This document shows positions 1 through 32,000 of a stretch of 32,000 nucleotides of DNA, piece after piece. Position 1 is the first letter of the stretch. Every line of letters begins with the position of its first letter. A model generated the notes under the pieces. The model had not been told where the DNA came from and did not search any database. It saw nothing but the letters and a program-made list of their open reading frames with translations. Source of the stretch: an uncultured Verrucomicrobia subdivision 3 bacterium (lineage in GTDB: Bacteria; Verrucomicrobiota; Verrucomicrobiia; Limisphaerales; UBA11358); assembly GCA_903936645.1 (NCBI GenBank), contig CAIZWI010000257.1, positions 1 through 32,000 of the forward strand, read 5' to 3'. The translations under genes and the position numbers were made by a program.

Positions 1-158
1 CCCGCCGCCCCGATGAGGCCCCATAGTATCAGCAGGCGGGTGGTGGGACCCTTGGCAATTTGATAACCGACGACCTGGGCGTGCGTGGCCTCGGGAAGGC
101 CCACCAGGAGGAGGGCCAGGAGGGCGACATTTAACAGGATGAGGAAATAACGCAGCAC
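1..158 (-). CDS. partial CDS: N-terminal ~52 aa of a hydrophobic membrane protein (3' end lies beyond the window start)
   Basis: The minus-strand frame is open from GTG at 158..156 to the window edge. It translates as (M)LRYFLILLNVALLALLLVGLPEATHAQVVGYQIAKGPTTRLLILWGLIGAAG, which looks like a TM helix. It lies directly downstream of the GT2 gene and is absent from the ORF track because it is truncated. Confidence 0.25.
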   Translation of the reverse strand, partial: MLRYFLILLNVALLALLLVGLPEATHAQVVGYQIAKGPTTRLLILWGLIGAA

Positions 159-188
159 GATGGCGATGGGGAGGGCGAAGGGAAGCGG

Positions 189-923
189 TCAGTTGATGGT
201 CTCACCGACGCGGTATTTGAACATGCGCTTTTTCATCCAGCGGACGGCGAGCAAATCGTAGAAGGAGGCGAAGAGGCGGTTCCAGACGCCATAATTACTC
301 TGGCCGGCGAAGCGGGGGTTGTTGCTGACCTCAATCTCGGTAACGGTGTGGCCCTCAATTTTGAAGAGGGTGGGCAGGAAGCGATGCATGCCCTTGAAGA
401 ATTTAAGGTTGTCAATGCACTCGCGCTTGAAGGCGCGGTAGGTGCAGCCGGCGTCGGAAATTTGCTCGCCGCTCAATTTATTGCGCACGGCATTGGCAAT
501 GCGCGAGGAGGCGACCCGGATAAAGTTGTCGCCTTCACCGCGCACTTTGACACGGGAGCCGCAGACGCAGTCGTAGTGCTTGAGGGCGGCCAGGAATTTG
601 GGGATGTCCTTGGGGTCGTTTTGCAGATCGGCATCGAGGGTGAAGAGGTATTTACCACGGGCGGCTTTCAGGCCGGCGAAACTGGCGGCGCTTTCGCCGC
701 AATTGGCGACGAAGCGCTGCACGCGAATGCGCGGGTCGGCGGCGGCGAGTTCCTGGAGGATGGCCCAGGACTGGTCCTTGCTGCGATCGTCGGTGATGAC
801 GACCTCATAGGGCAGATGGAGCGGCTCGACGGCGGCGCGAATGGCCTTGATGAGTTCGCGGAGGTTGCCTTCCTCGTTGTAACAAGGGATGACGAGGCTG
901 ATTTCGGGTAATACAGGGTTCAT
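189..923 (-). CDS. GT2-family glycosyltransferase, polyprenyl-phosphate sugar transferase type (ArnC/GtrB/DPM1-like)
   Basis: ORF track 189..935 starts at a GTG. The ATG at 923 gives MNPVLPEISLVIPCYNEE. GT-A hallmarks are present: VIPCYNEE, ITDDRSKD and TLDADLQNDP (DXD). There are no C-terminal TM helices. Confidence 0.85.
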   Translation of the reverse strand: MNPVLPEISLVIPCYNEEGNLRELIKAIRAAVEPLHLPYEVVITDDRSKDQSWAILQELAAADPRIRVQRFVANCGESAASFAGLKAARGKYLFTLDADLQNDPKDIPKFLAALKHYDCVCGSRVKVRGEGDNFIRVASSRIANAVRNKLSGEQISDAGCTYRAFKRECIDNLKFFKGMHRFLPTLFKIEGHTVTEIEVSNNPRFAGQSNYGVWNRLFASFYDLLAVRWMKKRMFKYRVGETIN

Positions 924-982
924 TGTTTTGAACACCGGCCGGCTTCTGATTTAAGGATGATCGTTTTCATCGAATGCAGCCA

Positions 983-1010
983 TTATATAATGAAATGGGT
1001 GGCGGCTCAA
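983..1010 (-). promoter_or_regulatory. candidate sigma70-type promoter for the GT2 gene
   Basis: The minus strand reads TTGAGC-(17 nt)-TATAAT (TTGAGCCGCCACCCATTTCATTATATAATGG). The -35 element overlaps the stop codon of the upstream ORF. The -10 element lies ~50-60 nt upstream of the GT2 start. Confidence 0.35.
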
Positions 1011-1840
1011 GGCAGCTTGTAGCCTTCGGCCCTGGCGATGCGCTGCTGCTCTTCGGCCACAATTTTTCGCAATTCGATCAGATCGGCCGGCAACAAATAG
1101 GATTCAAGCATTTTAAGCAAGGGTTCCATTTGGGGCTTATGCCGGGCGAGTAACAGTTTGATGTCGGCTTCATAAAGATAAATGCGGTCCCAGTCAAACT
1201 GGCGGTAAAGTGACGGCAAGGCGTATAGTTTCAGGACGATGAGGCCTTCGACGGTCGCAGCGGGCACGGCGAGTTCGGCAAACTGGTGGTGCGTGGCAAA
1301 TTTTTGGGCGACCTGCTTGAACAAAGGGTTTTGGGTGAGCAGTAAATCGACCTGGACACTGCGAAATTGGGCCCGGGCGAAGTAGGCGCTTGCCTCCGCG
1401 ATCACGAGTTCCGGCAGTTTCCGCAAGGTGGCCACGGACATGAGCAAATCGACATCCCGGGTATTGCGGCCTTGCACATAGGTGAGCATGGCCAGGCCAC
1501 CGACCAGCAGGTAGTGGGCCTGACGTTCGGCGAGGAGGCGGAAGAGGTCCAGGGCATCCTGGGGCACGGGCAGGGCGGGTTTGGGGGACGGGTCGTCACG
1601 CAATTGCAGCGGGGTGCCGGTCCATTGATGGGCGCCGACCTCCCAGGCCTCGAGCAACACCTGGGCCAGGCGGTTCAAACTGACGCCGGGCGGCAGGGTG
1701 ACGGGGCGGGGAATGGGGCGGGCGACCGTCGTTTTCACCGGACAATTATCGCAAAAATGGCGGTGGAAGGGAAGCGGTATCCGGCCTGGGTGCGCCGGTC
1801 CTTTCGCTACGGCGGGCGGCAGACCCACTGCCCCCGACAT
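1007..1840 (-). CDS. nucleotidyltransferase-fold protein of unknown function
   Basis: VGGLAMLTYVQGRNTRDVDLLM fits the minimal NTase motif hG[GS]-x(9-13)-DhD. A later acidic position occurs in ATVEGLIVLKLYA. The track ORF 1007..1969 runs through the upstream terminator and the DegT stop, so ATG 1840 is preferred (alternative GTG 1738). Confidence 0.55.
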   Translation of the reverse strand: MSGAVGLPPAVAKGPAHPGRIPLPFHRHFCDNCPVKTTVARPIPRPVTLPPGVSLNRLAQVLLEAWEVGAHQWTGTPLQLRDDPSPKPALPVPQDALDLFRLLAERQAHYLLVGGLAMLTYVQGRNTRDVDLLMSVATLRKLPELVIAEASAYFARAQFRSVQVDLLLTQNPLFKQVAQKFATHHQFAELAVPAATVEGLIVLKLYALPSLYRQFDWDRIYLYEADIKLLLARHKPQMEPLLKMLESYLLPADLIELRKIVAEEQQRIARAEGYKLP

Positions 1841-1860
1841 GGGGAGGTCTTTAAGGGGGC

Positions 1861-1893
1861 AATAAAAAAGCCGCGTTCTTTGGGGAACGCGGC
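1861..1893 (-). terminator. rho-independent terminator downstream of the DegT-family gene
   Basis: The minus strand reads GCCGCGTTC-CCCAAA-GAACGCGGC-TTTTTTATT. This is a perfect 9-bp GC-rich stem, a 6-nt loop and a T6 tract, starting 20 nt after the stop at 1914. Confidence 0.65.
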
Positions 1894-1913
1894 TGGTGGA
1901 TGACCGGTGCGGC

Positions 1914-3002
1914 TTATTTCTGGCCGTAAAATGCGGCGATGGCGTCGCAGACTTTATCGGCGGCGTCAAGGCTCATTTCGCCGTGGATGGGGAGGGAGAG
2001 GATTTCCTTCACGGCCTGCTCGGTTTTCGGGAGTTTGGGGATGTAGGGGAACAGGCCGACGACGGCGGGTTGCAGGTGGTTGGGCTTGGGATAGTGCACG
2101 CCGGTTTCGATGTTCTTGTCCTTGAGGAATTTTTGCAGGTCGTCGCGGCGTTCGGCGCGGATGACGTACATGTGGTATACGGGGGTGGCCCAGTCGCGCA
2201 AGGGCGGGGTCGCGACGAGGCCGGCCAGGCGCTGGGTGTAGCGGGCGGCGATTTGCCGGCGGTTTTCGTTGAAGGCGTCGAGGTGTTTCAACATGACGCG
2301 GCCGATGGCGGCGTTGATTTCGTTGAAGCGCACGTTGTAGCCGGTGAATTCGTGGTCGTATTTGCCCTGGCGGCCGTGGTTGCGGAGCATGCGCAGACGG
2401 TCGGCGTAGTCGGTTTTGTTGGTGGTGATGCAGCCGCCATCGCCGAGCACGGTGAGGTTCTTGGAGGGGAAGAAGCTGAAGGCGCCGAAGTCGCCCATGC
2501 TGCCAACGGTTTTGCCCTTGTATTTCGCCCCCTGCGCCTGCGCGCAATCTTCAATGACCCACAGTTTGTTTTGCCTGGCCATGGCGAGCAGGCGGTCGTT
2601 GTCCAGGGGATGACCGTAGAGGTGGACTCCGATGATGCCGACGGTGCGCGGGGTGATGAGGGATTCCACATGGGCCAGGTCCATGACAAAGGTGTCGTCG
2701 ATGTCGGCAAACACGGGTTTGGCGCCAAGGTGGATGAGCGGTTCCATGGTGGGAAACGCGGTGTGGCTGGGGACGATGATTTCATCGCCGGGTCCGATGC
2801 CCTGGAGCTGGTGCAAGAGGTAGACGATCATGGTCCAGGAACTGCCGAGGACGCACTGGGCGGTGCCGGTGTGGGCGGCGAGCTCGGCCTCAAAGGCGGT
2901 GGATTCCTTGCCGAGGATGTACTGGCCGGAGCGGATGGCGCGCAGGGCGGCTTCCTCGATCTCGGCGTTCACGAAGCATTTGGACAGGGGGATTTTGCTC
3001 AT
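1914..3002 (-). CDS. DegT/DnrJ/EryC1/StrS-family PLP-dependent sugar aminotransferase
   Basis: The 362-aa ORF resembles the family over its full length. Examples: ...AFEAELAAHTG..., VIEDCAQAQGA, and FSFFPSKNLTVLGDGG, which carries the PLP lysine. The start is ATG at 3002. Confidence 0.9.
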   Translation of the reverse strand: MSKIPLSKCFVNAEIEEAALRAIRSGQYILGKESTAFEAELAAHTGTAQCVLGSSWTMIVYLLHQLQGIGPGDEIIVPSHTAFPTMEPLIHLGAKPVFADIDDTFVMDLAHVESLITPRTVGIIGVHLYGHPLDNDRLLAMARQNKLWVIEDCAQAQGAKYKGKTVGSMGDFGAFSFFPSKNLTVLGDGGCITTNKTDYADRLRMLRNHGRQGKYDHEFTGYNVRFNEINAAIGRVMLKHLDAFNENRRQIAARYTQRLAGLVATPPLRDWATPVYHMYVIRAERRDDLQKFLKDKNIETGVHYPKPNHLQPAVVGLFPYIPKLPKTEQAVKEILSLPIHGEMSLDAADKVCDAIAAFYGQK

Positions 3003-3020
3003 AAATTTAGAAAATTAATC

Positions 3021-3048
3021 CGCTAATTACGCTAATTAACGCTAATTA
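3021..3048. repeat. 3-copy tandem repeat CGCTAATTA(A)
   Basis: Copies lie at 3021-3029, 3030-3039 and 3040-3048 (minus strand TAATTAGCG x3). They sit in the AT-rich gap between the GxxExxY stop (3042-3044) and the DegT start (3002). Confidence 0.8.
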
Positions 3049-3485
3049 TTTAAGGATTTTGTTTGAAGATTAATGGAATTGATTGGTTGGGTTACGCCGA
3101 GAACGATGCGTTTCCATTCAAGGCTTGGGGCTCCGAAATTAATTAAAAGGCCCAATTCATGCCGGGAAACTTTCAAGTAATTGATCACTTGGGCTGCTTC
3201 ACGTGTCGTTAGTTTTTCCAAGGCTTTTAGTTCAACAATGATTTTGTTGTACAGCACCAAATCGGCAACGTAGGTTTTTTTTAGTTGGTTGCCTTTATAA
3301 AATATTGGCATTTCTTTCTGGGCCTCAAACGGTATCTGACGGACCGCCAATTCAAGTTCCATGCATTCCTGAAAGACCGGCTCGGAAAATCCACATCCGT
3401 TCTCCCGGTGGACTTCCATGGCAGCCCCAATAATGGCAAAGACTTCGTTTTTGAAGAGAAGGTCTGGAACCATTTTTGGACTCAT
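3042..3485 (-). CDS. GxxExxY protein (PD-(D/E)XK nuclease superfamily)
   Basis: Starting from ATG 3485: MSPKMVPDLLFKNEVFAIIGAAMEVHRENGCGFSEPVFQECMELELAVRQIPFEAQKEMPIFYKG...DLVLYNKIIVELKALEKL...QVINYLKVS...GLLINFG. This is the typical pattern of the family. The part of the track ORF upstream of 3485 is antisense to the Gfo gene, is R/P-rich, and was discarded. Confidence 0.8.
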   Translation of the reverse strand: MSPKMVPDLLFKNEVFAIIGAAMEVHRENGCGFSEPVFQECMELELAVRQIPFEAQKEMPIFYKGNQLKKTYVADLVLYNKIIVELKALEKLTTREAAQVINYLKVSRHELGLLINFGAPSLEWKRIVLGVTQPINSINLQTKSLNN

Positions 3486-3529
3486 AGAACTAGGATTATA
3501 TCGCGAGATTCGCGGATAAAAGATAGAAA

Positions 3530-4516
3530 CTAATCCAGCGGGATGGCGCGGCCGGTTTTGACGGATTCGAGGGCGGCGTTCAGGACGCGGACGGCATCGT
3601 AGCCGGACCAGGCATCGGCGCGCGGGGCCTGGCGGGTTTTGATGGAATCCAGGAAGGCCCGCAACTCGGCGAGGAGGGGTTCCTCGGGGGGACACTCGAT
3701 TTGATGCACGGCGCCTTCGATGCCTTTGAAATCGTTGCCTTCGCGGACATGGAGGTTCGCGTAGGTTTTGATTTTGTATTGCGAGATGTTGTAGTCGCAG
3801 ACGGCGCTGAGTTTATCGCCACAAACGATGACTTCACGGAATTTGCCGGGGATGAAGTAATCGTTTTCGATGGTGGCCCAGGTGTGTCCGTGGCTGGTTT
3901 CGTATTCGAGGGAAACGAGGGAAACGTCGTCCATGCCCCGTCCCAGGAAGTCGTGATGGACGGCGAGGACGCGCTTGGGCAGGGCGCCGAGGAGGAAATT
4001 GAAGAGGTCCACGAAGTGGATGCCATCGGCGAACATGACGCCACTGTCGTTGCGGGGGCGCTTGAAGCCGCCGAAGTGGCCGCGGAGCATGTTGACGCGG
4101 CCGAAGTCGCCGGCGGCAATGGCCTCGCGCAACCAGAGGGTGGCGGGATCAAACCGCAGGATGTGGCCGACTTGGAGAATGCGCTGGTTTTGGGCGGCGA
4201 GTTCGGCGAGGGCTTTGGCCTCGGCGTTGTCGAGGGTGAGGGGTTTTTCGACAAACACATCCTTGCCGGCGGCGAGGAATTCGCGGCAGATGGGGAAATG
4301 AGACTGGGCCGGGGTGACGACGACCACGCCATCCACCACGGGGAGAAAATCTTTATAATTGGTGGTGAGCCGGGCTTCGGGGATGCCGAGTTTGCGGGCG
4401 GGGTCCAGTTGTTTGGCGCCCACTTCAGCCACGTAGAGTTCCACGGGCAGGTTGTTCAAGTTCCGCAGGTGGTTGATGCCCCAGCGGCCCAATCCGAGTA
4501 AGAGAAGTTTGGTCAT
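3530..4516 (-). CDS. Gfo/Idh/MocA-family NAD(P)-dependent oxidoreductase (probable sugar-nucleotide dehydrogenase)
   Basis: The N-terminal Rossmann motif is LLLLGLGRWGINH. The EKPL motif appears in DVFVEKPLTL. The ORF is 328 aa and starts at ATG 4516. Confidence 0.9.
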   Translation of the reverse strand: MTKLLLLGLGRWGINHLRNLNNLPVELYVAEVGAKQLDPARKLGIPEARLTTNYKDFLPVVDGVVVVTPAQSHFPICREFLAAGKDVFVEKPLTLDNAEAKALAELAAQNQRILQVGHILRFDPATLWLREAIAAGDFGRVNMLRGHFGGFKRPRNDSGVMFADGIHFVDLFNFLLGALPKRVLAVHHDFLGRGMDDVSLVSLEYETSHGHTWATIENDYFIPGKFREVIVCGDKLSAVCDYNISQYKIKTYANLHVREGNDFKGIEGAVHQIECPPEEPLLAELRAFLDSIKTRQAPRADAWSGYDAVRVLNAALESVKTGRAIPLD

Positions 4517-4584
4517 GAATACGGGAATAATTTCCGGAAAAATGGCCCGGGCGGCAAGTCAAAAGGCCGGATGCGCAGCAGCGA

Positions 4585-6039
4585 TTACCAGGTATAATGG
4601 ACGGTGTAAGTGACTTTGCGCTCCTGATCGGGGACGACGGGAACCTGGAACTGGATGGTTTGGGCGTCGGTTTTGGTATAAATATCGGACTGGGCGGTGA
4701 GGCTCCAGTTGCTCCAGCGATACAAATGCTCGACCACGCGGAAGGTGACGGGGGTCTTTTTACGGTTGCGGAGGGTGATCTCGAAGGATTCGTCGAGCCA
4801 TTTTTCGGCGGTATCCACGTGGAAATCGGTTTGTTTGCGCTCGCCGACCAGGTCGAAGGCGTTGCCGGTGGTGAGGTGGATGGTTTCGTTGCGCGGGGTG
4901 TGGTCGATGGTGTTTTCGCCGGTGAATTCCAACTGGCCGTCGTCGTCGCGGCGGTAGAAGCGCAGTTTGCCGGCCGGCAGGGGAATACCGAGGTGATTGG
5001 TCTCGGCATTTACGAACTCGCGCAGGATGGCGACTTTATTGTTCGACTGAGTGCCGTAGCTCTGCTCGGGATTCAAGCCGCCGCCAAAGCGGAAGCCGGG
5101 GTCGGCGCCATCGTATTGGTAAATCACGGGGGCGAGGACGGAGCTGGCGCTGACAAACTGGACCTGTTTGGTTTCGCGATCGCGCAGGGTGGTGGGGCGG
5201 GCGACGCTGTAGAGGTGATATTCGTCGAAGGCTTTTTCGGTGACGACGGGTTCGGCACCGTTTGCCTGGGGAGCCATCATCGCGGTGGCAACCATGCGGT
5301 CCATACGGGGTGCGGGGGCGATTTTATTCACATCGCCGGCCATGACTTTGATCTGGGCGTCGGTGAAGGTTTTGCCGCTTTCATTTTTGAGGGTGAGCCA
5401 GCCGAGGACGTCCACGGTATCGCCGGTTTCAGGGGCGACGATATTGTAGCTGGCCTCCCAGGAGAAGCCGCCGGTGACGTAGCCGATTTCGGCGTCAAAG
5501 GTGCCGGGGTTGTCGGATTGGAGGAGCCAGTTAAAGGAGGGATGGAGGACGGTGTCGTCGCCGAGGTTGGGAAAGCGGGGTTCGCCGGGGAGGCTGAACT
5601 GGAGGCTGCCATTGACCTCGATGATGGGCTGCTCCGCGCCGCCGCCCGGCAGATAACCACTGCGCACGATGCGCCCGGAGATGAGTTCGGGGGCTGGGTT
5701 GGTGTCCCGGGCATGCGGCGGCGCAAAGGGGATGGTCTTGCCCTCGAACAGGGACAGGAGGAGTTCCTGGGTGACGGGGTCGTTGCGGTAGTTTTGCTCG
5801 AGGATTTGGAGGTGATGGAGACCGGCGGGGTCGCGCAGGATGACGGAATCAGGCTCGACCTGGGCGGTGGCGCCGGGGTAACGCAACTGGTTCACGCCCG
5901 CCTTGAGGTCGAGCGGGACGAGGTCGCGGACGACGGCAAAGTTTTGGTTGTAGATGGTGAGGGACGGCGCGGCACCGAGGGTGAGCGCGGCACCACCGGC
6001 GAGGGCCACACCCGCGAACCAGGCAAAAATAGTTTTCAT
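4585..6039 (-). CDS. DUF4139 (TIGR02231/MuiA-like) family secreted protein
   Basis: ATG 6039 gives the signal peptide MKTIFAWFAGVALAGGAALTLGAAP. This is followed by SLTIYNQNFAVVRDLVPLDLKAGVNQL..., which is typical of the DUF4140/DUF4139 N-terminus. The track start at 6057 is a TTG. Confidence 0.65.
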   Translation of the reverse strand: MKTIFAWFAGVALAGGAALTLGAAPSLTIYNQNFAVVRDLVPLDLKAGVNQLRYPGATAQVEPDSVILRDPAGLHHLQILEQNYRNDPVTQELLLSLFEGKTIPFAPPHARDTNPAPELISGRIVRSGYLPGGGAEQPIIEVNGSLQFSLPGEPRFPNLGDDTVLHPSFNWLLQSDNPGTFDAEIGYVTGGFSWEASYNIVAPETGDTVDVLGWLTLKNESGKTFTDAQIKVMAGDVNKIAPAPRMDRMVATAMMAPQANGAEPVVTEKAFDEYHLYSVARPTTLRDRETKQVQFVSASSVLAPVIYQYDGADPGFRFGGGLNPEQSYGTQSNNKVAILREFVNAETNHLGIPLPAGKLRFYRRDDDGQLEFTGENTIDHTPRNETIHLTTGNAFDLVGERKQTDFHVDTAEKWLDESFEITLRNRKKTPVTFRVVEHLYRWSNWSLTAQSDIYTKTDAQTIQFQVPVVPDQERKVTYTVHYTW

Positions 6040-6132
6040 GTTTAAAGGGACGACCAATGACCGAATTTTATTCAGCTTAGACGGCCGCGGCGCGCGGATG
6101 TTCAGGAATCTGGCAACTTTCGGGATCAGGGA

Positions 6133-7419
6133 TCATTGGGCCATGAGTTTTTCGATATCAGCGACCTCGATGGGGATGTGGGCCATGAGATCGACCGGGC
6201 CCTGGTCGGTGACGAGGATGTCGTTTTCCAGGCGGACGGCGAGGCCTTCGGCGCGGATGTAGATGGCGGGTTCGACGGTCATGACCCAGCCGGCCTGGAT
6301 GGGTTTGGTGGTGTGGCCGACGTCGTGGACATCGAGGCCGAGCGGATGGCCGACGCCGTGCATGAAATATTTTTTGAAGGCGGGGCGGTCGGGGTCCTGG
6401 GCCTGGATTTGCTCGGGGGTGAGCAGGCCGAGGCCGAGGAGCTCGGTTTCGATGAAGCGTTCGGCGTCGCGCTGCCAGTCTTTGAGCAGGCGGCCGACGG
6501 TCAGGCCCTGGATGGAGGCGCGGAGGACGCGGAGAACGGCTTCGTAGACTTGTTTCTGGCGGGGGGTGAATTTGCCGTTAACGGGGATGGTGCGGGTGAG
6601 ATCGGCGTTGTAATTGGCGTAGCTGGCGGCGACATCCAGGAGCAGCAGGTCGCCATCGGCGCAGGGCTGGTCGTTGGCGATGTAGTGGAGGACGCAGGCG
6701 TTTTTGCCGCTGGCAATGATGGGGTTGTAGGCGAAATCGCCGCCGCGGCGGATGAATTCGTGGGCGAACTCGGCCTCCAGATCGGTTTCGGAGACGCCGG
6801 GTTTGACGAAGCGGGCGACGCGCTGGAAGCCGGCATCGGTGATGTCGCAAGCGGCCTGGAGGAGGCGGACTTCCTCCGCGGATTTCACGGCGCGCAGGGT
6901 ATGCAACACCCGGGCGAGGCGCTGGTAATCGTGCAGGGGATACTGGGCCTGGGTGGCCTGGATGAAGCGGGCATCGCGGGAGGCCACCTCGATGACGGCA
7001 CGTTTGTGCTCGTTGGTGTTGAGATACACGTGCTCGGACTCGCAGATGACCCGCCGGAAAATGCCGGGAAATTCGGAGAGCCATTCCACGCGCGACACAC
7101 CGGTGCGGGCGCGGGCCTCCTCCTTGGTGAGCTTGTGGCCTTCCCAAATGGCGATGAGTTCGCTGGTTTCGCGCAGGAACAGGATTTCGCGGAACTTTTC
7201 ATCATCGGCATCCGGATACAGCAGCAGGATGCTCTCCTCCTGGTCGACGCCGGTGAGATAGAAAAGGTCGGAATTCTGGCGCAGGCGGAGGGAGCCATCG
7301 GCATTGGTGGGGAGAATATCGTTGGCGTTGACGACGGCCAGGGAGTTGGGCAAGAGCAGCCGGGCCAGCCGGGCGCGATTGTTAATGAACAGGTTCGGGT
7401 TGATGGGTCCGTAGCGCAT
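6133..7419 (-). CDS. pepP: Xaa-Pro aminopeptidase (aminopeptidase P, M24B)
   Basis: M24B metal-ligand blocks are present: LLLLDVAASYANYNADLTRT, HGVGHPLGLDVHD and VMTVEPAIY...RLENDILVT. The ATG at 7419 (MRYGPINPNLF) lies 4 nt after the ltaA stop. Confidence 0.9.
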   Translation of the reverse strand: MRYGPINPNLFINNRARLARLLLPNSLAVVNANDILPTNADGSLRLRQNSDLFYLTGVDQEESILLLYPDADDEKFREILFLRETSELIAIWEGHKLTKEEARARTGVSRVEWLSEFPGIFRRVICESEHVYLNTNEHKRAVIEVASRDARFIQATQAQYPLHDYQRLARVLHTLRAVKSAEEVRLLQAACDITDAGFQRVARFVKPGVSETDLEAEFAHEFIRRGGDFAYNPIIASGKNACVLHYIANDQPCADGDLLLLDVAASYANYNADLTRTIPVNGKFTPRQKQVYEAVLRVLRASIQGLTVGRLLKDWQRDAERFIETELLGLGLLTPEQIQAQDPDRPAFKKYFMHGVGHPLGLDVHDVGHTTKPIQAGWVMTVEPAIYIRAEGLAVRLENDILVTDQGPVDLMAHIPIEVADIEKLMAQ

Positions 7420-7423
7420 AATG

Positions 7424-8507
7424 TCAAATTTTGGGTGAAAGCAAGGCCGTGACATCGGCGAGGAACGCGTCCACGTCGGTTTCGGTGGTGTCCCAGGCGC
7501 ACATGAGGCGGCAGCCGCCGGCGCCGATGAAGGTGTAAAAGAGCCAGCCGCGCTGCCAGAGGGCCTCGGGCACCCCGGCGGGGAGGGGTGGCAAAAACGG
7601 CGTTGGCCTGCCGGGGGAAAAGCACATTAATACCGGGCAGGGAGCGGAGGCCGGCCTCCAGCCGGGCGGCCATGGCATTGGCGTGGGCGGCCCGTTTGAG
7701 CCAGGCCCCGTCGCGCAACATGCCGACCCAGGGCGCGGAGAGAAAGCGCATTTTGGAGGCGAGCTGGCCGGCCTGTTTGCAGCGGTAATCAAACTCCTCG
7801 GCGAGTTTCAGATCGAAAAACACGACGGCCTCGCCGACTCCGACACCATTTTTGGTGCCGCCGAAGCACAGCACATCAATGCCGGCCTGCCAGGTGATTT
7901 CCTTGGGGGAGACGCCGAGGGAGGCCACGGCATTGGCAAAGCGGGCGCCGTCCATGTGCAGGTGGAGGCCGAGGCTTTTGGTGACGGACCAAACAGCCTT
8001 GAGTTCATCGGGGGTGTAAACGGTGCCGACCTCGGTGGACTGGGTGAGGCTGACGGCACGGGGTTTGGGATAGTGGATATCGGTGCGGCGGCTGACCATG
8101 CGTTCCACGGCGGCGGGGGTGACTTTGCCATGGTCGCCGGCGACGGTGAGGAGTTTGGTGCCATTGGAAAAGAATTCGGGCGCGCCGCATTCATCGGTGT
8201 CCACGTGGGCGAGTTCGTGGCACAGAATGCTGTGGTAGGACTGGCAGAGGGAGGCGAGGGCCAGGGAATTGGCGGCGGTGCCGTTAAACACAAAAAAGAC
8301 TTCGCAGCGGGTCTCAAACAGATCGCGAATCATGCCGGTGGCCTCGGCGGTCCAGGGATCATTGCCGTAGGCTTGTTCATGGCCGTGATTGGCGGCGGCG
8401 AGGACGGCCCAGGCTTCGGGGCAGATCCCCGCATAGTTATCGCTGGCGAATTGGCGGCGGCCGGTGGGGACAGCGGCCGGATTGGGATTTCCTTTGCGTA
8501 ACGACAT
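7424..8507 (-). pseudogene. ltaA: L-threonine aldolase (Pseudomonas LtaA type, PLP-dependent) interrupted by a single-nucleotide frameshift
   Basis: Frame A from ATG 8507 reads QFASDNYAGICPEAW...FNGTAANSLAL...CFGGTKNG...CKQAGQLASKMRFLSAPW...PRQANAVFAT and then degenerates. The conserved C-terminus LPAGVPEALWQRGWLFYTFIGAGGCRLMCAWDTTETDVDAFLADV is in the +1 frame (track ORF 7424..7792). The span is 1084 nt, i.e. 3n+1. The shift lies in a C-run at about 7578-7593. Confidence 0.8.
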
Positions 8508-8604
8508 AGCTTTAAAGATTTTGGCACGGTACCTAAGACCCGCCGAAACCAGTGTGGCACCGGGCGGGGGTTTTGGCGAGAAAATCTACAAAGCAAGGAT
8601 AAGA

Positions 8605-8642
8605 GGCTTTGGGCTCTGGGCTCTGGGCTCTGGGCTTTGGGG
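8605..8642 (+). repeat. heptamer microsatellite (GGGCTYT)x5 / G-quadruplex consensus
   Basis: The sequence is GGCTTT GGGCTCT GGGCTCT GGGCTCT GGGCTTT GGGG. G-tracts lie at 8611, 8618, 8625, 8632 and 8639, separated by 4-nt loops. The repeat is ~100 nt upstream of the ltaA start. Confidence 0.85.
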
Positions 8643-8886
8643 AAAAATGGCGCGACGGGGAATTTGGAGGGAGGCGGCAAAGGTGCGACCGGGTTGGATC
8701 CGAGCATGGGGCGAAAGTACGCGAAACTTCAGGCGTTCACTTTTTCATTTCAAAATGTCACAGAACACCGCCGCCGTCCGATCGGTCAGGGCGGAGGTAC
8801 CCGCCGCGGATGAGGCATGGGCGTCCGGCCCGAAAGGCAGTTGCTATTCAACCAATGAGCGATATAGGGGTATGGCAAATGGAAAA

Positions 8887-10260
8887 TTATTTTAACTGAA
8901 GCACGACGGCACTGGCGTGTGGAACCGGTAAATGAATCGAGCTGGAATGGATGGCAATTGGCTCGGCCAGTCGGGGGCTCCATTCGCCGGCCGCGGAAAC
9001 TTCGGCCCCGGCGAGAGTGACTTGAGCCTGGCTGGTGGCGGACGGGGCCGATAACCGGAAGGCTGCCCCCGAGGCAAAACCGGCCGGCAAGGTGACGGTG
9101 ACATCCGCGTCCTGGGCCAGGTCCTTGTTGATGATGGTTAGCCAGAGGGCTCCTTCCGGCCGCTTGGTGGCGTAAGCGGTCAGATTGAGATTACCGGGCG
9201 CGAGGGTGAGTTTTACCAAGTCACCCTGACCGGCGAGGGCAAAGGCCAAGAGGCCGTAATATTCGGGGCAGGCGTGGCAATGACCGCTGGCATCATGCAG
9301 GATGGGGGAATAATGACTGAGCCAGGCGTGCTGGTTGATGTCGGTTTCGAGATTGACCCCGGCGCAGCCGTGGGCGGCCAGGACAAAGAGACAATCCAAA
9401 CACCACAAGGCGGCGCCGAAGGTGTCGCTGACGTTGGTTTTGCCGCCGCCGGAGAAGGAGTTGACTTCATTGATGCGGTAGCCGACACCCTGCGCCTGGC
9501 TGGCGGCGTGGAGTTGGTCGAGGCGGTCCGCCCAGCGGGCATCGGGCGCCAGCAAGCAGGCGAGCGTGGCGTTGGGGTCGCTGGCGCCGCTGCGATAGTA
9601 ATGGTGGGTGAGCAGTTGAACGTCGTGCCCCTCGGTTTGCGCGAAGGCCAGCACCCAATGCAGGTTCCCGGCGACATCGGGTCCGGAAAGCCGGGCCTGG
9701 GGCAGCGCGGTGCGGAGGGCGGTACGGAACTGCTGATATGCGGCATAATAAGCGGCGTAATTTTTGAAGTGCGGCTGGAGGTCCACTTCGTTGCCGATTT
9801 CGAAGGAATGGAGCGTGCCACCGAGCGCGGCCGTCACGGCCCGGGCTTCGGTGACCGCCTCGGCGGGGGAGCCGGTGCCGAGGTTGAGCCCCCACATGAC
9901 CTGCCAGCCAGTGGCGCGGGCAAAGGCGGCCAGATCCCGCAGACAGGTTTGATTTATGGTGGTTAACCGTTCTTCGGGATTGACGATGGGCGGGCCATCG
10001 GGGACATAACGGGTGTGGTCGGAGATGTTGCCACCGATGCGAATCAAGCCGTGGGGGCTCAGCTGGCGATAGAGCCGGACCAGTTCATGATTTTGGGCGC
10101 TGAAATAACCGGGCTGGGCGGTGGCGGAGGTTTCATAGCCCAGACCCATGAAATCGGGTGCGATAGGGCTCACCACGGTTTGGGGGTCGACCTGCAGGGT
10201 GACGACGTTGGCGGGAGGTTCGGCGGCGGGGGCGGGGGCGCCAAGGAAGGCCATGGTCAA
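8887..10260 (-). CDS. glycoside hydrolase family 79 (beta-glucuronidase/heparanase-like)
   Basis: FEIGNEVDL is the acid/base GNE motif. YRINEVNSFSGGG is the nucleophile Glu motif (compare heparanase GETSSAYGGG). The (beta/alpha)8 domain is followed by a C-terminal beta-sandwich. The start is uncertain (TTG 10260, ATG 10254); see the finding. Confidence 0.75.
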   Translation of the reverse strand: MTMAFLGAPAPAAEPPANVVTLQVDPQTVVSPIAPDFMGLGYETSATAQPGYFSAQNHELVRLYRQLSPHGLIRIGGNISDHTRYVPDGPPIVNPEERLTTINQTCLRDLAAFARATGWQVMWGLNLGTGSPAEAVTEARAVTAALGGTLHSFEIGNEVDLQPHFKNYAAYYAAYQQFRTALRTALPQARLSGPDVAGNLHWVLAFAQTEGHDVQLLTHHYYRSGASDPNATLACLLAPDARWADRLDQLHAASQAQGVGYRINEVNSFSGGGKTNVSDTFGAALWCLDCLFVLAAHGCAGVNLETDINQHAWLSHYSPILHDASGHCHACPEYYGLLAFALAGQGDLVKLTLAPGNLNLTAYATKRPEGALWLTIINKDLAQDADVTVTLPAGFASGAAFRLSAPSATSQAQVTLAGAEVSAAGEWSPRLAEPIAIHSSSIHLPVPHASAVVLQLK

Positions 10261-10496
10261 GGCGGCCAGCCGCCGGAACAGGCGATAATAGAAACAAGGT
10301 TTGATGGGTCAGGAATAAGTCGTTTGGGGGGAAGGAACAAGTTTTTTTGGCAACGCCAGGCAGCGCGGCAAGACCGGGAGCAGGCACATTTCCGGATATC
10401 AGCACCCTTTAGCGGCGCATGGGGGGCGCAAATTCTAAAAATAATTCCGCTTTAGAGACTAGCGGGGGAACGGGCTCCGTTCTATTTTTTGGGCTC

Positions 10497-12431
10497 ATGA
10501 AATCACTTTTTGCCCTGGCTTGCGCCCTGATGGGTGCGATGCAGGTGGAGCTTTGGGCCGGTGATTCGCCATTAGCCGGAACGGTTCCACAAATAACCGA
10601 TGACCGGTCCGATGTATCCATCCTCAGGGACCGGGCAAAGCAAGTGGTCAAGGGCATCGGCTTTGAAATTCAAGCGGATGCCATCGGCTCAGGAAATCAG
10701 GGCCTGCAAAACGAACCGCTGGGTGTGCCGCATGATTTGGCGCCAGCCGAACGGCAGCGGCTGGCGGCGGAAATGCTGCATGGTTTCCGTTATTGCCGGC
10801 TGGCGGGCGGGCTGTACTGGCGCGGACTTGACGCCGATAAAAAGCACCTGCAACCGCGCTGGCCGGAACAGTTGGAGGAACTGCAGGCATTGCTGGAGGC
10901 GGCCGGGGTGGAGGGTTTGTCCTTCGAGTATTGGTCCCCGGCGCCCTATTGGAAAGGCGCGCAGGCTTTCGTGGGCGGGCGGGAAGGAGACCCCCAAAAC
11001 CGGCTTCGCTGCTTCGCGCCCGGCTTTGCGGAGGACGGGGTTTTTCATGGGGATACCAACCGTTTTCTGGCCGAGTTTGCGCAGGCGGTGGTCACGGACA
11101 TCCAAACGTTGAACCAGGCCGGACTGAAAGTTTCGCTGTTCGGCCTCCAAAACGAACCCGAGGTGAACCATGCCATTTATTCCTCGTGTGAGTACCCGGG
11201 CGGGGCCGCTTATGTTCAAGCGTTTACCGCCGTGGCGGGCGCGGTGCGCCGCCACGACCCGAACATTTTAATTTTTGCCGACACCTTCAACTCGTTTCCA
11301 AAACTCATTGCGGCGGGAACGAGAGATCCACGCGTGGCGGCGCTGCTGGATGCGTATGCGGTTCACATCGTCGGCACGAGCTCGGAGAAACCGCGCCAGG
11401 TCGCGGCGGAGATTTCCCAGAAGCTCCCGCCGCGCCCGTGGTTCCAGAACGAATACGAATATCTCACTGGCGCGGCAACGCCCGAGCGCTGCCTGAACAC
11501 GGTGCAGCACATCATGAATTCGTTCCAGCTGGCCGGCTGTCCGACGTGGTTTTGGATCCACGCGCTGAAACCGATTCAAAACGCCGAGGCCAGTGGCTAC
11601 TCGCTCGGTTTCTGGAGGTCGCGGCTGGCGCCGCAGCTTCCGCCCTCCGCCGAACAATACCGCCGGTGGCCGGGCGGGCCGGAGTTTTCGCTGCTGCCGG
11701 AACCGCTGAAGAAAATGGAGATGCTTTCGGTCAAACGCGGCAAGGCCGGCCACGGCATCGCGTGGAATTTTCTGGTGAACCAGCCGGTGAAAGTCTGGTT
11801 GCTGGCCGCGAACGGTGGCGAAGCCAGCCTCGACGCATCCTGGGAGCGGACAGAGCTAAGGACCCGGTGGGAGGGCGGGGGGGACCGGATTTTCACGCGA
11901 ACCTTTCCCAAGGGAAAGGTAGAAATCCCCGCGCCCGGCAGTCCCACGGTCGCCCACAGTGTTTTCGTGGAGCCAGCGGATGCGGCGGGGTTCAAAGTGG
12001 AGATCGGCATGAATCTGCCGATTGAAATTCGTTCGCAGGCGCGGGCGCTCGAACGCCAGGCCGCGGCGTTGGCGCCGGGTCATTGGATTTTCAACCCGTA
12101 CAACTGGAACGCGGTCGGGAGTTTCGTGAAGCGGATGCCGTGGGACAGCGTGGTGGTGGACATCGCCGAGAAACCTTACAATGCAGACGCGCGGGTGCTG
12201 GCCTTCCGGAAGCCGGACGGCAAGCTGACCATCGTGGTATCCAACCGCACGCCGGGCGAACACACCTTTGACATCAACACTGGCCGGCGCGACGCCGTGT
12301 TTCAAGGGGTTCGCTACACGCCAGAGGAGGCGGGAGCGAACACCCAGGGCAAGGCCAGGGGCACGGTGAGCGGGGAAAACATCACGCTGCGCCTGCCGCC
12401 CTGCGCCTGGGAATTTTGGGAGGAACAATAA
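10497..12431 (+). CDS. clan GH-A glycoside hydrolase, GH30-like
   Basis: ATG 10497 gives the signal peptide MKSLFALACALMGAMQ. Motifs YWSPAPYWKG, SLFGLQNEPEV (acid/base NEP) and WFQNEYEYL (candidate nucleophile) resemble GH30 glucosylceramidase/galactanase signatures. The family assignment is tentative. Confidence 0.55.
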   Translation: MKSLFALACALMGAMQVELWAGDSPLAGTVPQITDDRSDVSILRDRAKQVVKGIGFEIQADAIGSGNQGLQNEPLGVPHDLAPAERQRLAAEMLHGFRYCRLAGGLYWRGLDADKKHLQPRWPEQLEELQALLEAAGVEGLSFEYWSPAPYWKGAQAFVGGREGDPQNRLRCFAPGFAEDGVFHGDTNRFLAEFAQAVVTDIQTLNQAGLKVSLFGLQNEPEVNHAIYSSCEYPGGAAYVQAFTAVAGAVRRHDPNILIFADTFNSFPKLIAAGTRDPRVAALLDAYAVHIVGTSSEKPRQVAAEISQKLPPRPWFQNEYEYLTGAATPERCLNTVQHIMNSFQLAGCPTWFWIHALKPIQNAEASGYSLGFWRSRLAPQLPPSAEQYRRWPGGPEFSLLPEPLKKMEMLSVKRGKAGHGIAWNFLVNQPVKVWLLAANGGEASLDASWERTELRTRWEGGGDRIFTRTFPKGKVEIPAPGSPTVAHSVFVEPADAAGFKVEIGMNLPIEIRSQARALERQAAALAPGHWIFNPYNWNAVGSFVKRMPWDSVVVDIAEKPYNADARVLAFRKPDGKLTIVVSNRTPGEHTFDINTGRRDAVFQGVRYTPEEAGANTQGKARGTVSGENITLRLPPCAWEFWEEQ

Positions 12432-12435
12432 CTCC

Positions 12436-12528
12436 ATGGCCCGCAAAGTCCCTTATCTTCGCTGGATTCTGGCCCTGGCGCTGTTCATGGCGGCGTTTTT
12501 GAACTACGTGGACCGGAACGTGCTGGGC
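12436..12528 (+). pseudogene. 5' remnant (~31 codons) of an MFS transporter gene (hexuronate/sugar-acid transporter-like N-terminus)
   Basis: MARKVPYLRWILALALFMAAFLNYVDRNVLG starts 5 nt after the GH30-like stop. It matches the RW.IL.L.F....NY.DR..L pattern of MFS TM1. Beyond codon ~31 the frame runs antisense into the convergent DHDPS-family gene and loses all MFS character. Confidence 0.4.
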
Positions 12529-13421
12529 CGGGTGGCGAGGGCGGTTTGCAGGGTGGCGAGGGCGGCTTTGCGCTCGGCACCGGCCATGATGAGGCGCGGG
12601 GGGCGGACGCGTTCGTGGCCCATGCCGGTTTCCTGCTGCACGAGTTTGATGAGCTGCACAAACTTGGGCACGGTGTCCATGCGGAGCAAGGGCAGGAACC
12701 AGCGGTAGAGTTCCTCCGCTTGCTTTACCTTGCCCTGCGCGGCGTACTGGTAGAGGGCGACGGATTCGCGGGGGAAGGCGTTGACGAGGCCGGCGATCCA
12801 GCCGGTGGCCCCGGCGCGGATACCCTCGACGATGGCGTCGTCCACGCCCACGAGCAAGGCGAGGCGGTCGGCAATGAGGGCGCGGAGGGCGGTGACGCGG
12901 CGGACGTCGGTGCTGGATTCCTTGACGGCGGCGAGGTTGTCGTTTTCGGCGGCGAGCTCGGCGATTTGGGCCGGAAGATAATCGGTTTTGTAAGAGACGG
13001 GGTTGTTATACAACATGCACGAGAGGTTCGTGGCGCGGATGACGGCGGTGACGTGGGCTTTCATCTCGCGCCAGTCGCTGGTATACACATAGGGCGGCAG
13101 GACCATGAGGCCGGAGCAGCCGGCGGCGGCGGCGGCGCGGGCCAGGGCGACGGCCTCGGCGGTGGCCAGGGAGGCGATGCCGGCGACGACGGGACGGCCA
13201 TCCAGCGCGGCGACGAGGGTTTTGAGAATGGCGACTTTTTCCTCGAAGGCGAGGGTGGCGCTTTCGCCGAGGGAGCCCAGGGCGACGACGCCGTTACAGC
13301 CATTCTCCACGAGCCAGCGGCCGTGCTGGGCGACGAAGGCGTGGTCCACGGTGTAGTCGGCGTTGAAGGCGGTGGTCATGGCCGGGATGACGCCGGTCCA
13401 TTGCATGGGTTTGGTTTTCAT
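12504..13421 (-). CDS. DHDPS/DapA-family lyase, probable 1-pyrroline-4-hydroxy-2-carboxylate deaminase (LhpC/HypD-like)
   Basis: MKTKPMQWTGVIPAMTTAF..., GSLGESATL, and the Schiff-base lysine context NLAAVKESS. It is the last gene of the epimerase / D-amino-acid dehydrogenase operon. Start options are ATG 13421 or ATG 13406. Confidence 0.75.
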   Translation of the reverse strand: MKTKPMQWTGVIPAMTTAFNADYTVDHAFVAQHGRWLVENGCNGVVALGSLGESATLAFEEKVAILKTLVAALDGRPVVAGIASLATAEAVALARAAAAAGCSGLMVLPPYVYTSDWREMKAHVTAVIRATNLSCMLYNNPVSYKTDYLPAQIAELAAENDNLAAVKESSTDVRRVTALRALIADRLALLVGVDDAIVEGIRAGATGWIAGLVNAFPRESVALYQYAAQGKVKQAEELYRWFLPLLRMDTVPKFVQLIKLVQQETGMGHERVRPPRLIMAGAERKAALATLQTALATRPSTFRST

Positions 13422-13449
13422 GGATTTCAAAGGTTTTAGTAAAGGGAAT

Positions 13450-14709
13450 TCAGGCGTAACGGTCGGGAGAAAGCAGGGTCAAGTCAAGGGCGGGGCGTTC
13501 GCCGGCCAGGATTTGGGCGACGAGCCGGCCGGTGATGGGGGCGAGGCTGATGCCCATCATGGCATGGCCGGTGGCCAGGGTGAGGTTGGCCAGCCGGGCG
13601 GTGCGGCCGAGATAGGGCAGGCCATCGGGGGAACAGGGCCGGAGGCCGCGCCAGGGGGCGATGCCGGCAAAATCGGCGGGCGTGAAATCGGGGTAATAAC
13701 CGTTGACGGCATTGATAATGCCCTGCACGCGCCGGGGCTGGATTTGTTCGTTCAGCCCGGAAATTTCCATGGTGCCGCCAAAGCGCAGGGTGCCGCCCAG
13801 GGGGGTGACGGCCATGCGCGCCTCGGTGAAAATGGCGCAGATTTGGGGCAACTGGCGCGGTTGCGGCAGGGTCAGGCTGTAGCCTTTGCCGGCCTGGATG
13901 GGGATGCGCAAGCCCAGGTCGCGGGCGAGTCCCGGGGACCAGGAACCGCCGCAGAGGACGTATTCATCGGCAATCAATTCCCGGCCATCGGCGAGGCGCA
14001 CGTTTTGCAGGCGGCGGTCGGGTCCGGTGGTGCAGGCGGTGACTTCGGTGTCCCAATAAAACCGGGCACCGGCGGCGAGGACTTTGGTTTGCAGGGCGGC
14101 CAGCAAACGGTCGGGCTGGAGGTGGCAATCCTTGGGAAAATAAACGGCGCCGGCGACGGACATGCGCACACCGGGATCGAGGGCGGCGGTTTGCCGGGCG
14201 TCCAGAACCTCGGCGGGAATGCCGAGGGCCACAGCCTGGGCGGCGGTTTGGGCTTCTTCATCGAGTCCATGCTGGGTTCGGCAGAGCATGAGGAGGCCCT
14301 TTTTCACGAGGCCAAAGTCGTTATGGGGGAGGGCGGCGAGTTCCTCATAGGCGAGGCGGCTGGCGAGGTTTAAATCGCGGAGCAGCGGCGCGGCGCGGCG
14401 CACGTGGGCGGGGGTGGCGGCGCGCCAGAATTTATACAACCAGTCGAACAACTCGAAGGAGAGGCGGGGCTTGATGTAAAAGGGGGACTCGGGATTCCAC
14501 ATCCATTTGAGGCCCAAGGCGACCATGCCGGGGGCGGCGAGCGGGATGAAATGGCTGGGCACGATCATGCCGGCATTGCCCAGGGAACAGCCATCGCGCT
14601 GGGCGGAGCGGCGCTCGACGACGGTGACATCCCAGCCGCGCTGGGTGCAGTAATAGGCGGTGGACAGGCCGATGACGCCGCCGCCGATGATGAGGATGCG
14701 GCGGCTCAT
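13450..14709 (-). CDS. FAD-dependent oxidoreductase, D-amino-acid (D-hydroxyproline) dehydrogenase-like (DadA/LhpB-like)
   Basis: ATG 14709 gives MSRRILIIGGGVIGLSTAYY (GxGxxG followed by VVER). The DAO-family C-terminal block is LATGHAMMGISLAPITG. Confidence 0.85.
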   Translation of the reverse strand: MSRRILIIGGGVIGLSTAYYCTQRGWDVTVVERRSAQRDGCSLGNAGMIVPSHFIPLAAPGMVALGLKWMWNPESPFYIKPRLSFELFDWLYKFWRAATPAHVRRAAPLLRDLNLASRLAYEELAALPHNDFGLVKKGLLMLCRTQHGLDEEAQTAAQAVALGIPAEVLDARQTAALDPGVRMSVAGAVYFPKDCHLQPDRLLAALQTKVLAAGARFYWDTEVTACTTGPDRRLQNVRLADGRELIADEYVLCGGSWSPGLARDLGLRIPIQAGKGYSLTLPQPRQLPQICAIFTEARMAVTPLGGTLRFGGTMEISGLNEQIQPRRVQGIINAVNGYYPDFTPADFAGIAPWRGLRPCSPDGLPYLGRTARLANLTLATGHAMMGISLAPITGRLVAQILAGERPALDLTLLSPDRYA

Positions 14710-14730
14710 GGGTGCATTTGCGGAAACATC

Positions 14731-14790
14731 CAAACTCCAACCTCCAACCTCCAAAGAAGCACCAAGCTCCAATAATGAACATTAAAAGCC
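14731..14790 (+). repeat. CAA-rich dispersed repeat, copy A
   Basis: CAAACTCCAACCTCCAACCTCCAAAGAAGCACCAAGCTCCAATAATGAACATTAAAAGCC. It contains CTCCAAC x3 in tandem. The 3' part, CAAGCTCCAATAAT.AA, matches copy B at 16820-16837. Confidence 0.6.
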
Positions 14791-14969
14791 GGGTGATCCG
14801 GGGTTGATAGGTAATTCCAATTCACAACTATTCAATGGCTTACAATTTCAGTTTCTTAGGGCGGGACGCCCGCCAGGACGCTACGGCGGGATCGGCCGGG
14901 CCAGCACATCGGTGGTTTGGGGAAATTACGTTGCGGAATGGATTTCCTCGATTGGTTAACATAAACACC

Positions 14970-15908
14970 TCAACGAATGCCCCAGCAAAAGGGGTCGGTT
15001 TCATCCAGCAGCAGGGTGGCCTCGGAATTGACGAAGGCGCTGCCGGTGATGACCGGGATGATCTGGCCGGCGGCGCGATCGTGCCATTGATAAGTGCCGG
15101 CGAAGGTGCTGCCGAGAATGCTTTCCTGAATCCAGGTCGCGCCGGCGGCGAGTTTGCCATCGGCGGCGAGGCAGGCGAGCTTGGCACTGGTGCCGGTGCC
15201 ACAGGGGGAGCGGTCGTAGGCTTTGCCGGGGCACTGGACAAAATTGGAGGAATGGGCGCCGGGGGACACGGGCGGCCCGAAGAGTTCCACGTGGTCCACC
15301 TCGGGAAAGCCCTGGGCATTCACGGCCTGACGCACGCGCCAGCAATACTCGGTGAGGGCTTCGACATTGGCCAGGGCCAGGTTCTGGCCGTGCTGTTCCA
15401 CGAGGAAGAACCAATTGCCACCCCAGGCGACGTCGCCGGTGACGGGGCCGAGGCCCGGGACCTGGACGGTGACGGCCTGGTGGGCGCGCCAGGCGGGGAC
15501 GTTGGTGACGGAGACCTCGCCATTCGGATGCAAGGTGGCGGTGATGATGCCGACGGGGGTTTCGATTTTGTGCGTGCCCGGCGCGAGGCGGCCGGCATGA
15601 GCGAGGGTGACCATCAGACCGATGGTGCCGTGGCCGCACATGCCGAGCACACCGACATTGTTGAAAAAGATCACACCCGCGGCGCAGGACGGATCCTCCG
15701 GCTCGACAAGCAGGGCGCCGACGACCACATCGGAGCCGCGCGGTTCATTGACAATGGCGGAGCGGTAGTGATCGTAGTCGCGCTGAAACAGGGCGCGGCG
15801 GGCGGCGAGGGAGCCGCGACCGAGGTCGGGACCACCCTGCATGACGATGCGCGTGGGCTCGCCACCGGTATGCGAATCGATGACTTGAATCCGAATTAAT
15901 TTGCTCAT
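14970..15908 (-). CDS. 4-hydroxyproline 2-epimerase (proline racemase family, Cys/Cys type)
   Basis: ATG 15908 gives [22 protein letters not shown]. Both catalytic cysteines are present (GMCGHGTIG and [12 protein letters not shown]). It is adjacent to the D-amino-acid dehydrogenase and the DHDPS-family deaminase. Confidence 0.85.
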
Positions 15909-15943
15909 GGTTTGGGCACTTACTGCCGGCTCGTGCGTAAAAT

Positions 15944-15982
15944 AATGGCGAAAATTGGCGCGCGCGTCTTGTCTAATTGGCG
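15944..15982. promoter_or_regulatory. candidate operator: direct repeats AAT(T)GGCG in the divergent promoter region
   Basis: AATGGCG lies at 15944-15950, AATTGGCG at 15953-15960 and AATTGGCG at 15975-15982. The two perfect copies are 22 bp apart start to start. They sit between the epimerase start (15908) and the AraC-family start (16026). Confidence 0.3.
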
Positions 15983-16025
15983 AGCCTCGACTATTATTTC
16001 GGCATAAGGTAGCAATTGATTGTGC

Positions 16026-16847
16026 ATGACCCGGCCGCGCGCTGACATTAAATTTTTCTCCCAACTGGCGGAGCCCTTTACGGGCGAGGCGTTGTTTGAC
16101 TGCCTGGCGGACACGGTATTTTTCATTAAAAATCAGCGGGGGGAATATGTGGTGGTGAACCAGACGCTGGTGGCGCGGTGCGGCCGCCGCAACAAACTCG
16201 AACTATTGGGGCGGCGCGCGGACCAAGTGTTTCCCGCGCCATTTGGCACGAGTTACCGGGCGCAGGACGAGCGGGTGCTGCGCGGTGGCGGGGTGATCCG
16301 CAACCAGTTGGAGTTGCACTTCTACACGACGGGCGGGCGGGGCTGGTGCCTGACCAACAAACTGCCACTGTATAATCACGCGGGGAAAGTGGCCGGGCTG
16401 GTGGGGATTTCCCGGGACTTGCAGGCGGTGAACGAGGGCAGCGAGGATTATTCCAGCATCGCCCGGGTGGTGGGTTACATGCAGACGCGGTTTGAGGAGC
16501 CGCTGCGGGTGCGGGACCTGGCGAAAACAGCGGGGCTCTCGCCCTTCCAATTGGAACAGCGGCTGCGCAAAATCTTTCAACTGACGGCGGGGCAGTTGAT
16601 CCAAAAAATCCGGATGGATCATGCGGTGGAGCGGCTGCTGAGCACGGACGAGGCGATTGCGGAAATTGGCCTGCGCTGCGGATACTCGGATCAAAGTGCC
16701 TTTACCCGGCAGTTTCGCAAGGCGAGCGGGCTGTCGCCGCTGGAATACCGGAGGACGTTTGCGGTGGAAGGAGAGAAGGCAAACTTCAAAATCCAAACTT
16801 CAAAATCCAGAGAATATTCAAGCTTCAATATTCAATCCTCATCATGA
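16026..16847 (+). CDS. PAS-domain AraC-family transcriptional regulator
   Basis: The N-terminal PAS-like sensor reads [30 protein letters not shown]...[11 protein letters not shown]...[26 protein letters not shown]. The C-terminal AraC HTH pair reads [25 protein letters not shown]...[33 protein letters not shown]. Confidence 0.85.
16780..16843 (+). repeat. CAA-rich dispersed repeat, copy B
   Basis: CAAACTTCAAAATC is perfectly duplicated in tandem (16780-16793 and 16794-16807). It is followed by ...TTCAAGCTTCAATATTCAATCC, which is homologous to copy A. The repeat encodes the low-complexity tail ([22 protein letters not shown]) of the AraC ORF. Confidence 0.6.
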
Positions 16848-19561
16848 AACATACCGAGATGGTGAAATTTCCAACGGCCGTTGGCCTTCCCCTCACCCCG
16901 GCTCTCTCCCTTGGGGATCCGCCGTCGCTAAAGCTATGGCGGACGGGAAAAGGGAATGTTTCGCCGTTAGCAGGCCAGGCGGCGAGGAAATTCGTCGGAC
17001 GGTTTTATGTGGTTATCTGGTTATGGGCGAGCCTCACAAACGTCCACGCGCAGGAGGGCGGGGGCAATGGGGCGCGGGGGATTTATCGGGACCGGATTGA
17101 GCCGCACTGGTTTACGCAAGGCACGGACACGAACAGTGGTTTCTGGTACCGGCTGAATTTCGCGGGGGACAAACGGGAGTTTGTGCGGGTGGATGCGGTG
17201 AAGGGCACGCGGGCGCCGGCGTTTGATCACGGACGGGTGGCGCGGGCGCTGACCGAGTTGTTGCACCATCCGGTTCAGGCCGATTACCTGCCGGTGGAAT
17301 CGCTGACGTTTGCCCCGGATGGCAGCTCCGTGGTGCTGCACGGGGCGGGCGAGGATTGGACGCTGGATTTAGCGCATTACATGGTGTCGGACCGAGCGGC
17401 GAACCACGATGACGGGGCAGTGCTTACCCCGCTGGAGCAGGTGCATCCCTCGGCGGCGGAAGGCGAGGATACGACCATTATGCTGGTGAATCACCGGAAG
17501 GAGGCGGTCCGGGTGTATTGGGTAAACCCAGAGGGGGAGCAGATTGAATATGGGCGGCTGGAGGCGGGGGAGCGCCGGGAGCAGCACACGTTTACCGGGC
17601 ATGTCTGGCTGATCACAAGCCTGGCGGGGCGGCACTTGGGGGTGTTTGAGGCGGGGGCGAAAGCAAGCCTGGCGGTGGTGGAACCCCGCATGAGCGGCCC
17701 AGCCGCAGCGGTGCGACCCGCCCGCCGGCCGGCGGCGCCGGATTTTCGTTCGCCGGATGGCCGGTGGGATGCGGTGGTGCATCAGCACGATTTGTTTCTC
17801 CGGGAAGTGGCCACGGGCAAGGAATGGCCGCTGACCACAGGCGCGACGGAAACGAACAGTTATGCGCGGAACGAGGAATTTGCGCGCAGCATTGACATGG
17901 ATTATGAGCATGCGGATCCCACGGAGGCAACGGCGGAGGTTTATTGGTCGCCCGATTCGACCAAGGTGGTGGCGATGTGCCGGAAGCCGGGAACCAAGCG
18001 CCGGGTGTATTTAATCGAGTCCTCGCCGGAGGACCAGTTGCAACCCAAGCTGGCGTCGTACCCGTATCTCAAGCCCGGCGATGACGTGCCCATCCGCAAG
18101 CCGCATTTGTTTGACGTGATGACCCGGCAGGAAATTCCGGTGGCGGACACGCTCTTTCCCAATCCCTGGTCCACGGACGACCTGCGGTGGAGCGCGGACA
18201 GCCGCCGGTTCACCTTTGTGTACAATCAACGCGGGCATCAGGTACTGCGGATTCTGGGGGTGGAGGCCGCGACGGGAACGGTGAAGGCCATCGTGGATGA
18301 GCACAGTCCGACGTTTATTTGTTATTCCTCCAAATATTTGGCGGAATACCTGGAGGACACGGACGAGATCATCTGGATGTCGGAGCGCGATGGCTGGAAT
18401 CATTTGTATTTGTATGATGCCCAGAGCGGGCTGGTGAAAAACCAGATTACGAAGGGGGAATGGGTGGTGCGCAAGGTGGTGCAGGTGGATCGGGAACAGC
18501 GGCAGCTCTGGTTTGAGGCAGGCGGCATCCGGCCGGGTCAGGATCCGTATTATCTGCATTTGTGCCGGGTGAATTTTGATGGCACCGGCCTGGTGGTGCT
18601 GACCGAGGGTGACGGCACGCACACCGAGGCATTTTCGCCGGACCGGCGCTGGTTCATTGACACGTGGTCGCGGGTGGATTGTCCGCCGGTGAATGAATTG
18701 CGCCGGAGTTCTGATGGTCATTTGATGTGCGACCTGGAACGTGCCGACGTGCGGGAGTGGCAGGCGGCCGGGGGCCAGTTTCCGGAGCGCTTTGTGGCCA
18801 AGGGGCGGGACGGGGTGACGGATATTTACGGGGTGATCTGGCGGCCGAAGGCGTTCCACTGGTTCAGCAAATACCCGGTGATCGAGGATATTTACGCGGG
18901 GCCGCAGGATGCCTTTGTGCCCAAGAATTTCCACGCGCATTACAACGCCCAGCGGCTGGCCAACCGGGGGTTTGTGGTGGTGCAAATGGATGGCCAGGGG
19001 ACTTCCAACCGGTCGAAGAAGTTTCATGATTACTGCTGGCAAAACCTGGCAGACGCGGGGTTTCCTGACCGGATGGCGTGGATTCGCGCGGCGGCGGCGC
19101 GTTATCGGGCGCTGGATTTGTCGCGCGTGGGGCTGTACGGTACGTCGGCGGGCGGGCAGGATGCGCTGCGGGGTCTGCTGGACCACGGGGACTTTTACCG
19201 GGCGGGGGTGGCGGATTCCGGCTGCCATGACAACCGCATGGACAAGATTTGGTGGAACGAGCAATGGCTGGGCTGGCCGGTGGGCGACGCTTATGTGCAC
19301 AGTTCCAACGTGGTGGATGCGCCCAAGCTCCAGGGCGCCCTGCTGCTCATGTATGGGGAAATGGATCGCAACGTGGATCCTGCGAGCACGCTGCAGGTGG
19401 TGAATGCGCTGATCAAGGCCGGTAAAAATTTTGAACTGCTGGCGGTGCCGGGCGCGGGCCATGGGATTGCCGGCCTCCCGTATGGGCAGTTGCGGATAGA
19501 GGATTTTTTTGTGCGGCATTTTCTGGCGGGCGGCGGCACGAGCGCAGGTTTCGCGCACTAA
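16844..19561 (+). CDS. S9-family serine peptidase, dipeptidyl-peptidase IV-like (S9B), with an internal VHL-beta-like module
   Basis: The DPP-IV-type propeller region reads FRSPDGRW...YWSPDS...LRWSADSRRF...WMSERDGWNHLYLY. A possible double-Glu motif is YARNEEF. The catalytic Ser is in GLYGTSAGG, Asp in YGEMDRNV and His in GAGHGI. The start is uncertain: the signal-peptide-like RKFVGRFYVVIWLWASLTNVHAQE begins at residue ~48 counted from ATG 16844, and an alternative GTG lies at 17009. Confidence 0.85.
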   Translation: MKHTEMVKFPTAVGLPLTPALSLGDPPSLKLWRTGKGNVSPLAGQAARKFVGRFYVVIWLWASLTNVHAQEGGGNGARGIYRDRIEPHWFTQGTDTNSGFWYRLNFAGDKREFVRVDAVKGTRAPAFDHGRVARALTELLHHPVQADYLPVESLTFAPDGSSVVLHGAGEDWTLDLAHYMVSDRAANHDDGAVLTPLEQVHPSAAEGEDTTIMLVNHRKEAVRVYWVNPEGEQIEYGRLEAGERREQHTFTGHVWLITSLAGRHLGVFEAGAKASLAVVEPRMSGPAAAVRPARRPAAPDFRSPDGRWDAVVHQHDLFLREVATGKEWPLTTGATETNSYARNEEFARSIDMDYEHADPTEATAEVYWSPDSTKVVAMCRKPGTKRRVYLIESSPEDQLQPKLASYPYLKPGDDVPIRKPHLFDVMTRQEIPVADTLFPNPWSTDDLRWSADSRRFTFVYNQRGHQVLRILGVEAATGTVKAIVDEHSPTFICYSSKYLAEYLEDTDEIIWMSERDGWNHLYLYDAQSGLVKNQITKGEWVVRKVVQVDREQRQLWFEAGGIRPGQDPYYLHLCRVNFDGTGLVVLTEGDGTHTEAFSPDRRWFIDTWSRVDCPPVNELRRSSDGHLMCDLERADVREWQAAGGQFPERFVAKGRDGVTDIYGVIWRPKAFHWFSKYPVIEDIYAGPQDAFVPKNFHAHYNAQRLANRGFVVVQMDGQGTSNRSKKFHDYCWQNLADAGFPDRMAWIRAAAARYRALDLSRVGLYGTSAGGQDALRGLLDHGDFYRAGVADSGCHDNRMDKIWWNEQWLGWPVGDAYVHSSNVVDAPKLQGALLLMYGEMDRNVDPASTLQVVNALIKAGKNFELLAVPGAGHGIAGLPYGQLRIEDFFVRHFLAGGGTSAGFAH
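16871..16955 (+). other. structured segment: a perfect 14-nt palindrome plus an extended imperfect hairpin
   Basis: CCAACGGCCGTTGG lies at 16871-16884. The hairpin is TCCCTT(16907-12)..TCCGCC(16918-23)..loop..GGCGGA(16938-43)..AAGGGA(16950-55). It lies between the AraC stop and the peptidase signal-peptide-like segment. Confidence 0.45.
17456..17683 (+). other. VHL beta-domain-like module (residues ~205-280 of the peptidase)
   Basis: MLVNHRKEAVRVYWVNPEGEQIEYGRLEAGERREQHTFTGHVWLITS aligns without gaps to human pVHL 75-121, [47 protein letters not shown] (15/47 identical). The human sequence was recalled from memory. Confidence 0.6.
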
Positions 19562-19573
19562 GGCATAAGAATT

Positions 19574-21349
19574 ATGAAGTTCATCAGCATTTGCGGGATG
19601 TTTATCGCGCTGGCGTTGCCGGCGGGGGCGGGCACTCCAGCCGCGGCCGAGGGGAATAAGCTGACCGCGTATTTCCAGACGTATCTGGACGAAAACTTGC
19701 GCCAGCATCCGACGGATGCCTCGGGGCTGGGGGACCACCGCTTCGACGCGGCGCTGGAAGACATTTCCCCGGCGGCGCGGGCGGGCTGGGTGACTCTGGC
19801 AAAGCAAACGCTGGCGGAGCTGCCAAAACGGGTGGCTTACCAGGCGCTGTCGCGGGATGGCCAGATCGATTACGAAATTTTCCAGCACCAATTGCAAACG
19901 GAGCTGTGGCTGGCGAAAAACAGCCATCCCTTTGAGGAAGACCCGCGCACTTACGGCAGCTATTTGAATGACAGTGTTTATGGGTTGCTGACGCAATCGA
20001 CGCTGCCGCGGGAAACGAATGTGGCCCATTGCCTGGCCCGCATGGCGCAGTTTCCCCGGATTATTGCCACGGCCAAGGCCACCTTAACGCATCCGCCGCT
20101 GCCGATCTTGGAGACCGCCATACGGCAGAACCAGGGGGCGATCGGGTTTTACGAGGGGGATTTGTTTCAACTGGCGGGCGACACGGCGCAATTGGCCGGG
20201 TTAAAAGCGGCGGCGGCCGAGGTGGTCAGGGAGCTCAAGGATTACCAGGCGTTTCTCGAAGGGCCGCTGCGCGCCCGGGCCAATGGCGAATGGCGGCTGG
20301 GCCCGAAGAAATTCAAGGCGAAGCTGGACCTGGTGCTGGAGGCGGGGGAAAGTGCGGACGAAGTCCTGGCGGATGCGCGGGCGGAATTTGACCGGGTGCA
20401 ACGCGATCTCTACGTGGTTTCGCGGCAATTATGGAGCCAGTATTATCCGGCGGTGAATTTTCCGCCGGACGATGCGGCCGGCCGCCGGGAAACGATTACC
20501 CGGGTCATCCAGGCCGTGGACCAGGAACACGGCCAGCCGGAGGAATTGATCAACGAAGCGCGCGCCACGGTGACGGACATCAAACAATTCATTCACGCTC
20601 ATCATTACCTGAACCTGCCGGAGCCGGATCACTGCCAGGTGATAGAAATGCCGGAATTTCGCCGGGGCAACTCGCTGGCGTACCTGGCCCCCGCCCCGCC
20701 GCTCGACCCGGCGGCCGACAGTTTTTATGCGGTGAGTCCGCCGCCGGCCGACTGGACCCCGGCGCAAAAGACCAGTTTCCTGGAGGAATACAACCGGCAC
20801 ATGCTGAAGATCCTGACGATTCACGAGGCGTACCCGGGGCATTACGTGCAGCTCAACCGGGCGAATCAAAATCCCTCGCTGATCCGGCGCGTTTACCAAT
20901 CGGGTCCGTTCGTGGAGGGCTGGGCGGTTTACGGGGAGATCACGATGTTGAACGAGGGGTTTGGGCAGGGCGATTTGCGTCTGCGCCTGATGCAGCTCAA
21001 GTTCTACCTGCGCGCGGTGGCCAATGCGATACTGGATCACCAAATGCACTGCACGGAGCTGACGGATGCGGAGGCGATGCAATTTTTGGTGCGGGAGGCT
21101 TATCAATCCGAGGGCGAGGCCAAGTTGAAAGTGATTCGCGCCAAGCAAAGTTCGACCCAGTTAAGCACCTATTTTGTGGGGCGCATGGCGCATTACCGTT
21201 TGCACCAGCAAATGGAGCGCGAACTCGGGGCGCAATTTGATCTCAGCAAATACCACGAAGCGGTGCTCGCCAGTGGTTCGGTGCCCGTAAAATACCTGCC
21301 GGAACTCGTGCACCGCCGGCTTAACCCAAACCCCCAAACAACCCCATGA
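19574..21349 (+). CDS. DUF885-family protein (putative zinc metallopeptidase)
   Basis: The signal peptide is MKFISICGMFIALALPAGAG. The family-typical motif HEAYPGHY lies at about 20822-20845, followed by EGWAVYGE. The gene starts 12 nt after the peptidase stop. Confidence 0.8.
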   Translation: MKFISICGMFIALALPAGAGTPAAAEGNKLTAYFQTYLDENLRQHPTDASGLGDHRFDAALEDISPAARAGWVTLAKQTLAELPKRVAYQALSRDGQIDYEIFQHQLQTELWLAKNSHPFEEDPRTYGSYLNDSVYGLLTQSTLPRETNVAHCLARMAQFPRIIATAKATLTHPPLPILETAIRQNQGAIGFYEGDLFQLAGDTAQLAGLKAAAAEVVRELKDYQAFLEGPLRARANGEWRLGPKKFKAKLDLVLEAGESADEVLADARAEFDRVQRDLYVVSRQLWSQYYPAVNFPPDDAAGRRETITRVIQAVDQEHGQPEELINEARATVTDIKQFIHAHHYLNLPEPDHCQVIEMPEFRRGNSLAYLAPAPPLDPAADSFYAVSPPPADWTPAQKTSFLEEYNRHMLKILTIHEAYPGHYVQLNRANQNPSLIRRVYQSGPFVEGWAVYGEITMLNEGFGQGDLRLRLMQLKFYLRAVANAILDHQMHCTELTDAEAMQFLVREAYQSEGEAKLKVIRAKQSSTQLSTYFVGRMAHYRLHQQMERELGAQFDLSKYHEAVLASGSVPVKYLPELVHRRLNPNPQTTP

Positions 21350-22830
21350 CCACCGCTCCTGCCACCCCCGCCATCCCCGCCAAAGCCCATCCCCGCGGGC
21401 TCGCCACGCTGTTCTTCACCGAGATGTGGGAGCGGTTTAGTTATTACGGCATGCGCGCGCTGCTGGTGCTGTTCATGGTGGATGGCGCCCACGGCGGGCT
21501 GGGCATGACGGACCAAACGGCGACGGCGGTTTACGGCATTTACACGGCGTGCGTGTACCTCATGGCCCTGCCCGGCGGCTGGCTGGCGGACCGGATTTTG
21601 GGGGCGCAACGGGCCGTGTGGTACGGGGGGATTATTATTGCGCTGGGGCATTTCACGCTGGCCCTGCCCTTTCACTCCTCGTTTTATGTCGGGCTGATTC
21701 TGGTGGTGGTGGGGAGCGGCATCCTCAAGCCGAACATGACCTCCATGGTGGCGGATTTGTATCCCGAAGGCGGGTCGCGCCGGGACGCGGGGTTCACGAT
21801 TTTTTACATGGGCGTGAATTTGGGAGCGACCGTTGGACCGTTGATTTGCAGTTATCTGGGCGAGCATGTGAACTGGCACTATGGGTTTGGCGCGGCGGGT
21901 GTGGGGATGGTGTTGGGGCTGATCCAATTTCGGCTGACGCGGCAGGCGCTGGGCACGGCGGGCACGCGGCGGGGCAATGACCGGCCGTTGAATGCGGTGG
22001 AACGCTGGGGCATGATCGGCCTGGTGGCGGGGGTGGTCACCTTGCTGGGGTTGTGCCTGGGAGGCGTCGTGAGCGTGGATCCGGCTAGCATTGCCCATGC
22101 CATGACGAAGGTGATTGTGGGCATCGCCGCGCTGTTCTTCATATCGGTGTTCGTATTTGGCGGACTCAGCAGCGTGGAGAAACAACGCATGGGGGTGATT
22201 GTGGTGTTGTTTATCGCCTCGGCCATGTTCTGGGCAGGATTCGAACAGGCGGGCTCGTCCTTCAACCTCTTTGCGGAACGGTACACCGACCGGCAGCTCT
22301 CGTGGGTGCATTTTACCATTCCGGCGGGCTGGTTTCAGACATTGAACCCCATCTTTATTATTACCTTCGCGCCGTTCATGGCGTGGCTCTGGGTGCGGCT
22401 GGCCGTGCGGAATCTGGACCCGTCGATCCCGGTGAAATTTGCGTTTGGCTTGCTGCTGCTGGCGGGGGGTTTTCTGGTGATGACGGGCGCGGCCAAGGTG
22501 GTGGCGGCCGGGCACCTGGCCCTGCCCGGCTGGTTGCTGGCGACGTATTTCATTCACACGTTTGCGGAATTGTGCCTGAGCCCGGTGGGCTTAAGCTCGG
22601 TCACCAAGTTATCCCCGCGCAAATATGTGGGCCAGATGGTGGGCATCTGGTTTCTGGCGACATCCTTGGGAAATCTGATTGCCGGTCTGCTGGCGGGCGG
22701 GTTCAGCGCGGATCATTTGGAAGCGTGGCCGGGGCTCTACTTCAACATCGCCCTGATGCCGGCCATAGCCGGGGTGCTGCTGCTGGTGTGCGCCCGGCCG
22801 GTGAAAAAATGGATGGAAGGCGTGGTCTGA
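21346..22830 (+). CDS. POT/PTR2-family proton-dependent di/tripeptide transporter
   Basis: The PTR2 signature is present: LATLFFTEMWERFSYYGMRALLVLFM...GGWLADRILG...GHFTLAL. The ORF is a 494-aa polytopic protein. Its start overlaps the DUF885 stop (ATGA). Confidence 0.9.
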   Translation: MTTAPATPAIPAKAHPRGLATLFFTEMWERFSYYGMRALLVLFMVDGAHGGLGMTDQTATAVYGIYTACVYLMALPGGWLADRILGAQRAVWYGGIIIALGHFTLALPFHSSFYVGLILVVVGSGILKPNMTSMVADLYPEGGSRRDAGFTIFYMGVNLGATVGPLICSYLGEHVNWHYGFGAAGVGMVLGLIQFRLTRQALGTAGTRRGNDRPLNAVERWGMIGLVAGVVTLLGLCLGGVVSVDPASIAHAMTKVIVGIAALFFISVFVFGGLSSVEKQRMGVIVVLFIASAMFWAGFEQAGSSFNLFAERYTDRQLSWVHFTIPAGWFQTLNPIFIITFAPFMAWLWVRLAVRNLDPSIPVKFAFGLLLLAGGFLVMTGAAKVVAAGHLALPGWLLATYFIHTFAELCLSPVGLSSVTKLSPRKYVGQMVGIWFLATSLGNLIAGLLAGGFSADHLEAWPGLYFNIALMPAIAGVLLLVCARPVKKWMEGVV

Positions 22831-22939
22831 CGCGGGGTGAGGCTGGTGGAACCGCCCGGGTTCAAGAGCCGGGGCGCGGCCCAACGGCCATGCCGCAGTC
22901 GCTTGCCCACAGCGGGCACTGGGGGGGACCCCAAGCCCG

Positions 22940-23737
22940 TCAAGGGGCCTTGTTGTTGTCATCCATGCCCATGTTCCAAACGTCCAGGAAACGGGTGATC
23001 TTCACCCACTCCACGTGGCCGTCACAGAAATTCATGCACGTGCCTGAGGATCCATGATTATTATCGGGATCCGGCCAGTTGTTGTGCAAGCTGCCGCCAA
23101 CGGAGGCGGTGTCATCGCCATCGGCCATGAGGAGAATGCGGGAAGGACCGGGCCGGGTGCCAGGCTGATACAACACGTTCGCGTAGCCGGTCAGGGAGTG
23201 CTCGGTTTTTTTCTCGCCGGTGCCGCTAAAGACCCCAAATATTTCATAGCTGGTGCCATAATTTTTGGTGTTTACCGCGTTGTTAGCCAAATCGACCACA
23301 ACGCGCTCGGTGGCGGATTGGGGCTTTAAGGCGGTGGTGGGCCGAATGGAATTCTCAGTCGCAGGGCAGCAATAACAACCGAAATTTCTGATGTAATTGG
23401 GATACAACCAGTTCGCATCGTCATCCCCCCCGGAGCGATCGCTTTTGGGGGTGGGAACGAAGGTGGGGGGGTTCCAGGTGGCCCCGCTCAAATTTCCATT
23501 ATTGTCATCGGCATAGAGGACGCTTCCCAAATCCAGTTGTTTGAGGTTGCTGAGACACCCGGTTTTTTTGGCGGCGGCTTTGGCCCGGGCCAGGGCGGGA
23601 AGCAGCATGGCGGCCAAAATGGCGATAATGGCGATCACCACCAGCAATTCAATGAGCGTAAAAGCCCGGTTTCGCGGGGACAATGACGTGGGCCGATGAC
23701 GGATTAGGATTGGGTTGTTGGGGGGCGGGGTGAACAT
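22940..23737 (-). CDS. prepilin-type N-terminal cleavage/methylation-domain protein with a C-terminal H-X9-DG-type motif (DUF1559-like pseudopilin)
   Basis: [30 protein letters not shown] is the type IV pilin-like leader and hydrophobic helix. The C-terminal motif reads [21 protein letters not shown]. The ATG at 23737 is preferred over the TTG at 23764. Confidence 0.85.
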
Positions 23738-23769
23738 AGTTGTTGGAGGAGGGCTGCGTAACAAGCAGG

Positions 23770-23795
23770 GCGGGCGGGGGTCACCCCCCGCCCGC
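23770..23795 (-). terminator. very stable GC hairpin between the giant gene and the pseudopilin-like gene (attenuator, terminator or processing site)
   Basis: GCGGGCGGGGG-TCAC-CCCCCGCCCGC is an 11-bp perfect stem with a 4-nt loop. It begins 19 nt after the giant-gene stop. The downstream minus-strand sequence CCTGCTTGTT is only weakly U-rich. Confidence 0.4.
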
Positions 23796-23813
23796 TGGCG
23801 AGCCGAGGTTTAA

Positions 23814-26800
23814 TTAATTCAGGTAAACCACGCGATAGAAGACAGCATCTGCCGAGAGGCTGCTGTCGGTATAACTGGCGGTGCCATCTTCGGCCACCGC
23901 AGCGGTGCCAATGGTGGTCCAGACACCCGTCAGGGAGGAGGCACGCTGGATGGTGTAGGTTTTAGCCGGGGAGCCGGTAAACCGGATGACCGTCTGGCCA
24001 CCCGCGAGCACCAGCGGTTGCAGCACCGCGGCAGCCACCGGCGGAAACGAGTAGTAAATGCGCAGTTGCGGGCGTTCACGGGGAATGGCGGCTTCCGCGG
24101 TGTTGAAGCCCCAGCCATCCGAACCATTCAACCAGGGAATGACCACCCAGCCGTAATTGGTTTGGGAGCCATTGATCCAGGCGCGCACATCGGCGGTGAC
24201 GTTGTAGGAATTGAAACCGGACTGGACGAGGGCGGCGAAATCCGGGGTTCCGGCCTGAACATGGGACACGGTCGAGGCCTTGATCCCGTCAGGCTGGATG
24301 CCATTGTTAAAGAAATTCCAAGTGGCATTGGTATCAGTCCACGGCACGAGCATGGTGTAGAACAAACCACCATCGCCCATGGAGTTGGCCGTGACGCTGG
24401 CCAGGTCGAGGATGGCGGCATCCACCTGGGCGCCGGGCGGGACTTGGTTGGTGGTTCCACCCACCAGATTATCAAAGCGGAGGAGAACCTGCTCGGTATC
24501 GCCATTGGTCAGGCTGAGGTAATCCACAAAGACAGGGTTGGCCTGCGAGGCATCCAGATCGGGAGAGCTGGGTTGAATTTTGGTGTCATAGGCATTGGTA
24601 TAGCCATTGACTCCCTGACGGAAACTGACGCCAGCCTCACCCGGCGGCAGCCAGAGCACGTGCAGCCGCGGGCGGTTGGCTTTAACGGAGGCCTCAGCGG
24701 GGTAAAAACCAGTGCCATCCGTGTTAAACGGCCAGCCGCTCATCACCCAGCCATAATTGGCGATACCACTGGCCCAATCCTGCACATCGACGGTAACGCC
24801 CACGTTAATGGTGCCCAATCCGGTGGTGCCGGTGCCAATTTGGTTGCCGATTTGAGAATCGTAGGTGGAGCTGGCCTGGTTGTCATCCTTGAGGATGCCC
24901 CCGCCCACGTTATACCAGGTGGCATTCGTGGAGTCCCAGCTGGTCAACATACGGTTAAGCGTGCCGCCCTGGCCGGGGTTGAGCATGGTCAGCATTAGCT
25001 GGGCGGAAACAATGACCGAGCCCGGCGGAATTTGATTGGAATTGGTGCCGATAATATCGTCAAAACGCATCAAGACCTGGCTTTCGTTGGCAACGCCACC
25101 ATCCGGCCAATCAATCAACAAACCATCCGACGCGGTGCCACTGGGCTGAGCCTGGCCGGGATTCGCCTGGGCCAGGGAAATGTCACGCTCGGAATTATAC
25201 ACGCCGTAGCCGTAATCGAGGCCATCCTGGAACTGGATGTCGCGCAGCAGGCCAATGCGGATCACCTTGCTGGCACTGCTAACACCGCCCAGACCGTTGT
25301 AGAGGGCCACGGTGGCGGTGCGGCTTACGGGGGCAACATTGCCCACCGCGGTTTGGAACGTCACATTTTGGACCAGGGCCTGCACGGCCGCCGGGGTGGC
25401 CAGGTTGTTCAGTAGAACAATCAAGGGCGATTTATTGGCTCCGCCGGACAACGTGCCGATGATATTTTTGCCGTAGGTCACGTTCGTGCCGGTGACTCCG
25501 ATTTGCCCGGTGCCGGTACCGGTGCTTTTAATCGCCAGCACATCCCCGGCGGTCGCATTTTGGGTTAAGGTTACGGTCAAAGCCCCTGCGGGGTAGCTGC
25601 CATTGGCGGAATCCGTGACCACGGCCTGGGCATCCAGGAATACGGCCGGGGAACCCAAGCCATAGATGCAATCGCCGGAGGGCAGGTTCAAGGCGGCCTC
25701 GTTATCAATGGTGGTGGCGGCGATCGTGGGCAGATAGAAACCATCGTAGACCGGGTCGGTGGAGGTCACCGTGGTGCTGATGACATAAGCCACGTCGCCA
25801 TCATTAATATAATTGTCCGGAGCCGTGACCTGAACCGTTTGCGGCACATTCCAGTTGGCGCTGTTAAAGGTCAGGATGGCGGGCGAAATGCTGCCTTTGG
25901 CGGGATTGCTGGAGGTGGTGTGCACGAGGACGTTGGCCACGGGACTGGAGCCCAACACCACGGTATAGGTGCCGGACTGGCCTTCCACCAGGGAAATGGA
26001 GGCACCGGCCGTAACGGTGATGCTAGCAACATCATTATCAAGGTTGACACAGGCGACGTTAGTCGCTTGGAGGCCATTGTAATGGAGGTCGGCACTCACT
26101 GCCGGGGCGGGGATGATGCTGTAGGCGACCGAGCCATCCACCACGAAATCGTCGACACCCGTGACGGTGACCACTTGGTTGCTGGCGTAGTTGGCCGGGG
26201 TAAAGGTGAGGGAGGCGGGCGAAGGCAGGCCTTCACCGGGCTTGCTGGAGGTCAGACCAATGGTGACCGGAGCGGAAGGTTTGGAATTCAAGTGGACCGC
26301 GAACGTGGCCGAGCCGCCCGCTTCGGTGGTGACCAGACCACTGCTCGGAGCCACGGCAATGCCGGCTTGATCGTTATCGGCATTGACCACGGCGACATCC
26401 GCCGGATCCAGGCCGCTATAGGCGGGATCATCACTGACGGCCGGGGCCAGAATAATGGTGTACGGTTGGGGACCATCGACCACATTGTCATCCACGCCCG
26501 TGACGGTGACGGTTTGCGGGACATTCCAATTGTTGGTGGTGAAGGTCAAGCTGGCCGGGGAGACCACACCTTCGCCGGGGTTGCTGGAGGCCAGGGCGAT
26601 GGTGACATCGGCCCCGGGCGGATAGTTCAAGGCCACCGTAAAGTGATCGGAAGTGCCATTTTCCGAGGTGTTCAAACCGTTGGTGGGCGAGACGTTGAAG
26701 CCGGGTTTCGGACCGGGAATGAAGACAAAGGAGGCCACCGGCTGAATTTGCGGGGGCGTCACCGAGGTATCCGTGGGGGTTTCCAAGGTGGGCAAGGCGG

Positions 26801-29800
26801 AGGGATTGACGTCGCGAGAATAGATCAGCCAGCCATCACCATCGGCGGTGTAATTGATAATGTTGTCCTGGTTGATGCTTTGACCGCCTTCACAGGAGGT
26901 GATGAGCACCCCGTTGGTGGGGTTGTAACCGGGAATGGTCAGGCGGTAGGTGCCCACGTCAATATTAGAGATGGCAAACTGGGGGCTGTCGCCATTGTAC
27001 ATGGCAATGGAGGCGTCGGACATGAACTTGCCGGAGATGACGGTGTTGTTGGTCCGGGGAATGAAGACGAAGGCAATGGGATCCTGTTCGTAAGCCGCCG
27101 CGTCACCATGGTTGTCTTTGACCCAAAGATTCCAAGTGCCGTTGGTATTGGCAGCGGAGAGGGCGAAGTTACCCTCATCCTTGCCGTGGTTCACGATCAG
27201 CACGCCGTCGGTGGTGGAATTATACCCCATGCTGCGCAAGTCCAGGGTGAACACACCGCCGCCATAACTCACAAACTGATTGCCGAGGCTCAAGCCACGC
27301 GAACCGGTGAAGAAATCGGTCGGACCGCCATTGATAGCCGTGGAATTCCGCCCCCAACCGCAAATCCAGTCGGAATAAGTAAAATAGGCCACGGCAAAAC
27401 TGGCGTTCTCCCGCGCGCGATTGGCGGTCGTATCATAAGTCACGACGGAATAGCCCGGATTCACCGGATCAAACGAACCGGCAATCGCGGGCATGTCATA
27501 AGTAAAGGTGCCATCGCCATTGTCCCGGCCGTTTTCGGTGATGGCGCTGACGATCAAACCGTTGGTGGTGTCATCGGAAGCATACACACCCACTTGCAAG
27601 TTATAGATGCCGCGGATGGAGCCCGGCCGGATGCGCATGTCATTAATGCTCAAGGTGGTGGTGGCAGTCACGGAATTGGTGGTGTTGCCGGTGTCGTTCT
27701 GAACGACATTCACGTTGGCCGCCGAAACCGGATAAATGATAGGGGCCTCGTTATCGACGGTGGTGCCGGAGATGGTCAAGATGGAGATACCCGCATAAAG
27801 GGGATCGGCCGAGGTGGCAGTGCCGGTGATGGTGTAGTTAAAATCACCATCGCTGATGGAGTTGTCGACCGCCGTGAGGGTGAGGGTTTGCGGCACATTC
27901 CAGTTGGCACTGGTGAAGCTTACCTGGGTCGGGGAGAGACTGCCTTTCAGGGGGTTGCTGGAGGTGAAATTGAGGGTTACCGGAGCGATGGGACTGGAGG
28001 TGAGCACCACGGTATAATTCGTGGACTGGCCTTCTTTCATGGTAATCTGGGTGGCGGCGGAGAGCCGCACGCTGGCCACATCGTTGTCCAAGTTGAGGCA
28101 CGCAACATCGGCGGCATCAAAACCATTGTAATGCGAGTCGGTACTGACCGCCGGGGCCGTGATAATGGTATAATTGATATCACCATCGACCACAAAATCA
28201 TCCACGCCCGTAACCGTAACGACCTGGTCGGTGGCATAATTAGTGGTGGTAAAGGTGAGGGAGGCGGGCGAGGGCAGGCCTTCGCCGGGTTTGCTGGAGG
28301 ACAAGCCAATGGTCACACTGGCGGAGGGCTTGGAATTCAAGTGCACGGCGAAGGTGGCGGAGCCGCCAGCTTCGGAGGTGACGAGGCCGGTATTGGGCAC
28401 CACGGAAATGCCGGCCTGGTCGTTATCGGCATTAATTGCCGAAACATCCGCGGGATCAAGGCCGCTATAGGCCGGGTCGGCACTGACAGCCGGGGCAAGA
28501 ATGATGGTATATGGCTGCGGCCCATCAACGACATTGTCATCCACCCCGGTGACGGTCACGGTTTGCGGGACGTTCCAGTTGTTGGTCGTGAAGGTGAGGG
28601 TGGCGGGTGCGGCCACGCCTTCGGCGGGGTTGCTGGAGGAAACACTGATGGTTACATCCGCAGTGGGGGGATAGTCCAAGGAAACCACAAAGTGATCGGA
28701 GGTGCCATTTTCTGACGTATTCAAGCCATTGGTGGGCGTGACGGAGATGTTTGGCGTGGGGCCGGGAATCAGGACAAAGGAAGCCACGAGCTGGCCCGTG
28801 GGGGTTTCCAACACAGGCACATCACTGGCGTTGATGTCCCGGGTGTAGATCAGCCAGCCATCACCATCGGGGGTATAATCAACAATATTATCCTGGTTGA
28901 GGCTCTGACCGCCTTCGGGGGAGGTGATTAACACGGCATTGGTGGGGGAATAACCCGGGGCGGTGAGACGGTAAGTGCCGACATCCACCACGGAAACGCT
29001 GAACTGGGGAGTGCTGCCGCTGTACATGGCAATGGAGGCATCGGCCATAAACTTGCCGGAAATGAGGGTGGTATTGGTGCGGGGAACGAAGACAAAGGCA
29101 ATGGGGTCCTGCTCATAAGCCGCGGCATCGCCGTGGTTATCCTTGACCCACAAGGACCAGGTGCCGTCTGCATTGGCGCGGGACAGGGCGAAATTGCCCT
29201 CGTCCTTGGCATGGTTCACCAACAAAATGCCATCCGTGGTGGAATTGACACCCAGGCTGCGCAAGTCCAGTGAGAACACCCCGCCGCCGGCACTTTTGAA
29301 CTGGGTGCCCAGCCGGATACCCGCCGAGCTGGTAAAGAGGTCGGTGGCCCCGCCATTGGTGGCGCGGGAATTACGACCCCACCCGCAAAGGAAATTGGTG
29401 TAGGGGAAATAGGCGACGGCACAATTGCCATTATTCCGCGCCCGGTTGGCGGTGGTGTCATAATTGAAGATGGAGTAGGCACCGGCATTGGTGCCAAAGG
29501 CGGTCATCTGGTAGTAAAACCCATTGCCATTGTTCCGGCCATCCTCGGTGCTGGAGGTCATCACGAGGCCATTGGCGACATCATCGGAGGGATCGGGTCC
29601 CACCTGGATGTTGTAAATGGCTTTGACCGAGCCGGGGCGAACTTCCAAGTCGTTGATGCTCAGCGTGGGAATGACGGTCACGGAATTGGTGGTGTTACCG
29701 ACGTCATTTTGAATGATCGTCAAATTGGCCGCCGAAATATGGTGCTGGATGGTGCGGGCGCTGGCATGGTTGGCCGCCAGGAGCAGCAAGCCCAGGATCA

Positions 29801-29939
29801 GCAGGAGCAGGGCAGGCGGCAGGCTCCGGCGCCCGGAGGAATCATTTCGCCGCACGGTTTCGGCCAAAACCAAGCGCCAAGAGGTATCAGAATTCATTTG
29901 GGTAATAGATGGGATGTTGGTGTCCTTTTTTAGACACAT
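23814..29939 (-). CDS. giant secreted surface protein (2041 aa)
   Basis: Architecture: signal peptide LLLLILGLLLLAANHASA, then 2 x [unassigned ~335-aa head module + 3 Calx-beta/cadherin-like Ig-fold repeats]. These are followed by an adhesin-type repeat, 2 DNRLRE-like modules and a C-terminal beta domain. The ~110-aa Ig-fold repeats carry LTFT..NWNVPQTVTVTGVDD.VVDG..YTI....S.D..Y.G.....V...N.DND. The two C-terminal modules carry QVL(M/L)RFD....G...NQ(I/V)PPG..V..A.L.L......W...NATW (DNRLRE-like). The last ~75 aa end in AVFYRVVYLN. ATG 29939 is used; an alternative ATG lies at 29897. Confidence 0.9.
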   Translation of the reverse strand: MCLKKDTNIPSITQMNSDTSWRLVLAETVRRNDSSGRRSLPPALLLLILGLLLLAANHASARTIQHHISAANLTIIQNDVGNTTNSVTVIPTLSINDLEVRPGSVKAIYNIQVGPDPSDDVANGLVMTSSTEDGRNNGNGFYYQMTAFGTNAGAYSIFNYDTTANRARNNGNCAVAYFPYTNFLCGWGRNSRATNGGATDLFTSSAGIRLGTQFKSAGGGVFSLDLRSLGVNSTTDGILLVNHAKDEGNFALSRANADGTWSLWVKDNHGDAAAYEQDPIAFVFVPRTNTTLISGKFMADASIAMYSGSTPQFSVSVVDVGTYRLTAPGYSPTNAVLITSPEGGQSLNQDNIVDYTPDGDGWLIYTRDINASDVPVLETPTGQLVASFVLIPGPTPNISVTPTNGLNTSENGTSDHFVVSLDYPPTADVTISVSSSNPAEGVAAPATLTFTTNNWNVPQTVTVTGVDDNVVDGPQPYTIILAPAVSADPAYSGLDPADVSAINADNDQAGISVVPNTGLVTSEAGGSATFAVHLNSKPSASVTIGLSSSKPGEGLPSPASLTFTTTNYATDQVVTVTGVDDFVVDGDINYTIITAPAVSTDSHYNGFDAADVACLNLDNDVASVRLSAATQITMKEGQSTNYTVVLTSSPIAPVTLNFTSSNPLKGSLSPTQVSFTSANWNVPQTLTLTAVDNSISDGDFNYTITGTATSADPLYAGISILTISGTTVDNEAPIIYPVSAANVNVVQNDTGNTTNSVTATTTLSINDMRIRPGSIRGIYNLQVGVYASDDTTNGLIVSAITENGRDNGDGTFTYDMPAIAGSFDPVNPGYSVVTYDTTANRARENASFAVAYFTYSDWICGWGRNSTAINGGPTDFFTGSRGLSLGNQFVSYGGGVFTLDLRSMGYNSTTDGVLIVNHGKDEGNFALSAANTNGTWNLWVKDNHGDAAAYEQDPIAFVFIPRTNNTVISGKFMSDASIAMYNGDSPQFAISNIDVGTYRLTIPGYNPTNGVLITSCEGGQSINQDNIINYTADGDGWLIYSRDVNPSALPTLETPTDTSVTPPQIQPVASFVFIPGPKPGFNVSPTNGLNTSENGTSDHFTVALNYPPGADVTIALASSNPGEGVVSPASLTFTTNNWNVPQTVTVTGVDDNVVDGPQPYTIILAPAVSDDPAYSGLDPADVAVVNADNDQAGIAVAPSSGLVTTEAGGSATFAVHLNSKPSAPVTIGLTSSKPGEGLPSPASLTFTPANYASNQVVTVTGVDDFVVDGSVAYSIIPAPAVSADLHYNGLQATNVACVNLDNDVASITVTAGASISLVEGQSGTYTVVLGSSPVANVLVHTTSSNPAKGSISPAILTFNSANWNVPQTVQVTAPDNYINDGDVAYVISTTVTSTDPVYDGFYLPTIAATTIDNEAALNLPSGDCIYGLGSPAVFLDAQAVVTDSANGSYPAGALTVTLTQNATAGDVLAIKSTGTGTGQIGVTGTNVTYGKNIIGTLSGGANKSPLIVLLNNLATPAAVQALVQNVTFQTAVGNVAPVSRTATVALYNGLGGVSSASKVIRIGLLRDIQFQDGLDYGYGVYNSERDISLAQANPGQAQPSGTASDGLLIDWPDGGVANESQVLMRFDDIIGTNSNQIPPGSVIVSAQLMLTMLNPGQGGTLNRMLTSWDSTNATWYNVGGGILKDDNQASSTYDSQIGNQIGTGTTGLGTINVGVTVDVQDWASGIANYGWVMSGWPFNTDGTGFYPAEASVKANRPRLHVLWLPPGEAGVSFRQGVNGYTNAYDTKIQPSSPDLDASQANPVFVDYLSLTNGDTEQVLLRFDNLVGGTTNQVPPGAQVDAAILDLASVTANSMGDGGLFYTMLVPWTDTNATWNFFNNGIQPDGIKASTVSHVQAGTPDFAALVQSGFNSYNVTADVRAWINGSQTNYGWVVIPWLNGSDGWGFNTAEAAIPRERPQLRIYYSFPPVAAAVLQPLVLAGGQTVIRFTGSPAKTYTIQRASSLTGVWTTIGTAAVAEDGTASYTDSSLSADAVFYRVVYLN
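25695..29756 (-). repeat. intragenic tandem duplication: two ~2.0 kb super-repeats (residues ~62-731 and ~732-1415)
   Basis: The copies are colinear at roughly 70-75% aa identity by eye, with stretches of >50 identical residues (LTFTTNNWNVPQTVTVTGVDDNVVDGPQPYTIILAPAVS.DPAYSGLDPADV). The DNA of those stretches differs mainly at synonymous sites (compare 28500-28640 with 26440-26580). Confidence 0.85.
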
Positions 29940-30271
29940 TCTAGGTTACCAAGGAAGAAATTGGAGACAACGGAACTGAGTATTCCATTCCAGTGAATAG
30001 CACAAAGGAGAATCGAAAAAGGGACAACTGTGTTTGCCAGAACTTAACAAACGACATGCTACCGTAACACCGTTCCAGCGTGCAGCGGCAGTCTGGCGGC
30101 GGAATACAGGCGTGAACAGCCGGGCGACGGCAGTTAAGTTTCCACCCAAGTCAGTGGCCGTGGCCGCACGGCAAGCACGGAATTACACGCCGCGCGGATT
30201 GCCGGTGGATTCATGACGGCGGCCGCCGTTCGGGTCGACGGAAGGATGGGGCGGCACACTGGCCGGCGGTT

Positions 30272-32000
30272 TTAGTCACCGTCAGCATCCTGGCCGGCGC
30301 GGGCCAGCACGAAACCGGCATGGGTGGGAGCGGGCATGGGGCGGGCAGCACCCTTGACGGAACGCCAAATGACCTCATTGAATTTGAGGTCGTCATTCAC
30401 ATCTTCCCGCTGGAAGTTGAAACTTTCCTCCAGCCCTTTGGCGGCGGGAGGGTTGTGTTCCTGAAGGTCCACCCCGGCAGGCAAACCATCGTAGGGGGTG
30501 AGGTCGGCCTGGGCTTGAAAGGAATGGTACATGGGGCGGGCGGCGGCATCAAATTGGGTCATGGGCTGAAGGCCCAGAATTAATTCCATGGTGCGTAACA
30601 TGCTGGTTGTGGAGTAGAGGGTGGAATCAACCGCCCCGTGCCGGGTGTAGGGGCTGATGACCAAGGCCTCGGTGCGATGGGCATCCACATGGTCAGGACC
30701 ATTTTGGGCATCGTCCTCAATGACAAAAATGGCGGTGCTGGCCCAGAATTTCGAACGGCTGACGGCGGCCACCAGCTTGCCCAGGGCCTGGTCATTTTCC
30801 GCCACATACGCGGTGGGGGATAATTTTCCGGGGCTGACGCCATGGGTATGATCATTGGGCAGGCGGACAATTTGCAGGCGGGGCATGTCCCCGATGGCTT
30901 CAAACCGGTGCAACTCGGCAATAAACCGGTCGGCCCGCGAAGCATCCGGATAATCCAAATTGAAGCTTTGAAACCCAGGGTCAAAGTGACCGGCCAACCC
31001 TTTTAGGCGGACGGTTCCAGGATCATTGGTGGTGGGTCCATTATGCACGAATTCGCCATAACTCCGGTAACTGACCCCGGCGGCGGCGGCTTGATCCCAC
31101 AGATACCCACTGGAGGGGGAGGCGATGGGGAAATTGCCTTCACTGGGATAGGGGAATTTGGTTTTTTTATGGCCATAGTTGAAGGGCCAGGTTTTTTCCA
31201 CGAAGTCAGAGGCGTAGGCGGCCATGGACCATTCATGCCCATCGGCGCTGACTTCGGCATCCACATAAAAATTGTCCAGGAGCACAAATTGGGCGACGAG
31301 TTTATGCAAATTGGGGGTGACCTTTGCGGGGAACAGGCACAGGTCCGGATCGCCATTGCCCGCTTTCACATCGCCGAATACCTGATCATAGGTACGGTTT
31401 TCTTTAATGATATATATGCAATGGGTGAGAGGGCTGGGGTCGCCCGGGCGGCCGGGAATGGGATTGCCGGGCGGGGGGGCGGTGACCACGGAGGCATCGG
31501 GGCGCAAGGGGGTGCATTGGAGCACGGTGGTGGTCCAGACGGCCATTTGGCGGTCCAGGTCGCCGGGTGACGGGAGATCCACAACACTCAGCGTGCCGGT
31601 GAACAGGCCGCCGATGTATTGGGATTTGCCTTTTTTATTGGTTTTACCGGGCGCGGGCTGCGGGCCTTCGGGGTTGGCCATGGCTTTGTCCCCTTTGCCG
31701 TTGGAAATCAATAATTTCCGGCCATCGGGGGTCACCCGGACACACGTGGGGTACCAGCCGCTGGGGATAAAGCCCAAACTGCGACCGTGCCCGGGGGCGG
31801 ACACATCAAAGACAGCGATGGCGTTGAGGTTGGCATTGGCGACGAACAATATTTTTCCATTCGGCGTGAGGGCGAGGCTGTTGGGGGTGGCTCCGCGCGG
31901 GGACTGGGGGTAGGTGGTGGCCCACAAATTTTCTGAAATCTGGCCGGTTTGAGTATCCAGCACGGAAACGGTGTTGTCATTGGCATTGGCCACAAAGAGT
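30272..32000 (-). CDS. partial CDS (5' end beyond window): YncE/YVTN beta-propeller fused to a phosphoesterase (PF04185 phospholipase C / acid phosphatase AcpA family) domain
   Basis: The propeller repeats read ...LFVANANDNTVSVLD..., LFVANANLNAIAVFD and VTPDGRKLLISNGKG. The phosphoesterase blocks read IYIIKENRTYDQVFGD, SADGHEWS, LPNDHTHG and FVIEDDAQNGPDHVDAHRT. The frame is open to the window edge. Confidence 0.85.
   Translation of the reverse strand, partial: LFVANANDNTVSVLDTQTGQISENLWATTYPQSPRGATPNSLALTPNGKILFVANANLNAIAVFDVSAPGHGRSLGFIPSGWYPTCVRVTPDGRKLLISNGKGDKAMANPEGPQPAPGKTNKKGKSQYIGGLFTGTLSVVDLPSPGDLDRQMAVWTTTVLQCTPLRPDASVVTAPPPGNPIPGRPGDPSPLTHCIYIIKENRTYDQVFGDVKAGNGDPDLCLFPAKVTPNLHKLVAQFVLLDNFYVDAEVSADGHEWSMAAYASDFVEKTWPFNYGHKKTKFPYPSEGNFPIASPSSGYLWDQAAAAGVSYRSYGEFVHNGPTTNDPGTVRLKGLAGHFDPGFQSFNLDYPDASRADRFIAELHRFEAIGDMPRLQIVRLPNDHTHGVSPGKLSPTAYVAENDQALGKLVAAVSRSKFWASTAIFVIEDDAQNGPDHVDAHRTEALVISPYTRHGAVDSTLYSTTSMLRTMELILGLQPMTQFDAAARPMYHSFQAQADLTPYDGLPAGVDLQEHNPPAAKGLEESFNFQREDVNDDLKFNEVIWRSVKGAARPMPAPTHAGFVLARAGQDADGD

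Follow-up and report, generated by a model that had tools for sequence, protein, structure and literature searches.

A putative two-operon system for harvesting hydroxyproline from peptides in an uncultured Verrucomicrobia subdivision 3 bacterium

Two divergent operons in a 32,000-nucleotide stretch of DNA (the window) from an uncultured Verrucomicrobia subdivision 3 bacterium probably form a system for harvesting hydroxyproline (Hyp) from Hyp-containing peptides. The arrangement joins known Hyp-degrading enzymes to secreted peptidases, one with a VHL-type domain, and to a peptide importer. The relevant features of the window are listed below.

6133-7455, minus strand: cytoplasmic M24B Xaa-Pro aminopeptidase (AMP_N and Peptidase_M24 domains)
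8887-10260, minus strand: GH79 beta-glucuronidase homologue (PDB 3vny, 4.5e-75)
10419-12431, plus strand: GH30C-like protein (GH30C domain, 27 bits)
12504-13421, minus strand: DHDPS-family protein, predicted deaminase of step 3, 305 aa (PF00701, 188 bits)
13450-14709, minus strand: DadA-like FAD flavoenzyme, probable cis-4-hydroxy-D-proline dehydrogenase of step 2, 419 aa (PF01266, 232 bits)
14710-14969: spacer between the epimerase and flavoenzyme genes, 260 nt
14970-15908, minus strand: 4-hydroxyproline 2-epimerase of step 1, 312 aa (proline-racemase family)
15909-16025: divergent control region between the two operons, 117 bp
16026-16847, plus strand: LhpR-like PAS-AraC transcriptional regulator, 273 aa (PAS_4 and HTH_18, an AraC HTH)
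16844-19561, plus strand: exported S9B (DPP IV-like) serine peptidase, 905 aa (DPPIV_N and Peptidase_S9)
17429-17719, plus strand: VHL beta-domain module in the S9B peptidase (aa 196-292), with a putative hydroxyproline-binding pocket (PF01847)
19574-21349, plus strand: exported DUF885 protein, probable zincin-like metallopeptidase, 591 aa (PF05960, 317 bits)
21346-22830, plus strand: POT/PTR2 proton-coupled di/tripeptide symporter, 494 aa (TIGR00924 and PF00854)

The seven genes from the deaminase to the symporter lie at the coordinates given in the first-pass annotation, as confirmed by the open reading frames and their translations. A 99.9% identical ENA contig, with its genes called independently, yields the same genes and product lengths. 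The annotation had described the S9B, DUF885 and POT genes as a run of three. Their 12-nt gap and 4-nt ATGA overlap are correct, but four plus-strand genes stand in a row because the regulator stop and the peptidase start share 4 nt (ATGA, 16844-16847). The control region carries a promoter-like site (15969-15997, plus strand) and sequence blocks kept in the related loci L001 and L002, such as TGGCGAAA, CGTCTTGT and GGCATAAG. Compared with 260 nt here, the epimerase-flavoenzyme junction spans about 50 nt in L001 and a single nucleotide in L002; the spacer in the window had no Rfam match.

The proposed assignment of the minus-strand enzymes to steps 1-3 of the Hyp pathway is borne out by PDB and NCBIfam matches and by comparison with the Pseudomonas aeruginosa lhp cluster. 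The epimerase has two 4-hydroxyproline epimerase models as its top NCBIfam hits (NF052296 and NF010577, 423 bits each, just under the curated cut-offs of 450 and 442), against 213 bits for the proline racemase model. It contains both catalytic Cys motifs (GMCGHGT and SPCGTGTSA), is 61% identical to LhpA, and matches PA1268 (PDB 2azp) at 1.5e-123. All seven of its nearest PDB relatives are closely homologous to PA1268/LhpA and were deposited as proline racemase or epimerase; some, such as 4j9w, are known in the literature as 4-Hyp epimerases. The flavoenzyme scores 271 bits against NF001933, under the cut-off of 383. Its identity to LhpB is only 25%, and to the FAD oxidoreductase of a Spirosoma DHDPS-epimerase cluster 42.5%. 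Beside the epimerase, the DadA-like DAO (22 loci) and the heteromeric type with LhpB plus FAD/2Fe-2S proteins (13 loci) never occur together. These features point to the DadA-like protein as the probable cis-4-hydroxy-D-proline dehydrogenase.

Along its full length, the DHDPS-like protein shares 38% identity with the DHDPS-family member encoded in the lhp cluster; its identity to E. coli DapA is 28%. Relative to DapA, Lys161 is retained, while Arg138 is replaced by Ser, Tyr107 by Val, and Thr44/45 by Ser/Leu. Identity as DapA was rejected on the replacement of Arg138 and Tyr107 and on a score of 161 bits against the dapA equivalog TIGR00674 (cut-off 206). Of 80 epimerase-centred contigs, 44 have a DHDPS gene linked to the epimerase, and the epimerase-DAAO-DHDPS trio is the published signature of the 4-Hyp pathway (PMC4113996). 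By homology, the minus-strand operon is a Hyp catabolic module. The dehydrogenase of step 4 is missing, as had been noted: no aldehyde dehydrogenase was found among the window ORFs scanned against Pfam, including every ORF long enough for one. The related locus L084, unlike the window, holds this gene inside its cluster.

Over 241 aa, the regulator shares 48% identity with the product of the AraC gene found at the LhpR position in the lhp cluster. LhpR (PA1261), which contains a PAS domain (PMC8694187), belongs to the AraC family and acts as an activator responsive to L-Hyp (PMC6608401). The window shares epimerase, DHDPS-family deaminase and PAS-AraC regulator with the P. aeruginosa cluster (LhpA/B/C/G, LhpR and an ABC importer), and each places an uptake module after the regulator on the same strand. 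In P. aeruginosa this module is a free-amino-acid ABC system after lhpR, and the claim that described Hyp clusters are tied to free-Hyp uptake holds for this reference cluster. In contrast, the window has the S9B-VHL peptidase, DUF885 protein and POT symporter. The two clusters also differ in the D-Hyp dehydrogenase (heteromeric LhpB/E/F versus a single DadA-like protein) and in the aldehyde dehydrogenase, which lies within the P. aeruginosa cluster.

The S9B peptidase matches PDB entries 5yp1 (3e-40), 2d5l (8e-39) and 2ecf (1e-38). It shares the propeller, the alpha/beta-hydrolase domain and the catalytic triad with bacterial enzymes such as PmDAP IV, Stenotrophomonas maltophilia DPP IV and Porphyromonas gingivalis prolyl tripeptidyl peptidase. 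The triad (Ser768, Asp841 and His873) is invariant across 121 sequences. Unlike these relatives, the window peptidase has an additional N-terminal region of about 300 aa (the DPPIV_N match begins at residue 302) that includes the VHL module of about 85 aa. Its N-terminus is signal-peptide-like and ends in VHA-QE, as in all homologues. In DPP IV, a double-Glu motif anchors the substrate N-terminus. This motif aligns to Ile350/Asp351 here, and column 351 of the family holds Glu, Asn or Asp. Because the canonical motif is not conserved, the enzyme may not be a dipeptidyl aminopeptidase. Of the earlier description of the S9B and DUF885 proteins as extracytoplasmic exopeptidases, export is supported by signal peptides on both, but the exopeptidase part is not supported.

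Human cells use the VHL fold to recognize hydroxyproline. The module scores 24.7 bits against PF01847 (gathering score 21), and a phmmer search of the PDB returned VHL chains alone below E 0.01, the next hit being fibronectin at E 0.2. The alignment to pVHL runs without a gap through the pocket. An AF2 model of the module (pLDDT 86.6, seven strands) gave pVHL for all of its top 50 Foldseek hits (TM 0.69-0.76, rmsd 1.3-4.7 Å). W226, Y236, T249, H253 and W255 correspond to VHL W88, Y98, S111, H115 and W117. These five positions are invariant in 114 module-bearing peptidase homologues, and in the wider family 227 of 359 domains retain all five. Relative to the human beta-domain, which binds Hyp of HIF-alpha, the fold is the same and the pocket positions are kept with Ser replaced by Thr. 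However, identity is only about 22-26%, the alpha-domain and elongin-binding part are missing, and the bacterial module sits in an exported serine peptidase. By analogy with pVHL, we infer that the module binds Hyp.

The DUF885 protein has a visible signal peptide and a HEAYPGH motif at residues 417-423, and matches PDB 3u24 (4e-76), an entry without assigned function. H417-E418-x3-G-H423, E448 and E455 are conserved in three or more divergent subfamilies, each of them linked to Hyp genes, and its sequence suggests a probable zincin-like metallopeptidase. In 8 loci a DUF885 gene neighbors the S9B-VHL peptidase, and in 10 it neighbors the epimerase. The symporter scores 415 bits against TIGR00924 (cut-off 130) and 219 bits against PF00854, and has an EMWERFSYYG signature near its N-terminus. 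The Xaa-Pro aminopeptidase noted 5 kb to the left lies at that position and has no visible signal peptide. Its synteny is not kept in close relatives, and no S9B-centred locus has it linked; however, M24B homologues with 51-67% identity lie beside epimerases elsewhere (L087, L090, L098 and L121). The enzyme is a candidate for freeing Hyp from imported peptides, with a weak case for membership in the system.

Linkage across relatives supports coupling of catabolism to the peptidases and peptide importer. Neighbors within 10 kb of the S9B peptidase were collected for 80 species-level relatives. The epimerase is found in 8 of the 80, against at most about 0.35 loci expected by chance if each genome has one copy (Poisson p = 4e-9 for all eight loci, 3e-5 when only five independent gene arrangements are counted). 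With large multi-copy families set aside (sulfatases, GFO/IDH oxidoreductases, ABC ATPases and similar), the only recurrent neighbors are the epimerase (8), DUF885 (8), DAO (6), DHDPS (6-8) and POT (5). The association occurs in at least five gene orders in Verrucomicrobiota, Planctomycetota and Armatimonadota. L001 is arranged identically to the window, and L004, L006, L039, L040, L048 and L051 are ordered differently; in L039, L040 and L051 the peptidase gene comes immediately after the flavoenzyme gene, in the same orientation. The reverse scan of 80 epimerase-centred contigs agrees: DUF885 recurs in 10 loci, as often as aldehyde dehydrogenase, followed by POT (5), M24B (5) and S9B (3-4). 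M14 and trypsin-like peptidases also recur; ABC transporter families do not recur in these contigs. Linkage of the catabolic genes to the S9B-DUF885-POT module is conserved, and the earlier suggestion that Hyp enters the cell as a peptide is supported; the cluster suggests that the bacterium harvests Hyp in peptide form and not as a free amino acid. The link is facultative from the peptidase side, because Hyp genes are missing from the surrounding 10 kb in about 70 of the 80 relatives.

In the proposed mechanism, the S9B peptidase would act outside the cytoplasm, holding substrate Hyp with its VHL-type beta-sandwich and cutting after Pro or Hyp. The DUF885 enzyme would trim the products, and the resulting di- and tripeptides would be taken up by the POT symporter. 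Cytoplasmic Xaa-Pro peptidases, possibly including the M24B enzyme, would then release L-Hyp. The epimerase would convert L-Hyp to cis-4-hydroxy-D-proline, the flavoenzyme would oxidize this to pyrroline-4-hydroxy-2-carboxylate, and the deaminase would yield alpha-ketoglutarate semialdehyde, which an unlinked aldehyde dehydrogenase would convert to 2-oxoglutarate. The regulator probably senses L-Hyp and would activate both operons from the shared 117-bp region.

The GH79 and GH30C-like genes (8887-12431) lie directly upstream. No PDB homologue was found for the GH30C-like protein, and the pair is not conserved in L001 or L002. Arabinogalactan-protein machinery includes GH30 and GH79 (PMC4454575). 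The two proteins may de-glycosylate Hyp-rich glycoproteins, and their membership in the system is speculative. GH127 genes adjoin the S9B-VHL peptidase or its relatives in three loci (L003, L047 and L069), GH127 being also the family of HypBA1 in the Bifidobacterium longum HypBA1/HypBA2 (GH127/GH121) system. A plasmid locus of Spirosoma oryzicola combines SusCD and AraC genes with the DHDPS-epimerase-DAO trio, two GH127 genes and DUF885, and L084 has a GH43 gene inside its cluster. In contrast, the bifidobacterial system imports sugars without a link to Hyp catabolism, and the window has GH79 and GH30C-like genes rather than GH127. These nearby glycosidases suggest that the Hyp comes from Hyp-rich glycoproteins of plants or algae rather than from collagen.

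The two operons might instead be functionally separate, with free-Hyp catabolism and its LhpR-like regulator beside a general peptide-scavenging module, and Hyp entering by an unlinked permease. The facultative linkage fits this view, as do the membership of S9B, POT and M24B in general peptide-utilization families and the related locus L002, which retains the catabolic genes and the peptidase without DUF885 and POT. It is nonetheless improbable, given that the single-copy epimerase is the commonest peptidase neighbor across gene orders and three phyla, that the peptidase gene repeatedly follows the flavoenzyme gene, and that the reverse scan finds the same partners and no free-amino-acid ABC system. 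The regulator-peptidase overlap and the conserved VHL pocket also count against separation. A minus-strand operon without Hyp specificity, acting on proline or D-proline through a racemase and a D-amino-acid dehydrogenase or containing a lysine-biosynthesis dapA, is very improbable. The sub-cut-off scores of both epimerase models and a D-amino-acid dehydrogenase as top named model for the DAO would allow it, but the weak proline racemase score, the identity to LhpA, the PA1268-like structural relatives, the sub-cut-off dapA score with its replaced residues, and the published trio all contradict it.

Two further alternatives are compatible with Hyp use and are less easily dismissed, although each is unlikely. 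The VHL-like module may be a structural or a carbohydrate- or protein-binding beta-sandwich in the propeller, with no role in Hyp recognition. Across 5915 representative proteins, the domain turns up in many unrelated architectures, among them tandem arrays, lipases and T9SS cargo. The aromatic residues that it conserves could have a structural role, and the equivalent of VHL His110 is poorly conserved across the wider family. Peptidases lacking the module also adjoin epimerases (L090, L158 and L003). Against this stand the invariance of all five Hyp-contacting positions in the peptidase family, the specificity of the fold match to pVHL, and the restriction of recurrent single-copy neighbors to Hyp-catabolic genes. 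The other alternative keeps the peptide-harvesting system as described with animal collagen or gelatin peptides (Gly-Pro-Hyp repeats) as its substrate. Collagen is the classic source of Hyp. The P. gingivalis (2d5l) and S. maltophilia (2ecf) enzymes are among the PDB matches of the S9B peptidase, and cleavage of a 4-Hyp substrate, with Hyp accepted at P1, has been reported for the S. maltophilia enzyme (Nakajima 2008, as cited in PMC5807507). However, no collagenase (M9 or U32) was found in the window or any related locus, the recurrent extra neighbors are glycosidases of the Hyp-glycan type, and the source metagenomes named in the relatives' records are soils, peat and lakes. The likely natural substrates of the harvesting system include Hyp-rich glycoproteins of plants or algae no less than collagen.

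There is partial precedent for coupling Hyp catabolism to proteolysis. The Streptomyces coelicolor HypR regulon likewise combines a Hyp catabolic operon with a secreted protease, an M9 collagenase (PMC6608401), and its alpha-KGSA dehydrogenase is unlinked (SCO1871), as appears to be so in the window. Unlike the window, it has a GntR repressor, the collagenase gene is at a distant locus, and a peptide transporter, VHL module and DUF885 are missing. In Bacilli, peptidases adjoin t3HypD (PMC4113996).

The interpretation of the locus as one for the utilisation of hydroxyproline (Hyp) peptides is supported, with caveats that concern the cutting register of the peptidase, the missing fourth step of the pathway and the source of the substrate. 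The ORF listing and translations place seven genes where the first-pass annotation had put them, with identical product lengths in independent gene calls (ENA contig, 99.9% identical):

12504-13421, minus strand, DHDPS-like protein (Pfam DHDPS), 305 aa
13450-14709, minus strand, DadA-like flavoenzyme (Pfam DAO, PF01266), 419 aa
14970-15908, minus strand, epimerase (Pfam Pro_racemase), 312 aa
16026-16847, plus strand, PAS-AraC regulator, 273 aa
16844-19561, plus strand, S9B peptidase with a VHL-type module, 905 aa
19574-21349, plus strand, DUF885 protein, 591 aa
21346-22830, plus strand, POT transporter, 494 aa

The 12-nt gap and the ATGA overlap described earlier among the S9B, DUF885 and POT genes are real. 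The regulator and peptidase genes also overlap, stop with start, by 4 nt, which makes the four plus-strand genes a contiguous series. Computational scans for terminators and promoters scored barely above shuffled background and were uninformative on operon ends. On the minus strand, a non-coding spacer of 260 nt (14710-14969), which holds GGAGGTTGGAGGTTGGAG repeats, separates the epimerase and flavoenzyme genes; the same junction measures ~50 nt and 1 nt in two related loci, L001 and L002, respectively. An Rfam scan of the whole window gave zero matches, and thus no known RNA in this spacer or in the control region. The DNA comes from a member of the Verrucomicrobiota: its closest genome loci carry the label Verrucomicrobia subdivision 3, and the names given to homologues are Limisphaerales or Verrucomicrobiota.

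The signature of the 4-Hyp pathway consists of an epimerase, a DAAO, a DHDPS-family protein and an aldehyde dehydrogenase (PMC4113996). The minus-strand genes had been assigned to steps 1-3, and comparison with the Pseudomonas aeruginosa lhp cluster upholds this for the epimerase and the DHDPS-like protein. The epimerase shares 61% identity with LhpA and finds its closest PDB entry in PA1268 (2azp, 1.5e-123). It has both catalytic Cys motifs, forming the Cys/Cys pair expected of a 4-Hyp 2-epimerase. Its best NCBIfam models are the two 4-hydroxyproline epimerase equivalogs, on which it scores 423 bits, 19-27 bits under their curated cut-offs, versus 213 bits on the proline racemase model. The model scores, the 2azp match and the identity to LhpA together rule out a proline racemase. 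The DHDPS-like protein shares 38% identity with the DHDPS-family gene product of the lhp cluster versus 28% with E. coli DapA. In the alignment to DapA, the Schiff-base Lys161 is kept, and Arg138, Tyr107 and Thr44/45 are replaced. These replacements, and a score under the cut-off of the dapA equivalog TIGR00674, rule out DapA. By sequence, this gene of the operon would encode the DHDPS-family Pyr4H2C deaminase expected of a Hyp cluster.

The flavoenzyme fits a D-Hyp dehydrogenase or oxidase of the DAAO superfamily in family and position, but its identity to LhpB is just 25%, which rules out LhpB orthology. The assignment to the second step therefore turns on an argument of non-orthologous displacement. 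Among 80 epimerase-centred metagenome contigs (L082-L161), a DadA-like single-subunit type (22 contigs) and an LhpB plus FAD/2Fe-2S heteromeric type (13 contigs) in no case occur together beside a Hyp epimerase. This pattern is expected if both types substitute at the same pathway step, and it supports the assignment indirectly. In the plasmid collection, the flavoenzyme best matches (42.5%) an FAD oxidoreductase that a Spirosoma DHDPS-epimerase cluster encodes. The fourth enzyme, alpha-ketoglutarate-semialdehyde dehydrogenase, is missing from the 32-kb window, as had been noted: no aldehyde dehydrogenase (Aldedh) was found among the Pfam-scanned ORFs, which took in every ORF of sufficient length for one. 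An Aldedh gene lies within the cluster in 10 epimerase loci, including L084, a close relative, and L158. In Streptomyces coelicolor, the dehydrogenase is likewise unlinked to the Hyp genes (PMC6608401).

The regulator, encoded beside the Hyp genes, combines a PAS_4 domain with an AraC-type HTH (HTH_18), as expected of an LhpR-type protein. It shares 48% identity over 241 aa, spanning both domains, with the product of the P. aeruginosa AraC gene at the LhpR position. LhpR is described as a PAS-containing, L-Hyp-responsive activator of the AraC family (PMC8694187; PMC6608401). The catabolic half of the locus and its regulator belong to a known system. What follows the regulator differs: in P. 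aeruginosa, an ABC amino-acid importer lies after the LhpR gene on the same strand, whereas the S9B, DUF885 and POT genes occupy that position in the window. The divergent control region (15909-16025, 117 bp) contains blocks conserved with L001 and L002 and one promoter-like site. The two divergent operons would be co-regulated.

The neighbourhoods of the epimerase and of the VHL-peptidase were compared across genomes, as the first-pass annotation had proposed, and the linkage recurs in both scan directions. The peptidase-centred scan used one genome per species and covered 80 loci, mainly from Verrucomicrobiota and Planctomycetota with some from Armatimonadota. All neighbouring ORFs were clustered without bias; clusters made up of shadow ORFs were disregarded, in the scan from the epimerase as well, and large multi-copy PVC families (sulfatases, GFO/IDH and others) were set aside. 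Few recurrent neighbours are then left: the epimerase in 8 loci, DUF885 in 7 and in divergent form also in L051, the flavoenzyme in 6, DHDPS in 6-8 and POT in 5. Their arrangements vary:

L001 and L002: divergent arrangement as in the window
L039: epimerase-DAO-S9B
L040: DHDPS..epimerase-DAO-S9B
L048: DUF885-S9B-x-DHDPS-x-epimerase-DAO
L051: DHDPS-epimerase-DUF885-DAO-S9B

With at most one epimerase per genome, ~0.35 loci would be expected to have an epimerase near the peptidase, versus the 8 observed (p = 4e-9); counting five independent arrangements only, p is 3e-5. In ~70 of the 80 loci, Hyp genes are not near the peptidase. The association is real but facultative. Around the epimerase, the neighbours across 80 contigs are DAO (46), DHDPS (44), the heteromeric dehydrogenase subunit (13), DUF885 (10), aldehyde dehydrogenase (10), a GntR regulator (9), PAS-AraC (6-7), POT (5), the M24B Xaa-Pro aminopeptidase (5) and S9B (3-4), and M14 and trypsin-like peptidases also occur. 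No recurrent ABC transporter family was found beside the epimerase in these contigs.

Several relatives have features of their own. L001 (CAZUBG010000018.1) carries the same locus with 73-81% protein identity to the window; it is binned as 'uncultured Bifidobacteriaceae' and is probably mis-binned. A phage-integrase gene follows its POT gene. L002 is the closest genome relative without DUF885 and POT, and in it a gene for a CstA carbon-starvation (peptide/pyruvate) transporter (3320-5710) directly adjoins the DHDPS-like gene. L003 (1190-20117), from a Limisphaerales MAG, holds a larger version of the peptidase/transporter module on one strand: GH127, S9B without VHL, an alpha/beta hydrolase, an unassigned gene, GH31, S9B with VHL, DUF885, POT and DUF5695 (1409 aa), with no Hyp-catabolic genes within 10 kb.

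The peptidase combines DPPIV_N (PF00930) and Peptidase_S9 (PF00326), that is, a beta-propeller and an alpha/beta-hydrolase. The catalytic triad of Ser768, Asp841 and His873 does not vary among 121 sequences, and all homologues have an N-terminal signal peptide ending in A-Q. In DPP IV, the substrate N-terminus is fixed by a double-Glu motif that has been called essential for activity as an exopeptidase (PMC5807507). Glu208-Glu209 of PmDAP IV align to Ile350-Asp351 of the window protein, in a region of such low identity that the result is not final. Across the family, column 350 is Ile or Val and column 351 is Glu, Asn or Asp. The S9B architecture and triad of the protein stand; its cutting register, and with it the exopeptidase label given earlier, is unproven.

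Residues 196-292 of the peptidase, directly followed by the propeller, form a bona fide VHL beta-domain by sequence and modelling. PF01847 matches at 24.7 bits (gathering score, 21), and nearly all peptidase homologues have a precomputed match to it. In a phmmer search of the PDB, solely VHL chains fall below E 0.01; the next hit is fibronectin (E 0.2). This alignment runs without gaps through the Hyp pocket of pVHL, whose residues W88, Y98, S111, H115 and W117 correspond to W226, Y236, T249, H253 and W255. All 114 homologues that bear the module keep these five positions, a putative Hyp pocket, unchanged. The AF2 model, computed from an alignment of 36 sequences, shows seven strands (pLDDT 86.6), and the top 50 Foldseek matches in the PDB are all pVHL (TM 0.69-0.76). 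The alpha-domain with the elongin C-binding BC-box was not found, the VHL-chain match spanning the beta-domain only (query 137-199 of the fragment); the module is therefore VHL-type and not a VHL orthologue. The domain defines a very large microbial family, with 5915 representative proteins at E<=1e-3. Some of the proteins P0121-P0270 are ~2000 aa long with tandem copies (7-24 per protein), and fusions to lipase_3, Big_1/T9SS tails, DM9 plus ankyrin, and TPR occur. The five pVHL pocket positions are kept in 227 of 359 domains from the 150 best-scoring of the 5915 representatives. On bacterial VHL-domain peptidases, the literature yielded nothing relevant, except that a VHL-domain protein of Litorilituus has been noted in silico.

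The DUF885 protein matches PF05960 at 317 bits. Its H417, E418, H423, E448 and E455, a predicted metal site, are kept across 17 sequences of 16-78% identity. Hyp-linked DUF885 proteins fall into at least three subfamilies with 16-21% identity to the window protein, and all keep the H-E-x3-G-H motif plus two downstream Glu. The family has been placed in the Peptidase_MA clan (PMC12572635); nothing relevant on its function was found in the literature. The POT protein scores 415 bits on TIGR00924 (cut-off, 130) and has EMWERFSYYG, the ExxERFxYY signature, near its N-terminus, as expected of a POT/PTR2 peptide symporter.

Hyp abounds in collagen and in the cell-wall glycoproteins of plants and algae. 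Neither the window nor any annotated locus showed a collagenase. A GH127 beta-L-arabinofuranosidase gene adjoins the S9B-VHL gene in L003, L047 and L069, and a GH43 gene sits between POT and the regulator in L084. GH127 has been described as specific for arabinose on Hyp in extensins (PMC7263609; PMC10850190). On a plasmid of Spirosoma oryzicola, a cultured Bacteroidota strain from rice grains (L163, NZ_CP089540.1, 137496-156695), the order is SusD-SusC-AraC-DHDPS-Hyp epimerase-FAD oxidoreductase-GH127-GH127-amino acid permease-DUF885. This strain appears to offer a ready model in which to study the use of extensin and Hyp experimentally. In the window, a divergent pair lies directly beside the Hyp operon:

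8887-10260, minus strand, clear GH79 beta-glucuronidase homologue (Acidobacterium GH79, PDB 3vny, 4.5e-75)
10419-12431, plus strand, GH30C-like protein of 670 aa, weak match to the GH30 C-terminal domain, no PDB homologue

GH30 and GH79 enzymes are described as part of arabinogalactan-protein machinery (PMC4454575), in which they form the pair for the side chains. Because glycosidases of the Hyp-glycan type recur and no collagenase was seen, the Hyp is at least as likely to come from plant or algal Hyp-rich glycoproteins as from collagen. The GH79/GH30-like pair is absent beside the peptidase in all 80 peptidase-centred loci, including the closest relatives, and so is the pair formed by the M24B gene and a threonine-aldolase-like gene. 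Neither pair is therefore counted as core, and since the closest relatives do not share the glycosidase genes, the glycoprotein source remains a lead.

To our knowledge, described bacterial Hyp pathways begin with the free amino acid. The locus offers a lead to Hyp entry at the peptide level, through exported peptidases and a POT importer. Partial precedents for a link between Hyp catabolism and proteolysis are an M9 collagenase in the S. coelicolor HypR regulon (PMC6608401) and peptidases neighbouring t3HypD in Bacilli (PMC4113996). No description was found in the literature of a physically linked S9B-VHL/DUF885/POT module, of a link between DUF885 and Hyp genes or of Hyp-peptide loci, or of a bacterial peptidase whose VHL-type domain retains an intact Hyp pocket. 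There are two further leads. The large DUF885 family, whose linkage to the Hyp epimerase is as tight as that of the step-4 enzyme, would gain its first functional context, and a bacterial VHL-type domain with an intact predicted Hyp pocket adjoins Hyp-catabolic genes. Should this domain bind Hyp, it would exemplify, outside the eukaryotes, the mode of recognition that oxygen sensing uses and PROTAC drugs exploit, and it could double as an affinity reagent for Hyp peptides. The locus also points to PVC bacteria consuming Hyp-rich glycoproteins in soils and lakes.

A wider proposal is put forward tentatively, with rather less than even confidence. The VHL beta-domain would be a widespread microbial 'hydroxyproline reader' that, in this locus, keeps an exported peptidase tethered to (glyco)proteins rich in Hyp, with DUF885 as a dedicated Hyp-peptide metallopeptidase. 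Together with the POT importer, they would form an undescribed peptide route into the Hyp pathway, and Hyp recognition in animal oxygen sensing would reuse an older nutrient-capture module.

Other features of the window were noted. The threonine-aldolase-like gene (7425-8507, minus strand), next to the M24B gene (6133-7455, minus strand), has an extra G at 7585 relative to the 99.9% identical ENA contig k141_101168. The insertion frameshifts its 3' end. The resulting ORF of 540 aa extends into the M24B gene by 570 nt and ends in a nonsense tail rich in Arg and Pro, so that the gene is a fresh pseudogene unless the extra G is a sequencing error. A PD-(D/E)XK (PDDEXK_3) gene (3042-3695, minus strand) lies in the one stretch of the window with low GC (0.50 versus ~0.60-0.65). 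It is wedged within a cluster for sugar modification (GT2, DegT aminotransferase, GFO/IDH oxidoreductase), where the oxidoreductase ORF, at its start as called, overlaps with it. At 22940-29939, a minus-strand ORF of 2041 aa without a Pfam domain has a faint UCP036055 match and is followed by a prepilin-type N-methyl protein on the same strand, a pairing typical of PVC bacteria. All 1-kb bins of 1-32000 show positive GC skew (0.04-0.25), whatever the gene strand.

Follow-up and report, generated by a model that had tools for sequence, protein, structure and literature searches.

A pVHL-type beta domain inserted in a bacterial DPP-IV-like peptidase probably directs it to proteins rich in hydroxyproline

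In the HIF oxygen-sensing pathway, hydroxyproline is read by the beta domain of pVHL. Why should a bacterial peptidase carry what appears to be the same domain, close to genes for the breakdown of hydroxyproline (Hyp)? The question was raised by a first-pass annotation of 32,000 nucleotides (here, the window) from an uncultured Verrucomicrobia subdivision 3 bacterium, which placed a pVHL-like module at 17456-17683, corresponding to residues 205-280 of the peptidase. The gene is organised as follows:

16844-19561, forward strand: VHL-module-bearing serine peptidase of S9B (DPP-IV/PTP-like) type, predicted to be exported; ORF of 905 aa
16976-17056, forward strand: predicted hydrophobic helix, residues 45-71, read as RKFVGRFYVVIWLWASLTNVHA followed by QE
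17075-17413, forward strand: conserved N-terminal region, residues about 78-190, beta strands with pLDDT about 90
17447-17686, forward strand: pVHL-beta-type seven-stranded sandwich, residues about 202-281, from profile, sequence, fold and conservation evidence
17687-17743, forward strand: flexible linker rich in Arg, Pro and Ala, residues about 282-300, between the module and the remaining propeller
17747-18763, forward strand: rest of the DPP-IV-type beta-propeller, residues about 302-640 (Pfam DPPIV_N 302-615)
18776-19528, forward strand: alpha/beta-hydrolase catalytic domain (Pfam Peptidase_S9)
19145-19147, 19364-19366 and 19460-19462, forward strand: catalytic triad Ser768 (in GTSAGG), Asp841 and His873

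The host enzyme is an S9B peptidase, with Pfam matches to the DPPIV_N propeller (PF00930, residues 302-615, E 1.5e-42) and to Peptidase_S9 (PF00326, residues 699-892, E 7.8e-40) in addition to VHL (residues 210-257); among NCBIfam models, no equivalog fits it. Its closest relatives in the PDB are bacterial DPP4 and Porphyromonas gingivalis prolyl tripeptidyl peptidase (PgPTP), the whole peptidase matching 2ecf, 2d5l and 5yp1 at E about 1e-45 in Foldseek. With the DPP-IV enzymes of Stenotrophomonas (2ECF) and Pseudoxanthomonas (5YP1) and with PgPTP (2D5L) it has in common the propeller, the alpha/beta-hydrolase domain and the Ser-Asp-His triad, but those structures carry no VHL-type insert. The triad of S768, D841 and H873 is intact and unchanged in 121/121 aligned sequences, and cleavage after Pro or Hyp is predicted. 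In DPP-IV, a double-Glu motif holds the free N-terminus of the substrate and defines dipeptidyl aminopeptidase activity. According to HMMER, the DEE of 5yp1 and 2ecf aligns with S349-I350-D351, in a loop where the alignment is uncertain, and the family consensus at this point is A-I-E/N/D. The nearby E344-E345, of which E345 is partly conserved, might substitute for it. Because this family does not keep the anchor of 2ECF and 5YP1 where the alignment places it, the enzyme is only a putative "dipeptidyl" exopeptidase in the strict sense. At the N-terminus, where residues 1-49 have low pLDDT, the helix at 45-71 is probably a signal peptide or an N-terminal anchor, with a putative signal-peptidase-type site between VHA and Q. 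Export of the peptidase, like its cleavage register, is something we infer.

The module itself is a homologue of the pVHL beta domain, as judged by profiles and by the predicted structure. PF01847, whose gathering cut-off is 21 bits, matches the full protein at 24.7 bits and the module alone at 28.1 bits (E 2e-6), and no other VHL-related Pfam family was found in the peptidase at E <= 10. A phmmer search with the module against all PDB sequences gave pVHL as the sole match (E about 7e-5), and a profile built from 51 orthologous modules aligned with pVHL over 59 columns in hhalign (probability 98.1%, E 7e-14). Seven strands are present in the AF2 model (pLDDT 86.9), which superposes on the pVHL beta sandwich: the best 50 Foldseek matches are all pVHL, with E about 7e-7, TM 0.70-0.77 and rmsd 1.3-3 Å. 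The ungapped alignment of residues 213-259 with pVHL 75-121 that the first-pass annotation proposed does have 15/47 identities, as counted by hand from the pVHL residues printed by HMMER. The similarity was also said to run on into AG.H.G; it does, at the cost of a one-residue gap.

The Foldseek alignments, spanning up to 93 columns, cover the beta domain of pVHL only. After the module (from about residue 282) come a disordered linker and the propeller, with no alpha domain. A role as substrate receptor of a pVHL-type E3 ligase (VCB-Cul2) was therefore rejected. The bacterial module differs from pVHL in having no alpha domain, BC-box or Cul2 box and hence no VCB-Cul2 ligase assembly, and in being predicted to be exported and embedded in a hydrolase, where pVHL is a cytosolic adaptor.

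It was suggested that the module sits between an N-terminal domain and the propeller, but the "N-terminal domain" most likely consists of propeller blades. The region at about 78-190 is kept in orthologues that lack the module, has invariant W89, W101, Y102, F127 and D128, and shows a weak propeller-blade-like motif. Alignments of 5yp1 and 2ecf to the peptidase begin at residue about 300, and whole-target Foldseek alignments to DPP4 give TMt 0.64-0.69. In our reading, the DPP-IV propeller most likely starts with blades formed by residues of about 80-185; the module would then interrupt the propeller region and not sit between two independent domains. It is flanked by low-pLDDT linkers (186-191 and 284-297, the latter below 50), the linker columns are poorly conserved and rich in R, G and P, and some orthologues without the module show a clean deletion at its boundaries. 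By these models and alignments, the module is a cassette on flexible linkers inside an S9B peptidase.

In pVHL, S111 and H115 tell Hyp from Pro by hydrogen bonds to the 4-hydroxyl, and R107 and H110 pair with the extended HIF peptide. The residues of the pVHL pocket are matched in the module by W226 (W88; codon at 17519-21), Y236 (Y98; 17549-51), T249 (S111, a Ser to Thr change; 17588-90), H253 (H115; 17600-02) and W255 (W117; 17606-08), all placed as the first-pass annotation had them. N78, R107, H110 and G114 also have conserved equivalents, R245 and H248 corresponding to R107 and H110, and N216 to the structural N78. Conservation of the pocket is nearly complete. In the alignment of 51 modules the only invariant columns are N216, W226, Y236, H253 and W255, with T249 nearly so; in close orthologues the W, H and W positions are kept in 114/114. 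Across 73 module-bearing orthologues from Verrucomicrobiota, Planctomycetota, Armatimonadota, Abditibacteriota and other groups, the counts are W 73, Y 72, T or S 73, H 72 and W 70 (F in the other 3). The complete W-Y-[ST]-H-W signature occurs in 68/71 orthologues from several phyla, compared to 213/373 copies in the wider superfamily. The pocket residues are thus not obligatory for the fold, and their retention points to functional constraint. With these results, the module has passed all the computational checks that the first-pass annotation had named as able to refute it: those on the profile match, on the predicted fold and on the pocket positions in orthologues.

The genes around the peptidase add a metabolic context:

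16020-16847, forward strand: PAS and AraC-type transcriptional regulator (Pfam PAS_4, HTH_18, HTH_AraC)
19574-21349, forward strand: DUF885 protein with signal peptide and HEAYPGH (HExxH-like) motif (Pfam DUF885, E 6e-94)
21346-22830, forward strand: POT/PTR2 proton-coupled di/tripeptide permease (Pfam PTR2)
14970-15905, reverse strand: 4-hydroxyproline 2-epimerase of the proline racemase superfamily (Pfam Pro_racemase, E 1.6e-99)
13450-14772, reverse strand: FAD-dependent D-amino-acid (D-hydroxyproline-type) dehydrogenase (Pfam DAO, E 1.9e-68; NCBIfam D-amino acid dehydrogenase subfamily)
12504-13430, reverse strand: DHDPS-family enzyme (Pfam DHDPS, E 2.7e-55)
6133-7455, reverse strand: Xaa-Pro aminopeptidase / prolidase-type M24 peptidase (Pfam AMP_N and Peptidase_M24; NCBIfam Xaa-Pro aminopeptidase)

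The order of PAS-AraC regulator, peptidase, DUF885 protein and POT permease is apparently that of an operon. The TGA stop of the regulator overlaps the ATG of the peptidase (ATGA, in catcATGAaac at 16844), an arrangement by which the two would be translationally coupled. The DUF885 protein, with 3u24 ("putative lipoprotein") as PDB relative, is a putative secreted metallopeptidase by its motif. The permease scores 414.8 bits against the NCBIfam oligopeptide:H+ symporter model (cut-off 130), and the M24 peptidase is a candidate cytoplasmic finisher of imported X-Pro or X-Hyp peptides.

The canonical trans-4-hydroxy-L-proline pathway comprises the HypE epimerase, D-Hyp dehydrogenase, Pyr4H2C deaminase and alpha-ketoglutarate semialdehyde (KGSA) dehydrogenase. 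The epimerase gene and candidate genes for the next two enzymes lie in a row at 12504-15905 on the reverse strand, divergent from the peptidase operon. Among NCBIfam models, the epimerase is best matched by the 4-hydroxyproline epimerase equivalog (423.5 bits, just below its cut-off of 450), far ahead of proline racemase with 213 bits, and both catalytic-type Cys motifs, MCGHG and SPCGTG, are present. With its start corrected, presumably to MSKLIRIQ at 15905, it lies about 0.9 kb upstream of the peptidase on the opposite strand, in agreement with the roughly 1 kb given previously. For the DAO-family gene, a part in Hyp catabolism is suggested by the canonical pathway and by gene position, and the DHDPS-family enzyme is a candidate delta1-pyrroline-4-hydroxy-2-carboxylate (Pyr4H2C) deaminase. 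No aldehyde dehydrogenase, and hence no KGSA dehydrogenase, was found among the window ORFs of at least 220 aa that were scanned; its gene may be located in another part of the genome. The proline racemase superfamily has had its genome neighbourhoods treated before (PMC4113996). Compared to the canonical cluster, the one described here has a PAS-AraC regulator, where Streptomyces coelicolor is described as using a GntR-like HypR (PMC6608401), and is predicted to be coupled to an extracellular peptide-harvesting operon.

The surroundings of the gene give stronger evidence than was known when the module was first proposed. Homologues of the epimerase, DAO and DHDPS genes occur within 10 kb of the peptidase in 11-12 of 80 species genomes, and all three together in 10-12 orthologous loci. 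This trio constitutes the most recurrent neighbour families of the peptidase in the 80 genomes, in varying gene orders and phyla. About 85% of orthologous loci, however, have no Hyp gene within 10 kb. A relative at 92% identity has an identical locus, and at 60% identity the DUF885 and POT core is retained. The permease is a conserved partner in orthologous loci, and DUF885 comes next after the peptidase in loci L001-L004, L006, L007, L041 and others. A PAS-AraC gene lies upstream in 7-8 of the 80 orthologous loci, and an Xaa-Pro aminopeptidase-type gene adjoins the orthologues in L003, L041 and L077. In L043 an orthologue without the module adjoins Hyp genes all the same, and the linkage thus belongs to the peptidase family and not strictly to the module. 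Two further observations count in favour of a Hyp role: GH127 beta-L-arabinofuranosidase adjoins six loci, a family described as acting on Hyp-linked arabinosides (PMC10850190, PMC7263609), and L081 has, in the Hyp operon together with a peptidase orthologue, an unrelated second metallopeptidase with a VHL-like N-terminal domain.

Taking the intact pocket and the adjacent Hyp-degrading genes together, the module probably steers the peptidase to proteins rich in Hyp, for example collagen or the glycoproteins of plant cell walls. The specific reading that we favour, with some reserve, is that of a tethered exosite, in which the module captures Hyp-containing polypeptides for the S9B peptidase; both Hyp binding and the substrate are deduced. 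The pVHL beta-domain homologue of 80 residues, inserted into the propeller region on two flexible linkers, would offer W226, Y236 and W255 as pocket walls and T249 and H253 as hydrogen-bond partners of the 4-hydroxyl, with strand residues R245 and H248 kept as those that pair with the HIF peptide in pVHL. It could catch fragments of collagen or gelatin, or deglycosylated Hyp-rich glycoproteins of plants and algae, and keep the captured chain close to the opening of the propeller, with the catalytic domain cutting short X-Pro or X-Hyp peptides from it. The co-transcribed DUF885 protein, a putative metallopeptidase, may aid degradation; the POT permease would import di- and tripeptides, from which cytoplasmic Xaa-Pro peptidases would free Hyp. 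The divergently encoded epimerase, D-Hyp dehydrogenase and Pyr4H2C deaminase would then take Hyp towards alpha-ketoglutarate semialdehyde, with the PAS-AraC regulator presumably controlling the locus.

The exosite might instead bind peptides without being specific for Hyp, accepting proline-rich or polyproline-II stretches, O-glycosylated Hyp or another modified residue. The peptidase belongs to a proline-directed family, most orthologous loci have no Hyp genes nearby, and the superfamily often varies the equivalents of Y98 and H115, so that such domains can evidently serve other ligands. Neighbouring GH127, GH31 and alpha-galactosidase genes would also suit glycopeptide substrates. Nevertheless, we regard this possibility as rather unlikely, since the Hyp-discriminating S111 and H115 of pVHL have as their equivalents T or S in 73/73 orthologues and H in 72/73, and no neighbour families recur more often than the Hyp-catabolic trio.

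It is improbable that the module is a ligand-free structural or oligomerisation insert whose pocket residues serve beta-sandwich stability only. Part of the conservation is structural, since W255, as W117 in pVHL, belongs to the aromatic core of the fold (PMC3688787). The equivalent of N78, N216, is the most invariant position everywhere, and a family subclade functions without the module. However, among the superfamily copies, all of which still match the fold profile, 43% show free variation at these five positions. Y98 touches Hyp directly and a modelled Y98H pVHL is virtually identical in structure to wild type (PMC3688787); even so, 72/73 orthologues have retained Y236. Near-total retention of five residues that in pVHL lie in a surface pocket, across phyla and at 45-60% overall identity, is unlikely to reflect stability alone.

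Quite improbable, too, is an allosteric or gating sensor that binds free Hyp or small Hyp peptides, either products or inducers. The pVHL pocket does accept small capped-Hyp ligands, 4awj ("capped Hydroxyproline") and VH032-type complexes being among the Foldseek matches, and flexible linkers would permit lid-like movements. Conservation of the peptide-pairing R245 and H248 suggests polypeptide binding instead, and our searches turned up no earlier case of an S9B enzyme regulated in this way. Finally, chance or convergence of an unrelated small beta sandwich, for which the identity of only about 22-32% and a sequence alignment covering about 60 of some 90 beta-domain residues might speak, is already effectively refuted by the agreement of four independent methods: Pfam (above cut-off), phmmer (E 7e-5), Foldseek (E 7e-7; pVHL the sole fold in its best 50) and hhalign (E 7e-14).

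PgPTP has been implicated in the degradation of collagen-derived peptides, and the collagen-binding domains of clostridial collagenases and the CBMs of glycoside hydrolases are accessory domains that target enzymes to substrates. The capture of Hyp polypeptides proposed here would follow the same logic, with a non-catalytic, linker-borne module raising the local substrate concentration. The folds, however, are unrelated; the module would recognise a single Hyp in an extended peptide and not a triple helix or a glycan, and it sits within the propeller sequence and not at a terminus.

Prokaryotic VHL beta domains are already in Pfam, which lists PF01847 on nearly all orthologues, and the peptidase module, a member of that family, is not a new fold. 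The earlier remark that no characterised bacterial example was known needs qualifying, since such domains have been described in bacteria. Examples are the IHF-VHL protein of type X retrons, in a paper that calls the function of bacterial VHL beta domains unknown (Mestre et al., 2020, PMC7736814), and a hypothetical protein of Litorilituus, for which function is likewise called unknown or is speculated (PMC9002001). In neither paper is the domain linked with Hyp binding, a peptidase or Hyp catabolism. Compared to human pVHL (PF01847; PDB 1LM8, 4AJY), the bacterial module has a homologous seven-stranded sandwich with the five pocket residues matched, S111 being Thr, but its ligand would be an exogenous Hyp-rich food protein and not a regulated hydroxylation mark. 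The conservation of the pocket and the genomic context of the peptidase supply a specific hypothesis for bacterial VHL beta domains.

The segment at 17456-17683 encodes residues 205-280 (AEGEDTTIMLVNHRKEAVRVYWVNPEGEQIEYGRLEAGERREQHTFTGHVWLITSLAGRHLGVFEAGAKASLAVVE) of a 905-aa open reading frame at 16844-19561 (+), a peptidase in which the first-pass annotation had recognized a module resembling the hydroxyproline (Hyp) reader pVHL. This interpretation was supported by all the computational tests that had been proposed for it. The 15 identities in 47 ungapped positions (residues 213-259 against pVHL 75-121) were reproduced with a pVHL string taken from PDB chains in the HMMER output, and W226, Y236, T249, H253 and W255 lie at the very codons said to match the pVHL pocket (W88, Y98, S111, H115 and W117 in the human protein). 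Similarity running on into AG.H.G is present (AGRHLG versus AGTHDG), although it requires a one-residue gap. The match to PF01847, the Pfam VHL beta-domain model, lies above the curated cut-off of 21 bits, at 24.7 bits for the full-length sequence and, for an isolated 114-aa piece, 28.1 bits (E 2e-6); the module qualifies as a member of this family. When the same piece was compared by phmmer with all 177,635 distinct PDB sequences, pVHL chains were found at E ~7e-5 and, apart from them, no sequence below E 0.3. A profile of 51 orthologous modules aligned to pVHL by hhalign with a probability of 98.1% and E 7e-14. AlphaFold2, run on the same 51-module alignment, gave a confident seven-strand sandwich (pLDDT 86.9, pTM 0.76) that superposes on pVHL in Foldseek: the best 50 PDB matches were all pVHL (E ~7e-7), with TM 0.70-0.77 and rmsd 1.3-3 Å over 85-93 columns.

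Because these four independent tests (Pfam, phmmer, hhalign and AlphaFold2/Foldseek) agree, homology of the module to the pVHL beta domain can be considered established as far as computation on sequences and models goes. The module is predicted to work like that domain. A true pVHL orthologue or E3 receptor was ruled out, because the alpha domain and the BC-box, the defining E3-receptor feature, were tested for and are absent. No second VHL-like module was found elsewhere in the window.

A full-length model of the peptidase (pLDDT 82.2) has the following parts, in residue numbers.

Before residue 45: N-terminus, disordered
Residues 45-71: hydrophobic helix, ending VHA-QE
Residues 80-185: conserved region, well folded
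Residues 186-191: linker before the module, low confidence
Residues 209-279: strands of the VHL sandwich
Residues 284-297: Arg/Pro-rich linker after the module, low confidence
Residues 303 to ~895: DPP-IV propeller, then alpha/beta-hydrolase domain

Pfam places DPPIV_N at 302-615 and Peptidase_S9 at 699-892. The closest solved structures, by both sequence and fold, are bacterial DPP-IV (2ecf, 5yp1) and Porphyromonas gingivalis prolyl tripeptidyl peptidase (PgPTP, 2d5l), matched at E ~1e-45 with target TM 0.64-0.69 over ~830-860 columns. Ser768 (in GTSAGG), Asp841 and His873 are invariant in 121 of 121 sequences, and by architecture and triad the enzyme belongs to the S9B family; no NCBIfam equivalog was found for it. 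In DPP-IV a double Glu grips the substrate N-terminus, and PgPTP releases tripeptides. In the alignment, where 5yp1 and 2ecf have the DEE of this motif, the peptidase reads S-I-D (residues 349-351; A-I-E/N/D in the family consensus). Slightly upstream, within residues 342-355 (17867-17908), stands E344-E345, whose conservation is partial. The family may thus fall outside the classical dipeptidyl aminopeptidases, and the enzyme may release dipeptides, tripeptides or some other product.

The helix at 45-71 is probably a signal peptide or anchor. It is preceded by an extension of about 44 residues (16844-16975, residues 1-44) of low complexity and low pLDDT, and DNA at 16800-16900 appears AT-richer than the rest of the window. 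The peptidase start overlaps the stop of the preceding regulator gene (ATGA); a 92%-identical relative has the same overlap, although its protein is shorter by 30 residues. Both the start assignment and the n-region length are tentative.

It had been suggested that the module sits between an N-terminal domain and the propeller. The 80-185 region, however, probably represents the opening blades of the propeller: a profile search of the PDB with residues 78-200 returned only weak propeller-blade-like repeats, and DPP-IV targets align over their whole length to the peptidase model. The module would therefore be inserted into the propeller instead of separating two independent domains. It is a discrete cassette, since orthologues at loci L043, L052, L053, L055, L060, L066, L072 and L078 lack it by a clean deletion of ~90 residues and retain the N-terminal region. 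In all of these but L055, the 80-185 region was seen to pass through a short R/G-rich linker directly to the SPDGKW start of the propeller. This module-minus subclade is ~60% identical in the catalytic part and offers natural controls. One of its members, L043, still adjoins Hyp-catabolic genes.

Conservation of the pocket was followed in a set of 120 database relatives (56-92% identity), drawn chiefly from Verrucomicrobiota MAGs; a precomputed PF01847 annotation exists for almost every one of them. Among the 114 that carry the module, W226, H253 and W255 are each present in 114, Y236 in 114 (with three F in rows aligned around gaps), and position 249 is T in 113 and S in one. In the non-redundant alignment of 51 modules the sole invariant columns are N216, W226, Y236, H253 and W255, with T249 nearly so. 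Among the orthologues, R245 and H248, equivalent to the pVHL strand residues R107 and H110, are also conserved. When each GTDB species was represented by a single genome, at least 598 genomes proved to contain a relative, and the best 80 of them belong to Verrucomicrobiota, Planctomycetota, Armatimonadota, Abditibacteriota, Poribacteria and Lentisphaerae. The module is present in 71 of these 80, and a contamination or one-off fusion was ruled out by this distribution. The 73 module copies have W in 73, Y in 72, T or S in 73, H in 72 and W in 70 (plus three F).

An exhaustive search by profile, covering 1.84 billion cluster representatives, retrieved 6,398 proteins at E <= 0.001. The full W-Y-[ST]-H-W signature occurs in 213 of 373 domain copies from the top 150 of these, versus 68 of 71 peptidase orthologues, so the pocket positions are dispensable for the fold. 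In pVHL, Y98 directly contacts Hyp, the modelled Y98H mutant is virtually identical in structure to wild type, and W117 is part of the aromatic core (PMC3688787). The pattern in the peptidases is that which functional constraint on a ligand pocket would produce.

The surroundings of the peptidase gene in the window are as follows.

8887-10260 (-): GH79-like glycosidase gene (weak), flanking the Hyp operon directly with the next
10419-12431 (+): GH30-C-like glycosidase gene (weak)
Within 12504-15905 (-), divergent: proline-racemase-superfamily gene, best NCBIfam model 4-hydroxyproline epimerase
Within 12504-15905 (-), divergent: DAO-family FAD dehydrogenase
Within 12504-15905 (-), divergent: DHDPS-family enzyme
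16020-16847 (+): PAS + AraC regulator, its TGA stop overlapping the peptidase ATG (catcATGAaac)
16844-19561 (+): peptidase
19574-21349 (+): DUF885 protein directly after the peptidase, with signal peptide and HEAYPGH motif
21346-22830 (+): POT/PTR2 oligopeptide:H+ symporter, last of the plus-strand set

Epimerase, DAO-family dehydrogenase and DHDPS-family enzyme would correspond to steps one to three of the canonical route by which bacteria degrade trans-4-Hyp. Among the window's ORFs of at least 220 aa, no aldehyde dehydrogenase was found for step four. The epimerase gene scores 423 bits against the 4-hydroxyproline epimerase model (cut-off 450) versus 213 bits for proline racemase. The nearest structure to the DUF885 protein is 3u24, a "putative lipoprotein". 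Further upstream lie an M24 Xaa-Pro aminopeptidase gene and the GH79-like and GH30-like genes; no NCBIfam equivalog was found for the latter two or for DUF885. At the 92%-identical locus L001 both glycosidase genes are absent and a XylR-type regulator stands instead. These glycosidases, and the genes for GH127, GH31 and alpha-galactosidase that lie close to orthologues, hint at plant arabinogalactan-protein or extensin substrates.

Other features of the window were recorded in passing. An ORF at 6885-8507 (-), with a Beta_elim_lyase (threonine-aldolase-like) domain at residues 18-303 of 539, overlaps the start of the M24 gene (6133-7455 (-)) by ~570 nt in another frame; a frameshift or a fault in the assembly could account for this, as could a C-terminal tail of unusual length that lacks any domain. 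The ORF at 23814-29939 (-) encodes 2,041 aa with zero Pfam matches (2,027 aa in its L001 counterpart) and adjoins a small protein gene at 22940-23764 (-) with a prepilin-type N-terminal methylation motif.

The neighbourhood recurs. The 92%-identical relative has the same locus, and relatives at ~60% identity keep the order peptidase-DUF885-(amidase)-POT, with M24 aminopeptidase P, alpha-galactosidase, GH31, DUF5695 and GH127 as neighbours. When proteins of the window were compared by tblastn with the 80 species loci and their flanks of up to 10 kb, homologues of the epimerase were found at 11 loci, of DAO at 10 and of DHDPS at 11, in Verrucomicrobiota, Armatimonadota, Planctomycetota (Humisphaera) and Abditibacteriales and in varying gene orders. 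In an unsupervised clustering of all neighbouring ORFs, no real neighbour recurred more often than the three Hyp families (12, 11 and 10 loci), with DUF885 (8), PAS-AraC (7), POT (6) and GH127 (6) coming next; sulfatase (8) and DUF1501 (7), generic families widespread in these phyla, ranked among them. By our own rough estimate, which ignores phylogeny and assumes one or two epimerase genes per 5-Mb genome, fewer than one epimerase gene would be expected by chance in the ~1.2 Mb of flanks. GH127 enzymes are reported to release beta-L-arabinofuranose from the arabinosides attached to Hyp in Hyp-rich glycoproteins of plants (PMC10850190, PMC7263609).

Two loci deserve separate mention. In a Prosthecobacter-like MAG (L081, CALRWM010000061.1), the product of 13269-15011 (+) is a secreted protein of 581 aa in which two HExxH motifs and metallopeptidase domains of ATLF/M90-like type are present. 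The VHL-module profile matches its N-terminal residues 22-72, where the pocket (W, N, T, H, F) is partly degenerate. The gene shares an operon with DHDPS, Hyp epimerase, the VHL-DPP peptidase and DAO, and the protein is thus a second, unrelated peptidase with a VHL-like domain in a Hyp locus. A contig labelled "uncultured Bifidobacteriaceae" (L004, CAZUBG010000018.1) has the complete Verrucomicrobia-type locus at 73% identity, comprising Hyp genes, PAS-AraC, peptidase, DUF885 and POT. Mis-binning of this contig is more probable than an actinobacterial occurrence.

VHL beta domains in prokaryotes are already catalogued, and the novelty here lies in the functional context. Their function was stated to be unknown (Mestre et al., PMC7736814), and one in Litorilituus was described in silico (PMC9002001). 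Our literature search, of incomplete coverage, found no report tying a prokaryotic VHL domain to hydroxyproline, peptidases or Hyp catabolism. Other architectures include DPP-IV fusions with two copies, Big_1/invasin with a T9SS tail, DM9 with ankyrin repeats, an inhibitor-I36-like protein and TPR proteins. The genomic context of one non-peptidase bacterial VHL protein (P0170) was uninformative. The strongest matches to the bacterial module profile (P0121-P0139) are tandem VHL-beta-like arrays, with up to 12 copies in proteins of ~2,000 aa. Those with a named source are fungal hypothetical proteins, from Phlyctochytrium bullatum (P0126 and P0128, KAJ3107088.1 and KAJ3110984.1) and Termitomyces (P0134, KAG6867745.1); such chytrid and Termitomyces proteins have 3-8 tandem copies, and most copies keep the W-Y-T-H-W signature. 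The arrays could be adhesin-like or bind Hyp-rich walls.

From the observed parts list and its conservation we infer binding, substrate, cleavage register, export and regulation. The module would serve as a tethered Hyp-peptide exosite, a proposal that we consider rather probable. It would capture Hyp within an extended chain, as pVHL does with HIF, and hold the chain close to the propeller opening, where the S9B active site would cut off short Pro/Hyp-containing peptides. After possible further cleavage by the DUF885 protein, the POT permease would bring the products in, cytoplasmic Xaa-Pro peptidases would free Hyp, and the divergent operon would break it down. A peptide exosite that is not Hyp-specific, or is specific for glycopeptides, is the best surviving alternative and seems fairly unlikely. 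That the module is a purely structural insert is improbable, and a sensor of a small molecule or product slightly more so. A chance resemblance to pVHL was ruled out by the four independent statistics and keeps next to no credence.

Oxygen sensing in animals depends at its core on the recognition of Hyp by pVHL, and most PROTAC drugs are anchored through it. It is conceivable, though we hold it doubtful, that the VHL sandwich is an ancient, widespread extracellular Hyp-peptide binder of bacteria and fungi, later recruited to an E3 ligase as pVHL. The sandwich would then be akin to a "CBM for Hyp-rich proteins", borne by peptidases, by adhesin-like proteins with Ig repeats and by long tandem arrays, which would bind or scavenge collagen and the Hyp-rich glycoproteins of plants or algae, and the peptidase family would be the first case in which the ancestral function is directly testable. 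The locus itself offers a testable role, a Hyp-targeting exosite on a proline-specific peptidase coupled to peptide import and Hyp catabolism. This hypothesis would surprise VHL/HIF specialists, and it proposes a function that can be tested for a large family of orphan domains. If confirmed, it would assign a role to part of that family (6,398 cluster representatives at E <= 0.001), shed light on the origin of the metazoan Hyp reader and provide small secreted bacterial Hyp-binding domains usable as reagents. It would also account for the harvesting of collagen or plant Hyp-rich glycoproteins by the Verrucomicrobiota and Planctomycetota that abound in soil and water.
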